Part shown: one piece after another, positions 1-64,000 of the stretch | Position numbering within the stretch: position 1 is the first letter of the stretch | Layout of the letters: each line of letters opens with the position of its first letter | DNA from: Chitinophagales bacterium | GTDB taxonomy: Bacteria; Bacteroidota; Bacteroidia; Chitinophagales; Chitinophagaceae | Assembly: GCA_038239385.1 (NCBI GenBank) | Contig: JBBSEV010000016.1 | Coordinates: 14,534-78,533, forward strand | Direction: 5' to 3' | DNA: 64,000 bases | Position numbers and translations under genes: made by a program | Notes under the pieces: model-generated | Databases searched by the model: none | What the model was told of the DNA's origin: nothing | Seen by the model: the letters and a program-made list of their open reading frames with translations, nothing else

Positions 1-514
1 CATTAAAGGCTGAACCGTGTGTACCCGTGGAAGTACAGCCTGCAATCGTTTGCCCGTTACTGGCGCCGGATGCTTTTAAAGACCTTTTTGGATTAGAATT
101 TAATTCCAGTTTTTCATTTACATCGAGCACACTCATACCGCATTCTACAAAAAAAAGATCGCCGGCACTTTTACCTTTTTGCAAATATGCCTGCGCTACA
201 AAAGAATTTTTAAGGTTATAAGAAAGCCTAAGTGCTTTGGTATCCACAAGCCCGCCCTCGCACACTGCCACTTCAGAAAATGACCAGCCATTTCCTAAGG
301 CCCGCATTTGGATATTATTATCAAGGGCATATTGAATAAGCCATTGAAAATTTTTAGTGGTATCAAGATATGGATTGGAAGATTGGGAAGAAGGAATTCT
401 TAATTTGAACGAGGCGTTCTCTTTGAAATTGTGTACAAAATTCTGATGACCGTTTTCCCATTTTGTGATGGACAATCTTTCAATGCCGTCCGGTAATTTG
501 GTTATAGTTGCCAT
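1..514 (-). CDS. FAD-binding (PCMH-type) oxidoreductase, N-terminal part; the 3' end runs off the left edge of the window
   Basis: Absent from the ORF track because it has no stop in the window. The reverse strand from the ATG at 514 reads MATITKLPDGIERLSITKWENGHQNF...RALGNGWSFSEV...ASGASNGQTIAGCTSTGTHGSAFN and stays open to position 1. The GNGWSFS and STGTHGS motifs resemble FAD-linked sugar-lactone oxidase family motifs. Confidence 0.6.
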   Translation of the reverse strand, partial: MATITKLPDGIERLSITKWENGHQNFVHNFKENASFKLRIPSSQSSNPYLDTTKNFQWLIQYALDNNIQMRALGNGWSFSEVAVCEGGLVDTKALRLSYNLKNSFVAQAYLQKGKSAGDLFFVECGMSVLDVNEKLELNSNPKRSLKASGASNGQTIAGCTSTGTHGSAFN

Positions 515-525
515 AATTAATTTGG

Positions 526-879
526 TTAATGACCTAATGAATCTGTAGGAGGACTGTAAGGGGCGCAACACCATTCAACCCTTTGTGGCATTACGATACC
601 CAATGTTACTACTGATATCAATGCAAAGCCAAGGTTATTTTTTACAGTTACTTTATTCATGTGATTGAACCTGCTGTCGCACTTTGGATTTATATCTTTT
701 GGCTGTACAAGTCCCCAGGCAAATGACCAGGTTGTTTTTTTATTCAGGGGATTGTTGGCAAATGTATCACAGTCATATTTTGATACAATATGCGTGGTAG
801 TACAGGAAATAAAAGAGGAAGAGCAAATGTACATTGCGATAAAGATTACGCATTTGCCGGGATATTTGTTTCTAAGCAT
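526..879 (-). CDS. Bor-like small lipoprotein
   Basis: Signal peptide with a lipobox (SSFISC). The C-terminal WSFAWGLVQPK...C...VVTLGIVMPQRVEWCC resembles the Bor family pattern (G.GQKK..C...ITLGIYTP...VYC). Confidence 0.5.
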   Translation of the reverse strand: MLRNKYPGKCVIFIAMYICSSSFISCTTTHIVSKYDCDTFANNPLNKKTTWSFAWGLVQPKDINPKCDSRFNHMNKVTVKNNLGFALISVVTLGIVMPQRVEWCCAPYSPPTDSLGH

Positions 880-1027
880 TTTAAATAATTTATTGTAGTG
901 ATTACTGCCGGGAAATAAAGCGGAATAAAGGTTTAAAATACAGCAAAGAATTTATTGGTACAAGGGTTTTAATTTTTTTTGCATCCGGATAGTTAAGGTA
1001 TTATTCGCTGTGAGATTCTGAACGTGA

Positions 1028-1504
1028 TTATTTACAGTTAGTTTTAATAAAGGCCCTTCCGTTCTGAAATTGTAACAGCGATATGTTTTTAAATTTTGCC
1101 GTATCCCCTTTCACATCTGTATCTCCAAAACCTTCAATGAGTGAGTCGCCATGTATTTTAAAAACTACCTGTCTTACTGATGTCATACCTTCTGATTGAA
1201 AAGTATAGTCTGCAATAACGAGGCTCTCTTGTATTGAGCCATTAATAGTGCCTCTGTTACCATCCTTTTCATATAAACTATAATTAAGTTTACCTGAAAT
1301 ATTATTGCCTGAAATATTAAGGTTTAATAATGCCGAATCTTTTTTTGCGATGTATGCATAGCAACCTGATATTATTAACGGCAGCTTGACGTCTTTTTCT
1401 AAGGCCGAAGAAGTATCCTTTATTATGGATTCAGATTTATCTTCTGAACTTTGAGAATTGCAGCCTGATAATAAAAGAAAAGTTAGAAAAATAATATTTT
1501 TCAT
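1028..1504 (-). CDS. Hypothetical lipoprotein
   Basis: The N-terminus MKNIIFLTFLLLSGCNS is a lipoprotein signal. Clean 158-aa ORF. I recognise no family. Confidence 0.6.
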   Translation of the reverse strand: MKNIIFLTFLLLSGCNSQSSEDKSESIIKDTSSALEKDVKLPLIISGCYAYIAKKDSALLNLNISGNNISGKLNYSLYEKDGNRGTINGSIQESLVIADYTFQSEGMTSVRQVVFKIHGDSLIEGFGDTDVKGDTAKFKNISLLQFQNGRAFIKTNCK

Positions 1505-1577
1505 AGAGATTCAACTTACATTTTCAAGACGGTAATATAAAAAATACCTTATGTAAAAATGAGCTTGAAAATATTAT

Positions 1578-2006
1578 TCAGGAATTAATATAATTATCAA
1601 GATGCCTGATTGTTTGCTGTTGCTTTAAGATGGTTTCTTTTACAACGTCAGTTATAGAAATTATTCCTTTAAGCTCATCTTTTACAAAAACGGGGAGGTA
1701 TCTTATTTTGCTATCAGTCATTAATTCCATACAATGTTCTACGGTATCTTCCGGCTTTATGTGAGGGAGATCGGAGGTCATGATCTCGCTTACCTTTGTA
1801 TTGGTGGAATTTTTTCCTTTTAATATTACTTTGCGGCAATAATCCCTCTCTGTTATAATTCCCATGTATTTATTATTCTCCATCACCATTACTGAGCCGA
1901 TATTATTATCTGCCATTACTTTTAATGCATCAATTACAGGTGTATCCGGAGTAACAGAAATAGCATTGCTGCCTTTACGGGAAAGAATGTCTGAAACATG
2001 ATTCAT
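1578..2006 (-). CDS. CBS domain-containing protein
   Basis: 142 aa with tandem CBS-like segments (VMENNKYMGIITERD; IRYLPVFVKDELKGIISITDV). Confidence 0.85.
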   Translation of the reverse strand: MNHVSDILSRKGSNAISVTPDTPVIDALKVMADNNIGSVMVMENNKYMGIITERDYCRKVILKGKNSTNTKVSEIMTSDLPHIKPEDTVEHCMELMTDSKIRYLPVFVKDELKGIISITDVVKETILKQQQTIRHLDNYINS

Positions 2007-2333
2007 AATAAAGAATTTTGAAAAGTAATATACTAAAAATAATCAAATTGTCTTTAAAGCATTATACAAAGGCGGGAAATCGGCTAATACATTTTTATAC
2101 CATTAAAATTAAATAAATGGTTTCACCTAAGTGTTTTGATTTCCCTATTACATATTTGCCCCTCATATACTCACTGCAATGAAGTGGGTCAAAAATTTGA
2201 ATTTTTGAATTTTAAATATTATTTTCGTGCCAATACACACAATACCCTAATCCTTTCCCTTATAAACTGCAACTTTTTTCCAGATCCCTTCGAAATACTT
2301 CTTTTAAATCACTTTTAAATTTAAACTGTAAGT

Positions 2334-2441
2334 ATGAAAAAAATGTACAAGACGGAAGTCGCAGACACGTTGGTAGCTATCGGTATTATAACCGGCTTCT
2401 ATGGTTTGATGGCTATCATTGCTTTACTTTTTGGAATGTAG
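2334..2441 (+). CDS. Putative 35-aa hydrophobic small protein
   Basis: ATG at 2334 and TAG at 2439-2441. Peptide MKKMYKTEVADTLVAIGIITGFYGLMAIIALLFGM has one predicted TM helix. A stem-loop terminator follows about 30 nt downstream. Too short for the ORF track. Confidence 0.35.
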   Translation: MKKMYKTEVADTLVAIGIITGFYGLMAIIALLFGM

Positions 2442-2471
2442 TTTAAACTGCATTACACAAAATTTCTTATG

Positions 2472-2499
2472 GCACAGGTATATCCTGTGCTTTTTTTTT
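2472..2499 (+). terminator. Rho-independent terminator
   Basis: gcacagg-tatat-cctgtgc followed by a run of 9 T. Confidence 0.6.
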
Positions 2500-2525
2500 G
2501 TTCACAAAAGATTGGAAATGAAGAA

Positions 2526-4370
2526 TTAATTATCCATGACCGGAAGTTCAATGTAAGTTGAATTTTTTGAAGAAATGTAAACACGTTGTTCTGCTTTTAT
2601 AAAATCACTTTCTTTTGCTTCAAAAATGTTAGCTACAAATTTCTGGGGGTTTCGGTCTATTAAAGGAAACCAGGTACTTTGCACCTGAACCATAATATGG
2701 TGCCCTTTTTTAAATACGTGATTTATATCGTGTAAATCAATTACAAATTCTTCTGCCTTGCCAGGAACTAATGGCGCAGGTTCAGAAAAACTTTTTCTAA
2801 ATCTTCCTCTGAATACTTCCATTGCTACAGGAAAATGAAAGCCGCTCATTAAAAAGTTTTTCTGATCAAAAGAAGGATAAACATCAATCAATTTTACAAT
2901 CCAATCTGCATCGGTACCACTGGTGCTTGCAAATAGATGCGCTTTTATTTTTCCGGTTACAGTAATATCTTCTGTAAGTGAGTCCATTGTAAAACTTATT
3001 ACATCGGGGCGGGAAGTAACAAATCGCTGATCTTCCACCTGCCATGGCCTCCAGCGACTGCCTCGCCCATAAGTTGCCTCAATAGGCAAGATACGATATG
3101 GGACAGGTTTAGCCGGATCACTTATATAGCTTACATAATCGTTTTGAGAAATGGGCTTTGTAAACGATGCCGAATTGCCAGGGCCAGCATACAACTTTTT
3201 GATGGTTACTCCTTCAGGAGGCCAGCTTTTATACGTTTTCCATCGGTTACTTCCGGTTTGAAAACAGGTAGCCTCATCAAATTTTCCATCTCCTATTCCC
3301 TTTAGCCAGAAATCAAACCATTTTTTTTGCAGGTCACGAAACCAAACTCCTGTATTTGATTCAAAAGAAATTTTGCCAAGGCTATCTCCGTTACCTCTTC
3401 CCCATTGACCATGGTTCCAGGGGCCAAGTATAATAAAATTCCTGTTGAATGTATCTTTTTTTTCCATTGTGGAATACATAAGCTGAGGCCCGTTAATATC
3501 TTCCTGGTCATAATAGCCGCCTACATGTAATTGAGGTATTTCAGGATATTGTATATACTGCAGTGGAGAATTTTTCTGCCAGTACGCATCATAGTCAGGA
3601 TGATCAACGAAGCTATTCCATGTTGGAATTTTGTTGTGAAAATATTTTTGATTTACATTTTTTAATGAACCGAGGTGCAGGTACCAATTGTATAAATCGC
3701 ATTGCGGAAAAGGAAAATTACTATCGGTAGTTTTATCATATTCTACCTCATAAGAATATTCCATTCCATAGCTCAGGCGAAAAGCCCCGTTGTGATGAAA
3801 ATCATCTCCAAGAAATAAATCACTCATACACGCCTGTTCTGATGATGCTTTTAAAGCCGGGTGAGGATCCACCGCTCCTACTAATGCGAGCCATCCAGGA
3901 TAGGATATTCCTAATATTCCTGCTTTACCATTATTATTTTTTTCATTTTTTATTAACCAGTCAACGGTATCCCAGGTATCAGTACTTTCATCAATGGTAC
4001 CTTTTACCTTTGTATGAGTTATTGGCTGGTGAATTTGCATACTTCCTTCACTCATGTATTTTCCACGGATATCCTGTAAAACAAAAATATACCCCTCTTT
4101 AGCCATGTTTGCTACATAAGTATAGTCATCAAGTGTAAAAGTTCCTTCTGACGGATAGCGGGTTTTTGCACCGTAAGGAGTACGTGTAATAAGAATAGGC
4201 AAAGAAGCTTTGGCATTTACGGGGCTTATAATTTCTGTAAATAGCTTTACACCATCCCGCATCGGTATCATTACATCTTTTTTTGAATAAAGAAGAATAC
4301 TATCAGTCTGACCAAATGAGATGTGACTGAAATTACAAGTAAGAAGGAGTGCGCAAAATATTTTTTTCAT
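2526..4370 (-). CDS. CocE/NonD family hydrolase (S15 Xaa-Pro dipeptidyl-peptidase-like), secreted
   Basis: 614 aa with a signal peptide. Features include ILITRTPYG, the serine nucleophile context GILGISYPGW, and the C-terminal beta-sandwich region typical of the family. Confidence 0.85.
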   Translation of the reverse strand: MKKIFCALLLTCNFSHISFGQTDSILLYSKKDVMIPMRDGVKLFTEIISPVNAKASLPILITRTPYGAKTRYPSEGTFTLDDYTYVANMAKEGYIFVLQDIRGKYMSEGSMQIHQPITHTKVKGTIDESTDTWDTVDWLIKNEKNNNGKAGILGISYPGWLALVGAVDPHPALKASSEQACMSDLFLGDDFHHNGAFRLSYGMEYSYEVEYDKTTDSNFPFPQCDLYNWYLHLGSLKNVNQKYFHNKIPTWNSFVDHPDYDAYWQKNSPLQYIQYPEIPQLHVGGYYDQEDINGPQLMYSTMEKKDTFNRNFIILGPWNHGQWGRGNGDSLGKISFESNTGVWFRDLQKKWFDFWLKGIGDGKFDEATCFQTGSNRWKTYKSWPPEGVTIKKLYAGPGNSASFTKPISQNDYVSYISDPAKPVPYRILPIEATYGRGSRWRPWQVEDQRFVTSRPDVISFTMDSLTEDITVTGKIKAHLFASTSGTDADWIVKLIDVYPSFDQKNFLMSGFHFPVAMEVFRGRFRKSFSEPAPLVPGKAEEFVIDLHDINHVFKKGHHIMVQVQSTWFPLIDRNPQKFVANIFEAKESDFIKAEQRVYISSKNSTYIELPVMDN

Positions 4371-4397
4371 ATTTTATAGATAATAAACTTATAAAGA

Positions 4398-4844
4398 TTA
4401 AGTAAGCATAACCTTTTGCATAACATCACCCCCTTTAATACTATCAAGTATATCCAGTCCTTCTGTTACTTTACCGAAACAGGTATGTACACCATCAAGG
4501 TGTTTTGTATTTGAGCGATTATGACAAATGAAGAATTGTGAGCCACCGGTATTTGGCCCCCTGTGCGCCATTGACATTACACCGCGATCATGTTGTTGCC
4601 TTTTTCCTTTTGTTTCGCAATCTATAGTGTAGCCCGGCCCTCCGGCTCCTGTACCATTTGGGCAGCCGCCCTGCACCATAAAATCGGGAATTACCCGGTG
4701 AAAAGTTAAGCCATCATAATAACCCTCGGAAATTAATTTTTTAAAATTAGCTACAGTACCAGGAGCATCATCGTCATACAATTCAAATTTTAAATTTCCT
4801 TTCACAGTTTGAATTTCACCGGTAGTAAATTTTGTATCGTTCAT
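4398..4844 (-). CDS. ppiB: Cyclophilin-type peptidyl-prolyl cis-trans isomerase
   Basis: Motifs [30 protein letters not shown] and [12 protein letters not shown]. No signal peptide. Confidence 0.93.
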
Positions 4845-4848
4845 TTTA

Positions 4849-4881
4849 TTTTGTTTTCGTTTTGTTTTCGTTTTGTTTTTT
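4849..4881. repeat. Three tandem copies of an 11-nt unit (ttttgttttcg) in the ppiB leader
   Basis: 4849-4859 and 4860-4870 are identical and 4871-4881 is degenerate. On the coding (minus) strand this is an A-rich leader immediately 5' of the ATG at 4844. Confidence 0.7.
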
Positions 4882-4934
4882 GCGAAAATAATGCATAACC
4901 CTCATTGATTTTTAAAGGCTTTAATTAGGCCTTC

Positions 4935-5402
4935 TCAGTACACATCTATTATCATGTATTCTTTCTTGTTGAAAAGAATCACGTCTCCTGGTTTTTTCCC
5001 GGATAGTATTTTAGAAACAGGCGCTTCCGGAGATACAAGAAAAACGACTTTATTTTCAAAAATTAATTTGCCAAGGCCCGTGGCAATAAAGAATGAAATT
5101 GTTTCACAATTAACAAGGCTTCCTTTTTGCCCAGAATTATAAATCTCATTGCAGTCAATCGAAAATAAAGATTCAAGCTCTTTCATATTAGCTGATAATT
5201 GCTTCGCATGCATATCCTTTTCTAAATGACTCATTGCACGTGATGTTTCATACTTGTCGCCGGCACTGCTTTTTTCTTCGCTGTTAGCCATGGATTGGGC
5301 TTCGTTCATTGAACTGCGTATGGAAGCAGCACGTTCCTCAAATATGTCAACGCATTTTTTTTGTAGCCTTTTTTTATGTTCTCTTTTTTCTGGTTCTGTC
5401 AT
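4935..5402 (-). CDS. GreA/GreB C-terminal-domain-like protein
   Basis: Coiled-coil-like N-terminal half. The C-terminal LSGKKPGDVILFNKKEYMIIDVY resembles the GreA C-terminal domain. I prefer the internal ATG (MTEPEK) at 5402 over the track start at 5423. Confidence 0.5.
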   Translation of the reverse strand: MTEPEKREHKKRLQKKCVDIFEERAASIRSSMNEAQSMANSEEKSSAGDKYETSRAMSHLEKDMHAKQLSANMKELESLFSIDCNEIYNSGQKGSLVNCETISFFIATGLGKLIFENKVVFLVSPEAPVSKILSGKKPGDVILFNKKEYMIIDVY

Positions 5403-6147
5403 TTTTATTATACATTCTATCAATTCTCTTTAAATCATCAAAAGACAAGTCAAGTAATTCGTACCCGGCTGCATCCGGAAGACTAAAATGCCACCATTCG
5501 GTATCAAGGCTAATGAAACCATACTTTTCCATTACTGATTTCAATAGGTTTCGGTTATGCAAAACTCGGGATGGTAATGCGGTAAAATCAATGTGGGCAG
5601 TATCACTAAAATTATCAAAACCAGTGCCCATTGACAATTCATTTTTTGTAATCATATCTACAAGAGTTAAATCAACGGCTATGCCCCTGTTATGCCCGCT
5701 TCCCTTTGCAGGGTCAGCCGCATACCGATCATCTTTTACTATTTTCCACATTTTTTCTGTAATAGAATGTGGCCTATATGCATCAAATATTTTTAAGGTG
5801 ATATTTTCATTTTTTAATTCTGCTGAAACTTTTTGCAAAGCATTTGCCACAATGGCCCGCAGGTAAGTTGTATGTACGCGAGAATATAATTTTTGATTCA
5901 TAAAATTATTTGATGTTGCATACCTGAGATCCAAAATTATACCTGGCAGGCAATTTAAAATATTCACCATACGTTTATTGGTATCAGCAGCAATGGACTT
6001 TTCATAGCTATTTATATCATTTATTATATATAAGCCATATTTATTTGCGACATTTAATTGAGCAGAGGCATGTATATTTATCCAAAAATAATTTATTGAA
6101 AAAAATAATAATATACGGAACATAGAATTTAGTTTTCGGATTATCAT
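5374..6147 (-). CDS. ddpX: D-alanyl-D-alanine dipeptidase (M15D, VanX/DdpX type) with an N-terminal signal-like segment
   Basis: Motifs DAYRP, SGHNRGIAVDLTL and EWWHF. The N-terminus FRILLFFSINYFWINIHASAQ looks like a signal peptide. Confidence 0.85.
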   Translation of the reverse strand: MIIRKLNSMFRILLFFSINYFWINIHASAQLNVANKYGLYIINDINSYEKSIAADTNKRMVNILNCLPGIILDLRYATSNNFMNQKLYSRVHTTYLRAIVANALQKVSAELKNENITLKIFDAYRPHSITEKMWKIVKDDRYAADPAKGSGHNRGIAVDLTLVDMITKNELSMGTGFDNFSDTAHIDFTALPSRVLHNRNLLKSVMEKYGFISLDTEWWHFSLPDAAGYELLDLSFDDLKRIDRMYNKNDRTRKKRT

Positions 6148-6197
6148 TTTTCTGGACGTTAAGTAAAAATCATCATAGATAATTTCATTATAATAGA

Positions 6198-7883
6198 ATG
6201 AAAAGAATACTTCTAATTTACATTTTTTTTATTCTTACCATTCCTGCTCATTTGCTAAGCTGCAAAAATCACACTCCCCCTGCCAAAAAAGAAATTGTAA
6301 AAAAACCTGAGGAGATGGATGACAAAATTTCTGACAATATAAAATCATTTTTGCAATACGCGGATGATAATAATGGTAAGATTGACGATTCAATCAAATT
6401 ATATCTTTATCACATTGTGTATTCTTTTTATGAACAAAATGATTATCATAACCTGTGGAGCAAAAAAGAACACTGGAGCCCATTAGCTGATTCTATGTTT
6501 CAGTTTATTGAAAAATCAAAATACTATGGCCTTTACGAAAATGATTACCATTTTAAAAATCTGTCGCTATTAAGAAAAAAATTTATAGAAGATACCCTGG
6601 CAAGAAAAGATGCAGTTTTGTGGACGAAAGCTGACCTCATGCTAAGTGATGCGTTCATGAAAACCATTAAAGACCTTAAGGAAGGGAGGATGCTTCATGA
6701 TAGTATTTCAATAATATCAAAAAAGGAATATGCAGATTCCTTTTTTATAATAAATTTAAAAACAGCGGTTGATCTGAATTCTATAGTAACAGTTTTCAAT
6801 AAAGTTGAACCATCCAATAATGATTATCAATTACTAAAAGATGCGTTAAAGAACTTTGTTGATTCCATGGATACTACCAGGCATGTGTACATTTATTATC
6901 CCCAAAAAGATTCTTTAAATCTTATTAAAACCCTACAGCAAAGACTTTCAGAAACTGGAGTGGCAGATAAAAATGTTTTACTCCCGGATTCTATTTTGCT
7001 AAGCCAGGAAATAAAAAAATTCCAAAGCAATAATAAATTGAAACCCGATGGAAAAGCCACCGGCAAGTTAATAGCTATTTTGAATTCTACGGATGTAGAA
7101 AAATTTAAGCGAATTGCAATTACACTTGATCGTTATAAACGCCTGCCTGTGCTTCCAGCAAGTTATGTATGGGTTAACTTACCGGCATTCTATTTAAAAG
7201 TATGGGATCATGACAGTCTCATTCTCGTTTCGAAAGTAATTGTAGGTAAACCAACTACTCGTACACCTGTCCTTACTTCGCGTATTACAGATATGGTTTC
7301 TTACCCTCAATGGACCATTCCTGCCAGTATAATTAAAAATGATATACTTCCCGCTTTAAAAAAAGATCCCGGTTATCTCGAACGAAAAGGATTTAGTCTT
7401 GTTGATTCAAAAGGCGAAAGCGTAGATCCTTATACGGTTAACTGGGAAAGATATAAAAAGGAAATACCATGGAAGGTACAGCAAGGCAGTGGGGATGATA
7501 ATGCTCTTGGTATTTTTAAATTTAATTTCAATAATCCATTTAATGTTTATCTACACGATACCAATCAGCGATACTTGTTTAAAAATTCTTTCAGGGCGTT
7601 AAGCCATGGATGCGTTCGTGTACAAGACTGGCAGGGGCTTGCATATTTCATTGCAAGGAACGATAGCCTGAACCTTGCTGAAGGGCAAAAGATTTCATAC
7701 AATGAAGATTCGATAAAAACATGGGTGAATAATAAAAGCAGGAAGCGCATAATGCTACAAAATAAGTTGCCACTTTATATACAATATTATACCTGTGAGG
7801 CGAAAAATAAAGAAGTCATATTTTATGATGATATTTACAGTGAAGACAAATTTTACGCTGAAAAATATTTCGCAAATAAATAA
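6198..7883 (+). CDS. L,D-transpeptidase (YkuD domain, YcbB/LdtD-like long form)
   Basis: 561 aa with a lipoprotein-like signal (HLLSCKN). The catalytic motif is YLHDTN...ALSHGCVRV. Confidence 0.9.
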   Translation: MKRILLIYIFFILTIPAHLLSCKNHTPPAKKEIVKKPEEMDDKISDNIKSFLQYADDNNGKIDDSIKLYLYHIVYSFYEQNDYHNLWSKKEHWSPLADSMFQFIEKSKYYGLYENDYHFKNLSLLRKKFIEDTLARKDAVLWTKADLMLSDAFMKTIKDLKEGRMLHDSISIISKKEYADSFFIINLKTAVDLNSIVTVFNKVEPSNNDYQLLKDALKNFVDSMDTTRHVYIYYPQKDSLNLIKTLQQRLSETGVADKNVLLPDSILLSQEIKKFQSNNKLKPDGKATGKLIAILNSTDVEKFKRIAITLDRYKRLPVLPASYVWVNLPAFYLKVWDHDSLILVSKVIVGKPTTRTPVLTSRITDMVSYPQWTIPASIIKNDILPALKKDPGYLERKGFSLVDSKGESVDPYTVNWERYKKEIPWKVQQGSGDDNALGIFKFNFNNPFNVYLHDTNQRYLFKNSFRALSHGCVRVQDWQGLAYFIARNDSLNLAEGQKISYNEDSIKTWVNNKSRKRIMLQNKLPLYIQYYTCEAKNKEVIFYDDIYSEDKFYAEKYFANK

Positions 7884-7943
7884 TTACATATTCGTTTATT
7901 ACATACAGTTATGTTCTGAGATACATATCGAAATTGTATAATT

Positions 7944-8360
7944 ATGAAACCTGTTTTGCTTGTAATAATATTGACGGGTCTTTTTTTCAGTGAGTCTAAT
8001 GCACAAAAAAAGATAAAACATAAATACTCAATTTCTCATACTATACCCATAATTAAATATGGCACCGCCAGCTATTATGCAAAGAAATTTGATAAACGGC
8101 AAACAGCAAGCGGGGAGATTTACAGATCCGAAAAATATTCTGCAGCCTGTAACGTCCTTCCTTTACGCACCTGGATAAAGGTTACTAACCTGAGAAATAA
8201 TAAGTCACTGATAGTAAAGATTAATGACCGGCTCCACCCTAAAAATAAACGCCTCCTGGATTTATCCTGGATCGCGGCCAAAGAACTTGGATATATCTCA
8301 CGGGGATTAACAAAGGTTAAAATTGAAGTTCTTAAGGATTTTCATTTAGCCATCGATTAA
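7944..8360 (+). CDS. rlpA: RlpA-like septal ring lytic transglycosylase (DPBB domain)
   Basis: Signal peptide, then GTASYYAKKFDKRQTASGEIY...AACNVLPLRTWIKVTNLRNNKSLIVKINDR. Confidence 0.85.
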   Translation: MKPVLLVIILTGLFFSESNAQKKIKHKYSISHTIPIIKYGTASYYAKKFDKRQTASGEIYRSEKYSAACNVLPLRTWIKVTNLRNNKSLIVKINDRLHPKNKRLLDLSWIAAKELGYISRGLTKVKIEVLKDFHLAID

Positions 8361-8481
8361 AGGTTCTATTGTATAAATTTATTCATTCCTTAATCTTTTT
8401 GAAGCGTATATTTTACTCAACTTCTTTAACTCTATTGTGAGTTTTTTGATTATTTAATTTCATCTTTTGGTATTAACCGGC

Positions 8482-8489
8482 TATTTTTG
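8482..8489 (+). promoter_or_regulatory. Bacteroidota -7 promoter box (TAnnTTTG)
   Basis: TATTTTTG lies 24 nt upstream of the ompA-like ATG at 8513. Confidence 0.45.
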
Positions 8490-8512
8490 TTTAAAGAAAA
8501 TGAAACTCCTTT

Positions 8513-9841
8513 ATGAAAAATCTATTTCTATTAATTGTTATAATTTCAACTTTTATAACTTCCTACGCACAAAACAAAACCTATAAAAAAACGCAAGCCC
8601 TTGGAATAAGTTTTATTTTAAATGATTTTGAGACTGCAGCTGATATAAGAAGTAATGGTTTGGCTAGTGTTATAAAAGCAAAAAATCTATTTAATTCAAA
8701 CCGCCAGCATGCGGGATTAGCAATAAATTACCTTTCAGGATTGAGCGAACATGTAGATTTTATCTCTTCACTTGAAGGCTCTTTTTTAAAATATCCAATC
8801 AAGAATCAACCGGCTTTTAATGAAAATAATTTTTTACTTGAGGGCACTGCAAGTGTTAATCTTAAATTGCTTACTGATAAGTATTGGGTTACCCCTTATA
8901 TAGATCTTGGTGTAGGTGCGAGTAACTATAAAAAATATTTTGCCGCATTCGTACCTATTGGCTTTGGGTTTCAAATCAATCTTTTTAGAGAAAGCTTTAT
9001 ACTTATTAACTCACAGTACCGCATACCCGTTACTGAGAATGCAAGTTATCATTTTACACACAGTATAGGAATCGCTACTAGTATAGTTTCAAAAAAAGAG
9101 ATCGCTCCTAAAGTTGTTCCCATACCAGAGATCACCGATCGTGATGGAGATGGAATAGTAGATAGTCTTGATTTATGCCCCGACCAGGCCGGCCTTGCAG
9201 CGCTGCAAGGATGTCCTGATAAAGATGGTGATGGTATCGCAGATAAAGATGATAAATGTCCTGATGTTGCAGGTTTGGTAAAATATCAGGGTTGCCCTAT
9301 ACCCGATACTGATAAAGATGGTATAAATGACGAAGAAGATAAATGTCCTAATGTTCCGGGAGTTGCCCGTTACCAGGGTTGCCCTGTACCAGATAAAGAT
9401 GGCGACGGTGTAAATGATGAGGAAGATAAATGCCCTAATGAAGCTGGCCCTGCATCAAATTTTGGCTGCCCTGTAATTGATGTAGTAGTTGTAGAGAAAA
9501 TAAATAAAGCAGCGCAAAACATTTTCTTTGCTACCGGAAGCTCAAAACTTTTGGCCAAATCTTTCAAATCATTAAAAGAAGTAGCGCAAATAATGCAGGA
9601 CAATCCATCATACAAAATTGATGTAGATGGCCATACTGATAATGTTGGTAAAGATGAACTGAATCAAAAATTATCTGAAAGCAGAGCGAATTCTGTAAAG
9701 CAATACCTGATACAAAACAGTGTAGATGAAAGCAGGATCGTTGCTACTGGTTATGGCGAAAGTAAACCTATAGAAGATAATAAGACAGTTGCAGGCCGCT
9801 CAAAAAACAGGAGAGTAGAAATGAGGCTGAGAAATTATTAA
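8513..9841 (+). CDS. OmpA family outer-membrane protein with thrombospondin type-3 repeats
   Basis: N-terminal beta-barrel-like region, repeated D.DGDG..D..D.CP calcium-binding repeats, and a C-terminal OmpA domain (GHTDNVG...NRRVE). Confidence 0.9.
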   Translation: MKNLFLLIVIISTFITSYAQNKTYKKTQALGISFILNDFETAADIRSNGLASVIKAKNLFNSNRQHAGLAINYLSGLSEHVDFISSLEGSFLKYPIKNQPAFNENNFLLEGTASVNLKLLTDKYWVTPYIDLGVGASNYKKYFAAFVPIGFGFQINLFRESFILINSQYRIPVTENASYHFTHSIGIATSIVSKKEIAPKVVPIPEITDRDGDGIVDSLDLCPDQAGLAALQGCPDKDGDGIADKDDKCPDVAGLVKYQGCPIPDTDKDGINDEEDKCPNVPGVARYQGCPVPDKDGDGVNDEEDKCPNEAGPASNFGCPVIDVVVVEKINKAAQNIFFATGSSKLLAKSFKSLKEVAQIMQDNPSYKIDVDGHTDNVGKDELNQKLSESRANSVKQYLIQNSVDESRIVATGYGESKPIEDNKTVAGRSKNRRVEMRLRNY

Positions 9842-9874
9842 TCCTTATCCCCTGAAGGGAAATAAAATATTAGA

Positions 9875-9901
9875 CCCTGTAATTTTTTTACAGGGTTTTT
9901 T
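9875..9901 (+). terminator. Rho-independent terminator
   Basis: ccctgtaa-ttttt-ttacaggg followed by tttttt. Confidence 0.7.
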
Positions 9902-10046
9902 AATTCCTGGGATTGCTTAATATTTTTTTTATGTCTTAATGCTGATTGGGTATTGTATCAAATAAGGTTTGAAAATTTTAAGCAGGAGCTGAAAGATATT
10001 CATAGATATTTTTCTTTTATGAAAATGAAATGTATATAATGGCGAA

Positions 10047-10079
10047 CATAAAAATCTCCCGGCAAAATCGCCGGGAGAT
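10047..10079 (-). terminator. Rho-independent terminator of the T9SS cargo gene
   Basis: 10-bp perfect stem atctcccggc/gccgggagat with a 6-nt loop. A T-run follows on the minus strand. Confidence 0.7.
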
Positions 10080-10096
10080 AAAAACTAACCACACAA

Positions 10097-12016
10097 TTAC
10101 TCTTTTACAATTTTTTGCGATTGAACTTCGTCCTGGGTAATCATTTTTAAAATGTAAACCCCTGAAGCAATTCCCGAAATATCGAGCTTCGAAGAGCTTG
10201 TTACATTATCCCAACGGTTTATTAATTTGGCATTAAGGCTTATTAATCTTACTTCTTTTATAACAGACGATGTATTAATATTTATATAATTATGGACAGG
10301 GTTGGGTCTAATTGTAACAACAAGCTTTTTGCTGAAATCAATTTTTACTATTTTGCTGTAAGTAAATTTGCCGTCGAAATCAATTTGTTTTAACCGGTAA
10401 TAATTAGTGCCATTTGCAATTTGCGCATCCGTAAAATTATATTTATTAGTAAAAAAAGAATTGCCTGAGCTATTTACAAAACCAATGCCTGCAAAGCTTT
10501 GTCCATTTATGCTTTTTTGGATTTCAAAACCTTTATTATTAAATTCAGAAGAGGTACTCCAGTTAAGCAACGCAGCGTTGTTTTTAAGAATAGCATTGAA
10601 GCTGAGAAGGGTAATCGGAAGAACGCTTCCATCAAAAGTAGCAAGATTGCCTGCATTGCCATAAGGCACGCTGCCAAATTGCATATACAATAAATTATTG
10701 AATATAATCGGAGAGCTAGTATAGCCATTATTACCAGCGGCACCATTATAAATTCCTCCGGGATTATTTATAAGCTTGATAGAATTGCCATCGAAATAAC
10801 CCAATTGAAATGCAGATTGAGCATTATAGTACATGAAGTAAAGATTGTTGCCATAAACAATTGGCTTATCCCAATAGCCAAAACCTCCATCAGGGTTTGC
10901 ATATACTTTCAGGCTGTTTGAAGCTGTTTGATATTGGGTAAGATGATGTAGTCCATCTGGTGTAATATAAAAAATATAAAGATTGTTATTGTACATTACA
11001 GGGATATTAGAATAACCAAAGGTGGTATTATCAGGATTAGGTACAAGACTTATAGAAGAGCCGCCAAGCTTAGCAAGCTGATACACGTTTGATGTGTTGT
11101 AATACTGAAAGAAAAGCGTATCATTATATAGAATGGGCAACCCTGTAACACCGCCATTGTTTGTGCTTGAATTTTCCGGATTTGCAATAAGGGTAGGATT
11201 GCTTACACCATCCCACACCATATATTGATATTGATCGGCTGCGCTGTAATATAAAATATAGAGTTTATTATGGTATTCAACAGGAAAATCAGGATAAAAA
11301 CCACGCGAAGTATTATCAGGATTTGGTATCAGTGTCCATGAAATACCATCATAAGTGGCTAACTGCTTGGGTCCCGCAACAGTTATATACCGTGAGCAGA
11401 TTTTACCGTCAAATATCACAGCATAATCATTAAAAAAACCTTTTGAACTGTTATCGGGATTAGGAATGAGCGTAAGGCCTGATCCATTGAATCTGGCGAA
11501 TTGTGTTACTCCTGCCGCATTAGAATAAGCTACATATAAATTATTATTATAGATCCTTGGAGAACCTATATAACCCAATCCTGCATCAGGGTTTGGATAA
11601 AGTGTAACAGACGTTCCATCAAATGAAGCAAGCCGTTGCACATTTGCAGCATCGAGATAGATAATAAAAAGTTTATTGTTGAAAACAATTTGAACAGAAT
11701 TAAAATAAACTCCGTGCCCCGCATCGGGGTTTGGTATTAATTGAATAGTGTTATTGCCTGCATTATAAACTGCCAGTTGCAATTTAAAGCCAGATGATGC
11801 AGTGTCTGATGTTCCGGAAGCGTTGTATTCAAGCACAAGTGTATTATTAAGCGTATCCGCATTTCCGGCATATCCTGATAGCGCACCGCTACCGGTCCAT
11901 GCAAAAATACCTGGCGTCGAAGGATTGGGTACAACATTAATTGATTGAGCGCTTGCAATAAATGAATTACAAACTGCAAACACAATAATTATAATAAGAA
12001 GTAATTTTTGTTTCAT
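10097..12016 (-). CDS. T9SS-sorted secreted protein with nine P-N-P-D-type repeats (probable beta-propeller)
   Basis: Signal peptide. Nine repeats of about 45-50 aa are anchored on (L/V)(I/Y)(P/A)NP(D/E)...G and NN(K/L)(L)(Y/F). The C-terminal Por/T9SS sorting domain reads ...IRPNPVHNYINI...GVYILKMITQ.... Confidence 0.8.
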   Translation of the reverse strand: MKQKLLLIIIIVFAVCNSFIASAQSINVVPNPSTPGIFAWTGSGALSGYAGNADTLNNTLVLEYNASGTSDTASSGFKLQLAVYNAGNNTIQLIPNPDAGHGVYFNSVQIVFNNKLFIIYLDAANVQRLASFDGTSVTLYPNPDAGLGYIGSPRIYNNNLYVAYSNAAGVTQFARFNGSGLTLIPNPDNSSKGFFNDYAVIFDGKICSRYITVAGPKQLATYDGISWTLIPNPDNTSRGFYPDFPVEYHNKLYILYYSAADQYQYMVWDGVSNPTLIANPENSSTNNGGVTGLPILYNDTLFFQYYNTSNVYQLAKLGGSSISLVPNPDNTTFGYSNIPVMYNNNLYIFYITPDGLHHLTQYQTASNSLKVYANPDGGFGYWDKPIVYGNNLYFMYYNAQSAFQLGYFDGNSIKLINNPGGIYNGAAGNNGYTSSPIIFNNLLYMQFGSVPYGNAGNLATFDGSVLPITLLSFNAILKNNAALLNWSTSSEFNNKGFEIQKSINGQSFAGIGFVNSSGNSFFTNKYNFTDAQIANGTNYYRLKQIDFDGKFTYSKIVKIDFSKKLVVTIRPNPVHNYININTSSVIKEVRLISLNAKLINRWDNVTSSSKLDISGIASGVYILKMITQDEVQSQKIVKE

Positions 12017-12406
12017 TTTTATACTTTAATATGAAAATTATTTTGATAGGGATAAAAAAAATTAAGTGTTGGGCTTTGTAAAAAGTTAAGAATCGGATAT
12101 TACAAATGATTGTGTAAAAAATAATGGAAACTGATACAATGCCTTCAGGTGAAGAGTAAATCTTTTTTCATTTTTACCATCCACTCGTTCAAACCTCATT
12201 ATTGGTGAACCCAGTAAATGAGCCATTTGCGGTTGATGTAGTATGTTAAAAAGAAATTAAATCAATTAAAATATTCGCATGAGATTATTGTTTTTGAAAC
12301 ACATATGTAGTCTGCCCGAAACCTATGTTAACTCCTGAGGTTATCGGAGGATAAACAGCAGTTAACGTATTAATCCGTGATAGGCTGATATCAGAGATTA
12401 AAATCC

Positions 12407-12853
12407 CTACTGCTTCTCGTAATAATAATCAGGAGGTGTTATTCCGGTACCTGCATCTTGTGCATAGTGAACATATAACACAGTGTTATTATTTTGTAAG
12501 GTAAGAGTGGCAGATGCATGCCCAACTACTGAATTATTGGTTCCGTAGCGATAAGTACCGATGCTGCTATAAGTACCTGTCCCGGTAGTTGCAATGCTTG
12601 CATAAATGACATCGCCAACAGAGAATGCGTATGGCTGACTGCCTAACTTGGTTATATTTCCTGTAGTACCACTGGAGTTTATAACAAATTCCAGTATATT
12701 ACCACTTGTCTGGCCCCAGGCTGTCGTTTGCCATGTACCTGTTATAGTGCCTGCTTGTGTTTTTGTATCGCTTTTTTTACAGGAAATAAAAGCCATTATT
12801 AATATGGCGGCAACGATTGACTTGAAGAAAGTTTTTGTTTTCATTTTTTTCAT
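12407..12853 (-). CDS. Hypothetical lipoprotein
   Basis: Lipobox AFISCKK in a Thr/Gly-rich 148-aa protein. Confidence 0.6.
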   Translation of the reverse strand: MKKMKTKTFFKSIVAAILIMAFISCKKSDTKTQAGTITGTWQTTAWGQTSGNILEFVINSSGTTGNITKLGSQPYAFSVGDVIYASIATTGTGTYSSIGTYRYGTNNSVVGHASATLTLQNNNTVLYVHYAQDAGTGITPPDYYYEKQ

Positions 12854-12983
12854 TTAAAGTTTAATAAATTTTTACTCGGTAAAGTTTTACCATTCACTTG
12901 CAGCAAACAATACTACTTATGGGTAATTTTTTATTGAAGAATGTTAGCCGATTTTGCACCATTAAATTCAATTACTTTGAGGT

Positions 12984-15900
12984 ATGAAATTGTATAGACA
13001 GTTCCTGTTAATCGTTTTCTTATCTAATCTCTTTTCAATTTCAGCAGGCCAAATCCAAATTAAACAAACCGAAAAAAAATGTCCGGTAAGAACACTTAAT
13101 TACGAAACCGGCCTTATTAATAATGCAACCACTTTTGTATTAACCGATGTACTGGGGTTTACCTGGATATCTGCTAAAACAGGCCTGCAACGATTTAATG
13201 GCAATAAATTAGAAACTGTATTGCCCGTTATAAACAACGATACGCTCAATATTAATCAACCTGTATATTTATTCAATCTGCACAATGGGTTTATGTGGAT
13301 AAGCTATAGGGGCTTTATTATAGAATACAATCCTTACAGAAATACTTTCAGAAAGATTATTATGCTGGAACCTTCTGCAAATAATGGATTTGATATTGTG
13401 CCTTTAAAAGAAACAGCTGAAGGTATTTGGTGCATGCAGAAAAATAAGGGCATTCTTATCTATTCTGCAGAAGGGAAAGTTGTGCAGTCATTTTCAAATT
13501 ATAAAACTTCCGTTATAGATACTCTCTTTTCATCAGAAAACATTTTATATAAAAATATCGTTGCCATTAATACTAATTATATTTTTATTTCCGCCGCAAG
13601 CAATGAGATTTTTAAAATAAATACTACTACAAAAAAATTCGATCTTTTAAATTACGAAAGCAGTTACAGAGCGTGTTTAACCTGCTTTTATAACACATTG
13701 TTTGCAGTTGCAAATGGCAAGTTATTATTGATAGACGCTGATGACAACTTAATCAGGAAAACTATTTTTATAAACAACCTTAATGATCAACCTTTTAAAG
13801 CTAATGTAGTAAATAGCGACGAAATAGGGCACCTATTCATATCCGTTAGTAATCATCTATATGAATTTGATACGGCCGGAAACTATAAAAGTGAAATTAC
13901 TGACCTTAATCGAAATGCAGTTGTAACTGCCGGGTTTATTAATAAAATTTATGCTGATAAATTTGGCCGGATATGGTTATTGAGCAATGATAATGTTATC
14001 TGTATTCAAAACAGGGAAACACCTTTCACACATTTTATTTATCCGGAAACTAAAAATAATTTCATCAGGAGCCTTTATTATGATGAGCAGGAATATCTAT
14101 TGTTTGCAGGCTGTTTGAGCGGGGGTTTACAACTGTATGATACCCTGGGAAATGCTGTATGGAAAGCGCCTTTAAACACGAAATGGGTGAAAGATGTTTT
14201 GGCTATAGAAAAATTGATGGACGATAAATATTTAATCGTCACTTTTGGGCACGGTTGGTACATATTTACACTTTCAGCCAAACAACTTCGGCCTTTTGAT
14301 ATTTCTGCGGCAGTAAACGCAATCCTGGAGCCTTACTTAGTTAGATTTACAAATAATATTCAGCGGTTAGATGATAGCACTATTGTTGTAGCTACGTACA
14401 AAAATATATTTCGATGCGTTTTTTATAAAACTGTATTGAAGTCTGTAGTGCCGCTTTTACCTTTTACAAATGAATTTCAAAACCAGATAAATTGTTTTTT
14501 TTATGCAACCGATAAAACTTTATGGACCGGCACTTCAACAGGCGTGCTTTACAGGCTTGATAAGAATCATAAGGCAACAACTTATCAAATACCCGGCAAT
14601 TATATAGTGAGAACGATTGCCGAAGATGGCTTACATAATGTATGGGTTGGCACAGATAAGGGCCTTTGCATTTATTCTCAGCAAGGCAAATTTTTAAAAG
14701 AAATTACCTCAGAAACCGGACTGCTTAATGATTGTATATATTCATTGCTTCCTGTAAATGATAACAGTTCTGTTTTTGTAAGTAGTAACTACGGCTTGTC
14801 TTATATTTCTTTACAGGGCACTATAAAAAATTATTCAAAAGAATTAAGCCTCCAGGATCTTGAATTTAATACAGCATCTTGTGTAAAAACACACACAGGT
14901 AAATTATATTTTGGCGGTGTTGATGGTGTTACTTCTTTTTATCCGGGTTCACTTTCGGCAGCCAATGATACGCCAGGCATATTTATTACAAAACTTATAA
15001 TCAATGATATTCCTTTTAATTTTTCATGCCCGTTTCGAAAAGGAGATTCTCTGCTTTTAGATTATTCGAACAATCATTTACAGCTGGGGATTACAGCGCT
15101 CGGTCTTTTAAACCCTGATGAATATATTTATAAATACCGCTTAAAAGGGTTTCAAAATCAATGGGAGATAACTCACCAGCCAGATAATATCAATTATATT
15201 TTGCCACCGGGGCAGTACACGCTGCAGATTATATGCAGCCCTAATCTTTCAACAAATGTTTTTTTCCAAAAAAATATAACAATAATCATTGCTTATCCAT
15301 GGTGGCAAACCTGGTGGTTCACCATACTCGTCATCTTGCTATCTATAGCGTTGATAGCTTTTATTGTTCATCTCTACAACAAGAATAAGTATAACCAAAA
15401 AATAAAATTGCTGCAGGCGAAGAACGAAATACAAATGGAGAAGGAACGCATCAGCCGTGACTTACATGATAACCTTGGTGCCCAGGCCAATTCTTTATTG
15501 CATGGAACAGAACAACTACAAAATCTTAATACATCAGAATCTGTGCTCGTAAATAACCTTCACACTACTGCCCGTGATATGATGCATTCATTAAGAGAAA
15601 CTATCTGGGTAATGAAACACAATGATGCAAAAGCTTCGGAGATTTGGTTCAGGATCATAAACTTCTCAAGGCAATTGGGCTTTTTTTATAAGGAAATAAA
15701 AATAACTGCTGACGGAGAATTGCCCGATCAGTTTTCATTCAATTCTGAAAAAGCCTTGCACATAATTTTAATAGTACAGGAGGCTTTGAATAATGCAGTG
15801 AAACATTCTGATGCAAAAAATATACTAACTGTAAGCACTATCCATGCTAATGAATGGATAATAAAAGTGAAAGATGATGGTAAAGGTATCAACAGTAAAG

Positions 15901-16034
15901 AAGTCGCTAAAACCGCTGGAGGCTTTGGTTTGAATAACATGAAAGAGAGATCTCTTATGGCGGGAATAAATTTATTGATAGACAGCACAGCCGCAAATGG
16001 GACTTGCATAGCTTTGTACATACCTTTAAAATAA
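12984..16034 (+). CDS. Sensor histidine kinase with a periplasmic two-component-regulator propeller/Y_Y_Y region and a HisKA_3 + HATPase core
   Basis: 1016 aa. Long propeller-like N-terminal region, a Y_Y_Y-like segment (YIYKYRLKGFQNQW), a TM helix (WWFTILVILLSIALIAFIV), the H-box ERISRDLHDNLG, and the ATPase motif GGFGLNNMKER. Confidence 0.85.
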   Translation: MKLYRQFLLIVFLSNLFSISAGQIQIKQTEKKCPVRTLNYETGLINNATTFVLTDVLGFTWISAKTGLQRFNGNKLETVLPVINNDTLNINQPVYLFNLHNGFMWISYRGFIIEYNPYRNTFRKIIMLEPSANNGFDIVPLKETAEGIWCMQKNKGILIYSAEGKVVQSFSNYKTSVIDTLFSSENILYKNIVAINTNYIFISAASNEIFKINTTTKKFDLLNYESSYRACLTCFYNTLFAVANGKLLLIDADDNLIRKTIFINNLNDQPFKANVVNSDEIGHLFISVSNHLYEFDTAGNYKSEITDLNRNAVVTAGFINKIYADKFGRIWLLSNDNVICIQNRETPFTHFIYPETKNNFIRSLYYDEQEYLLFAGCLSGGLQLYDTLGNAVWKAPLNTKWVKDVLAIEKLMDDKYLIVTFGHGWYIFTLSAKQLRPFDISAAVNAILEPYLVRFTNNIQRLDDSTIVVATYKNIFRCVFYKTVLKSVVPLLPFTNEFQNQINCFFYATDKTLWTGTSTGVLYRLDKNHKATTYQIPGNYIVRTIAEDGLHNVWVGTDKGLCIYSQQGKFLKEITSETGLLNDCIYSLLPVNDNSSVFVSSNYGLSYISLQGTIKNYSKELSLQDLEFNTASCVKTHTGKLYFGGVDGVTSFYPGSLSAANDTPGIFITKLIINDIPFNFSCPFRKGDSLLLDYSNNHLQLGITALGLLNPDEYIYKYRLKGFQNQWEITHQPDNINYILPPGQYTLQIICSPNLSTNVFFQKNITIIIAYPWWQTWWFTILVILLSIALIAFIVHLYNKNKYNQKIKLLQAKNEIQMEKERISRDLHDNLGAQANSLLHGTEQLQNLNTSESVLVNNLHTTARDMMHSLRETIWVMKHNDAKASEIWFRIINFSRQLGFFYKEIKITADGELPDQFSFNSEKALHIILIVQEALNNAVKHSDAKNILTVSTIHANEWIIKVKDDGKGINSKEVAKTAGGFGLNNMKERSLMAGINLLIDSTAANGTCIALYIPLK

Positions 16035-16094
16035 TAACCCAAATTGATTATTGATTGTAAAAAAGAAAGGCCTCAACTTTGATAAAATAGCATC

Positions 16095-16769
16095 ATGATA
16101 AAAGTTGCCATTGTAGATGACAAAGCAAGTAACAGGAGAGTATTGGAAGAAAAACTACTCAGCAACAATTCATTTTCAATAACATTCAATGCTGTTAATG
16201 GTGAAGAATTTTTAGAAAAGATGAGGTTCAGGAATGAAAATGAAATGCCTGATATAGTAATTATGGATCTTGAAATGCCGGTGTTAGATGGAGTAGCAAC
16301 CGTTGCCACAGCCTCATCTTTGTACCCTGATATCAAATTCGTAGTGCTCACAGTTTTTGATGATGATGATAAAATTTTTAAAGCAATAAAATCAGGAGCA
16401 TGTGGGTATTTACTGAAAGAAGAAAGCAGTGCAACCATCACTGATATGTTGATAAATTTGTCGGTAAATGGCGCCGGGCCTATTTCTCCAAGTATTGCTT
16501 ATAAGATTTTGCAGATGATTCAGAATCAGCAGGGCGAAACAATGAAGCAGCAGGAGCATGCGCATAACGAAGATTTCTTTTTGCTAAGCGAACGTGAAAA
16601 AGAAATATTACAGTTTATTTGCCGCGGACTTGATTATAAGGAAATTGCTTCACAAATTATTATCAGTCCTAACACAGTAAAAAAACATATTGCCAATATT
16701 TACCACAAGCTTCATGTAAACAGCAAAGCACAGGTTATGCGTATTGCATACTTAAAAGGATTGATCTGA
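16095..16769 (+). CDS. Response regulator, NarL/LuxR family
   Basis: Receiver domain (IVIMDLEMPVLDG) plus a C-terminal LuxR HTH (LSEREKEILQFICRGLDYKEIASQIIISPNTVKKHIANIYHKL). Confidence 0.9.
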   Translation: MIKVAIVDDKASNRRVLEEKLLSNNSFSITFNAVNGEEFLEKMRFRNENEMPDIVIMDLEMPVLDGVATVATASSLYPDIKFVVLTVFDDDDKIFKAIKSGACGYLLKEESSATITDMLINLSVNGAGPISPSIAYKILQMIQNQQGETMKQQEHAHNEDFFLLSEREKEILQFICRGLDYKEIASQIIISPNTVKKHIANIYHKLHVNSKAQVMRIAYLKGLI

Positions 16770-16811
16770 TAAATAAAATCTTGTACATAAATATTATGCA
16801 AAAGATTTTAT

Positions 16812-17633
16812 TTAAATAACCGCTTCTCTTATTCTTAGTAATTTAACCAGAAGTTCTTCAAGCAAATCAAGCTTAAGCATATTAGCACCATCACTTAGTG
16901 CACATGATGGGTCAGGATGAGTTTCTATAAACAATCCATCGGCGCCGGTTGCTATAGCGGCTTTTGCAATAGTTTCAATCATTTGTGGGTTGCCGCCAGT
17001 AACACCACTGCTTTGATTGGGTTGTTGTAAACTATGTGTGCAATCCATAATGACAGGCACCCCATAATTTTTCATGACAGGTATATTTCTATAGTCAACT
17101 ACCAGGTCGGTGTAGCCGAAAGTATTGCCACGGTCAGTAAGCATCACTTTATCATTACCGGCTTTTGTAATTTTTTCAACCGCAAACTTCATAGATTCTC
17201 CATTTACAAATTGGCCTTTTTTTACATTCACTATTTTTCCTGTCTGTGCTGCTGCAATTAACAGGTCTGTTTGACGGCATAGAAAAGCAGGTATCTGCAA
17301 AACATCAATATACTTAGCAGCAATAGCTGCCTCTTCATGTGCATGAATATCAGATGTTGTAGGAAGAGAAAATTTTTTGCCCGCTTTATTTACAATTTGT
17401 AAAGCATCTTCATCTCCAAGGCCTGTAAACGAAGAAGCGCTTGTGCGATTGGCTTTGCGATAAGATGCTTTGAATATATATGGAATTTCAAGCTTCTTAC
17501 AAATCCCCGAAACTTTTCCGGCAATCTCCATTACAATGCCTTCGCTTTCTACCACACATGGCCCGGCAATGAGAAAGAAATTATTTTTATTGTATTGTTG
17601 ATTGCTAAAAAGCTTTGGAAGAAAAGAATTCAT
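16812..17633 (-). CDS. kdsA: 3-deoxy-8-phosphooctulonate (KDO-8-P) synthase
   Basis: 273 aa. Motifs FLIAGPCVVESE, FKASYRKANRTS, DIHAHEE, LQIPAFLCRQTDL and DCTHSLQ. Confidence 0.9.
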   Translation of the reverse strand: MNSFLPKLFSNQQYNKNNFFLIAGPCVVESEGIVMEIAGKVSGICKKLEIPYIFKASYRKANRTSASSFTGLGDEDALQIVNKAGKKFSLPTTSDIHAHEEAAIAAKYIDVLQIPAFLCRQTDLLIAAAQTGKIVNVKKGQFVNGESMKFAVEKITKAGNDKVMLTDRGNTFGYTDLVVDYRNIPVMKNYGVPVIMDCTHSLQQPNQSSGVTGGNPQMIETIAKAAIATGADGLFIETHPDPSCALSDGANMLKLDLLEELLVKLLRIREAVI

Positions 17634-17646
17634 TTAATTTTTTTAG

Positions 17647-17654
17647 CAAATATA
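17647..17654 (-). promoter_or_regulatory. Candidate -7 box (TATATTTG on the minus strand) for kdsA
   Basis: Plus-strand caaatata at 17647-17654, 14 nt upstream of the kdsA ATG at 17633. Confidence 0.35.
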
Positions 17655-17691
17655 CCTTATCTGGTAAAGGTGTTTTAGGTGATATTCGTTA

Positions 17692-17721
17692 TAAAAAAAC
17701 CGCCAAAATTTTGGGCGGTTT
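17692..17721 (-). terminator. Rho-independent terminator of the amino acid permease gene
   Basis: aaaccgcc/ggcggttt stem. On the minus strand a run of 7 T follows. Confidence 0.65.
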
Positions 17722-17745
17722 CTTTATTTGAAGATTTTAAAAATA

Positions 17746-19410
17746 TTATGAAAAATTATTTACCTCTTTATATTTTTTATTCATTCTCATTAAATATACA
17801 ATTACATGCAAAATTGAAAATGCTAACGCAAAAATGAATAAACCAGTGTCAGGCTCAGTTGAAGTAGCATGATGTAGTAAAGCCACAACAACAAGTAATG
17901 CTGCTAAGCCTAATCCACAATAAGAAACAATTCTGTTGCTCCTGCTATAAGTGGTATTAGTATGATCTGAAAGAGCGCTATGTTTAATACCATAAAAAAT
18001 ATAAAGATCAAAGCCTATTAACATCCATACTAACAATCTTATCCAGGTATCTAATGGTAAAAAAACCATCATAAACAAACAGGTGCAAATACCTAAAATA
18101 GGAACGAGTGGAACTAATGGTGTTTTAAATGCCCTGGGAATTTCTGGTTGTTTTACTCTTAAAATCCAAATTCCAATGCAAACTAGTATAAAAGCAAAAA
18201 GCGTTCCTATACTGGTCATTTCACCCACGACTCTCGCCGGTACAAATGCGGCAAAGAGGCTCACAAACAACATAAAAAGTAAATTGGATTTTGCAGGTGT
18301 TCTAAATTTAGAATGCAGTTTGTGAAAAACGGGCGGAAGCAAACCGTCCTTACTCATTGAAAAAAATACACGTGACTGTCCCAGTAACATTACAAGAATT
18401 ACTGATGAATAACCTCCAAGGATCGCAACAATAATTGCCCTGTTCAACCAGGGATAATCGGGATGCAAACTACCATTTGCATCAACCGTACCCATGTGGT
18501 CAATAGCAACACCTACAGGAGCAATTCCATCTTTTCCTGCAAAGGATGTATAATTGGTTACTCCTGTCATAACATGTGCAAATAGAATGTATAGAATAGT
18601 ACATATCGCCAGAGAGCCAAGTATTCCAATTGGCATATCCCTTTTTGGATTTTTGGCTTCCTGGGCAGCTGTTGAGACTGCGTCGAAACCTATATAGGCG
18701 AAGAAGACTATTGCAGCAGCTCTTATTATTCCACTAAATCCAAAATGGCCAAACTCGCCTGTATTATCAGGAATATACGGGTGATAATTGGTGGTGTTTA
18801 TATATCTCCATCCAAGTATAATAAAAATAAGCACCACAGTAACTTTCAATCCTACAATAATTGCATTTACTGTTGCACTTTCACTGGTTCCCTTTATTAA
18901 TAATAAACTTACTAGTACAACAATCGTAACTGCCGGTAAATTTATCATTCCACCATCCCATGGCCCGGTCATCATTTCTGATGGAAGATGAACATTAAAG
19001 CCTTCAAGAAATTTTGCGAAATACCTGCTCCAGCTTATGGCCACCGTAGCTGCCCCTACTGCATATTCTAATACAAGATCCCAACCTATGATCCATGCAA
19101 TAAATTCTCCCATGGTTGCATAAGAATAAGTATAAGCACTTCCTGCAACCGGGATCATAGACGCAAATTCAGCATAACATAATCCGGCAAATGCGCAGCC
19201 AAACCCTGCAACTACAAATGATATAGTTATAGCTGGCCCGGCATTAGTTGCCGCTGCAAGGCCGGTTATTGAAAAAAGCCCGGCACCTATAACAGCACCT
19301 ATACCCAGGGCAATTAATGACCAGGGGCCTAAAGTCTTCTTTAAGCCTTTTTCAGTTTCACCTGCTTCAGCCATTAAAATACTCATTGGCTTTTTTACGA
19401 ATAAACTCAT
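17746..19410 (-). CDS. Amino acid permease (APC superfamily)
   Basis: 554 aa, polytopic. The N-terminal LGPWSLIALGIGAVIGAGLFSITG is typical of APC transporters. Confidence 0.88.
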   Translation of the reverse strand: MSLFVKKPMSILMAEAGETEKGLKKTLGPWSLIALGIGAVIGAGLFSITGLAAATNAGPAITISFVVAGFGCAFAGLCYAEFASMIPVAGSAYTYSYATMGEFIAWIIGWDLVLEYAVGAATVAISWSRYFAKFLEGFNVHLPSEMMTGPWDGGMINLPAVTIVVLVSLLLIKGTSESATVNAIIVGLKVTVVLIFIILGWRYINTTNYHPYIPDNTGEFGHFGFSGIIRAAAIVFFAYIGFDAVSTAAQEAKNPKRDMPIGILGSLAICTILYILFAHVMTGVTNYTSFAGKDGIAPVGVAIDHMGTVDANGSLHPDYPWLNRAIIVAILGGYSSVILVMLLGQSRVFFSMSKDGLLPPVFHKLHSKFRTPAKSNLLFMLFVSLFAAFVPARVVGEMTSIGTLFAFILVCIGIWILRVKQPEIPRAFKTPLVPLVPILGICTCLFMMVFLPLDTWIRLLVWMLIGFDLYIFYGIKHSALSDHTNTTYSRSNRIVSYCGLGLAALLVVVALLHHATSTEPDTGLFIFALAFSILHVIVYLMRMNKKYKEVNNFS

Positions 19411-19550
19411 AGGTAAATTGTTTATTGAAATAAATAATAGAGTGGAAAAGTAAGGAATAAATTTTTAAAAAATTTAACCCTTGTTTAAATTTCGAATGCC
19501 GGGGTAGATAACTCTCATTAAATATTATATTGCAACCTATTATTTTTTAT

Positions 19551-20798
19551 ATGATATCAATTCCATCAAATAAAAACCGGCTTACTATTTATATACTAAT
19601 AGCAATGATTGCAGGTGTTTTACTTGGGTATTTTGTTCATGAAAAGTCTTCTCCTGAATTTATAACTTCATTTTCTACGAATATAAAATTGCTTACAACC
19701 ATTTTTTTAAGGCTTGTGCAAATGATAATAGCTCCGCTAGTTTTTTCTACGTTAGTTGTTGGTATTGCAAAGCTGGGAGATTTAAAAACCGTTGGGCGCA
19801 TTGGAGGCAAGGCGTTATTGTGGTTTGTTTCTGCATCGCTGGTAAGCCTTTTGATAGGCTTGGTACTGGTAAATTTTTTTAAACCCGGTGCTGCAATCAA
19901 TCTAAATATAGCCGATGCTTCCGGTGCAAAAGACCTGATGACAAATACCCACCAGTTCTCCTTATTAAATTTTGTAGAACATGTTTTTCCTAAAAGTATT
20001 TTTGAATCAATGGCGAATAACGAAATATTACAGATTGTAATATTCAGCGTATTTTTTGGCGTGGCAGCTACTGCAATAGGGGATTATGCAAAGCCTGTTA
20101 TAAAAGCGCTGGAAGGCGTTTCTCACATCATTTTAAAAATGGTAGGATATGTAATGAACTTTGCTCCACTCGGTGTCTTCGGTGCAATAGCCGCAGTGAT
20201 TGCGACAAAAGGCCTCGAAATATTTAGCTTTTATGGCCGGTATCTTTTATTTTTTGTAATTGGTATTTTTATTCTTTGGACGGTATTGCTTTCAGTAGGG
20301 TACCTTATTTTAAGAAATCGGGTTCCTGCTCTTTTAAAAAGAATAGCGCAACCTTTACTAATTGCATTCAGTACTACAAGCAGCGAAGCTGTTTTCCCCA
20401 AGCTAACGGAAGAGCTTGAACGATTTGGATGCCCTGAAAAAATTGTGGCTTTTACTTTACCACTGGGTTATAGTTTCAACCTTGATGGTAGTATGATGTA
20501 TATGACTTTTGCAAGTATTGCTATAGCCCAGGCTTATGGAATACACATGGATACCGGTACACAAATAACCATGTTGTTGGTATTAATGCTTACCAGCAAG
20601 GGAATTGCCGGTGTGCCACGTGCTTCATTAGTTGTTGTATTGGCTACCTGCAGTATGTTTAATATTCCACCGGAAGGAATAGCATTAATTTTGCCTATTG
20701 ATCATTTTTGCGACATGTTCAGAACTATGACAAATGTATTGGGTAACGCGTTGGCAACTTCAGTAGTAAGCAAATGGGAAGGAGAATTGTCTAATTAA
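19551..20798 (+). CDS. Dicarboxylate/amino acid:cation symporter (DAACS family)
   Basis: Polytopic protein with SSEAVFP, GYSFNLDGS and TSKGIAGVPRASL motifs. ATG at 19551 preferred over the upstream TTG. Confidence 0.88.
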   Translation: MISIPSNKNRLTIYILIAMIAGVLLGYFVHEKSSPEFITSFSTNIKLLTTIFLRLVQMIIAPLVFSTLVVGIAKLGDLKTVGRIGGKALLWFVSASLVSLLIGLVLVNFFKPGAAINLNIADASGAKDLMTNTHQFSLLNFVEHVFPKSIFESMANNEILQIVIFSVFFGVAATAIGDYAKPVIKALEGVSHIILKMVGYVMNFAPLGVFGAIAAVIATKGLEIFSFYGRYLLFFVIGIFILWTVLLSVGYLILRNRVPALLKRIAQPLLIAFSTTSSEAVFPKLTEELERFGCPEKIVAFTLPLGYSFNLDGSMMYMTFASIAIAQAYGIHMDTGTQITMLLVLMLTSKGIAGVPRASLVVVLATCSMFNIPPEGIALILPIDHFCDMFRTMTNVLGNALATSVVSKWEGELSN

Positions 20799-20815
20799 AA
20801 TTTAAAAATAAATCA

Positions 20816-21538
20816 GTGGAATTATTGACCATTTTAGGAATAGACGTTAAAGAACTTTTGAATCCGCAATTTTATATTCAGCATGGTGGATTATGGATGA
20901 TACTTTTTATAGTATTTGCAGAAACAGGTTTATTTGCCGGATTTTTTTTACCGGGCGATGCCTTGCTTTTTGTTACCGGTATTTTCAGCGATTCTATTGT
21001 TAGCGCTGCATTATTTCATTCCAATAATCAATGGGTTAATCTTGGTATTTTATGGGTACTAATTTCTATTGCCGGTATTTTAGGAAACGTAGTAGGATAC
21101 TGGTTTGGAAGAAAAAGCGGCCCATTTTTATTTGAAAGAAAGGATACATTTTTATTCAAGAAAAAATATCTGACGCAGGCAAATGAGTTCTACGAAAAAA
21201 ACGGGGGAGGCGCTATTGTATTAGGAAGGTTCGTTCCGTTTGTTCGAACTTTTGCTCCTATAGTTGCCGGCATCGTTCAGATGGACTGGAAAAAATTTAT
21301 CTTCTTTAATATTACCGGTTCAATGCTTTGGGTAGGCAGTATGTTGCTTGGAGGCCATTTTCTTCAAAAACTCTTTATGAAAGAGTTTGATTTTGATCTT
21401 AAGGAACACCTCGAGGTTATTGTTATTAGCATCATTGCTATAACTACTATACCGGTGTTATGGAAAGTTTTCAGTAAAAAAAAGGAACCAAAAAAATTGC
21501 AAAAAGAAAATACACCAAACAGTTCAACATCTCTATGA
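20816..21538 (+). CDS. DedA/VTT-domain membrane protein
   Basis: Motifs FAETGLFAGFFLPGDALLFVTG and GRFVPFVRTFAPIVAG. GTG start. Confidence 0.85.
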   Translation: MELLTILGIDVKELLNPQFYIQHGGLWMILFIVFAETGLFAGFFLPGDALLFVTGIFSDSIVSAALFHSNNQWVNLGILWVLISIAGILGNVVGYWFGRKSGPFLFERKDTFLFKKKYLTQANEFYEKNGGGAIVLGRFVPFVRTFAPIVAGIVQMDWKKFIFFNITGSMLWVGSMLLGGHFLQKLFMKEFDFDLKEHLEVIVISIIAITTIPVLWKVFSKKKEPKKLQKENTPNSSTSL

Positions 21539-22755
21539 ACAATAGGCACACTGCGGTCTTTTCGCTTCCTGTTATTGTTGCAGCATTAGGTTACTTTGTT
21601 GATATATACGACTTGCTGCTTTTTAATATAGTACGAATTCCAAGCCTTCGCTCATTGGGACTTTCTTCTACGGATGTTGATAAGCAGGGCGAATTAATAA
21701 TCGGTATTCAAATGGTAGGTCTCCTAATTGGCGGTATTATTTGGGGGATTATTGGTGATAAAAAAGGCAGGCTGAGTGTTCTGTTTGGCTCAATCATCTT
21801 ATATTCTCTCGCCAATATCGCCAATGGATTTGTACACACAGTTCCTCAATATGCAGTAGCAAGATTTATAGCTGGCATTGGTTTAGCGGGCGAGTTAGGG
21901 GCAGGCATTACCTTGGTTTCAGAACTTTTAAAAAAAGAGCAAAGAGGAATCGGAACTTCACTTGTTGCAGGCATCGGGCTTACAGGTGCGGTTGTTGCTT
22001 TTTTTATTTCACAGAATTATGATTGGAGAGTTTGTTATTTTATTGGTGGCGGATTGGGAATACTCCTGCTGTTTATGCGTGTGAGTATTTTTGAATCCGG
22101 CCTGTATAAATCTCTCGAAAAAAATGTTTCCAAAGGAAATTTTTTAATGTTCTTTAATAACGGAAGGCGATTTAAAAAATATATATGTAGTATTTTATTG
22201 GGCCTTCCTACCTGGTATGTTATAGGTATCCTCATTGCGTTTTCTAATAAGTTTGCAAAAAACTTTGGCATCGCTGGAGATATAAATCCCGGCAAAGCAA
22301 CTATGTATGCATACATTGCTATTTCTATTGGTGATGTGCTCGCAGGATTGCTTAGCCAGTTATTAAAAAGCAGGAAGAAAACATTATATATTTTTTATGC
22401 AATTACGGTTATTATGGTCGCATTGTATTTCTCTCAAAATGAAAGGAGCAGCGCTGCAAATCTTTATTGGATTGCTGCCGGTCTTGGCTTTGCAACAGGC
22501 TTCTGGGCAATATTCGTAACTATGGGAGCGGAGCAGTTCGGGACTAATTTGCGTGCAACTGCAGCAACTACAATTCCTAATATGGTTCGCGGATCATTGC
22601 CATTAATGCTATTACTATTCAATGGTCTCCAGCATTATTTTACTTATACATTAAGCGGCCTTTTAACTGGTATAATAATTATGATAATAACAATTATTGC
22701 CGCCGTAAATACTGAGGAAACTTTTCATAAAGAACTGAATTATGTTGAAGAATAG
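21535..22755 (+). CDS. MFS transporter
   Basis: About 12 TM helices with the GDKKGR loop motif. ATGA overlap with dedA. Confidence 0.8.
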   Translation: MNNRHTAVFSLPVIVAALGYFVDIYDLLLFNIVRIPSLRSLGLSSTDVDKQGELIIGIQMVGLLIGGIIWGIIGDKKGRLSVLFGSIILYSLANIANGFVHTVPQYAVARFIAGIGLAGELGAGITLVSELLKKEQRGIGTSLVAGIGLTGAVVAFFISQNYDWRVCYFIGGGLGILLLFMRVSIFESGLYKSLEKNVSKGNFLMFFNNGRRFKKYICSILLGLPTWYVIGILIAFSNKFAKNFGIAGDINPGKATMYAYIAISIGDVLAGLLSQLLKSRKKTLYIFYAITVIMVALYFSQNERSSAANLYWIAAGLGFATGFWAIFVTMGAEQFGTNLRATAATTIPNMVRGSLPLMLLLFNGLQHYFTYTLSGLLTGIIIMIITIIAAVNTEETFHKELNYVEE

Positions 22756-22887
22756 ACACCTCTTCCAGAGGACTGTTTTAAGGTAAAGTGAATAAAGGAA
22801 AAAAAATAATTGGATGTACTTTTGAAAGTGTAATTACTAACGAATTGTTTTTCATTAGGCGAAGCTCAAAAATAAAAAGTCCAATAA

Positions 22888-23934
22888 TTGATTAACAAAA
22901 ACCTTCAAAAAAAAATAGATAAGAGTTTAATTCCCCCTTTTGGAGGTAGGAGACCCAAATTCCTTATCATTCGGTTTTCTTCTATTGGAGATATCGTTCT
23001 AACTACCCCCGTTGTTCGTTGCCTTAAAAAAAAATACCCTGATTGTGAAATTCATTATTTGACAAAAAAAAATTTTACAGGTATTGTTGAGTCAAACCCA
23101 AACGTGACAAAAGTATATCGTCTTAAAAACGATCTCAACGAAAATATTAAACAATTAAAGAATGAAAATTTTGATCACATAATTGACCTCCAGCACAACT
23201 TTAGAACATTACGTATAAAAAGAGCATTTAAAAGAATTCCATTTCATTCTTTCAATAAACTAAATAAGCAGAAATGGATATACACAAATTTTAAAATCAA
23301 CCTAATGCCTCACAAACATATTGTTGACAGGTACATGGCAACAGTGGAATCATTAGGCGTCGTAAATGATGGGGCAGGGTTAGAATATTTTATACCTGAA
23401 AACGATATTGTAAAAGACGAAGACATTCCTTTTTCTCATTCGCAAGGCTATATTGCTATTGTAATCGGCGCCGCTCATAGCACCAAGAAATTGCCAAAAA
23501 ACAAATTGACAGAGCTGTGCAACCTAATTGAATATCCAATAATTTTACTAGGGGGAAATGAAGATTTTTATGATGGACTGGAAATTTCAAAAGTTGATCC
23601 CGTAAAAATTTACAATGCCTGCGGCAAATTCAAATTGAATGAATCGGCCGATATTATCAGGCGTTCAAAGATGGCGATAAGCCATGATACAGGCCTTATG
23701 CATATTGCAGCAGCATTCAAAAAAAATATCCTTTCCGTTTGGGGGAACACGGTTCCTTCATTCGGCATGTATCCCTACCAAACTCTTTATGAAACATTCC
23801 AGGTAAACAAATTATGGTGCAGGCCATGTAGTAAAATTGGTTATGATAAATGCCCTCTTGGACATTTTAAATGCATGAAAAATCAATCAATAAATGCAAT
23901 AGCTGCAAGTGTGCATGCCTTCGTAAAAAAATAA
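22888..23934 (+). CDS. Glycosyltransferase family 9 (heptosyltransferase-like)
   Basis: Motifs LIIRFSSIGDIVLTTPVVRCLKKKYP and HDTGLMHIAAAF. The only in-frame start upstream of the conserved N-terminus is the TTG at 22888. Confidence 0.8.
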   Translation: MINKNLQKKIDKSLIPPFGGRRPKFLIIRFSSIGDIVLTTPVVRCLKKKYPDCEIHYLTKKNFTGIVESNPNVTKVYRLKNDLNENIKQLKNENFDHIIDLQHNFRTLRIKRAFKRIPFHSFNKLNKQKWIYTNFKINLMPHKHIVDRYMATVESLGVVNDGAGLEYFIPENDIVKDEDIPFSHSQGYIAIVIGAAHSTKKLPKNKLTELCNLIEYPIILLGGNEDFYDGLEISKVDPVKIYNACGKFKLNESADIIRRSKMAISHDTGLMHIAAAFKKNILSVWGNTVPSFGMYPYQTLYETFQVNKLWCRPCSKIGYDKCPLGHFKCMKNQSINAIAASVHAFVKK

Positions 23935-24043
23935 TATCGAAATGCTTTAAATATTGCTCCATATCCTTCAGAAAAGGGTTGGAGTGAGGTTTAACTTTTT
24001 ATATTAAATCCTATGTTCATTTTTGCAGCGTAATTATGCTCAA

Positions 24044-24643
24044 ATGAAACCCTATATTTTTTTATTAGCCTTCTTTACACTTTCCTCTCAATGCTTTTCT
24101 CAAAAAGTAATTGTACATGCATCAATAGAAAATAAAAAAGCAACTGCTAATAACGATACTATGTACTATGATTTTAACCGGCAACTTACCTGGAGTGATT
24201 TTAAAGGTAAGCCAGTTGAAAATCATTTTGGAGGTGCAGTTACAGCATCCGGTTTTGCATTTAATTCAAAAATGAATTTTGACGGCAGAAATATTTATCT
24301 GGATATTGAAGTATACACTTTCTTTATAAAACATGAATCGTGGAAAAAGCCTCAGATCAATTCTGATTATCACTTACTGCATGAGCAGCACCATTTTGAT
24401 ATCACAAGACTTGGCGCTGAAAAATTAATAGGGGAATTGGCAAAAGCAAATTTCACTAAGGACAATTACAATTCATTGCTTACTTCTACGTTTGAAAAAG
24501 CTTATAAAGAAAACTCAGATACTCAGCGCCAATACGACACTGAAACCAAACATAGTATTGATAGCGCAAAACAGCAGGAGTGGAATGAAAAGATTGCCGA
24601 TGAAATAAAAAAATTAAAAGAAAGTATTCTTGTCAAAAACTAA
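24044..24643 (+). CDS. Secreted DUF922-like putative Zn-protease
   Basis: Signal peptide from the ATG at 24044 (MKPYIFLLAFFTLSSQCFSQ). The motif LLHEQHHFDI is as I recall for DUF922. Confidence 0.55.
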   Translation: MKPYIFLLAFFTLSSQCFSQKVIVHASIENKKATANNDTMYYDFNRQLTWSDFKGKPVENHFGGAVTASGFAFNSKMNFDGRNIYLDIEVYTFFIKHESWKKPQINSDYHLLHEQHHFDITRLGAEKLIGELAKANFTKDNYNSLLTSTFEKAYKENSDTQRQYDTETKHSIDSAKQQEWNEKIADEIKKLKESILVKN

Positions 24644-24712
24644 ATCTCCTCATTTAGATTCACCATTAAAATTGGAATCTTCAATTCGTGCCTAACTTCA
24701 TTTACCGCTGAT
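24640..24712 (-). pseudogene. Diverged relic copy of the 3' end of the mntH-USP gene
   Basis: The minus-strand reading gives ...AVNEVRHELKIPILMVNLNEEI*. The live gene's C-terminus, 128 nt further right, reads TVNTVRHELKIPILMVNLKDEI*. The 41-nt core (24653-24693 versus 24781-24821) differs at 2 positions. Confidence 0.7.
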
Positions 24713-24752
24713 GTGGGCGGTGTCTTCACCGCCCACGGAGGGCTTCCCTCTT
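24713..24752. other. Two adjacent GC-rich hairpins in an AT-rich intergenic region
   Basis: gtgggcggtg-tctt-caccgcccac (24713-24736) is followed by gaggg-ctt-ccctc (about 24739-24751). Neither strand has a clear T tract. Confidence 0.6.
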
Positions 24753-24767
24753 TGAAATAAATCAAAA

Positions 24768-26714
24768 TTAAATTTCGTCTTTTAGATTCACCATTAAAAT
24801 TGGGATCTTCAATTCATGCCTCACTGTGTTCACGGTTTCCCCGTATATCAAATCTTTAATCCCTGTATGCCCATGGGCGCCTACTACCAACATATCTGCC
24901 TTACTCTCCCTTACAAACTTCACAATCTCCTTAGCCCTGTTTCTAAAACCCAGTTTACCTTCAGCTTCGTATCCTCTTTCTTTTAACTGATCTACAAAAA
25001 AAGTAAGCCTTTCCGAATCTTTTTTTGTTTCGTAATCATCTGTTTCCTTGCCTAGTAAAATGGCGGTGGCACTTTCAACAATATGTATCAGTAAAAATTG
25101 GGTATTCTGCCTTGCCTGCCCGATTGCTGAAGCGAGCAGCCTGGCATCGTTTTCACTAAAATCCAGGGCAACGGCTATCTTTTTATATACCGGTACATCA
25201 AGATTTATCAAGCCTGTTATGTCAGGGTGCATTTGTATGGAAACTGATTTTTTTCTTTTGCCCAATAAAGGAAAAATAAAGGCGTAAACTAAAAGTAATC
25301 CAAAGAGTAGCCCTGCAAGAACAATAGCAACTTTCCCAATGATACTGTCGGAGGTTTCAAAATATTTTGTGGCCTCATCAATTACCAGCTTCACGTTAAG
25401 GTAAACAAGGATACAAGCAACCAGCCATGCTAAAAATTGAATAATTGGTTTGATAGCAAACGATCCCATGGTTTTTTTATCACTCACAAAATGTATTAAT
25501 GGTATTACTGCGAATCCTAATTGCAGGCTTAATATTACCTGGCTAAAAATTAAAAGGCTATCTATTTTACTTTCACCAAAAAGCCCAATTACAATTATTG
25601 CAGGAATGATCGCTAATAAACGGGTTATTAATCTTCTTATAACCGGGTTGATGCGCAACTGTAAATATCCTTCCATAATAATTTGCCCGGCTAATGTTCC
25701 CGTGATGGTTGAACTTTGCCCTGATGCGATAAGAGCAATAGCAAATAAAGTGGATGCAACAGTAGACCCGAGCATTGGAGATAGTAATTCATGAGCTTTT
25801 TTTATTTCGCCTACATCAGTCCTACCTGTGGTAAAAAATACTGCGGCTGCCAATATGAGAATGGCGGCATTAATCAGGAAAGCAAAATTTAAAGCTATTG
25901 CTGTATCAACAAAGCTCCATTTCAGTGCCTGTTTAATACCTTGTTTATTTTTTTGAATTTTCCTGGTTTGTACAAGGGAAGAATGTAGATATAGATTATG
26001 CGGCATTACGGTAGCACCTATAATCCCGATAGCAAGGTATAAGGCTGTTTCCTTTGGCAGTGCGTTACTCATAGCTTTTGCTGCATATAAATCTTTAGCC
26101 TCGGGCAACGAAGGAATAAATCCTTTTAATACTTCATAAAGTTGTGGTTGTGCAATAATAACATTCACAAGAAAACAAATGCCTATCACTGCTATTAGTG
26201 TAATTATAAAAGCTTCCATTTTGCGGATGCCCATTCTCTGCAGGTAGAGTAATAAAAAAGTATCTAATACGGTAATGGATACACCCCATATCAAAGGCAG
26301 GCCTGTAAGCAATTGTATGCCAATAGCCATACCCAGTACTTCGGCAAGATCGCAGGCTGCTATCGCAATCTCAGCAAGAATGTATAGCATGAAATTTACA
26401 ACCTTAGGGTAAGTCTCCCTGTTAGCCTGCGCAAGGTCCCTGCCTCTTACAATGCCTAATCTGGCGCTTAAACTTTGAAGAAGCAGCGCCATAAGATTAC
26501 TCATAAGCAGCACCCATATTAATGTGTAGCCATACTTACTTCCGCCGGCAAGGTCTGTTGCCCAATTGCCGGGATCCATGTAACCTACACTTACCAGGTA
26601 AGCTGGCCCAAAAAAAGCAAATGCTCTTCTCCATCCGGTTTTTGTGGAACTGATGTCAACCGTTTCATGAACTTCACTTAATGAATTTCCCTGCTTTAAT
26701 TTATTAATCATCAT
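24768..26714 (-). CDS. mntH: Nramp divalent metal (Mn2+/Fe2+) transporter fused to a C-terminal universal stress protein domain
   Basis: The Nramp signature DPGNWATDLAGG plus polytopic body, then a USP domain in the last ~140 aa (KKIAVALDFS...LVVGAHGHTGIKDLIYGETVN...IPILMV). ATG at 26714 preferred; it overlaps the mntR stop by 11 nt. Confidence 0.9.
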   Translation of the reverse strand: MMINKLKQGNSLSEVHETVDISSTKTGWRRAFAFFGPAYLVSVGYMDPGNWATDLAGGSKYGYTLIWVLLMSNLMALLLQSLSARLGIVRGRDLAQANRETYPKVVNFMLYILAEIAIAACDLAEVLGMAIGIQLLTGLPLIWGVSITVLDTFLLLYLQRMGIRKMEAFIITLIAVIGICFLVNVIIAQPQLYEVLKGFIPSLPEAKDLYAAKAMSNALPKETALYLAIGIIGATVMPHNLYLHSSLVQTRKIQKNKQGIKQALKWSFVDTAIALNFAFLINAAILILAAAVFFTTGRTDVGEIKKAHELLSPMLGSTVASTLFAIALIASGQSSTITGTLAGQIIMEGYLQLRINPVIRRLITRLLAIIPAIIVIGLFGESKIDSLLIFSQVILSLQLGFAVIPLIHFVSDKKTMGSFAIKPIIQFLAWLVACILVYLNVKLVIDEATKYFETSDSIIGKVAIVLAGLLFGLLLVYAFIFPLLGKRKKSVSIQMHPDITGLINLDVPVYKKIAVALDFSENDARLLASAIGQARQNTQFLLIHIVESATAILLGKETDDYETKKDSERLTFFVDQLKERGYEAEGKLGFRNRAKEIVKFVRESKADMLVVGAHGHTGIKDLIYGETVNTVRHELKIPILMVNLKDEI

Positions 26715-27363
26715 AAACAAATATATTTTGTGCAAACCCGCTGCTGATAACGCAGGCTGATTGTTTGGAAATTTTTACCTGTAGGGAACCATCAAAATCA
26801 AATGATTTCAATATTCTTATTTGGGACCCTATGCCAATACCATAATGGTTCAGCATTTTCATCATCTCACTTGTTTGATTACTTACGGAGCTTACAATAC
26901 CATTTTTTTTAAGGGAAAAATTATTAAGGGCAACTTGTTTCAATTCAGCAATGTCTCCTTTTTCGTCGGGTATAGGATCTCCATGCGGATCAATCTTCGG
27001 CTGCCCCAGGTATTGATCTAGTTTTTTTATAAGATCTATACTGCTCACATGCTCCAGTTCTTCTGCAATAACATGAACTTTATCCCATTCCATACCCAGC
27101 TTGCTTACTAAAAAAAATTCCCAAAGCCGGTGCCTTCTTATAATCTTAAGCGCTTCTTTATTACCTGCTTCATTAAGCCTGAAACCATAGTAGCGTTTGT
27201 ATTCAAGTAATTTTTTTGATTTCAGTTTTTTTAGCATATCTGTTACCGAGGCGGCTGTAGTATTTACATAGGCAGCCAAAGAATTGGTATTTACTTTTTC
27301 AGTTTTTGCCTGCAGTGTATAAATACTTTTTATATAGTTTTCTTCGCTTTCTGAAAGTTTCAC
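26704..27363 (-). CDS. mntR: DtxR/MntR family metal-dependent repressor with a FeoA/SH3-like C-terminal domain
   Basis: Motifs SESEENYIKSIY, RLWEFFL and HVIAEELEHV, followed by a C-terminal FeoA-like domain. GTG start. Confidence 0.88.
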   Translation of the reverse strand: MKLSESEENYIKSIYTLQAKTEKVNTNSLAAYVNTTAASVTDMLKKLKSKKLLEYKRYYGFRLNEAGNKEALKIIRRHRLWEFFLVSKLGMEWDKVHVIAEELEHVSSIDLIKKLDQYLGQPKIDPHGDPIPDEKGDIAELKQVALNNFSLKKNGIVSSVSNQTSEMMKMLNHYGIGIGSQIRILKSFDFDGSLQVKISKQSACVISSGFAQNIFVYDD

Positions 27364-27378
27364 TGTGTTTAAAAATTA

Positions 27379-27396
27379 TTTTAGACAAATCTAAAA
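27379..27396. promoter_or_regulatory. Candidate MntR operator overlapping the mntR -7 box
   Basis: Inverted repeat ttttaga-caaa-tctaaaa. Its centre contains plus-strand caaatcta (TAGATTTG on the minus strand, matching TAnnTTTG), 23 nt upstream of the GTG at 27363. Confidence 0.5.
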
Positions 27397-27609
27397 ATTT
27401 AATTTGGTATAACGAAAAATTTATTTGAAATCTATATTTTATTTATTTAAGAAGTGGGTAACCTTTCTATTCATATCATAATAATTTTTACTTTAATGGA
27501 ATAAGCAAAGAAATTAAACGTCTAATGTTGACATTTCTAAGTCTTCAACACCCTTTTTTTTAAATTTTACTTATATCTTGCGCCCTCATTAAATTTGATA
27601 AGCATATTT

Positions 27610-29265
27610 ATGGATTTTAAAAATTTTAGCCTCCCTTATGAAATTGATCAACGCTATTCTAAAAAAATTGCCTATTTCTCAATGGAGTTTGCTATTCATC
27701 AGCCTTTAAAAATTTATAGTGGTGGCCTTGGGTTCTTATCAGGATCACATCTAAGAAGCGCCTACGAATTAAAACAGAATTTGGTAGGTATTGGTATCCT
27801 TTGGAAGGAAGGATATTATGACCAGGCACGAAATGCTGACCAGACTTTAAAGGTTGAATGGATTGAGAAAGTTTATAATTTCCTTGAGGACACCGGTATT
27901 CTTTTCCAGATAAATATTCATGACCACCCTGTGTGGGTAAAAGTGCTGTACCTGAATCCAAAAACTTTTAATACCGCTCCTCTTTTTCTTCTGAGTACAG
28001 ACTTGCCGGAAAATGATTATGTATCGCGGACAATTTGTAACCGCCTTTATGATGGGAACGCTGCGACCAAAATAGCCCAGTTCATTTTATTAGGTATTGG
28101 CGGCGCTAAGCTGATTGATGAAATAAATTTCAACCCTGACCTGTATCATTTAAATGAAGCGCATGCAGTGAGTTCGGTTTTTTACTTATACAAAAAATTA
28201 GGCAGTAAAGAAGCCGTTAAGAAAAAGCTGGTTTTTACCACACACACACCCGAGGAAGCTGGTAATGAAAAGCATGATATTTTTCTTTGTGAAAAGATGA
28301 GTTATTTCTGTGGGATTAACCTTGATGAAGTAAGGTTTCTTACTGGTATGACCGATAATCTTTTTAATCACTCGCTGGCTGCTTTGCGCTTTGCTCATTT
28401 GGCAAATGGCGTTTCACAACTTCATGGCGAAGTTAGCAGGCAAATGTGGGGCAAGTATGATAATATATGTGAAATTAAATCAATAACCAATGCTCAAAAC
28501 TGGCAGTATTGGGCAGATAAAGAATTATACAGGGCAAAGGAAGAATACAACGACATTTGGTTTGATGAGAGAAAAAGAAATTTAAAGAAAAACGCTTTAG
28601 AAATTGTAGCCGATCAAACGGGCAAGATAATGAGCCCGAATGTACTTACTATTGTATGGGCAAGAAGATTTGCGGGTTATAAAAGAGCGGAGCTTATAAG
28701 CAGGGATCATAATCGTTTCGAAGCATTATTAAATAATCCTAAATACCCCGTTCAGATTATTTGGGCGGGCAAACCTTACCCTTTGGACTTTCCGGCAATT
28801 AGTGATTTCAATCACCTGGTGAATTTAAGCAAACAATACAAAAATGTAGCTGTTTGTATTGGTTACGAACTTACCCTGAGCAGGCAACTAAAACAGGCCG
28901 CTGATGTATGGCTTAACAATCCAAGGGTGCCGAGAGAAGCGAGCGGTACCAGTGGAATGACGGCTGCAATGAATGGAGCCGTGAACTTAAGCACTAACGA
29001 TGGCTGGATATGCGAATTCATTAACAACGGCAATAATGGATTTGTTGTGCCGCCTGCAGATTATATGAACATGCATATAGAAGAACAGGATGATTATGAT
29101 CTTAATAAATTATATGAAATCCTGGAGAATGAAATTCTTCCACTTTATTATAATGATTTCAATACCTGGCGGCAAATTGTAAAGAACGGAATGCGTGATG
29201 TTCAGGTACAGTTTGACAGCAATCGTATGGTTAATGAATATTACGAGATTTTGTATAAGGATTAG
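27610..29265 (+). CDS. Alpha-glucan phosphorylase family protein (GT35, short form) with Thr at the PLP-lysine position
   Basis: Motifs AYFSMEF, YSGGLGFLSG, HLNEAHA, FTTHTP, NGVSQLHGEVSR, RRFAGYKR, DVWLNNPRVPREASGTSGMTAAMNG and DGW. ATG at 27610. Confidence 0.85.
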   Translation: MDFKNFSLPYEIDQRYSKKIAYFSMEFAIHQPLKIYSGGLGFLSGSHLRSAYELKQNLVGIGILWKEGYYDQARNADQTLKVEWIEKVYNFLEDTGILFQINIHDHPVWVKVLYLNPKTFNTAPLFLLSTDLPENDYVSRTICNRLYDGNAATKIAQFILLGIGGAKLIDEINFNPDLYHLNEAHAVSSVFYLYKKLGSKEAVKKKLVFTTHTPEEAGNEKHDIFLCEKMSYFCGINLDEVRFLTGMTDNLFNHSLAALRFAHLANGVSQLHGEVSRQMWGKYDNICEIKSITNAQNWQYWADKELYRAKEEYNDIWFDERKRNLKKNALEIVADQTGKIMSPNVLTIVWARRFAGYKRAELISRDHNRFEALLNNPKYPVQIIWAGKPYPLDFPAISDFNHLVNLSKQYKNVAVCIGYELTLSRQLKQAADVWLNNPRVPREASGTSGMTAAMNGAVNLSTNDGWICEFINNGNNGFVVPPADYMNMHIEEQDDYDLNKLYEILENEILPLYYNDFNTWRQIVKNGMRDVQVQFDSNRMVNEYYEILYKD

Positions 29266-29320
29266 TTTAGATTTTTATTCAGACTTGTTTGCAGATAAGT
29301 ATAAATTTATAAATAAAAAG

Positions 29321-29349
29321 AAGCCATTCTTTGATAGATGGCTTTTTTT
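29321..29349. terminator. Bidirectional terminator between convergent genes
   Basis: aagccat/atggctt stem, with T-runs following on both strands. Confidence 0.55.
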
Positions 29350-29386
29350 ATTTGAATTGGGAAATCAAAATTCCTCAATTTTTTTT

Positions 29387-32300
29387 CTATTGCTTCACCA
29401 ATTTTATCGTCTTACTGTCGATTCCGCTTTTGACTTTCAGTATATATACTCCAGCAGCAAATTTTTCAATCGGTAAATTTATCTGGGAATGATTGTCATT
29501 AAATTTTTTCCAAATTACTTTGCCTGTTATATCGGTAATGGTTATGCTCACATCTTTAACACTCCCTTTAATTTGTAATGAGGAAAAACTATTCGCTGGG
29601 TTAGGATAAATTATTGCATCAAACTTCTCAGCATTTAATTCCGAGATAAGAGAACTTATTTTTGTGGAGTTTACTGAAGCAAACGTATTATTTGTTAGAT
29701 CGCCTGCATATAATTCCTGCCCATACTTATAAGTGTATGCTCCAAAAAATAACTTGTTACTGCTTACCGTTAAATTTTGTATTGAAGTCAATCCTACCAG
29801 GCCAGGATCACCTACAGGATTTGTATTGGCATCCGTGCCGTCAGACGACCATATAGCTGGGTTGCTTGTATAATGATCTCTCAAAAAATACAGTTTGCCT
29901 CCGGCAGTACAAAAATTATCAAAGTAGCTAAAGTCCCCTCCGGCTGAAATATCTTTTACCATTATTGTCCCTTCGGCTTTGCCATTACTTTTCCAGAGTT
30001 CTTTGCCATTTATTCCATCATCGGCAGTAAAAAATAATGTTCCATTTACGTCAGTTAAATTATACGGATTAGAATCATAAAAAGGATTAATGTCTTTTAC
30101 AAGTTTAGTGCTTGAAGGCGCACCATCGGTTTGCCATAACTCACCACCCTGGTAAGGGTTAGCATTATAATCAATTGCGTTGAAAAATAATTTATTGTTT
30201 GAAACACAGAATAGCTGGCTAATACTATAATTATCGTATCCGAAGGCAGGTGTAATTTGTTTTAGTTTGATGGTCCCGTTAGGTGTGCCATTACTTTTCC
30301 AAAATTCGGTGCTATATCCGTCGCCATCATAGGCACCGAAATAAACTTCATTTTTATAAACAAATAGACTAAACGGATACGAGCCGAGATAGCCTTTATA
30401 AATATCTTTTACGAGTTTTGTGCCTGCCACACTTCCATCACTTTTCCATAATTCATAGCCATGTTCATAATCGCCTGCCACAAAGTACACGGTGTTACCC
30501 GCAGTAACTATATAAGGATTGAAATATAATGCGGGAGATAATAGGTAAGTGCCCGGCAGCGTTCCATCACTTCTCCATAAATCGTAAGTGAAAGTAGAGA
30601 AATTAAAAATCGTGTAATAAACGAGTCCATTATCAGTAACATTATATCCCAGTAAATAGGCGTTATTGACATCAACTATTTTTTTAGTACTAACGGTTGT
30701 GCCATCAGTTTTATAGATAGCAGAGCTTCCATCTGTATTATTTGCCCTAAAGTAAGCGATCCCATTTTTATTTAGAAAAGCATTTGGGTATGAATCCGCC
30801 TCGCCCTCAAGAATATCTTTTAATAAAAGTGTTCCGTCATTTGATCCATCGGATTTATAAACTTCATAACCATGCGCTCTTTCAGTTGCATTAAAAACAA
30901 CGCCATTATTTAATGCACACATATCACCGTGCGAATAGCCGCCTGCGTTAGAACTGCTTGTTGTGTTCGTGTTGATGTCTTTTAATAAATAAGTTCCGGC
31001 TGTTGTCCCGTCTGAAACGTAAAGTGAGCCACCTTTAATATTATCTGCGCCATTAAATAATAGTTTGCCATTGCATTCGGTAAGATAGTAGGGACGACTG
31101 CTTGTTTTACCCGGCCAAATGTCTTTTACAAGTTTAGTGCCCTGGGGCGTTCCATCGCTTTTCCATAATTCATTTCCATATACCGCATCTACCTTGTTAA
31201 AGAATAAAAGACCATTTCCATTATTATAATCAAAAGTAACTTGTCCCGGAGGGTAGATAACTATCCTCTTTGTGTTAGTATCATCTCCGTCGCTTTCCCA
31301 CAATTCATCATGATATCCTCTGCTTGAATTTATTACTTTAAAATAAAGCCGGTTATTGACAATTGCAAAATCAACAGGAGTTATAAAGTCCACCTCAGGA
31401 CTTGTTGTAAGATCCTTCACTAATATTTCACCATTGGTATTTGAGGCGTCATATTTATATAGTCCACCTCCGCCAGTATATATGTAACCCGCAAAATATA
31501 AAATATTATTTATGACTGGAAATGGATTCCTTGTACCAACATTTAAATAGTCGGGTTGCATAAATACATCATTATTGCCGGTTGCATAATTTGTGCCTGC
31601 ATTGGTACCATCTGATGTCCACAATCTTCTGCCTGTACCATCGTCAACAGAGAAATAGAGTTTGCTATTGTATTCAGTTAATTGCAGAGGAGCTATATAA
31701 TCGTATTGAAAATATCCAATTTGTTTTGGAATATAAGTGCCCGCATCTGTGCCGTCACTTCTCCATAACTGCCACCCACTATTGTAAGAATAAGCGGTAA
31801 AAAATAGTAATCCATGTGCGGATGTAGATTGAGAAACCTGAGCTATATTATCTGAAATCGAAAGATCCTTTACTATTATAGTACCAGCTGTTGTGCCATC
31901 TGTCTTCCACAATTGCGTTCCGTTTGCTATAAAAAAAACAGATTTATTGACACCTACAAACTGGTTTGGGTAACTGCCATCTGTTCCAAAACTTATATCG
32001 AGCAATTGATGAGTGCCTGGCTCCGTACCATCCGAAACCCACGGCTCATCTCCATAGTCTGCAGTTTTTGCGGGCAAATATAATTTACCATCGGCCACTG
32101 TGATATTGCCATTATTGCCTGATGAAGCTTCGCCTGGATTTATATCTTTTATCAGGTAAGTGCCTGCTGCCGTAGCATTACTTCGCCATAGTTCGAAGCC
32201 GTGAATTCCATCATCAGCCATGAAATAACTTACATTGTTTAGCACGGCGAACTCGGACGGGTAATTATATTGAGTATAATTTTGAGGATCACTTTCTGAC

Positions 32301-32626
32301 CGTGCATTAATGTCTTTAGTAAGATGAAAATTTCCGTTCATATTTTGTTGGCTTATTGGCCTCTGAACAAGGCTTTGGCTGGAGGATGCAGATTGCTGCT
32401 GATTTTTTGCCTGGCCTCCATATCCATTTGGATTTGCAAGGCCTGGATCAAAGGATTGTTTTAACTTTTGCTGATCATTAAGGGCAGGAACCGGAAGTTT
32501 TTTTCCAAAAGGTATCTGATCAACACCATTTGGTTTTGGATAAGTTATTTTTATTTGTTGTGCGTAACCTGTATTTGCTACATAAAAAAGCACAAGCAGC
32601 AAACAGAACAAAATTTTTATTTTCAT
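29387..32626 (-). CDS. ELWxxDGT-repeat protein with a T9SS C-terminal sorting domain
   Basis: 1079 aa with a signal peptide. About 16 repeats of the (E/Q)LW(K/R)(S/T)DGT..GT type. The C-terminal sorting domain reads IYPNPANSFSSLQI...GVYILKVKS. Confidence 0.88.
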   Translation of the reverse strand: MKIKILFCLLLVLFYVANTGYAQQIKITYPKPNGVDQIPFGKKLPVPALNDQQKLKQSFDPGLANPNGYGGQAKNQQQSASSSQSLVQRPISQQNMNGNFHLTKDINARSESDPQNYTQYNYPSEFAVLNNVSYFMADDGIHGFELWRSNATAAGTYLIKDINPGEASSGNNGNITVADGKLYLPAKTADYGDEPWVSDGTEPGTHQLLDISFGTDGSYPNQFVGVNKSVFFIANGTQLWKTDGTTAGTIIVKDLSISDNIAQVSQSTSAHGLLFFTAYSYNSGWQLWRSDGTDAGTYIPKQIGYFQYDYIAPLQLTEYNSKLYFSVDDGTGRRLWTSDGTNAGTNYATGNNDVFMQPDYLNVGTRNPFPVINNILYFAGYIYTGGGGLYKYDASNTNGEILVKDLTTSPEVDFITPVDFAIVNNRLYFKVINSSRGYHDELWESDGDDTNTKRIVIYPPGQVTFDYNNGNGLLFFNKVDAVYGNELWKSDGTPQGTKLVKDIWPGKTSSRPYYLTECNGKLLFNGADNIKGGSLYVSDGTTAGTYLLKDINTNTTSSSNAGGYSHGDMCALNNGVVFNATERAHGYEVYKSDGSNDGTLLLKDILEGEADSYPNAFLNKNGIAYFRANNTDGSSAIYKTDGTTVSTKKIVDVNNAYLLGYNVTDNGLVYYTIFNFSTFTYDLWRSDGTLPGTYLLSPALYFNPYIVTAGNTVYFVAGDYEHGYELWKSDGSVAGTKLVKDIYKGYLGSYPFSLFVYKNEVYFGAYDGDGYSTEFWKSNGTPNGTIKLKQITPAFGYDNYSISQLFCVSNNKLFFNAIDYNANPYQGGELWQTDGAPSSTKLVKDINPFYDSNPYNLTDVNGTLFFTADDGINGKELWKSNGKAEGTIMVKDISAGGDFSYFDNFCTAGGKLYFLRDHYTSNPAIWSSDGTDANTNPVGDPGLVGLTSIQNLTVSSNKLFFGAYTYKYGQELYAGDLTNNTFASVNSTKISSLISELNAEKFDAIIYPNPANSFSSLQIKGSVKDVSITITDITGKVIWKKFNDNHSQINLPIEKFAAGVYILKVKSGIDSKTIKLVKQ

Positions 32627-32991
32627 GATTTTATAATTTGATTGTTTAAAAATTAAAACAGAGCCATAGGCTTTAGAAGTTGAGTAAAGGATAGAATAGT
32701 GGATTTGTTATAACTCAGAGGAGGTAATAATTTACAGAAGGAAACGGAGTCTTTGATATCTAATGAAGAAGTAAAAAGAAATTAAAGGGATTAAAAAAAC
32801 TACCAGATAAAAGACATTCAAGTTTAATTGTAAAAAAATTTATAAAATCCCCGCAACCTTGATCAATTGCGGGAATGTTAGAATCTTTTTTTTTAAATTT
32901 TATTGTTGAATTTACGCAACCAGATGACATGTTAATAAAGATGTATGCGGGCAATATATCTCTCATTTTAAATACTCAATTTCATCTTTTA

Positions 32992-33921
32992 TTATTCCCC
33001 CAAAGTTTTAGGAACATGAGTGTCAGGAGTTTTAAAAGGAAGTAATTTTTTTAGGATGTTTAAAGGCGTTTTTGTGAAATTATTTCTGGGAACATCGCAT
33101 GTGGACGTAGATGTTCTTGTAAACGCAACCAATTCCGTAACACCATCCACGTCAAAGAGATGAAGATTTACTTTATTTGCAAAACCGTCATTGTCATATT
33201 CAAGTGTAGAAGTAATTGCATTATAACCACCCTGAAATCCCCAATGCCAATCTACTGCATTGTTGACACTAAACATCATAAAGGTATAAGCATCTAATTC
33301 ACTATGTAAAAGGATATATTTTATCCATTGATTACCTGACATAAAATTTAATTTATTATCATATTTTGACACTTGATAAGCGACAAAAACAGGCGTAAAG
33401 ACAGTGCCGCCATTTTCTGCTTCCCATGTTACTCTTGTAACATTGTGCATGTCATTATAAGTATAAGTTTCCGCTAAGTTGTTTTGTGGATTAATTATAT
33501 TGGTTTCATCCATTCTTATCATTTCACCTTTGATATTATAATGAAAACTATCAACAGATATTAATCCGCCGAAAGCCGGATAGTAATAGTTTAAAACTGT
33601 AGGCAAAAATGTATTGTCTTTATAAATAAAATCGAAATGTATACCAGCAGCACCGAAATTAACTTTTATTAGCCTGTCTTTATTATCATATTGAATGGTT
33701 ACAGGAGAGCCTTCAAAATTCATTGAATCTGGATTCCCCTTTTTGTTATAAATAATATTGAGTGAATAACCAAAAAGATCATCGTCCGTGTGAGTAACCA
33801 GGCATTTGGCGTTTGGTTGATCATAATCGTGGTTGATAAATTCTATACCTTTTTTACACGATGTAATTAACAAAATTAAAATTGTAGAAAGCAATAACGC
33901 TCTTTGTTTGAAAGTTTGCAT
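32992..33921 (-). CDS. Hypothetical lipoprotein
   Basis: ATG at 33921 gives MQTFKQRALLLSTILILLITSCKKG (lipobox). I recognise no family. Confidence 0.6.
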   Translation of the reverse strand: MQTFKQRALLLSTILILLITSCKKGIEFINHDYDQPNAKCLVTHTDDDLFGYSLNIIYNKKGNPDSMNFEGSPVTIQYDNKDRLIKVNFGAAGIHFDFIYKDNTFLPTVLNYYYPAFGGLISVDSFHYNIKGEMIRMDETNIINPQNNLAETYTYNDMHNVTRVTWEAENGGTVFTPVFVAYQVSKYDNKLNFMSGNQWIKYILLHSELDAYTFMMFSVNNAVDWHWGFQGGYNAITSTLEYDNDGFANKVNLHLFDVDGVTELVAFTRTSTSTCDVPRNNFTKTPLNILKKLLPFKTPDTHVPKTLGE

Positions 33922-34280
33922 GATTAAAAGTTTATTAGTCAATAATAAATGAATCCAGGTTTTGAAAATCTATTCAAACATATGATCGGCTATAATTTTT
34001 TCCTGCCCCTTGATGGCAGATCAACAATTATATTGAGGGAGCAGCAGTTTTATTGAGGGGGCATTTAACTTTGAATGCAAATTCAGCAATACTTTAATTT
34101 TATCAATGGGAACATAACCATGAATAAAAGTTTATGAGTGTTCAAAATTATCAGCATCTTTTTACTTACTAAAAATATAGGTTGCTTACCATACATATAT
34201 GGTGTTTCACAGGTAACTTAATTTGAAGAATAGATAACTCTCTTACATTTACTCATTAAATTATTGTTGTGCCTAAAACG

Positions 34281-37200
34281 ATGCTATACATATTTATTAC
34301 AGCATGCTGCATAACATGTTCCTGTTTTGCTCAATTCGATAAACAAACAAAAGCGCCTGCTGACGAAACTATTTATATTACAAAGTATGATTCAAACCCG
34401 CCACCACTTGACTTTCGCAGTTTTGGTTATAAAGACGGTTTACCAAGAGGAGTTGTCAATGATTTTGTACAAACTGATGACGGCTTTATATGGTTAGCCA
34501 TCTTAAAGTTGGGGCTTGTACGTTTTGATGGCTATCATTTCAAAATATTTAAACCAATAATTGGAGATACATCAAGCCTTCCTGATGATTATATATTTCA
34601 GATTGTGAAAAGCCATAGAAATGGTTTGTGGATAGCAAGCGCTTCTGGTATAATATGGTTTGATTTAGCTACTTATAAAAGCTATCTTATAAAACTGCCT
34701 GTAAGGTTTTGGCCAATGTTCTATCATGTATTTGAAGATAGTAAGCAACGGTTATGGGTTTACTGGGGAAAACAATTTTATTTATACGAGCATACAAGCA
34801 ACAAATTTACAGAGATAAAAAATCGTATCGCTACAGATGCATTTAGTGGTAAAAAATTAAATATTGAAAACGCAGTGTTTTACGATATAAAAGAATCGCA
34901 GGATGGTGATCTTTTTTTATTAGGCAATTTTCTTTTTAAATATAATCACACAGATTCGGAATTCACAGTTTACGAAAAAACAAGAAATAATGTTGCTGAT
35001 TATAGAGCATCAGCTTTTGATGAAGAAAAAAAAAATATTTGGCTTTCAGGTTGGAACGGGCTACTGAAATATAATTATAAAAATGACAGCCTTGTGGATT
35101 ATAATTTTGAAAAAATCGGCACACAGGCAAACATTGAAAACCATTCTTTCGTTTCTCTAAAAAATAGTAGTCAATTATGGCTTCCCAATGAGCAACAGAT
35201 AAGGGTTTTTGATAAAAACACAAGTAAAGTATCTCTTTATAAAAAAAGTAATACTGAAAATCTTTTGGTTACTAAATCAAATGTGAAAGGTATAAATGGA
35301 ATTGAATGGTTTTGGGATTACAAAAGCGGCTTTGTGACTCTGCTTCCGTCTGTTAACCGTTTTTTATATAATAAGATTTTACCTAAAGATGAAAGAGTGC
35401 TTTGCCAATGGCATGATTCATTAAACAATATCATTTGGTATGGCACTGAAGACAGAACTCGAATTGGACATCTTTATAAATATAATACCGGCACAAATAG
35501 ATTTATCCGGATAAAAATACCTTTAAAAGGAATTGGAGCTGTACGTTTTATAATTCCTGATTTAAACAACACGTGCTTAGTAGCTGTTACAGATATACTA
35601 CCTCCTAACCCTACCGGCAAGTTGTTTTTTCTAAATACAGAAACAAATACATTAACTCCTGTAACCAAACAAATAAGCAACCATAATAAATTTACTACTG
35701 ATAGTATAAGATATCGAAATGCCTATCTTGATAAAGCAGGCAATTACTGGATAACTACTGAAGGGCAAGGTTTGATAAACTATAATATTAAATCGCAGCA
35801 ATTTTTTCAATACGTATCCAATTCAAAAGACAGTACCACACTTTCAAGTAATTATATATATTCTGTAGCCTGCGGCAGTAATAATACAGTATGGACAGGA
35901 AGTGATTATGAAGTGGATAGTGTGCTGAACAAGCTAGATGTGACTACAGGCAAAGTACAACGCATCCTATTATTTTCGAATAATTTTAGGATACAGCCTT
36001 TATGTGAAGATGAAAAAGGAAATGTTTGGATAAGCACTAATTCAGGTTTAGCGTGTTATAACCGCTATTCGGGTGAAAAGTATATTGTACGTGAAATTGC
36101 ACAATTAATTACAAGAGCTTATGAAGATTCAAATGGAAATATTATTGCACTTAATGCAGAAGGCGTCTGGTTGTATAACCCTGTTAAAAGAATTACAAGG
36201 CGGTTTGATGAACAGGACGGAATAAGGCTTGAATATTTTGAAGATGATTATGTCTCAAAAAGAATTTGTTTGCTTAATGATTCCATTTTCATCAGCGACT
36301 CTTATCGTTTTCCCGTGAGCGATCTTTATCCTAAACAAGAAGTGCCGCCTTTACATTTTACCAGCATCAAAATATTTGGTAAAGAATTGACCACAACAAA
36401 AAATGTAGATGCGCTTGATACCTTGATATTACAGCATAATGAAAACCAGTTAAGCTTTGAATTTGCAGCGCTTAGCTTTTTATCAACAGAAAGAAATGCT
36501 TATACCTGTATGCTGCAAGGTGCAGATACAAGCTGGCAACAATTAGGTGCAGATAACTCCATCATTTATGCCAACCTTTCGCCGGGTAATTATACTTTCA
36601 AAGTAAAAACGGCAAACCTCGATGGTATATGGGGGAACGAAAGAAAAATGTATGTTGAGATTGTTCCGGCATTCTGGCAAACAACCTGGTTTAAGTCATT
36701 AATACTAATCTTGATTGCGGCTTTTCTATATTGGCTTTACAGAAATCGTTTAGATAAGGTTAACCTGAAAAACAAAATAAAAAATGAACACCTCGAAATA
36801 CAAAAACGAGAAGCAGAGTTTAAAAGAAAATTATCAGAGATAGAAATGGCGGCTTTACGTTCGCAAATGAATCCGCATTTTATTTTTAATTGTCTTAACT
36901 CAATAAAACTATATACTGTACAAAACGATTCTATTGCTGCATCAGAATACCTTACTAAGTTTTCGAGATTGATAAGATTAGTCCTTGAGAATTCCCGCAA
37001 AGAAAGGGTGGAGCTTCAATCGGAATTAGAGTCATTAAGATTATACATCGAAATGGAAGCTATGCGTTTTAAAGAAAAGCTGCAATATACCATTACCGAA
37101 AATATGGATACCTCTTTTACAGAAATACCGCCTTTACTTATACAGCCTTATGTAGAGAATGCTATCTGGCATGGCCTTATGCATAAAGAATCCGGAGGCA

Positions 37201-37466
37201 ACATTCATATTATTGTAGACAAAGTCGGCACAGATGATATTTTACAAATAACTATTACCGATGATGGTGTTGGTCGTGTAAAAGCAGCAGAACTAAAAAG
37301 CAAATCTGCGGTAATAGGAAAATCATTTGGTATGAAAGTAACCTCTGAGCGCATAGCTATTATTAACCAGTTATACAATACCAATACAACTGTGCAAATT
37401 ACGGACCTTTATCAGGAGAATGGCGAGGCATGCGGGACGCAAGTCATACTACAAATTCCAATGTAA
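34281..37466 (+). CDS. Sensor histidine kinase with a propeller/Y_Y_Y periplasmic region and a LytS-type kinase core
   Basis: Propeller-like repeats, a Y_Y_Y-like segment (YTCMLQGADTSWQ), a TM helix (WFKSLILILIAAFLYWLY), the H-box RSQMNPHFIFNCLNSI, and an HATPase region (ENAIWHG...DDGVG). Confidence 0.88.
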   Translation: MLYIFITACCITCSCFAQFDKQTKAPADETIYITKYDSNPPPLDFRSFGYKDGLPRGVVNDFVQTDDGFIWLAILKLGLVRFDGYHFKIFKPIIGDTSSLPDDYIFQIVKSHRNGLWIASASGIIWFDLATYKSYLIKLPVRFWPMFYHVFEDSKQRLWVYWGKQFYLYEHTSNKFTEIKNRIATDAFSGKKLNIENAVFYDIKESQDGDLFLLGNFLFKYNHTDSEFTVYEKTRNNVADYRASAFDEEKKNIWLSGWNGLLKYNYKNDSLVDYNFEKIGTQANIENHSFVSLKNSSQLWLPNEQQIRVFDKNTSKVSLYKKSNTENLLVTKSNVKGINGIEWFWDYKSGFVTLLPSVNRFLYNKILPKDERVLCQWHDSLNNIIWYGTEDRTRIGHLYKYNTGTNRFIRIKIPLKGIGAVRFIIPDLNNTCLVAVTDILPPNPTGKLFFLNTETNTLTPVTKQISNHNKFTTDSIRYRNAYLDKAGNYWITTEGQGLINYNIKSQQFFQYVSNSKDSTTLSSNYIYSVACGSNNTVWTGSDYEVDSVLNKLDVTTGKVQRILLFSNNFRIQPLCEDEKGNVWISTNSGLACYNRYSGEKYIVREIAQLITRAYEDSNGNIIALNAEGVWLYNPVKRITRRFDEQDGIRLEYFEDDYVSKRICLLNDSIFISDSYRFPVSDLYPKQEVPPLHFTSIKIFGKELTTTKNVDALDTLILQHNENQLSFEFAALSFLSTERNAYTCMLQGADTSWQQLGADNSIIYANLSPGNYTFKVKTANLDGIWGNERKMYVEIVPAFWQTTWFKSLILILIAAFLYWLYRNRLDKVNLKNKIKNEHLEIQKREAEFKRKLSEIEMAALRSQMNPHFIFNCLNSIKLYTVQNDSIAASEYLTKFSRLIRLVLENSRKERVELQSELESLRLYIEMEAMRFKEKLQYTITENMDTSFTEIPPLLIQPYVENAIWHGLMHKESGGNIHIIVDKVGTDDILQITITDDGVGRVKAAELKSKSAVIGKSFGMKVTSERIAIINQLYNTNTTVQITDLYQENGEACGTQVILQIPM

Positions 37467-38203
37467 TGCCACTAAAAGTAATAATAATTGATGATGAACC
37501 TGACAGCGTAAAGCTGCTGCAATTGCAACTTGCAGAATATTGCCCGCAGGTAAAAGTTGTGGGTAGCTATACCAGCACTGTTAAAGCGCTGAATGGCATT
37601 GAAATGCTTAAACCAGATTTGCTTTTTCTGGATATAGAAATGCCCGTTATGAACGGCTTTGAAATGCTGGAGAAATTACTTACTGTAAATTTTAGTCTTG
37701 TCTTCGTTACAGCTTATAATCAATTTGCTTTGAAGGCATTTCGTTTTAATGCATTGGATTTTTTAGTAAAACCTATTGATACAAAAGAATTGATAGAAGC
37801 TGTTAGAAAAGCAGAGCTTCGGATAACTCCTACGTCTACACAATTGTCTATGTTGCAAAAACAATTGCGGGGAGAATCCATTACAAAAATTGCAATACCC
37901 GGCCCTCATGGAGTAACTTTTATTGATCTTAACGAAATTGTATATGCTGAAGCAAGTAATAATTATTCAAAGCTAATACTAACCGATAAACGCACTTTTA
38001 TTATTTCCAAAACACTAAAAGACGTTCAGGAAGTTTTGGAGGAAGAACATTTTCTTCGTGTGCACAGGCAATACATTATTAACCTGAATCACGTAAAACA
38101 ATTTAACCGTAATGAAGGAATATTAACAATGGTAAATGGAGAACACATACCTGTCGCCCGTAACCAGAAAGAACACTTAATTGAAAAATATCGGTGGCTC
38201 TAA
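37466..38203 (+). CDS. LytTR family response regulator
   Basis: The ATG at 37466 overlaps the kinase stop (TAATG). Receiver motif LLFLDIEMPVMNG and a C-terminal LytTR domain (FLRVHRQYIINLNHV). Confidence 0.9.
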   Translation: MPLKVIIIDDEPDSVKLLQLQLAEYCPQVKVVGSYTSTVKALNGIEMLKPDLLFLDIEMPVMNGFEMLEKLLTVNFSLVFVTAYNQFALKAFRFNALDFLVKPIDTKELIEAVRKAELRITPTSTQLSMLQKQLRGESITKIAIPGPHGVTFIDLNEIVYAEASNNYSKLILTDKRTFIISKTLKDVQEVLEEEHFLRVHRQYIINLNHVKQFNRNEGILTMVNGEHIPVARNQKEHLIEKYRWL

Positions 38204-38542
38204 CTTTTAACTAATGAAAATCGTGCATTTATCATTCGCCTATACCTTTCATCGTAAATATTATTATGAAAAGTTTACTTAGTTCTTTTATCATTTAAAG
38301 TTTGTATCGTTAGCTAACTGTGGCTTCTGTTAGTTTGAGAGTTGCGGAGGATAGCTGGGGGGATGACCAAAGAAATGATAAAAAAAATGGTTAATCTGTA
38401 TTCCAAATCTTTTTCAGAAAAAGAGTTGATTGAAAATGGGGATTTGTTGTTTTACCGAAATCATTAAAAAAAAAATACATGTTTTCTTAAGCAATGAGAA
38501 TAAAATTAAGAGTAATTATCTGGCTGCATCCCCGGCTTCCTG

Positions 38543-39631
38543 TTACATTTCAGAAATAGCGCCGGGCGGAAAGGTTAATACAATTTCGAGTTCATCTGAT
38601 GCGGTATAATTAACCTCTTTTGTTTTAAAAGGGATCAAAAATTTGTCTCCTTTTTTTACCCTAATACTTTCTGCTCCTGCTTCAATAATTCCTTCTCCAC
38701 GGGTGACTATACCAACATGAAAACCTTCAGACTTACGAATGAATTTACCATTTATTTTTAGCCTGCGTACAGAAAAACAAAGTGTCTGTTCTTTACCTAT
38801 CAAGATCCATTCTTCAAAATTATTTTCTTTACATATTAATACAGGATTAGAAAAATATTGTTGCTTTACCTGTTCAACCGGTAATGATTTAAATTCGATC
38901 ATATCCATTGCAAAATCAACACCACGGCCCATAAAGCGGGCTTCTTCCGGCAATACATAAGCGCCTCTTTCAAACTCTAAGCGAACAACTAAATCTGTTG
39001 GCTCCATTATCTCTATCATAAATACACCTTCTCCAATGGCATGTGGCAATCCGCCGTGAACTATAAATACATCGCCGGGTTGTATGTATATTTTTTCAAA
39101 GCATGATAATATTTTTTCGCTATCCTGGTTTATAACGGCCTGCTTAAAATCATTTTTTGAAACAGGATGCTGAAACCCCAGGTATATGTAAGGATCACTA
39201 ACTTCTTCACGAATATGAAGAATAACATAAGCTTCTGTTTTGCCAGAATTGCTATTGAGATGTTTTTGTGAAAATGCAATAGTGGGATGAGCCTGTATGT
39301 GCAATCGTATGGCAGAGTCAATAAATTTTAGAAGGAACTGTGTGTTTGCGCCGTATTTTTTATAATGACTTTCACCCAACATTTCGGAAGGATATTCTTT
39401 CATCAAATCTTTTAATAAATATTCTTCACCACTCACTTCTACTTTGGAATATCCTTCCTCAAATTCTTCCCTTCCTTTGTTTACAGCACGTGTTGTGCTG
39501 GAAATCCAGTCTTCAGCAAAATGACTGTCTTCAACAGTTGATTTGCCTTCCAACTGATCCAACGTTTTGCCACCCGGATAAGTACGCCATACACGGTTGG
39601 GAGATAATAATATAATGCCGGGAATATTCAT
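38543..39631 (-). CDS. manA: Class I mannose-6-phosphate isomerase (cupin)
   Basis: Motifs LHIQAHP, GKTEAYVIL, GLPHAIGEG and IEIMEPTDLV. Confidence 0.72.
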   Translation of the reverse strand: MNIPGIILLSPNRVWRTYPGGKTLDQLEGKSTVEDSHFAEDWISSTTRAVNKGREEFEEGYSKVEVSGEEYLLKDLMKEYPSEMLGESHYKKYGANTQFLLKFIDSAIRLHIQAHPTIAFSQKHLNSNSGKTEAYVILHIREEVSDPYIYLGFQHPVSKNDFKQAVINQDSEKILSCFEKIYIQPGDVFIVHGGLPHAIGEGVFMIEIMEPTDLVVRLEFERGAYVLPEEARFMGRGVDFAMDMIEFKSLPVEQVKQQYFSNPVLICKENNFEEWILIGKEQTLCFSVRRLKINGKFIRKSEGFHVGIVTRGEGIIEAGAESIRVKKGDKFLIPFKTKEVNYTASDELEIVLTFPPGAISEM

Positions 39632-39635
39632 TTGT

Positions 39636-40934
39636 TCATCTTATTTTACTCAGCTTAAATGCAAAAAGAGAAATAAATGCATAGCAGATAATTGGCAGAT
39701 AATAGGCTGCTGCAATATTATGATTGGCAACCAATCCCATCAATGGAGGAAAGACTGCTCCACCGGCAACACCCAACACAATAAAAGAAGAAGCCTGTGG
39801 TTTATGCGGACCAAGATCTTTCAACCCAAGACTATAAATAGTTGGAACCATAATGCTGAAGAAAAAATTAAGCATGATGAGTGCAACAAAAGAAGGCCAT
39901 CCAAAACTTTGGGCTACCAATAAACACATCACTATATTGCACAAGGCAAATGTGCCAAGCAATTTATTAGGTTCAATAAAACGCATAGTATATGCACCGG
40001 CAAAACGTCCGCCCATTTTTAATAACATGCTAAACGAAAAAAAGTAGGCGGCTTTCTCGCTTGTAAAATTCATTTTTTCTACACCGTAATTTATAAAGAA
40101 TGCCCATGTGCCGCCTTGTGCCGCCACATTAAAAAACTGTGCCGCTATAGCCCATTTAAAATGTGTATGTTGAAATAATTTCTTAGTATGTTTTAGCTCC
40201 CGCAGATCTGTTGCTACCGCTAATGAATCTGCATCGGCACTTACTTTTATATCAGGCGTTTCAGTTATAGGAGGAATTTTTAAAAAGAAAAACGCAGCAG
40301 CAATTAACAACAGCAATGTTCCTATCACGGTGTATAAAATCTTAACCGACTCAAGATCGTTTGAATGTGCAGCACGTAAAATAAAATAACCTCCAAGTCC
40401 TGAACCCAGTACTCCCCCCAGGCCATTGAAGCCTTGCGCAAAATTAAGACGCTGTGCACTGCTGCTTTGTGCTCCTAATACTGCAACAAAAGGATGCGCT
40501 ACCGTTTCCATTGTTGCAAGGCCGCATGCGAGTACAAAAAGAGCAACACGAAAAAAGGTAAATGATTCTGCATTAGCTGCAGGTATAAATAAAAATGCGC
40601 CGGTAGCATAAAGCAACAACCCAAGCAGTACGCCATTTTTATAGCCAAATTTTTTCATGAATAAACCTGCCGGAATTCCCATGACTGCATAAGCACCAAA
40701 CATAGAAAACTGTACAAGCGCCGATCTTGATTTGGATATATGCAACACTTTTTGAAAATGCCTGTTAAGCACGTCACCCATGGTTATGGCAATACCCCAC
40801 AACAAAAAAAGAGATACTACAAAAGCCAATGTAACGATGTAACGCTTTTCTGTAAAAGGCGCTCTTTTTAGTGGCGGTTTATCAGCGGCTTTGTTATTAT
40901 GATCTTTTCCTGAAGCAGCAATAGATTCTGACAT
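39636..40934 (-). CDS. Sugar MFS transporter (FucP / glucose-galactose transporter family)
   Basis: 432 aa, 12 TM helices. The N-terminal region and loop pattern are typical of the FucP/GluP family. Lies 4 nt upstream of manA. Confidence 0.78.
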   Translation of the reverse strand: MSESIAASGKDHNNKAADKPPLKRAPFTEKRYIVTLAFVVSLFLLWGIAITMGDVLNRHFQKVLHISKSRSALVQFSMFGAYAVMGIPAGLFMKKFGYKNGVLLGLLLYATGAFLFIPAANAESFTFFRVALFVLACGLATMETVAHPFVAVLGAQSSSAQRLNFAQGFNGLGGVLGSGLGGYFILRAAHSNDLESVKILYTVIGTLLLLIAAAFFFLKIPPITETPDIKVSADADSLAVATDLRELKHTKKLFQHTHFKWAIAAQFFNVAAQGGTWAFFINYGVEKMNFTSEKAAYFFSFSMLLKMGGRFAGAYTMRFIEPNKLLGTFALCNIVMCLLVAQSFGWPSFVALIMLNFFFSIMVPTIYSLGLKDLGPHKPQASSFIVLGVAGGAVFPPLMGLVANHNIAAAYYLPIICYAFISLFAFKLSKIR

Positions 40935-41091
40935 GATAAATTATGAAAGACCAATTTATTCAAATAAATGATACTGGTAATGTAAACTTTGAATTTGTTT
41001 ATCTTGTTTCCAGTATTAAGTTTTCTGTATACTTTGTGAAACAATAAAACCCTGATCATTAATAAAGGTTATAAAGCATCAACCACACTCA

Positions 41092-41817
41092 ATGGAATAT
41101 CTAACTAAATCATTTACAAAATACCTGGTAAAGTCAACTGCAATTTGCGCTTTGTTTATCAGCTCTTTTGGGTTTTACAAAGCTCGTAAGGTTATCCAGA
41201 TTGACGTAAAAACACTTTTAAATGCCCGGTGTGTAACTACATTCACCGGAGGGAAATTAGTAACATGGACAAAAGGAATAGATAAAGACAACGGATATTT
41301 AACCATGGCTGCCGCAGACTTTAATAATGATAAAGATCCTCATGCCTTGCCTGATAATTCTTTATTCCCCGCCAATCAATGGCACCCGGAAATATTATTG
41401 CATTATTCAAATGAAGACGGAACGCAAAATCAAACGAGGTGTATTGAGGATAGCGGGGAATTTATCATCACAGTTCCCAGGCACAAATATTCTGATCTCT
41501 ATCTCAGCCTCACAAGTTCCTATGGTACATCGTCGCTTTACTTTGAGCTCACTTATACAGACGGTGTTGAATTGCGAAATTTTATTGTACCTGATTGGTT
41601 TAAAGATATTCCTGAAAAAGATCCTGATTTTAGTTATGTAGTCCACGACATGGGCAAATGGGGCAACAGTAATAATTTAAAAGAAAAAGATCATCATAAT
41701 ATTGATGCTCTTAATATTCATCCAAATCCTAAACGCATTCTCACTGCAGTAAAATTAAAAAAATCACCTGGCGGATATTTGGTTTTTTGGGCGGCAACAG
41801 GAGTTTTAAAAAGTTAA
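41092..41817 (+). CDS. Hypothetical secreted or membrane-anchored protein
   Basis: N-terminal hydrophobic segment (STAICALFISSFGF). I recognise no family. Confidence 0.5.
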   Translation: MEYLTKSFTKYLVKSTAICALFISSFGFYKARKVIQIDVKTLLNARCVTTFTGGKLVTWTKGIDKDNGYLTMAAADFNNDKDPHALPDNSLFPANQWHPEILLHYSNEDGTQNQTRCIEDSGEFIITVPRHKYSDLYLSLTSSYGTSSLYFELTYTDGVELRNFIVPDWFKDIPEKDPDFSYVVHDMGKWGNSNNLKEKDHHNIDALNIHPNPKRILTAVKLKKSPGGYLVFWAATGVLKS

Positions 41818-41994
41818 TAAGATGCAGTTCGAATAATATTAATTTACAAGTCTGCTATCAGATCGGTGGTGTTAATCATCAGTTACAAGCCGTCAGATAA
41901 TTTACCTTAACTCATTCAATGTCTAAGAAATCTTAAAGTTAATAACAAGCTCTTATTTTTCTAAAACGATATACCGTGTGCTGTGTTGCTACTT

Positions 41995-42096
41995 TCAATT
42001 GCCGTTTTTCCTGGGTTCCTGTCTTATAGCAAAATAAAATCCAAAGCCAAATAATAATGTAATCAGGCCTGCAAAGTATGGAATAAATTCAGTCAT
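41995..42096 (-). CDS. Putative 33-aa single-TM peptide
   Basis: Peptide MTEFIPYFAGLITLLFGFGFYFAIRQEPRKNGN. Its ATG (42094-42096) overlaps the 3' end of the 60-aa ORF by 8 nt. Confidence 0.3.
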   Translation of the reverse strand: MTEFIPYFAGLITLLFGFGFYFAIRQEPRKNGN

Positions 42097-42271
42097 TTTT
42101 GGGATTTAGAAATTTTAAATAAATGGCGAACCCTAATATTGATGGCACCCATAGCCCAACAAAAATTGCTCCTTCCTTATTTCCCATAAACCATAGAGTT
42201 TCTGAAAAGACGAGAGAAAGAAATGCTGAAAGAAGCATCAATATATCAGCACTTGTTAGTTTTTTAAACAT
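42089..42271 (-). CDS. Putative 60-aa two-TM small membrane protein
   Basis: Peptide MFKKLTSADILMLLSAFLSLVFSETLWFMGNKEGAIFVGLWVPSILGFAIYLKFLNPKND has two hydrophobic helices. Confidence 0.45.
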   Translation of the reverse strand: MFKKLTSADILMLLSAFLSLVFSETLWFMGNKEGAIFVGLWVPSILGFAIYLKFLNPKND

Positions 42272-42647
42272 AAAAATTTGGTTTGTTTACTGTTAGATTT
42301 AATAATCAATTTATTTTTTAGTCCTGTTCCCGAATGCTGTTTTTACTGTTCAAGAGCCCATTCAGAAACATAATCCTTATACGGTGTACTTATTTAGACA
42401 CATAGCAACAACAAAACATGAATTTTGTTTAATGTTTTATGATTATGACTTCTAATCCAATTAAATGATAGTGATTTGTAATCTTCCCCGTTGATCGTGC
42501 AAGTTTTGTAGCAGAGGTTTTGACAGCTAGCTATGCTTGTGCCATTGACCAATATAGCCGGGGACTGTAAAAATTTATTATTATTGTGCCACGTTTTCAA
42601 TTTATTATTTATCAGGTGAACGACAAAAAGATAAATGGAATCCTAAT

Positions 42648-43697
42648 ATGACCAAACTTTCTCCAGTAAATAAAAAAGAAATAGGGCGCGAATATATTTC
42701 CGGAGATGAGGACGCTATCATTAGCGAAATGATTGAAGAAATGAAAGTACAGCTTACGCAATTATATCAAAATACAAAGACACTCAGGCAGGTTCATACA
42801 AAAATGCACGGTTGTGTAAAAGCAGTATTTACTGTAGTTCCCGGCCTTTCCAACGAATTAAAGTTGGGAATTTTTAAAGAACCTATTACATATCCAGCAT
42901 GGATAAGATTTTCTAATGCAAGTACTATCGTGCAGCATGACAGGAAAAAAGATATAAGAGGCATCGCCATTAAACTAATGAATGTTCCCGGAGAAAAGCT
43001 TTTAAAAAATCATCATTCCGAGCAGACACAGGATTTTCTATTAATGAGCCATGAAACTTTCTTTTCAAAAAATATAGCGCAATTCAGGTATTTACTAAAA
43101 GCCGCTACGACAAAAAACAAATTGAAGCTTGTATCTTATTTTCTTAATCCTTTACATTGGGTCCTGTTAAAGAGATTGCTCAAATCAAATATTCGCTGTA
43201 CCAATCCATTTGAAATACCCTATTGGAGTACGCAGCCTTACCGGTATGGGAATGATTCCACCGCTGTAAAGTACTTTTTAAAACCATCAATAGGTAATGA
43301 ACTTATTATTGAAGATACAAGTGATCATAATTACCTGCGTATAAACATGGCAAAAACATTAGAGGTGAATGAAATTCGATTTGATTTCTTTATACAATTT
43401 CAAACAGATGCGGACAAAATGCCGATAGAAAACCCGACAATCGCATGGACATCGCCATTTATTAAAGTTGCTGAGATAAAAATTTTGAAACAGGTTTTTA
43501 ATACACCTGCACAAATGGAATTCGCAGATAACTTGTCCTTTGATATTTGGCACTCTCTCCCTGAACACAGGCCACTCGGTAATTTTAACCGTGTAAGAAA
43601 GCAGGCATATGAAGAGCTCTCAAAGTTTCGCCACGAACGTAACCATACTCCTGTTTTTGAACCAATAGCGGGGCCTGATTTTTTTGAAACTATTTAA
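42648..43697 (+). CDS. Catalase-related small haem protein (mini-catalase)
   Basis: 349 aa. Distal-His motif RQVHTKMHG (compare catalase RVVHAKGAG), IRFSNAS...DIRGIAIKL (compare RFS...D.RGFA.KF), and a proximal-Tyr motif RVRKQAYEELSKFR. Confidence 0.75.
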   Translation: MTKLSPVNKKEIGREYISGDEDAIISEMIEEMKVQLTQLYQNTKTLRQVHTKMHGCVKAVFTVVPGLSNELKLGIFKEPITYPAWIRFSNASTIVQHDRKKDIRGIAIKLMNVPGEKLLKNHHSEQTQDFLLMSHETFFSKNIAQFRYLLKAATTKNKLKLVSYFLNPLHWVLLKRLLKSNIRCTNPFEIPYWSTQPYRYGNDSTAVKYFLKPSIGNELIIEDTSDHNYLRINMAKTLEVNEIRFDFFIQFQTDADKMPIENPTIAWTSPFIKVAEIKILKQVFNTPAQMEFADNLSFDIWHSLPEHRPLGNFNRVRKQAYEELSKFRHERNHTPVFEPIAGPDFFETI

Positions 43698-43885
43698 TTG
43701 CTGATGTAAGTATTGAACCGCCTGCTCAAAAGGGTTGTTGAACTTACGTATAACCCGTGCAAGGGTTTTGAGTAAAAATGAAATGGACAAAACGGTTCAG
43801 GATTTTCAAATAGAAAAGTTATTTGGGTTCAGATTTATTTACATATAAAACTATAGCAGATGTTTTTTTGCAATAAAATATTCAA

Positions 43886-45295
43886 TTAAATCGTACTCAA
43901 ATAATCGACGACAGTCACAGAAGGAAAAAAGAAATACGCACCTCCCTTTACAGTTACAAAACTTTTCAATCCCGTAATATATTTATTAGCTATTTCCTGT
44001 GGAATGGTGAACTTTTGTTCAATCCCGTTATCAAGGTTTTCCCTTACTCCAATAAAAGGATCTGGGTCAGCATACAATTGTTTAAACTTTGGATAATTGG
44101 CCCAGGTATATTGAATAAATTCAAATTGACGTGAAATATCCGCGTTAAAACAACCAAATAATATCCCTACTTCATTATCCGGTGTATGATGTGTTGCGGA
44201 GCCGGTAAACATTTCTCCATATGAACGTACTCTACGCATTATGCGATGTTTTTTTGTAAGCCGTAATGATTCCAAAGGGCCTGTTTCTTCAAAATTATCC
44301 CTGGGATTTGTACGACGGATGTGTGAACCAAACGGACATTTCAACCCAAGTTTGTCCGTATCCATATAATTAAAATCATTGTCATCACTTATTATGCCCG
44401 GATCTTTATCAGGAAATTTTACCAGTGGTGCGCCACCTGGCCATCGCCCCATCATCTTTGCTGCCAGCTTTGTACTTGCCTCGGCATTCAGCGTACCATC
44501 TTCATTTTTACTTTTTTCATTTAGAAAATTCCAGAAGCCATTTACATCTTCTTTGAGTTGGCGAAGTACAAAATATGTCCCGTTGCGACCCAGATCTTTA
44601 TAACCTGTGCCGCCAGCATCGTCGAAAAGCATTTGTACATTTCCCTGGCTCTCTTTAATAAGGGGGGTATCGGGATATACATTATATTCATTTTTATATC
44701 CCATTATAAATTCGCCGGGCTCTATGTTATCATTTCTAATTCCATTTACCCCGGTACCGATAATAGCTGGTTGGGCAATACTCTCTCTAAAACCAAAATG
44801 TTCCCGGCCTTCCGGGAAGGTTTCCCCATCCAAAATGAAAATCTCCTTCAATCCATGCTGCTCAAATTCTTCACGCATGTGTTTGAAATGTGTATTTATT
44901 TTTTCTTCATCCCGGTCAAAAATCATCAATATTATATGGATGACTTCATTATTAGGGCCACCCCAATTCCAGTTTTCCGGGCTGTTGCTGTTATAGTCTC
45001 CTAAAAGTCTTTGCCGGTGAGGAGTTACCATCCCTTCCCGGAATTCTCTTATAAAGGAGCGAATATTATTTTGTGCTAACTCCAATGCTTCGAGCCCTGC
45101 ACTTGTAAAACCAATATTCAAATAGCTATCCTTTATTTCGTTAGTAACAGTTGTAATTTTTTTTGCCGTCGCTTTAATAAAAATCTTGGCTTTATTTACA
45201 TCTGCAATTTGTAAAAGAAAATATTTTGAATAAGACATCTCTTTATAATCTCTTACCAGGAAGCCCTGGATTTCCGAAAGTTCCAGTTGTTGCAT
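43886..45295 (-). CDS. DyP-type peroxidase (long form, about 469 aa)
   Basis: N-terminal LSEIQGFLV, then EHFGFRESIAQP, the proximal-His motif GSHIRRTNPRD, IMRRVRSYG and FGCFNADISRQFEFIQ. Confidence 0.85.
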   Translation of the reverse strand: MQQLELSEIQGFLVRDYKEMSYSKYFLLQIADVNKAKIFIKATAKKITTVTNEIKDSYLNIGFTSAGLEALELAQNNIRSFIREFREGMVTPHRQRLLGDYNSNSPENWNWGGPNNEVIHIILMIFDRDEEKINTHFKHMREEFEQHGLKEIFILDGETFPEGREHFGFRESIAQPAIIGTGVNGIRNDNIEPGEFIMGYKNEYNVYPDTPLIKESQGNVQMLFDDAGGTGYKDLGRNGTYFVLRQLKEDVNGFWNFLNEKSKNEDGTLNAEASTKLAAKMMGRWPGGAPLVKFPDKDPGIISDDNDFNYMDTDKLGLKCPFGSHIRRTNPRDNFEETGPLESLRLTKKHRIMRRVRSYGEMFTGSATHHTPDNEVGILFGCFNADISRQFEFIQYTWANYPKFKQLYADPDPFIGVRENLDNGIEQKFTIPQEIANKYITGLKSFVTVKGGAYFFFPSVTVVDYLSTI

Positions 45296-45306
45296 TAGTT
45301 ATTATT

Positions 45307-46569
45307 TTAAAATCTTTTAAGAAACAATTGCGCCTGTTTTTCAGTGAGATTTTCACGCAATTCGTTTCTTATTAAAGTATTATTCACAATATTTTTTATG
45401 GAAAGATGATGGTAGGCACTGTACCATACCTGGGTAAGTATTTGTGTGCCACGGCTCCAGGCCAAAAAATGTTCTTCGTCATAGGCGCCATGTGTAAACA
45501 AAAATTTTGTTCTTGGAAAATTCATTGTATTACTGAAAATGCCGGTTAGCCCCCATCCTGATTTATCTATAAAATCACAAAGATATTGATTCCAGCTTCC
45601 GTCAAAATTGCTAAAGAACATCATATGTTTATGGTTATCTATTAAAACCCACCGGGCAAAATGTATAGTGGGAATGCCCATCAACTTTCCCTTAACAAAG
45701 AAATTTTTTATTAACGTCCTTGCAAATAACATCAGTGCCTGAACTGTTATCAGCCTGACCATGCCGGGCTTCATTACTAATACCTGGGTAAATTGATTTT
45801 GATTGAACAAATCTTCATCACATTCGAGCCTGCGTACCAAATCGTCATTGAGTTCGCTGCGCTTAACCTCGCAGTTAGTGTCCCTTCGCTCATAAAAAAA
45901 ATGCAGTATTAAAATCCAGATAATTATTACCGGCAAGAGAATCAAAATAATTAAAGACATAATGATCATACCGGGCCAGTTTACGGAAGCTATTGCATCT
46001 CGTTTTTTTGACCATTCAAATTCAGGGTTTGTGTCTACCTTTTGCTGAATTAACTTTTGTATTTCAAGGGCCGATCTGCCCTCCCAATTATTTTCGTTTA
46101 TAATGTCCCAGATATAATCTTTTAACCTGTCCTCCTGCTTTATTTGTTGTAAGCTTCTGCCTGGCGCACCAACATAAAAAGCGGATGTATTTACTTTCCA
46201 TTTTGCGAGGTAATTTTTCCTGGTTTCCGTATTTCTTACACCAGGCTCCGGATAACCTTCGCAACATTCATACAATTCATCAAAATATTCAGGGAAAACG
46301 CTTACCAGGCCAATTAAATGCACTTCTTCACTCCCATCGAAGTTCGATGAGAATACTAATCTTTCGGGTATTGGAAAAGCAGTTTTATCCCTAAAAGAAT
46401 CCTCCCGTAACACAAACCATCGTGCATAATGAAGAGTACCAAGCTGATTGAATCTTTCATTGAGCCCGGTATTAAGCCCTACTTTAAATTTCTCAAGTAT
46501 TTCATTAAGTTTCTCAAAGCAATCTTTTCTTACAGGTGTAAGTAATGTTATTGGGTTTTGGTAGATCAT
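45307..46569 (-). CDS. Uncharacterised, internally duplicated protein with a central TM helix, co-operonic with DyP
   Basis: 420 aa. The two halves share GTLHYARWFVL...LVFSSNFDGS and PTIHFARWVLI...MMFFSNFDGS. The central hydrophobic helix is MIIMSLIILILLPVIIIWILILHFF. The stop lies 11 nt before the DyP start. Confidence 0.75.
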   Translation of the reverse strand: MIYQNPITLLTPVRKDCFEKLNEILEKFKVGLNTGLNERFNQLGTLHYARWFVLREDSFRDKTAFPIPERLVFSSNFDGSEEVHLIGLVSVFPEYFDELYECCEGYPEPGVRNTETRKNYLAKWKVNTSAFYVGAPGRSLQQIKQEDRLKDYIWDIINENNWEGRSALEIQKLIQQKVDTNPEFEWSKKRDAIASVNWPGMIIMSLIILILLPVIIIWILILHFFYERRDTNCEVKRSELNDDLVRRLECDEDLFNQNQFTQVLVMKPGMVRLITVQALMLFARTLIKNFFVKGKLMGIPTIHFARWVLIDNHKHMMFFSNFDGSWNQYLCDFIDKSGWGLTGIFSNTMNFPRTKFLFTHGAYDEEHFLAWSRGTQILTQVWYSAYHHLSIKNIVNNTLIRNELRENLTEKQAQLFLKRF

Positions 46570-46649
46570 TTCTAAAATATTAAATGCAAATTATTTATTT
46601 TCAGTGAATTTAATTTACCCCGGTTATAAATCGATATGTATATCCATTA

Positions 46650-46865
46650 AATTATTAGTTCATTATTCTCACTATTATCTGTAAAATTAAAGACGGTACT
46701 TCATGTTCTGCCGGATGCAGGTTAACAGATGTAACCCTTTTGAAGTAATTCTTCCGTAGCTTCTGATTAATAAAACCTTCATCGGCAAAAGCCCATCCTT
46801 TAAGTTTTGAAAATAATTTTATCATAGTAGATAAAAAAGTTTTGTAGTTACTCTGGTGCCGGATC
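46650..46865 (-). mobile_element. IS982-like transposase fragment (frameshifted remnant); boundaries approximate
   Basis: The minus-strand frames read ...LFSKLKGWAFADEGFINQKLRK and, after a frameshift, KGLHLLTCIRQNMKYRL*. These match the IS982-type GDKGYIS...GI.LIT.IRKNMK region. Confidence 0.5.
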
Positions 46866-47629
46866 TCCAGCCTAATTGAATTTGTTGATCACCGATAATG
46901 GCGGAATCTTTAGACACTTGATATTGTTGTATAACCGTATAAGTAAAGAGCTTATTAAGACGGGTGACCCAGGTTATACCTTCACTACTAAATCGATTTA
47001 AAGTTGCAAAATCACGATATCCCCGGTCAAAAACAATTATTGAACCCTTTGGAAGATTAACCTGTTTTAAAAATTGTGAATCGTTGGCTGCCGCTTCCGT
47101 AATGCGTACCATGGAAGGAACATCCTGATCACTTCTTATAAGTGAGTGCACTTTAATACCGCCCTTTCTCTTTCCACTTACAGGAATTTTACGTGAAGTC
47201 CGCAGCACTTCCTGAAAAAGAGAAATAACTGTGCTATCGATAATGTATAATCTGGAAGCGTTACTTTTTTTTCGGCTGTCCGATAAAAAAGAAGCATATA
47301 GCTTAAAAAGAGAACTATAAATCTCGCCGAATACTTCTTCGTTTCTTCGTGTATTCGCATCTGATATAGTGCTATGTCTTGGGTGATAACGAATGCCAAG
47401 ATGTGATAAACGCTTTTCCGAAGCTATCATGCCGGTTGTAACTTCTCTTAGCGAGTTACAATTATTGAAGAAGGAATATAGTATCGTAACCAAATGCCCA
47501 TAAGTAGTAAAACGTTTGCAATATCTTTCGGCATGATTCTGCATTGTAATATAAAGGATACTATCTTTTGGAATGAATTTCAAAAGCTGAGTAAAGATCG
47601 GCTGTCCGCTAAAAAGTACTTTTGTTCAT
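46822..47629 (-). pseudogene. IS4-family (DUF4372 N-terminus) transposase pseudogene, frameshifted near the start and 3'-truncated
   Basis: The ATG at 47629 reads MNKSTF*. Shifting one frame within a T-run continues GQPIFTQLLKFIPKDS.... DDE residues sit in YIIDSTVISL and VFDRGYRDF, but the catalytic E region is missing. The tail runs into the IS982-like fragment. Confidence 0.7.
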
Positions 47630-47846
47630 GTTGGAATGTTTTAAGTGTGGTAACTCAAAACTACCAACAATTGGGAGGCTTCATGGTCTCCTTTTTTATA
47701 AATGAAATACTTTTACGGGACAGCAATAGTTTTAAAGTAAGGACAGCACCACTTGTTAATTTTGGTATAACGGCGAATAGCGGGAAGAAGATATAGATAT
47801 TAACACGTTTGACGATAAAATGGACAGATAAAATTTACTAAGGAAT

Positions 47847-48545
47847 ATGCAAGAAGAAATAAAAAAACATACTAAAAGAATTTACGAAACAGTTAAAAGC
47901 CTTAATTATACTTTCAGCGAGAAATTGAAAGAAATAGTAATTGAAATTTTCATAATCGTTTTTGCGGTAACTCTTTCAATTTGGTTACACAATTGGAGTG
48001 AACACAGGCATGAACAAAAAGAAGCAAAGAAATTCTTAATTGAATTAAGAGAAGACTTAACACGCGACATTAAGCTGCTAAAAGATAATAAACAAACCTC
48101 GATAAAGCTGGACTCTAATTACAAATATATATTATCATTAAAAAAGGACCAGGTTAGCGATACAATTTTGGGTCCATATACAGATATAATTTCTTTTACT
48201 ACTAACTTCAATAGTGGCAGGTACGAAGGTTTTAAGTCAAGTGGAAAAATTGGGACAATTGAGAATGATAAATTGAAGAATAGTATATTGACATACTATC
48301 AACAGACCATCCCTAATTTGATTATAGAAGCTAACTTTATGAATAATGAACAAATTAAAATTCTAAATACAGGTCAAAATGAACTGGGGAATTTATCATT
48401 AAACACTTTTTTAACTACAAAAAAAATGCACTCAATGTTTTATTTTTTAGAATATAATTTTAGAGCTGCTATATCCAATTATGATAGTACAATAACACGA
48501 GCGAATGAAATCATTGTAGACATTAACAAAGAAGCATCAGAATAA
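47847..48545 (+). CDS. Hypothetical N-terminally anchored protein (resembles the DUF6090 layout)
   Basis: TM helix IVIEIFIIVFAVTLSIWL followed by HNWSEHRHEQKEAKKFL and a helical region. Confidence 0.55.
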   Translation: MQEEIKKHTKRIYETVKSLNYTFSEKLKEIVIEIFIIVFAVTLSIWLHNWSEHRHEQKEAKKFLIELREDLTRDIKLLKDNKQTSIKLDSNYKYILSLKKDQVSDTILGPYTDIISFTTNFNSGRYEGFKSSGKIGTIENDKLKNSILTYYQQTIPNLIIEANFMNNEQIKILNTGQNELGNLSLNTFLTTKKMHSMFYFLEYNFRAAISNYDSTITRANEIIVDINKEASE

Positions 48546-48757
48546 AAAAAAGCCGCACAACATTGGTCACTGATTGAGAGAATTCTTTTGACTTCATCCC
48601 GGCTATCCGTAGTAACGTTCAGTGCGAAGAAACCCATATTCGCTATCCATAGAAGGATTAAATAATAAAAGAGCTGCCATCCTTAATTTGCAAACTGAGG
48701 ATCTTCTTCACAATTTTACCATCCTGCCATTGCATTTTTTCGTAAATAGTATTTTAC

Positions 48758-49474
48758 ATGTTTATTCTTATGAAAAAGTTAGTTAGCATTGCAATCATTT
48801 TTTTATTCTTATCATCGTGTTCGAAAAAAAACGATAACTCGGCTAAACAGCCTCCGGTTGCAATGGATACAATTCATAAAACTTACCTCGCTCTCGGTGA
48901 TTCATATACTATTGGAGAATCAGTTGACGAAACAGAAAGGTTTCCAGCACAAACAGCTCAACTTTTAAGGCAACAAAATATAGATGTAGCTAATCCGGAT
49001 ATTATTGCTGTTACAGGTTGGACCACTGCCAATCTCTTAAATGCTTTGAATGATAACCCTCCGGGAAAAAATTATTCCATTGTGTCACTTCTTATCGGTG
49101 TGAACAATCAATACCAGAGAAGATCATTAGATGAATATAAAAATGAGTTTACAGAATTACTTTCCAGGGCAATTACTTATGCGGGAAATAATAAAGATCA
49201 CGTGTTTGTGATTTCAATCCCCGACTATAGTGTTACTCCTTTTGCCCAGGGATCAGATACTGCTGAAATTGCAAAAGAGATTGATGACTTTAATGCAGCG
49301 AATAAAATAATAACATTGAATGCAGGCGTTCATTATATTGATGTAACTCCTGTGTCGCGTGATGCAAAAAATGACCCATCTTTAATAGCGATCGACCGCC
49401 TTCATCCTTCCGGTGTTCAATATAAAAAATGGAGTGATCTTCTTGCTCCTGTCATTTTAAAAGAAATTCAATAA
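48758..49474 (+). CDS. SGNH/GDSL hydrolase lipoprotein
   Basis: Lipobox FLSSCSKK, block I YLALGDSYTIGES, and the DRLHPS catalytic block. The start could instead be the ATG at 48770. Confidence 0.82.
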   Translation: MFILMKKLVSIAIIFLFLSSCSKKNDNSAKQPPVAMDTIHKTYLALGDSYTIGESVDETERFPAQTAQLLRQQNIDVANPDIIAVTGWTTANLLNALNDNPPGKNYSIVSLLIGVNNQYQRRSLDEYKNEFTELLSRAITYAGNNKDHVFVISIPDYSVTPFAQGSDTAEIAKEIDDFNAANKIITLNAGVHYIDVTPVSRDAKNDPSLIAIDRLHPSGVQYKKWSDLLAPVILKEIQ

Positions 49475-49613
49475 TAAAGCAGTTATATGAATATGCTTTA
49501 ATTGTGATGTACTCCTCATCATTAAATATTGATCTTTAAAAATTAGCTTACTATGAGGTCACGCTTAAACTAAAGCGTATACTCAGTTCACAAAGCTCAT
49601 TATATTTGCTTTG

Positions 49614-50846
49614 ATGATAAGCAACACACTCTCACTTTATAGAAGAGCATATGGAGGCCTTTCCTCAGGCACCTGGTGGCTATCTCTCGTAATGCTGGTA
49701 AACCGCAGCGGAACGATGGTTGTACCTTTCATGACGATGTATCTTACCCAACATTATGGAGTGTCCATCGGCAAAGCAGGATTAGTAATGAGTTTATTTG
49801 GGCTGGGCGCAATAACAGGTGCATTGATTGGAGGAAAACTCGTGGATTCTGTGGGTTATTATTATGTACAGATATCCGCCTTAATTGGTGGCGGCGCTAT
49901 GTTTATTGTTTTAGGGCAAATGCATTCATATACGGCTATCTGTATTACTACTTTTATCCTGGCTGTTATGAATGAATCTTTCAGGCCAGCGAATACTGTA
50001 GCGATAGCCCACTATAGTAAGGAACAGAACAGAACAAGGTCTTATTCCCTTAACAGGCTTTCAATAAACCTGGGTTGGGCGGTAGGTGGTGCATTAGGAG
50101 GAATTCTGGCGAGCATTAATTATAACCTTTTATTTTGGGTGGATGGTATCACTAATCTTGTTGCTGCAGTTTTGCTGTACATAACGCTATCGCCTAATCG
50201 TAATAGTGAAACGGAAAAGAGAATAAAAGAAAAGAAGGTTACCATTAAGAACTCAGTTTATAAAGACAGGGCCTACCTGGTATTTGTTTTTCTGATCTTT
50301 ATATTTGCACTTTGCTTCTTTCAATTATTCACCACCATCCCGGTTTTCTTTAAAGAAAAATTAAATCTAAGTGTTTTTTTTATTGGAATGGTAATGGCTT
50401 TAAACGGTTTAATCATTGCGGTATTTGAAATGATTACCATTTTTATGCTGGAAGGAAAAAGGCCATCGCTTCATTATATATCCAGCGGGGTAATTCTTGT
50501 ATCGATTTCATTTTTGATACTAATTATTCCATCTTATAATCCGGCGATTATTGCATTAACTGCCATGATATTTTTAACTTTTGGTGAAATACTTGCTATG
50601 CCATTTATGAATGCATGGTGGATTGGCAGAACGGTTCAAAATAACCGGGGACAATATGCAGCATTGTATACAGTTGCATGGGCCTCTGCGCAAACCTTCG
50701 GGCCAATTGCCGGCTCTTTAATTGTTGAGCATTATAATTACAAGATTTTATGGGTAATGGTAAGTGCGGTATGTTTTGTACTTGCTATTTTATATTTCCG
50801 TTTACAAAAAACTGAGAAATTATATAGAGATGGAAAACCTGCATGA
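49614..50846 (+). CDS. MFS transporter
   Basis: 12 predicted TM helices. ATG at 49614, one codon after the track's TTG. Confidence 0.8.
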   Translation: MISNTLSLYRRAYGGLSSGTWWLSLVMLVNRSGTMVVPFMTMYLTQHYGVSIGKAGLVMSLFGLGAITGALIGGKLVDSVGYYYVQISALIGGGAMFIVLGQMHSYTAICITTFILAVMNESFRPANTVAIAHYSKEQNRTRSYSLNRLSINLGWAVGGALGGILASINYNLLFWVDGITNLVAAVLLYITLSPNRNSETEKRIKEKKVTIKNSVYKDRAYLVFVFLIFIFALCFFQLFTTIPVFFKEKLNLSVFFIGMVMALNGLIIAVFEMITIFMLEGKRPSLHYISSGVILVSISFLILIIPSYNPAIIALTAMIFLTFGEILAMPFMNAWWIGRTVQNNRGQYAALYTVAWASAQTFGPIAGSLIVEHYNYKILWVMVSAVCFVLAILYFRLQKTEKLYRDGKPA

Positions 50847-50999
50847 TAGCATTTTGATCTGCCCTTTTACTGAATGCAGGTTACTATTTTTATATTCATG
50901 AAATAAACTCCCGTAGTTTTTTGATCACTACGCAAGGCAGTTTTAAAAAAGTAAAAAAATATAATTGTACATTTATTTAATAAACTTCTTTTTTCCAAA

Positions 51000-51722
51000 A
51001 TGTATTGCCTGTACCTTGTTGTTTTTGTGGGATTGTTTTTTTCTTTCAATCATACAATTGCCCAAACAACTTCTTCCAATAAATCATCTGCTTATGATAA
51101 TATTAAAGAATATTATCAAAATGAAATTGGCGACAAATCTCATCTATACAATGGGAGAGAATACGCAAAATATAAAAGCGGCATACAAGGGACTCAATTT
51201 TTTATTTCCCCGGAAATGCAAAGCAGTGCAATCTTTTATGATGGCACACTATACGAAGATGTGCCTTTATTATTTGACCTTGTTCGACAGGAAGTTGTTA
51301 TAAACCGTTATGATGAAAATACCAGGATAAAATTGCTCAATGAAAAAATAAAATATTTTATCATTTCGGGCCATAGGTTTGAAAATATTATTGCAAACGA
51401 AGAAAATACGAAAGATATTAGTAGCGGCTTTTTTGATATAATATTTTCGGGCAAAGCAAGTGTTTTAGTAAGCCGTATTAAAAAAGTAGAAATGACATTA
51501 AATCCTGAAGACCCTCCAAAATTTACTGAAAGAGATAAAATTTTTATACTCAATGGAAATAGCATATATTCTATTGAAAAGACGACTTCAATATTAAAAG
51601 CGCTTAATGATAAAAAGGATTTGGTAAAAACATTTATTCGAAAAAATAAGTTCAGGTTTAAAAATAATACAGAAGAAGAATTAGTAAAGGCTGTTGCTTA
51701 TTATGAAACATTAACTAAATGA
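51000..51722 (+). CDS. Hypothetical secreted protein, first gene of the TonB-receptor operon
   Basis: Signal peptide MYCLYLVVFVGLFFSFNHTIAQ. ATGA overlap with the next gene. Confidence 0.6.
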   Translation: MYCLYLVVFVGLFFSFNHTIAQTTSSNKSSAYDNIKEYYQNEIGDKSHLYNGREYAKYKSGIQGTQFFISPEMQSSAIFYDGTLYEDVPLLFDLVRQEVVINRYDENTRIKLLNEKIKYFIISGHRFENIIANEENTKDISSGFFDIIFSGKASVLVSRIKKVEMTLNPEDPPKFTERDKIFILNGNSIYSIEKTTSILKALNDKKDLVKTFIRKNKFRFKNNTEEELVKAVAYYETLTK

Positions 51723-54487
51723 TTATGAGATGTATTGGCCGCAGTGTTGTCTGCGTCTGCTGTTTATTGTATGTATATAGTGCTAATGGGCAACAGCACA
51801 ACGTGAACGGTGACTTTAGTAATACGAAATTTCCGGAGTTTGTAAAGAATGTTGAAAATGGTAATTCCTGGCATTTCTACTATGATGAAGCTGCGCTGGA
51901 TTCATTTATAATCAATACCAAAATAGTTGATAAACCTCTTGCTGAAGCTTTAAATCAAATATTTAATAATACTTCTTTTCATTATTCTTTGGATGGATCA
52001 GGTAATGTTTTTATAACCAAAAACAGTATTCTTCAAACAACGCTGGCTGATGACTTTTTTGATCCTGGCGAAAAAATTATCTCCAAAGAACCAGATGTGG
52101 TACAAGACCAAAATGGAACAAAAGAAAAAACAAGGCCAATATTTACAGAAAATAAATTATTTGAGATAGGTTTAAAATCATCCGTAAAAAAAAATAATGT
52201 AATTCTTACAGGCTTCGTAAAAGATATAAAGAACGGAGAGGCATTACCCGGCGCCTCAATTTATATTGACAGCGCTTATACCGGGTTGGTTACTGACCAG
52301 TTTGGATATTACTCTCTCACCATTCAGCCCGGCAATCATATATTAGAAATTACAAGTCTTGGCATGAAAGAAACCAGGCGTCGCCTTTTGGTTTATGGCG
52401 ATGGGAAATTAAACATAGAAATGCAGGATGATATACCTACCTTAAAAAACGTTATCGTTACTTCAGAAAGACGATCAAATGTAAGGAGTACACAAATGGG
52501 GATTGACCGGCTTTCTATTAAAACTATAAAGGAAGTTCCTGTTGTATTTGGAGAATCGGATATTTTAAGAGTAGTACTTACCTTACCCGGCGTTACTTCT
52601 GTAGGCGAAGCGAGTACCGGCTTCAATGTTCGGGGTGGATCTGCAGATCAAAATCTTATTTTATTTGACGATGCCACCATTTATAATCCTTCCCATTTAT
52701 TTGGATTTTTTTCTGCATTTAATTCTGATGTGGTAAAAGGGGTAGAGCTCTATAAAAGTGTAGTACCGGTAAAGTACGGAGGACGGCTTTCATCAGTGCT
52801 TGATGTATCAACCAAAGATGGCAACGATAAAAAATTATCCGGTAGCGGTGGAATCGGGTTACTCACAAGTAAGTTCACAATTGAAGGCCCTCTGAAAAAA
52901 GATAAAACTTCTTTCATTCTTGGCGGCCGTACCACTTATTCTAACTGGTTACTTAAAACGGTTCCCAATTCAGCTTATAGCAATAGCAAGGCTTCATTTT
53001 ATGATCTGAATATTCACATAAGCCACACCATTAATTCGAAAAATAATTTATACCTAACCGGTTATTTAAGTAATGATAATTTCCGGTTTAATAAGGATAC
53101 TACTTATAAATATGGAAATAAAAATATTATTATAAAGTGGAAGCATATTTTCAATAATAAATTTTTTACACTTATTTCAGCAGGTATTGATAATTATCAA
53201 TATAACGTTACAAGTAATTCAAACCCGGTAAACAGCTATAAACTTACCTACGATATTAATCAAAATAATTTCAAAGCAGATTTTACATACAAGCCGGATA
53301 ACAGGCAATCATTTAGCTTTGGGCTAAACTCAATTTATTATAAGTTAAGCCCCGGAAGCTTTCTACCTTACGGCAGCCAGTCTCTGGTAAGTCCTGATAT
53401 TTTGCAGGCTGAACAGGGTTTGGAAAACGCAGCGTATTTAGGGTATCAATACAATTTAACTTCCAACCTGTCATTAAATGCAGGCTTAAGATATTCAATG
53501 TTTAATTATTTAGGGGCGCACGATACCTATAGTTATCTAAAAGGAATACCTAAGGAAATGTCTACAATAACCGACACTTCTTCTTATGGCCCCGGAAAAG
53601 TTATAAAAACTTATCAGGGCCCTGAATATCGGGTTTCACTAAGGTATGCTTTGCCCGGTGACGCTTCGGTTAAAATTGGATACAATACTTTAAGACAATA
53701 TATACACCAGCTGTCAAATACAGTGTCAATCTCGCCTGTTGATATTTGGAAATTAAGTGATAGAAACATAAAGCCTCAGACAGGACAACAAATTTCAATT
53801 GGGTTTTATAAAAACTTTAATTCTAATAATATTGAAACATCTCTTGAATTATATTATAAAGAATTTAAAAACATTATTGATTACAAAAGTGGCGCTTCTC
53901 TATTGCTCAATCATCATATAGAAACTGATATTATTAATACAAAAGGTAAAGCCTATGGCATTGAATTTTTAATAAAGAAATTAACGGGTAAATTAAATGG
54001 ATGGTTGAGCTATACTTATTCACGAACATTATTAAAGCAAGATGATGCGCTTGCAGGGGAATCCATAAACAATGGAAATTATTATCCTGCAAGTTATGAT
54101 AAGCCGCATAATGTAAACTTCATCAGTAATTATAAATTCTCACACAGGCTAAGTCTTTCTCTAAACGTTGTTTATAGTACGGGCAGGCCAATAACTTTAC
54201 CTATAGCTATTTTTAATTCGAATGGTTCGCAAAGGGTATTGTATTCTGATAGGAATGAATTTAGAATACCCGATTATTTTAGATCTGATGTTTCTATTAA
54301 CCTTGACGGCAATCATAAAGTAAAACAAGTGCTTCATAATTCATGGTCATTAGGAATATATAACCTTTCTGCAAGAGAGAATGCTTATTCTGTATATTTT
54401 GTCCAGGAAAACGGTCTTATCAAAGGTTACCAGCTATCAATATTTGGTACCATCATTCCATACCTAACTTATAATTTTAGATTTTAA
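51719..54487 (+). CDS. TonB-dependent receptor with an N-terminal STN-like domain, a carboxypeptidase-regulatory-like domain, plug and barrel
   Basis: The STN-like segment reads FPEFVKNVENGNSWHFYYDEA...LAEALNQIFNNTSFHY. The CarbopepD_reg-like segment reads ILTGFVKDIKNGEALPGASIYID...GYYSL. The plug contains GESDILRVVLTLPGV. The C-terminal barrel ends in ...YNFRF. Confidence 0.85.
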   Translation: MIMRCIGRSVVCVCCLLYVYSANGQQHNVNGDFSNTKFPEFVKNVENGNSWHFYYDEAALDSFIINTKIVDKPLAEALNQIFNNTSFHYSLDGSGNVFITKNSILQTTLADDFFDPGEKIISKEPDVVQDQNGTKEKTRPIFTENKLFEIGLKSSVKKNNVILTGFVKDIKNGEALPGASIYIDSAYTGLVTDQFGYYSLTIQPGNHILEITSLGMKETRRRLLVYGDGKLNIEMQDDIPTLKNVIVTSERRSNVRSTQMGIDRLSIKTIKEVPVVFGESDILRVVLTLPGVTSVGEASTGFNVRGGSADQNLILFDDATIYNPSHLFGFFSAFNSDVVKGVELYKSVVPVKYGGRLSSVLDVSTKDGNDKKLSGSGGIGLLTSKFTIEGPLKKDKTSFILGGRTTYSNWLLKTVPNSAYSNSKASFYDLNIHISHTINSKNNLYLTGYLSNDNFRFNKDTTYKYGNKNIIIKWKHIFNNKFFTLISAGIDNYQYNVTSNSNPVNSYKLTYDINQNNFKADFTYKPDNRQSFSFGLNSIYYKLSPGSFLPYGSQSLVSPDILQAEQGLENAAYLGYQYNLTSNLSLNAGLRYSMFNYLGAHDTYSYLKGIPKEMSTITDTSSYGPGKVIKTYQGPEYRVSLRYALPGDASVKIGYNTLRQYIHQLSNTVSISPVDIWKLSDRNIKPQTGQQISIGFYKNFNSNNIETSLELYYKEFKNIIDYKSGASLLLNHHIETDIINTKGKAYGIEFLIKKLTGKLNGWLSYTYSRTLLKQDDALAGESINNGNYYPASYDKPHNVNFISNYKFSHRLSLSLNVVYSTGRPITLPIAIFNSNGSQRVLYSDRNEFRIPDYFRSDVSINLDGNHKVKQVLHNSWSLGIYNLSARENAYSVYFVQENGLIKGYQLSIFGTIIPYLTYNFRF

Positions 54488-54488
54488 A

Positions 54489-55622
54489 ATGAAATACAGT
54501 TATATTTTATTTTCCGCTCTTATTTTGATTATAATTCATGCTGGTTGTAAGCGACAATTTGAGCCACCTGCGTTAAAAGTTGATTATAACTATTTAGTAG
54601 TCGATGGTGTAATGGTAAATAGTATTGACTCGCCAACTACTATTCAATTAAGCCGCACAAGAAAATTATCTGATACTGTTTTAAATTCTCCTGAAAGAAA
54701 TGCAATCGTGATCATTGAAGGCAGTAATGGTGAAAATTTTCAATTGAATGAATCGGCTCCCGGCAATTATTTTATCAATCACCTTTCATTAAATACCTCA
54801 TCTACTTACCGGTTGAAAATTACTACTGCTTCGGGGGGGCAATACCTTTCTGATTTTGTTGAAGTAAAAACAACACCGGCAATAGATAGTTTAAATTACA
54901 AGCAGCCCGATGATCTTACCATTTATGTAAACACGCATGATCCAGCAAACAATACAAGATATTATCGATGGGATTATGTTGAAACATCGCAGTACCATGC
55001 AGAGGGTAATTCAGAGATAGGGGTTAATAATGGGATAATGTATTTTCGCGATTCAACCAACCAAATTTATAATTGCTGGCATATAACAAATTCAAATGAT
55101 ATAATTACCGGATCAACTACAGCACTTACGGAAGATGTCATCAGCCAGTTTCCTATTATTACAATCCCTCAAAATTCAGAAAAAATAGGAGTTCGTTATG
55201 GGATACAGGTAAAGCAATATGCCATTACTCAAGCAGCATATTTATACTTCCAGATACTTAAAAAGAATACAGAGCAACAGGGTTCTATTTTCGATGTACA
55301 GCCTTCACAATTGACCGGCAATATTCATTCTGTGAATAACCGTGATGAAATAGTAATCGGTTTTATAACTGCATGTAATGTTCAGCAACAAAAGCTTTTT
55401 ATAAAAAATGATGAACTTACTAACTGGCAAAGATTAGTATTAACAGGTTTCTGTGACAAAATTGTATTATCGTTGAATCCATCTAATTATTTAATATATA
55501 GCTATCCTGATCCTGACTATACTCCCTGGTATTTTGTAACGGGAGGGCTTGTTGTTACAAAAAAACCATGTGTGGATTGCAGATTACAGGGAGGCACTAA
55601 TATAAAACCTTCCTATTGGTAA
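54489..55622 (+). CDS. DUF4249-like lipoprotein
   Basis: Lipobox IIHAGCKR. Sits 1 nt after a CarbopepD_reg-type TonB receptor, the usual DUF4249 context, with overall matching size and pattern. Confidence 0.65.
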   Translation: MKYSYILFSALILIIIHAGCKRQFEPPALKVDYNYLVVDGVMVNSIDSPTTIQLSRTRKLSDTVLNSPERNAIVIIEGSNGENFQLNESAPGNYFINHLSLNTSSTYRLKITTASGGQYLSDFVEVKTTPAIDSLNYKQPDDLTIYVNTHDPANNTRYYRWDYVETSQYHAEGNSEIGVNNGIMYFRDSTNQIYNCWHITNSNDIITGSTTALTEDVISQFPIITIPQNSEKIGVRYGIQVKQYAITQAAYLYFQILKKNTEQQGSIFDVQPSQLTGNIHSVNNRDEIVIGFITACNVQQQKLFIKNDELTNWQRLVLTGFCDKIVLSLNPSNYLIYSYPDPDYTPWYFVTGGLVVTKKPCVDCRLQGGTNIKPSYW

Positions 55623-55666
55623 AATTATTTGTCTGAAAAAATTATTAAAAACATTTTATAAGGGTT

Positions 55667-58039
55667 ATGAATTTTAAAAAAATATTTTGCTCAATTCTTT
55701 TTTTATTTTTCATAGTCAATGCATTTTCACAGGATGCGATTTCAACTGTTCAACAAAGTTTTGAAAAATATAATGCTGCTGTTTATCAGGAAAAAGTTTT
55801 TCTTCACACTGATAAAACAGTGTATATAACTGGTGAAATATTATGGTTCAAATGTTATATAACAGATGCAGTCAGCAATCATCTTTCCGCGTTAAGCAAA
55901 ATCTGTTATATTGAGGTTATTAATAATGACAATAGACAATTATTGCAGGCTAAAATAGCTATTGATTCAGGGACTGGTAATGGCTCCATTACTATACCTT
56001 CTTCGATACGCACAGGCAACTATTTATTAAGGGCCTACACAAGTTGGATGAAAAATTTTGATCCCGGTTTCTATTTTGAGCAATCTATCAGTATAATCAA
56101 TCCTGATAAAAAAGCAGGATCAACAAAGATGGATACCATTCCGCGTAATTCAATTGAGTTTTTCCCGGAAGGAGGTAATCTTGTTTATGGATTAAATAAT
56201 ACTGTTGCTTTCAAAGTAACAAATGCTTATGGCAAGGGAGTATCAGTAAAAGGAATCATTGTAAATGGAAAGAACGATACAATTCTAAATTTCGAAACTG
56301 AACGATTTGGTATGGGAACTTTTATTTTTAACCCTATAAAAGATAATGAATACCATTGTGTAATTAATATAAATAACAAAACACTCACCTATACTTTACC
56401 GGAAATTTATACCAGCGGTTGGGCTATGCACTTAAAAGACGAAGGAAGCACCTTACGGATAAATGTAACGACTAATGTGGAAACAGAGCATACGGTTTAT
56501 CTTTTTGTGCAGGCAAAGGGCTTAGCTAAGTATGCCAAAATAGAGTACTTAAAAAAGGGGGTTGCAGAGTTTATTATGAATAAATCAGATATCGGTGATG
56601 GCATTTCTCAATTAACAGTTTTTAATGAAAATAAACAACCTGTTTGTGAAAGGCTTTATTTCAAAAGGCCTACCCGGTTATTACAAATAAAGCTTCTCAA
56701 TTCTGGTACTGATTTCCAAACAAGAAAAAAAGTAACCCTGAATATTTTAACCAATGAGGCTAGCGGAAATCCGGTGAACGCAGATATGTCTGTTGCAGTT
56801 TACCTTTTAGATTCCCTACAACCTGAGCAGGAAATGAATATATTAAATTATCTATGGCTTTCTTCTGATATAAAAGGCACAGTTGAATCTCCTCAATACT
56901 ATTTTAATAATTCAGGTGCTGAAGTCGATAAAGCAACTGACAACCTGATGCTTACACAAGGATGGAGAAGATTTAAGTGGGAAGACGTTCTTAAAAACAC
57001 AAAACCAGCATTTAAATTTTTACCTGAAAAAGAGGGACTCCTCGTAACGGGGAGAATATTGCCAGGGAATAGCCTTTTACAGGATACATCCTTCCCTGTA
57101 TATTTATCTGTTCCTGGAAATAATTTCAAATTTTCACGTTCTGTTACTTCAATATCAAAACCTGTAAAATTTAATGTTGGAAAATTTTATGGCAGTCACG
57201 AATTAATTTCACAAGCTGAAATAGCTGATAGTAATTACCGGGTATCTATAGACAATCCTTTTTCTGATAAATTTTCACCATTTGGAATTGAACCTATTAA
57301 TTTAATACGCAGCTATAAGGCTGAAATTATAAAGAGAAGTATAGGCGTACAATCAGATAATTTTTATCAACCCGGTAAAAAAGTTAATTATATTTTACCG
57401 GCCAATTTAGATACCACTGCCTTTTTTGGCTTTCCATCAAGAACATATTATCTCGATGATTACACACGCTTTCACTCTATGGAAGAAGTTATGAGGGAAT
57501 ATGTAAAAGAAGTACATGTAAGAAACAGGCAGAATACTTTTCATTACGAAGTATATAATGAACTTGAAAAACTTTATTTCAATGAAGACCCCCTGGTACT
57601 TATAGATGGCGTACCCGTTTTTAATATCAATAAAATAATGGAAGTTGACCCGTTGAGAATTAAAAAAATTGATATAACAACTACAAGGTTTTTTCTTGGC
57701 TCAAGAGCATATGATGGCATTGTAAGTTATTCAACATATAACGGCGACCTGGAAGGTTATGAACTAGCGCCAGGCTCTAACGTGATTGAATATGATGGAT
57801 TGCAATTTGAAAGAGAATTTTATTCCCCGCAATATGAAACAGCCCAGCAGTCTTCTACACGCATCCCCGACTTTAGGAACGTTTTATACTGGTTGCCTCA
57901 CCTTAAAACAATCAATGGCAGGCAGGATATTTCTTTCTATACTTCGGATGTACCGGGAAAATATTTGATTGTGGCCCAAGGAATTTCTGATGGAGGGTTT
58001 GTAGGAACAAGCACTTTAAGTTTTATAGTCAACAAATAG
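55667..58039 (+). CDS. Secreted protein with an MG2-like (alpha-2-macroglobulin-type) N-terminal domain and a plug-like C-terminal domain, no barrel
   Basis: The N-terminal QEKVFLHTDKTVYITGEILWFKCY is an MG2-like motif. The C-terminal DPLVLIDGVPVFNINKIMEVDPLRIKKIDITT...GSRAYDGIVSYSTYNG resembles a TonB plug. Confidence 0.6.
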   Translation: MNFKKIFCSILFLFFIVNAFSQDAISTVQQSFEKYNAAVYQEKVFLHTDKTVYITGEILWFKCYITDAVSNHLSALSKICYIEVINNDNRQLLQAKIAIDSGTGNGSITIPSSIRTGNYLLRAYTSWMKNFDPGFYFEQSISIINPDKKAGSTKMDTIPRNSIEFFPEGGNLVYGLNNTVAFKVTNAYGKGVSVKGIIVNGKNDTILNFETERFGMGTFIFNPIKDNEYHCVININNKTLTYTLPEIYTSGWAMHLKDEGSTLRINVTTNVETEHTVYLFVQAKGLAKYAKIEYLKKGVAEFIMNKSDIGDGISQLTVFNENKQPVCERLYFKRPTRLLQIKLLNSGTDFQTRKKVTLNILTNEASGNPVNADMSVAVYLLDSLQPEQEMNILNYLWLSSDIKGTVESPQYYFNNSGAEVDKATDNLMLTQGWRRFKWEDVLKNTKPAFKFLPEKEGLLVTGRILPGNSLLQDTSFPVYLSVPGNNFKFSRSVTSISKPVKFNVGKFYGSHELISQAEIADSNYRVSIDNPFSDKFSPFGIEPINLIRSYKAEIIKRSIGVQSDNFYQPGKKVNYILPANLDTTAFFGFPSRTYYLDDYTRFHSMEEVMREYVKEVHVRNRQNTFHYEVYNELEKLYFNEDPLVLIDGVPVFNINKIMEVDPLRIKKIDITTTRFFLGSRAYDGIVSYSTYNGDLEGYELAPGSNVIEYDGLQFEREFYSPQYETAQQSSTRIPDFRNVLYWLPHLKTINGRQDISFYTSDVPGKYLIVAQGISDGGFVGTSTLSFIVNK

Positions 58040-58106
58040 CTTTTCTGATTTCGCCGCGCCTTTTCTTTATAAAAAAGATGCATGTTAATTGCTGCAAATA
58101 AAAAGT

Positions 58107-60344
58107 TTATTTAGGGTTGGTTAGCGTTACCGGTTGTAGTCTGTAAGACGCAACTAGACGATCGTTATTTTTCGCGGGAATCCATTTTGGTCCATTTTTT
58201 ATGGCATCTACGGAGATTTTAGCTAATTCGGATTCTTTCATTGTTGTTGCTTCGACATGACTTATGCTTCCATCCGTATTCACAATAAATTTTACAACAC
58301 AGGTTCCGAAATCCCCGTTTTTAAATAATTTCTCATTCAATTGAATTTTGCTCACGATATACTTTATCCATGCTTCATGCCCGCCCGGAAATTCAGCTTC
58401 ATTTTCTACTTTAGTAAAAAGCTTTTCAGGAATGGTATCATTTATGAAATCATTTTTTACAGAAGACGCGGCGGCCGAAGATATGGGCTCATTTTTTGAA
58501 TCTGACACATTAGGATACGGCGGCTTATTAATTATTTTTGCATCTTCAAAAACCAATACGCCATTTTTAGCTTCTGGCCCGTATTTATTCAACATCTCAA
58601 ATTCATCTCCGGAATGAATCGTAAGTATTTTTGATGTTATTGTCTTGTCTTTTAAAACCTCATTATTTACAATTTTTCCATTGACAATTAAAACTGCCTT
58701 TGGTATATAAACAATGGTTTTATTTGGTTCTGTTGTGTTTATAATTTTATCTGCTTTAAAGATGATTTTATTTTTTGTATCTATAAATACTTCATTCCTT
58801 TCTTCAAGTTTATTATGGTTTAGTCTTGCAGTTGGAATAGTGTTAACAGAATTATAGTTTCCTTTTTTTGATAAATTTTGCTCTGCATATTTTTCTATTC
58901 CATTCAAAACATTTTGAGCAATTATTTTTTGATTTTCAGGATTAATTAAATATTCAAGATCGCTTTGTGAACTGAGAAAACCTGTTTCAAGTAAAACGGA
59001 AGGGCATTGGTTGCCTTTTAAAACCCATATTCCCTGTTCACGTTGTTTTAAATCATCAGTTACCTGAAGTTGATAATTATTTTTAAATGATTCAATCAAT
59101 GCAGAGCCAAGCAACTTGCTTTCTTTCAAATAGAAGTTATCATTTTTTGGTATAAAAATAATTAGCCCGCTATGAATGTTTTTATTTTCTTCCGCATCAA
59201 CATGAATGGAAATAAACAAATCGGCTTTTTTTTCATCTGCAAATTTTACCCTGTCCTGTACAGATTTGGATTCATCTGCCTCTCTTGATAAAATAATATT
59301 TATATTTTCATTTCTGTTAAGAAGCTTGATCTCCTTCGCGATTGCAAGATTCAGATTTTTTTCTTTAGTGTTGTTTTCAACAGCACCATTGTCATCTCCA
59401 CCATGGCCAGGGTCAATAATTACCGTGATTTTTTTTCCTTCATAGTTAGTAAGCGAATTAATATTTTTCAACTTAAGAGTAAACGCCAGGAAGACTATTG
59501 CAGCCAATGGCAAAACCAATAGGCGGCTTAGATAATTTAATTTCGGATTTTTATTTTTTGTAAACATGATTAGCCTTCTTTTTAATGGTGAATGAAAAAA
59601 ATTATTGGTTATTGAGAACTGTTTTCCGGGGTAAACTGTTTGTAAAATCATTTCAGCAAATGAACTAATATCGTTGTCTTCAAGTGCTTCTTTATCTGCT
59701 ATGAATTCATGGATCATACTTAGTTCTTTTTGAATAAGCCAGAAAAATGGATTGGCCCAAAAAAATATGAGCACTACATTAGTGAATAATTTATCATAGG
59801 AATGTTTTTCTTTTACATGAGCAATTTCGTGATTGAATATCTGCTGGCCTTGCCTGGAATAAATATCAATGGCGTTATTCCAGAAAATAGAATTGAAAAA
59901 AGAAAAGGGTGTGCCTTTGGCATCTGTTGTAATGAAATTAATTCCTTCGTATTTGGTTTCAGGATATTTTTTCTTTAGCCTGAATATTCTATACATAGCA
60001 ATAAAAAAAACTGACAGAAATAGTATTGTAATTAACATATAGACTGCTCCAACTATATTTGCTGAACTAAATTGAAAGCCCCTTTGCCTGCTATATTCAA
60101 TTATTATTTCATCGCCGCTGTTAATAGTCTGTAACATTTTTACAACAGTACCCTTATCACCATCAGCTTTTTGAAAAATATTAATTTTCATGAGTGGTAC
60201 TACTAAAGCAAGAATAACAGAAGCAAGTAAATAAAACCTGTTCCATCTGTGAAAGATTTTATTGCGTAGCACCAAATAATAATATCCGCATACAATGCCT
60301 GAGCATATAATTACTTTTAAAAAATACCAAACGAGTGTTATCAT
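58107..60344 (-). CDS. BlaR1-type M56 signal-transducing peptidase fused to an Amidase_3 (N-acetylmuramoyl-L-alanine amidase) domain and a TonB C-terminal domain
   Basis: M56 region with HEIAHVKEKH (about 59560-60344). Amidase_3 region with VIIDPGHGGDDNGA...EKNLNLAIA...ADLFISIHVDA (about 58890-59435). TonB_C region with EAEFPGGHEAWIKYI (about 58107-58400). Confidence 0.85.
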   Translation of the reverse strand: MITLVWYFLKVIICSGIVCGYYYLVLRNKIFHRWNRFYLLASVILALVVPLMKINIFQKADGDKGTVVKMLQTINSGDEIIIEYSRQRGFQFSSANIVGAVYMLITILFLSVFFIAMYRIFRLKKKYPETKYEGINFITTDAKGTPFSFFNSIFWNNAIDIYSRQGQQIFNHEIAHVKEKHSYDKLFTNVVLIFFWANPFFWLIQKELSMIHEFIADKEALEDNDISSFAEMILQTVYPGKQFSITNNFFHSPLKRRLIMFTKNKNPKLNYLSRLLVLPLAAIVFLAFTLKLKNINSLTNYEGKKITVIIDPGHGGDDNGAVENNTKEKNLNLAIAKEIKLLNRNENINIILSREADESKSVQDRVKFADEKKADLFISIHVDAEENKNIHSGLIIFIPKNDNFYLKESKLLGSALIESFKNNYQLQVTDDLKQREQGIWVLKGNQCPSVLLETGFLSSQSDLEYLINPENQKIIAQNVLNGIEKYAEQNLSKKGNYNSVNTIPTARLNHNKLEERNEVFIDTKNKIIFKADKIINTTEPNKTIVYIPKAVLIVNGKIVNNEVLKDKTITSKILTIHSGDEFEMLNKYGPEAKNGVLVFEDAKIINKPPYPNVSDSKNEPISSAAASSVKNDFINDTIPEKLFTKVENEAEFPGGHEAWIKYIVSKIQLNEKLFKNGDFGTCVVKFIVNTDGSISHVEATTMKESELAKISVDAIKNGPKWIPAKNNDRLVASYRLQPVTLTNPK

Positions 60345-60352
60345 GGCAATGT

Positions 60353-60712
60353 TTATTTTTCTTTTTTCAGTTGTTTTAAAAGCAGTTCTAGGTCTTCGAT
60401 ACTTAAATTGTTTTCTTTTACCATAGAGGATACTGCATTTGAAAAAGAGCCCTCAAAGTATTTTTTTACAAGAGACTTCATACTGCCCTTTGAATAAATA
60501 TCTTTATTAACAAGTGAATAATACTGGTGGCTTCTCCCATAAACATTAACTCCTACAAAATTTTTTTCAACAAGAATTTTTAAAATAGTTGCGACAGTAT
60601 TCTGATGCGGTTTTGGGTTAGGTAGTTCATTGATGATCTCCCGTAAAAATGCTTTTTCAAGTTTCCATATCACATGCATTATTTGTTCTTCTGCCTTTGT
60701 TAATGTTTTCAT
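60353..60712 (-). CDS. BlaI/MecI/CopY family transcriptional repressor
   Basis: 119 aa. The winged-helix segment LTKAEEQIMHVIWKLEKAFLREIINEL...NTVATILKILVEKNFV. Lies 8 nt upstream of the M56 gene. Confidence 0.9.
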   Translation of the reverse strand: MKTLTKAEEQIMHVIWKLEKAFLREIINELPNPKPHQNTVATILKILVEKNFVGVNVYGRSHQYYSLVNKDIYSKGSMKSLVKKYFEGSFSNAVSSMVKENNLSIEDLELLLKQLKKEK

Positions 60713-60735
60713 CTTCCTTTATTTTTATCTAAAAG

Positions 60736-60762
60736 CAAATTTAAACTAAATATTTAGTTTAA
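60736..60762. promoter_or_regulatory. Perfect 22-bp palindrome (candidate BlaI operator) overlapping the blaI -7 box
   Basis: ttaaactaaatatttagtttaa (60741-60762) is its own reverse complement. Plus-strand caaattta (60736-60743), which is TAAATTTG on the minus strand, lies 24 nt upstream of the blaI ATG. A degenerate half-site (tagtttta) follows at about 60774. Confidence 0.6.
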
Positions 60763-60846
60763 CAACTATATTTTTAGTTTTACGAATAAAATTTATTTTT
60801 TAACAGATGTGGATCATTTCTTAGTGAGAAAATATAATTATAAAAC

Positions 60847-60854
60847 TAACTTTG
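60847..60854 (+). promoter_or_regulatory. Candidate -7 box (TAACTTTG) for ftsE
   Basis: Matches TAnnTTTG, 57 nt upstream of the ATG at 60911. Confidence 0.35.
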
Positions 60855-60910
60855 CGGCATTAATGAAAAGCATCCTTGAATAGGATAACTAATTGTTTAA
60901 GTAAATAAAT

Positions 60911-61600
60911 ATGCCAGAACAAATTTTAGAATTACGAAACGCAAATATTTACCAGGGCGAATCTCTTATTTTACAAGATGTAAACATTACAATAAACCGT
61001 GGTGAATTTGTTTACCTGGTCGGAAAAACCGGAACAGGTAAATCAAGTCTTTTGAAAACTTTGTATGGTGATCTTGGCCTTAGAGAAGGAGAAGGCAACG
61101 TTGTTGGGTATGATCTGCAATCACTTGACTGGAAAAAAATCCCTTACCTGCGTAGAAACCTTGGTGTTGTTTTCCAGGATTTTCAATTACTCACAGATCG
61201 AAATGTAAATGAAAATTTAAAGTTTGTATTAAAGGCCACCGGCTGGAAAGATGATAAATTGATGGATGAAAAAATTGCTGATGTTTTGGATAAGGTTGGC
61301 CTTAAAACAAAAGGTTTTAAAATGCCTTTTGAGTTAAGTGGCGGAGAGCAGCAAAGAGTAGATATTGCAAGGGCGCTTTTAAATTCTCCGAGACTCATAT
61401 TGGCAGATGAACCAACCGGAAATCTTGATCCGGAAACATCGGACGAGATAATGCAATTATTGTTTAATATTAGCAGGGATTATGGCACTACTATAGTTAT
61501 GGCAACTCACGATTACCCGGTAATCAACAAATTTCCTGCCCGTACTATAAAAACTGAAAGAGGTAAAGTGTATGATAATGCTACCATATCAATTGCATAA
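60911..61600 (+). CDS. ftsE: Cell-division ABC ATPase FtsE-like
   Basis: 229 aa. Walker A GKTGTGKSS, signature LSGGEQQRV, Walker B ILADEPTGNLD. Confidence 0.78.
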   Translation: MPEQILELRNANIYQGESLILQDVNITINRGEFVYLVGKTGTGKSSLLKTLYGDLGLREGEGNVVGYDLQSLDWKKIPYLRRNLGVVFQDFQLLTDRNVNENLKFVLKATGWKDDKLMDEKIADVLDKVGLKTKGFKMPFELSGGEQQRVDIARALLNSPRLILADEPTGNLDPETSDEIMQLLFNISRDYGTTIVMATHDYPVINKFPARTIKTERGKVYDNATISIA

Positions 61601-62711
61601 GCTTATGCACATTTGCATCATTATTATAACCAGTCTCTAAAATTTTCTTCCTTTCGGAAATATCATTATCTGAAAATGATTTACTAAATAAACCAGATAA
61701 TATTTTTATATTTTCATCCTGGGAATTAGCTATCTCACATAACTCCCTCACACCGGCACCATCTACAGCTTCATTATTAGCCACAACAAATTTTCCATTA
61801 AATAAGGCATTCAATAATTTTATTTTGATTCCTGTTTTATTGAAAGATGGTAGAATGTGTACGTGAGCTTTCCTTATAAGATCATCCATTTCTGCCTGTG
61901 ATGGATTTGCAACCACGCATACATTTTTATTTTTTGTAGCGATGTTGCACAAATATTTAGATGGATTTTTACCTGCAATTACAAATGGTATTGTTATAGT
62001 TTGAAAAATATTTTTCAGAATCCACAAAACAGCCATTTCATTTTCAGGTACAGATAAATTACCATGGTACAAACAAAAAGTTCCATTACCGGGTTTCGAT
62101 GTTACGTCATTAAATGGTAAAAAAACCGGTAAATATTTAATATTTTTTGAATTAAATTTTTGTATATAAGTGTTCTTATCTGTTTCACTTACAGAAAGAA
62201 AAATAGCTTTATCTGAAATGATTTTTTCGTATCGTTTTAGTAAATGGCTTTCGCTAATGAAATAAATTTTTTTAAAAATATTTTTTGTTGTCTTAGCAAG
62301 ACCTTCATAATATTCATATTCCACATTGTGTAATCGAACTATAACTTTTCTGTTCTTCAGTTGGTTTCGGTACAAAAAATAAGTACAGTGTATACCTTCT
62401 AATAAAACAGGATAATCATCTTTCAAAAGATTATTCAATAATTTTATTTCAGACCTTGACCTTACGATGTATGGTAAACGAAAGGATGAACTCCTTAAAA
62501 TATTCTTTCTTGTATAATAGTTTACAGATTTGCAATATTTATTTAGTTCAGGTTGTATGCCCCGTCCATATTCAAAACAATGTAAATGAATTGAAATGTC
62601 GTTTTCAAATAAGGATTTTATTTTGTAAAAGAGATCGTATACACCACCATAGTCAGGCGGGTAGGGCACATCATGACAAACAATATGTAGGAATTTCTCT
62701 TTAATGGTCAA
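61581..62711 (-). CDS. Glycosyltransferase (GT4/GT1-like)
   Basis: 376 aa with a C-terminal GT-B motif region (HVHILPSFNKTGIKIKLLNALFNGKFVVAN). Confidence 0.68.
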   Translation of the reverse strand: MTIKEKFLHIVCHDVPYPPDYGGVYDLFYKIKSLFENDISIHLHCFEYGRGIQPELNKYCKSVNYYTRKNILRSSSFRLPYIVRSRSEIKLLNNLLKDDYPVLLEGIHCTYFLYRNQLKNRKVIVRLHNVEYEYYEGLAKTTKNIFKKIYFISESHLLKRYEKIISDKAIFLSVSETDKNTYIQKFNSKNIKYLPVFLPFNDVTSKPGNGTFCLYHGNLSVPENEMAVLWILKNIFQTITIPFVIAGKNPSKYLCNIATKNKNVCVVANPSQAEMDDLIRKAHVHILPSFNKTGIKIKLLNALFNGKFVVANNEAVDGAGVRELCEIANSQDENIKILSGLFSKSFSDNDISERKKILETGYNNDANVHKLMQLIW

Positions 62712-62769
62712 ATAATTTTTTAATATAGATGTGGATTAATAATTTTCTGCAAGATTTTTAAAATCTTTA

Positions 62770-63852
62770 TCAGGAAATTTTTTCATAAAAATCAATTAGT
62801 TTTTTTTCTTCATTTTGCCAGTTGTAAACTTCTCTTGCATTCATACAATTTTCCTGCAGGCGGGAATAGAGATCTTTATCTTCGAGCAGACGGTTTAGCT
62901 GTACTGCAATATTTGCAGAAGATAAATCATCTATCAAAACAGCTACTTCAAATTCTTTGTTTATTTCTTCATAAGCCGGATAGTTCACACATAGCTGTGG
63001 TATTCCTGCCTGTATATAATCAAAGAACCTGTTGGCAAGAGAGTAATAGTTACTTAAGGCTTTATCATCGAAAAGCGTAATTCCAATAAAGGCTTCTTTA
63101 GTGAGGTCACTCAAAACATCAGGCTCAATTTTGCCTTTAAAAATTATTTTATCATCCAGTATATTCTCTTTCACTAATTTTCTTGCTTGTTTATAAAAAT
63201 TACCATCACCGGCAATTATAAGTGTTGCATTCACAAGTTGCATTGCCGGTATCAATGTCTCAAAACTACGTCCTTCATTTACAGCGCCCTGGTACAATAT
63301 AAATTCTTCTTCTTTATTTAGAGGCTTATAATCCTGCTTTAATGGTATACTTCTAATAATAGAATAATCTACGCCATACATTTTTTTAAATTCCCGGGCG
63401 ATTGGTTTGTTAACCGTATAGCCATTTACAAATTGTGGAACTGAAAATTGTTCAATTTTTTTCCATACCTGGTAAATTATTGGGCGGTTTATAATTTCTT
63501 TCATCTCGCAAAAAAGCTCGTGGGCATCGTAGACTCTTTTTATACTTTTGATTTTGGAACAAAAAAGGACAGGCAAAATTGTGTCGAGATCTATAGCGCA
63601 AATGCAATCTGTTTTTTTAAATAATAAGTAAAAAAATAGGCGGATATTATATTCCAGGTAGAATAATTTTCCTTTTACAAAAATGCACTTTATTCTTTTT
63701 TGATTAAACTGACGTTGGGTGACCTGGATTGAAGTTTTTAATTTTCTACCTATAAGTTCAACCTTATGCCCAGCACGTGCAAGCGTAGAGCAAATGCGTA
63801 TCATTCGCTGATCGTAACTAAGATCATTGGTAACAGTTAAGCAGATAGTCAT
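62770..63852 (-). CDS. Glycosyltransferase (GT4-like)
   Basis: 360 aa. Motifs LYQGAVNEGRSFETLI, IIAGDGN and NRFFDYIQAGIPQL. Confidence 0.68.
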   Translation of the reverse strand: MTICLTVTNDLSYDQRMIRICSTLARAGHKVELIGRKLKTSIQVTQRQFNQKRIKCIFVKGKLFYLEYNIRLFFYLLFKKTDCICAIDLDTILPVLFCSKIKSIKRVYDAHELFCEMKEIINRPIIYQVWKKIEQFSVPQFVNGYTVNKPIAREFKKMYGVDYSIIRSIPLKQDYKPLNKEEEFILYQGAVNEGRSFETLIPAMQLVNATLIIAGDGNFYKQARKLVKENILDDKIIFKGKIEPDVLSDLTKEAFIGITLFDDKALSNYYSLANRFFDYIQAGIPQLCVNYPAYEEINKEFEVAVLIDDLSSANIAVQLNRLLEDKDLYSRLQENCMNAREVYNWQNEEKKLIDFYEKIS

Positions 63853-64000
63853 TTATGAACGCCAAATATAAATTTAATAATTTCATTTTTAATTTTCGAA
63901 CAGGCTTCGGAATTTACTAAAAGTGTAATATTGTTGTAATAATTCAATAGTATGGAATCAAATTTATCTGAATTTGAGCAAGATCTGGTTTCGCGGCCAA
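63849..64000 (-). CDS. 3' end of an upstream gene entering from the right edge (partial, unknown product)
   Basis: The minus-strand frame is open from 64000 and reads ...FDSILLNYYNNITLLVNSEACSKIKNEIIKFIFGVHK*. It ends with an ATGA overlap onto the glycosyltransferase start at 63852. Confidence 0.45.
   Translation of the reverse strand, partial: GRETRSCSNSDKFDSILLNYYNNITLLVNSEACSKIKNEIIKFIFGVHK

Follow-up and report, generated by a model that had tools for sequence, protein, structure and literature searches.

A large unnamed protein family encoded beside class V DyP-type peroxidases: a candidate membrane-anchoring partner subunit

The window (the whole stretch of 64,000 nucleotides that was analysed) contains an intact ORF for an unnamed protein, here called protein X, followed on the same strand by a gene for a predicted DyP-type haem peroxidase (Table 1). 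Ginsengibacter-like proteins are 87% identical to X over its full length. Between the TAA stop codon of X (45309-45307) and the ATG of the DyP gene at 45295 there are 11 nt (AATAATAACTA), which confirms the spacing given in the original prediction for this locus. The positions it gave for the motifs and for the hydrophobic segment also agree throughout with our residue-to-nucleotide mapping: residues 45-52 (TLHYARWF) correspond to nt 46437-46414, residues 300-310 (PTIHFARWVLI) to nt 45672-45640 and residues 201-225 (MIIMSLIILILLPVIIIWILILHFF) to nt 45969-45895. There is only one hydrophobic segment in the sequence of X, and the N-terminus is not hydrophobic and has no signal peptide, as had been proposed. 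A scan for sigma-70 promoters and terminators around the putative operon in the window gave nothing better than shuffled sequence.

Table 1. Positions of the genes at the X-DyP locus and of the parts of protein X within the window
Feature	Position (nt)	Strand	Description
Catalase-related small haem protein ('mini-catalase'), predicted	42648..43697	+	349 aa; convergent with the DyP gene; matches 3e4w, weak match to Pfam Catalase
DyP-type haem peroxidase, predicted	43886..45295	-	469 aa; class V (C/D), DrDyP-like; Pfam DyP_N and Dyp_perox_C, PDB 8re2/8re3
Protein X (unnamed family)	45307..46569	-	420 aa; ATG start; predicted tandem alpha+beta-barrel-type domains and central hydrophobic anchor
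C-terminal repeat of X	45310..45807	-	Residues ~255-420; from alignments, class-wise conservation and presence in P450/DyP fusions
Hydrophobic segment of X	45895..45969	-	Residues 201-225, MIIMSLIILILL-P-VIIIWILILHFF; likely re-entrant/hairpin membrane anchor
N-terminal repeat of X	46089..46569	-	Residues ~1-160; from AlphaFold2 secondary structure, HHalign against the C-terminal repeat and conservation by class

The protein encoded downstream of X scores above the cut-off for both Pfam DyP_N (31.7 bits) and Dyp_perox_C (22.9 bits), and it matches the PDB entries 8re2/8re3 (E=1e-48). Neither a signal peptide nor a Tat peptide is present. The proximal His325 and the distal Arg354/355 are each present in 70/70 of the partner DyPs compared, and the window protein has both. 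Its GXXDG motif reads GFRES, with Glu in place of the Asp that is found in 65/70 of these proteins; four relatives also have Glu. On these features the product is a DyP-type peroxidase that is variant in the motif Asp alone. The convergent gene encodes a protein whose residues 79-272 match 3e4w, a 33-kDa protein, with E=3.2e-5, and whose match to Pfam Catalase is 15.2 bits against a cut-off of 25. A mini-catalase profile built from related loci matches genes downstream of DrDyP-type DyPs (E=5e-61). The product may be classed as a mini-catalase of the 3e4w/DR_A0146 type, with the haem ligands judged by eye.

Searches of Pfam and NCBIfam with window X gave nothing above noise and there was no match to X in PDB sequence and profile searches. 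Pfam analysis of 47 diverse members gave no match to ABM (PF03992), SchA_CurD or other named DABB families, even at E values of up to 1, and the homologues are all named 'hypothetical protein' in the databases. Weak matches to DUF1634, Ac76 and oligogalacturonate lyase were rejected as noise arising from the hydrophobic helix or a short motif. The original prediction had placed X in no named family and had named a confident match to a characterised family as the result that would speak against its view; the Pfam, NCBIfam and PDB sequence searches are in keeping with the former and returned no such match. The family comprises 2,935 clusters at 50% identity, with at least 590 loci in a collection of one genome per species, and X-type genes are spread over many bacterial phyla. 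Carriers that can be cultivated include Ginsengibacter hankyongi, Hanamia caeni, an Algoriphagus species and Deinococcus radiodurans. X is an undescribed family and X-DyP an undescribed module.

Across N-domains, C-domains and single-domain forms, the repeats of X share a signature of His (99%), Arg (89%) and Asp (97%). The N-terminal repeat keeps His47, Arg50 and Asp78-Gly79 and is otherwise diverged. The C-terminal repeat is the most conserved part of the protein (IPTIHFARWV...FFSNFDGSW.QYL.DFIDKSGWGL...) and holds nearly all of the residues that are conserved in soluble single-domain homologues, among them W326, Y329, D332, F333, N347, Q376 and W382. The conserved His is placed on strand beta-2 in the AlphaFold2 model. 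Additionally, the tandem forms have an invariant Cys103.

When one half of X is compared with the other by BLASTP, the 45-aa motif alone is aligned (E=3e-4). Profiles of the two halves, built from 47 family members, align residues 2-161 with residues 255-412 over 148 columns at 99.8% probability (E=2e-30), and because the alignment is of this length the duplication, as judged from the profiles, covers the whole domain of ~150 aa and extends beyond the motif. The AlphaFold2 model of X (pLDDT 85.7, pTM 0.85) has the order beta-alpha-beta-beta-alpha-beta twice, which is a ferredoxin-like topology. By DSSP the elements are strand 4-13, helix 18-40, strands 46-54 and 70-78, helix 81-100 and strand 130-133 in the N-terminal repeat, and strand 257-266, helix 270-289, strands 302-310 and 315-323, helix 326-345 and strand 381-384 in the C-terminal repeat. 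The profile comparison and the repeated order of strands and helices uphold the two homologous halves that had been proposed from the sequence.

The best PDB matches of the model in Foldseek are the tandem ABM proteins 9ltx (E=4.7e-5) and 9lmn (E=1.5e-4), both with probability 1.0, and the alignments cover both halves of X at once (379-395 columns, with targets of 206 aa). TM-scores are 0.41-0.53 when normalised by the target (0.53 for 9ltx) and just 0.31-0.36 when normalised by the query. The putative monooxygenases 3f44 and 3mcs are further matches. The model suggests that X has a DABB/ABM-like fold in which the halves pack as one ABM-like pseudo-dimer. The tandem ABM/DABB proteins, which include the Abx(+)O polyketide decarboxylase (9ltx) and the ABM/SchA-like WhiE-ORFI (9lmn), likewise have two ferredoxin-like domains per chain that form a pseudo-dimer. 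Their sequence similarity to X is undetectable, however, and their repeats are ~100 aa long whereas those of X are ~150 aa with extra helices. X also differs from them in that a hydrophobic membrane insert separates its domains and in its own His-Arg-Asp signature, and it is tied to DyP genes whereas the comparison proteins are tied to polyketide clusters.

The original prediction had asked whether each half has an alpha+beta fold like that of DyP and Cld; the ferredoxin-like alpha+beta fold stands, but a DyP/Cld likeness is not detectable. HHalign of each half against the 70 partner DyPs gave a probability of 0.2-0.4%, and at the profile level X was rejected as a diverged DyP. The Pfam DyP models do not match X and the best DyP match of the model in Foldseek has E=0.39. 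The DyP/chlorite dismutase/EfeB (CDE) superfamily shares with X a two-domain ferredoxin-like architecture. X lacks the GXXDG motif and the C-terminal proximal-His motif of that superfamily, however, and its repeats carry the beta-2 His instead; there is no profile-level relationship between X and its partner DyPs, and the Foldseek likeness is weak.

We surveyed 80 X loci, of which 76 could be tested for a downstream neighbour and four are on contigs that end at X. A DyP gene lies directly downstream of X on the same strand in 76/76 of the testable loci, and the gap between the two genes has a median of ~10 nt, similar to that in the window. Since the 80 loci are mostly from Bacteroidota, some of the conservation of neighbours may reflect shared ancestry. 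X-DyP fusions account for eight of the top 150 representative clusters. There is a 976-aa X-DyP fusion in Rhizobium and there are P450-X-DyP fusions in Novosphingobium (1443 aa) and Sulfitobacter (1620 aa); the C-repeat type of X is also found inside P450/DyP fusion proteins. One X-DyP fusion (P0195) was modelled without an alignment, and at pLDDT 35 and pTM 0.26 its interface is not readable. The constant pairing and the natural fusions bear out the earlier view of X and DyP as one unit, and the neighbourhood survey that had been called for finds conserved co-occurrence with DyP, with no widespread DyP-less homologues among the 80 loci. A literature search for a DyP partner protein or for P450-DyP fusions returned nothing relevant.

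Other genes recur at the same loci. The mini-catalase gene, present at 44-47 of the 80, often makes up the third part of the X-DyP module. A patatin gene lies directly upstream in 20/80, P450/GST_C genes are present at 16/80 and ABA4-like genes at 14/80.

The locus of DrDyP itself encodes a shorter form of X. A soluble single-domain X is encoded at 6/6 of the DrDyP-type loci inspected; in five it immediately precedes the DyP gene, and in the sixth (locus L093) it lies three genes upstream. Where the gene is full-length (five loci) the match has E~1e-21, and a fragment on the Deinococcus radiodurans contig itself matches with E=4.5e-16. OsmC and AhpD-like CMD genes adjoin the soluble-X loci. 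In D. radiodurans, DR_A0145 (DrDyP) and the kat-like DR_A0146 belong to the same module as that in the window, with an X-repeat gene upstream and the catalase-related gene downstream; the DrDyP-type DyP matches the window DyP with E=1e-48. The D. radiodurans X is ~240 aa long and soluble, with one repeat and no membrane segment, whereas window X is duplicated and has a predicted anchor; all three genes are co-directional in D. radiodurans, in contrast with the convergent catalase-related gene of the window. On its own, DrDyP holds its haem in a six-coordinate low-spin state and shows no activity at physiological pH, and the authors of that study suggest, as a speculation, that its activity is controlled by partner proteins (PMC10820274). 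DR_A0146 is not active as a catalase, and an earlier study remarked that it lies next to DR_A0145 (PMC6300522). This adjacency was the only relevant result of literature searches on DyP/catalase-related clusters, on DyP with fatty-acid hydroperoxides and on the upstream gene of D. radiodurans, and the papers examined for the two locus tags make no mention of the gene upstream of DR_A0145. The single-domain X beside DrDyP, the P450 fusions and the catalase-related third gene all go beyond the original prediction.

Taken together, the data suggest that X is a dedicated partner subunit of DrDyP-type (class V) DyPs and that it pins the DyP at the inner face of the membrane, a reading to which we give a probability of about 0.55. 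It is drawn from the pairing in every testable locus, the short gap, the natural fusions and the single-domain X beside DrDyP, and the inactivity of DrDyP on its own is a further hint of a partner role. The partnership of X and DyP is well supported; we infer in addition a physical complex, a same-side topology, and the ligand and chemistry. The DyP would be translated from the same mRNA as X. The two repeats would come together as a single pseudo-dimeric alpha+beta barrel of the ABM-like kind, facing the cytoplasm, and the hydrophobic insert would act as a re-entrant or hairpin anchor that holds the barrel and the signal-less DyP at the inside of the cytoplasmic membrane. The putative pocket of His, Arg and Asp would most likely bind a small hydrophobic ligand and hand it to DyP, or would modulate the haem site of DyP. 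Together with the catalase-related haem protein the module would most likely process membrane-derived organic or lipid hydroperoxides, to which P450, patatin phospholipase or OsmC/AhpD-like proteins would be added in other genomes. A peroxide or lipid role is suggested because the neighbours include the mini-catalase, patatin, P450/GST_C, ABA4-like, OsmC and AhpD-like CMD genes.

The topology of X bears directly on this reading. The original prediction allowed either a re-entrant anchor, which is now favoured with both repeats on the same side, or domains on opposite sides of the membrane. In the latter case the segment would be a true single-pass transmembrane helix, with the N-terminal repeat cytoplasmic and the C-terminal repeat periplasmic, and X would relay a substrate or signal across the membrane; we consider this quite improbable. 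AlphaFold2 gives residues 198-229 as one continuous 32-residue helix (pLDDT ~84-93 over 191-230), which as modelled is easier to reconcile with a helix that spans the membrane than with a tight hairpin, and the uncharged run of ~26 residues is enough to cross a bilayer. However, an insert lies between the repeats in nearly all of the family representatives scanned, and in many homologues this same insert contains two or four to six helices, an even number. The central Pro is present in 58/63 of the short inserts (Pro213 is invariant among 28 close homologues), there are Lys/Arg residues at both ends, the repeats are modelled as one packed pseudo-dimer and soluble single-domain forms exist. For these reasons we favour the re-entrant or hairpin anchor. 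Additionally, in the fusions the DyP follows directly after the C-terminal repeat, yet the separately encoded DyP has no export signal; the mini-catalase and the fused P450 also have none. Phosphoglycosyl transferases of the PglC type have a re-entrant helix of ~25-30 residues with a central Pro that enters one leaflet and returns on the same side. The segment of X is similar by analogy in its hydrophobic length, conserved central Pro and flanking positive charges, but there is no sequence relationship, the segment of X is internal between domains and not N-terminal, and its topology is inferred.

A rather doubtful alternative to the partner-subunit reading is that X has catalytic activity of its own, as an ABM-type oxygenase, isomerase or decarboxylase that needs no cofactor and acts on a hydrophobic membrane-associated substrate, and that its product, an organic hydroperoxide or another intermediate, is consumed by DyP and the mini-catalase; X would then be part of a metabolic channel and not a regulatory subunit. 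The best structural matches are indeed ABM enzymes and ABM/SchA-like proteins, the set of His, Arg and Asp in each repeat resembles an active site, and P450-DyP fusion is typical of consecutive enzymes of a pathway. However, a sequence match to ABM or to any enzyme family was not found, the query-normalised TM-scores are low, and the N-domain has lost most of the residues conserved in single-domain forms, so that at most one full site is left. It is less probable that X handles haem, either as a chaperone or store that loads DyP and the mini-catalase or as a redox relay from the membrane to the peroxidase. X partners two or three haem enzymes (DyP, the mini-catalase and P450), and the near-universal His with Arg and Asp, together with the invariant Cys103 of the tandem forms, would be consistent with such a role. 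Many alpha+beta-barrel proteins bind haem, including IsdG, Cld/HemQ and DyP. The beta-2 His of X is presumably placed differently from the ligands of IsdG and Cld, however, which counts against this role, and likeness to known haem chaperones is absent. Additionally, recombinant DrDyP takes up haem without a partner (PMC10820274). Finally, we think it highly improbable that X arose from a DyP by degeneration, as a pseudo-peroxidase paralogue, or that it serves in an anti-phage or conflict system with patatin, nucleotide cyclases and a membrane effector. X and DyP both have two ferredoxin-like domains, but the comparisons of X with the partner DyPs (probability below 1%; Foldseek E~0.4) argue against a pseudo-peroxidase. 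Patatin and adenylate/guanylate-cyclase genes recur nearby with weak matches to CBASS/Pycsar models, and SIR2-TIR and nSTAND genes are found near some X loci. However, PADLOC has no model that matches X, DyP or the mini-catalase, the cyclase and patatin matches are generic (phospholipase, PycC-like) and come from other genomes, and defence genes are present at only 6/80 loci.

A further idea, which we regard as decidedly unlikely, is that X-DyP together with patatin, P450 (sometimes with a GST-like domain), the catalase-related protein and GAF-nucleotide cyclases forms a pathway of membrane-lipid oxidation of the oxylipin/eicosanoid type. X would then extract or present the lipid, the haem enzymes would form and rearrange the hydroperoxide and the adjacent cyclase would sense the product. 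If so, the pathway would have DyP in place of lipoxygenase or cyclooxygenase as its core, and would be a prokaryotic analogue of the cascade of PLA2, haem dioxygenase and P450/catalase-related synthase. The X-associated P450s were considered as CYP74-like enzymes that rearrange hydroperoxides, and this was rejected: in the PDB they match best to ordinary bacterial P450s with a Cys ligand, of the PikC/EryK type. This ordinary O2-activating look weakens the oxylipin analogy and also speaks against the hydroperoxide role proposed above for the module. A search of the window for the genes that recur in relatives (cyclase, patatin, P450, ABA4-like) found none, and the absence of the last three counts against a lipid role at this locus.

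The physiological roles of bacterial DyPs are largely unknown, and most work on these proteins has used the isolated enzymes and artificial dyes. X provides a large unnamed family whose genes constantly accompany those of one whole DyP clade, DrDyP included, and are occasionally fused to them, and as such it could open a way to the native activity, location and substrate of class V DyPs. It also gives a context to DR_A0146, the 'catalase without catalase activity'. In structural terms, X is predicted to add a new sequence family to those with the alpha+beta-barrel fold, one marked by a conserved site of His, Arg and Asp and by an unusual membrane anchor placed within the chain. Co-encoded dedicated partners that set the location of a DyP are also found in EfeUOB iron uptake and in encapsulins that package DyP as cargo. 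The partners in those systems are EfeO/EfeU or an HK97-fold shell, whereas X is a predicted alpha+beta-barrel protein, and their DyPs are of class A (Tat-exported) or of class B with a cargo tag, in contrast with the DyP of the window, which has neither a Tat signal nor a cargo tag and would be a cytoplasmic class V protein.

X, the unnamed protein encoded upstream of the DyP haem peroxidase gene, consists of an N-repeat, a hydrophobic insert and a C-repeat. Its ORF is intact, and the motifs and the hydrophobic segment lie within a few bases of where the original prediction had placed them. Between the stop codon (TAA, 45309-45307) and the ATG of the DyP gene there are 11 nt, again as had been read from the sequence. 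Plain BLASTP of the two halves against each other aligned a 45-residue motif only (E=3e-4); profile-profile comparison, with profiles from 47 diverse homologues, aligned 148 columns (99.8% probability, E=2e-30). The two homologous halves that had been proposed are therefore a duplication of an entire domain of ~150 aa, confirmed far beyond chance.

Features of the X-DyP region (window positions) and giant fusions in related loci (L085-L087, positions within each locus)
Feature	Position	Strand	Details
ORF	41092-41817	+	241 aa; no Pfam match; flanks X-DyP region
Mini-catalase	42648-43697	+	349 aa; convergent with DyP; PDB 3e4w, E=3.2e-5
DyP	43886-45295	-	469 aa
DyP E171	44783-44785		motif FGFRES
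X	45307-46569	-	420 aa
X hydrophobic segment	45969-45895	-	residues 201-225
X PTIHFARWVLI motif	45672-45640	-	residues 300-310
X TLHYARWF motif	46437-46414	-	residues 45-52
Truncated IS4-type transposase	46822-47583	-	DUF4372 and partial DDE_Tnp_1; 250 nt upstream of X
DUF6090 protein	47847-48545	+	N-terminal membrane helix; flanks X-DyP region
Sulfitobacter plasmid fusion	L085 3742-8604		1620 aa; P450, N-repeat, membrane segment, C-repeat, DyP
Novosphingobium aromaticivorans pNL2 fusion	L086 3766-8097		1443 aa; P450, N-repeat, membrane segment, C-repeat, DyP
Rhizobium plasmid fusion	L087 5155-8085		976 aa; N-repeat, two helices, C-repeat, DyP

As anticipated, X could not be assigned to a named family. 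Searches of Pfam, NCBIfam, PADLOC and PDB sequences returned no match for X alone or for any member of a broad X alignment, and the homologues are all named 'hypothetical'. The AlphaFold2 model, for which an alignment of 28 homologues was the input (pLDDT 85.7, pTM 0.85), has a beta-alpha-beta-beta-alpha-beta unit twice, at residues 4-133 and 257-384, with a long helix (198-229) between the repeats. In the PDB, the top Foldseek matches are tandem ABM-type dimeric alpha+beta-barrel proteins, among them the Abx(+)O decarboxylase 9ltx (E=4.7e-5) and the WhiE-ORFI ABM/SchA-like 9lmn (E=1.5e-4). These alignments cover both halves of X (target-normalised TM-score no higher than 0.53), which suggests that the repeats are packed like an ABM pseudo-dimer in the model. 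The predicted ferredoxin-like barrel, as in DyP and Cld proteins, thus stands at the level of the fold but not of kinship. Each half of X compared with 70 partner DyPs gave a profile probability below 1% and DyPs reached E of about 0.4 at best in the Foldseek search, so X is not detectably related to DyP or Cld. A degenerate DyP paralogue, for which the fold might speak, consequently has little support.

An exhaustive profile search found 2,935 clusters (50% identity) of the X family at E<=1e-3 and 1,046 at E<=1e-30, and at least 590 X loci were confirmed in a collection with one genome per species. Among the matches listed, carriers belong to the Bacteroidota, Gammaproteobacteria, Planctomycetota, Gemmatimonadota, Chloroflexota, Desulfobacterota and Actinomycetes. 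X of the window, whose source is a Ginsengibacter-like bacterium in the Chitinophagaceae, is 87% identical to its best matches. Neighbourhoods were counted in the best 80 of the loci. DyP lies directly downstream of X on the same strand in 76 of these (median gap about 10 nt) and the contig stops at X in the other four, an obligate pairing that bears out the neighbourhood check proposed earlier. Additionally, X and DyP are fused in 8 of the 150 top representative clusters, giving proteins of ~900 aa with X at the N terminus and DyP_N/Dyp_perox_C at the C terminus. There is no reductase domain in the three giant fusions of the table, whose database labels are only 'cytochrome P450', 'Dyp-type peroxidase domain-containing protein' or 'hypothetical protein'.

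By their residues the partner DyPs are real haem enzymes: the proximal His and the distal Arg are present in 70 of 70 and the GXXDG Asp in 65 of 70. The window DyP has Glu (E171) for the catalytic Asp and Ser for the last Gly of GXXDG. Glu at this position is shared with only four related loci (L006, Ginsengibacter hankyongi; L009, Hanamia caeni; L011; and L012), close relatives in which the motif likewise reads Glu-Ser.

Among solved structures, DrDyP of Deinococcus radiodurans (8re2/8re3, E=1e-48) comes closest to the window DyP, and the pairing extends to it. Its genomic context was looked up with a DrDyP sequence rebuilt from an alignment. In Deinococcus and Microbacterium, DrDyP-type genes have upstream, at a gap of 1-3 nt, a gene for a soluble ~240-aa protein with one X repeat, which matches the N-repeat profile at E=1e-21 and the C-repeat profile at 1.6e-19. 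Downstream they have a gene for a catalase-related protein (E=5e-61). A short contig 100% identical to DrDyP holds fragments of both flanking genes. DR_A0146, a 'kat-like' protein without catalase activity, adjoins DR_A0145, the DrDyP gene (PMC6300522); the haem of DrDyP by itself is six-coordinate and low-spin, the enzyme shows no activity at physiological pH, and control by other proteins was put forward as a speculation (PMC10820274). The gene upstream of DR_A0145 is not mentioned in the literature checked for these two locus tags. Three more DrDyP-type loci from other lineages (metagenomes, L092-L094) encode a single-domain X (E about 1e-21), directly upstream of DyP in two and three genes upstream in L093. 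In place of a mini-catalase they carry OsmC, an AhpD-like CMD protein, DUF4331 and a TPR protein as alternative organic-hydroperoxide-related partners for soluble X and DyP. The single-domain form is widespread as well, with 1,941 proteins, all 'hypothetical' and without a Pfam domain.

The only residues universal in N-repeats, C-repeats and single-domain X are a His (99%), an Arg (89%), an Asp-Gly pair (97% and 92%) and, in addition, a Phe and a Pro; in the window protein these include H47/H303, R50/R306 and D78-G79/D323-G324. W326, Y329, D332, F333, N347, Q376 and W382 of the C-repeat are common to the single-domain form and lost from the N-repeat, so the C-repeat retains the ancestral functional surface. 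In the libraries and literature searched there appears to be no description of the X family, of its His-Arg-Asp signature, of the internal anchor or of the X-DyP(-mini-catalase) module; the fold of X and the DyPs themselves are both already known.

The hydrophobic insert occupies the same position between the repeats in nearly all of the 145 X representatives scanned. Its uncharged run is shorter than 18 aa in 11, 18-32 aa in 63, 33-45 aa in 43, 46-70 aa (two helices) in 24 and longer than 70 aa (four to six helices) in 4. A true single-pass topology would agree with the AlphaFold2 model, where residues 198-229 form one unbroken helix at high confidence. Against it, some inserts hold two or four to six helices, Pro lies within 5 residues of the centre in 58 of the 63 single short runs, Lys and Arg are found on both flanks, the repeats are packed together in the model, and there are no export signals on DyP, the mini-catalase or the fused P450. 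Alpha+beta-barrels of this type are usually dimeric, and the soluble single-repeat forms presumably dimerise. Taken together, the data favour a same-side topology, and we put at about three in four the probability that both repeats are cytoplasmic and the insert is a hairpin or a re-entrant anchor, as in PglC-type re-entrant helices.

We read X-DyP as a haem peroxidase that has an accessory protein of its own. X would bind DyP directly and, in the window lineage, keep it on the inner face of the membrane. The His-Arg-Asp pocket of X may bind a hydrophobic ligand or modulate the DyP haem, and the module may handle organic or lipid hydroperoxides. The occurrence of OsmC/AhpD with soluble X, and of patatin, P450 and ABA4-like proteins with anchored X, lends support to a peroxide/lipid theme, not proof. 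Rivals are that X is a cofactor-independent ABM-type enzyme feeding haem enzymes, which the Foldseek matches would suit, or a haem chaperone or redox relay. The boldest reading, a bacterial pathway of the oxylipin type with DyP at its core and a link to nucleotide cyclases, seems unlikely. With the accessory-protein pairing, the old question of the role of bacterial DyPs in vivo becomes directly testable.

The mini-catalase of the window, a catalase-related small haem protein with 3e4w as its PDB match, shows homology to the DR_A0146 type. It is frequent, being encoded in 44-47 of the best 80 loci, and is therefore probably a third member of the module. Directly upstream of anchored X there is a patatin-like phospholipase gene in 20 of the 80 loci and a gene for a ~700-aa GST_C-P450 protein in 16; an ABA4-like membrane protein follows DyP in 14. 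A GAF-adenylate/guanylate cyclase, in some cases with kinase and AAA domains, is adjacent on either side in 38, and a cyclase-TPR protein is nearby in 14. None of these five genes is present in the window, where the IS4-type transposase fills the slot of the divergent kinase-AAA-GAF-adenylate/guanylate cyclase gene of close relatives. The likely regulator may therefore have been lost. The DUF6090 protein and the 241-aa ORF do not recur beside X in related loci.

At a distance of a few genes from the module, several Chitinophagaceae loci (L003, 17686-21263; L006, 11796-13097; 6 of the 80 in all) carry SIR2-TIR and nSTAND1 NTPase genes. They would speak for X as part of a defence system, which has little support, and are probably an adjacent defence island outside the module. 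A second flavour of the module, seen in L001 (Puia, 3599-11199), in L020-L030 and in other loci, has the order patatin, an unknown protein of 248 aa, ~700-aa GST_C-P450, X, DyP and ABA4-like protein. Both flavours occur in one Ginsengibacter MAG, with the mini-catalase at L011 and the P450 and ABA4-like genes at L020.
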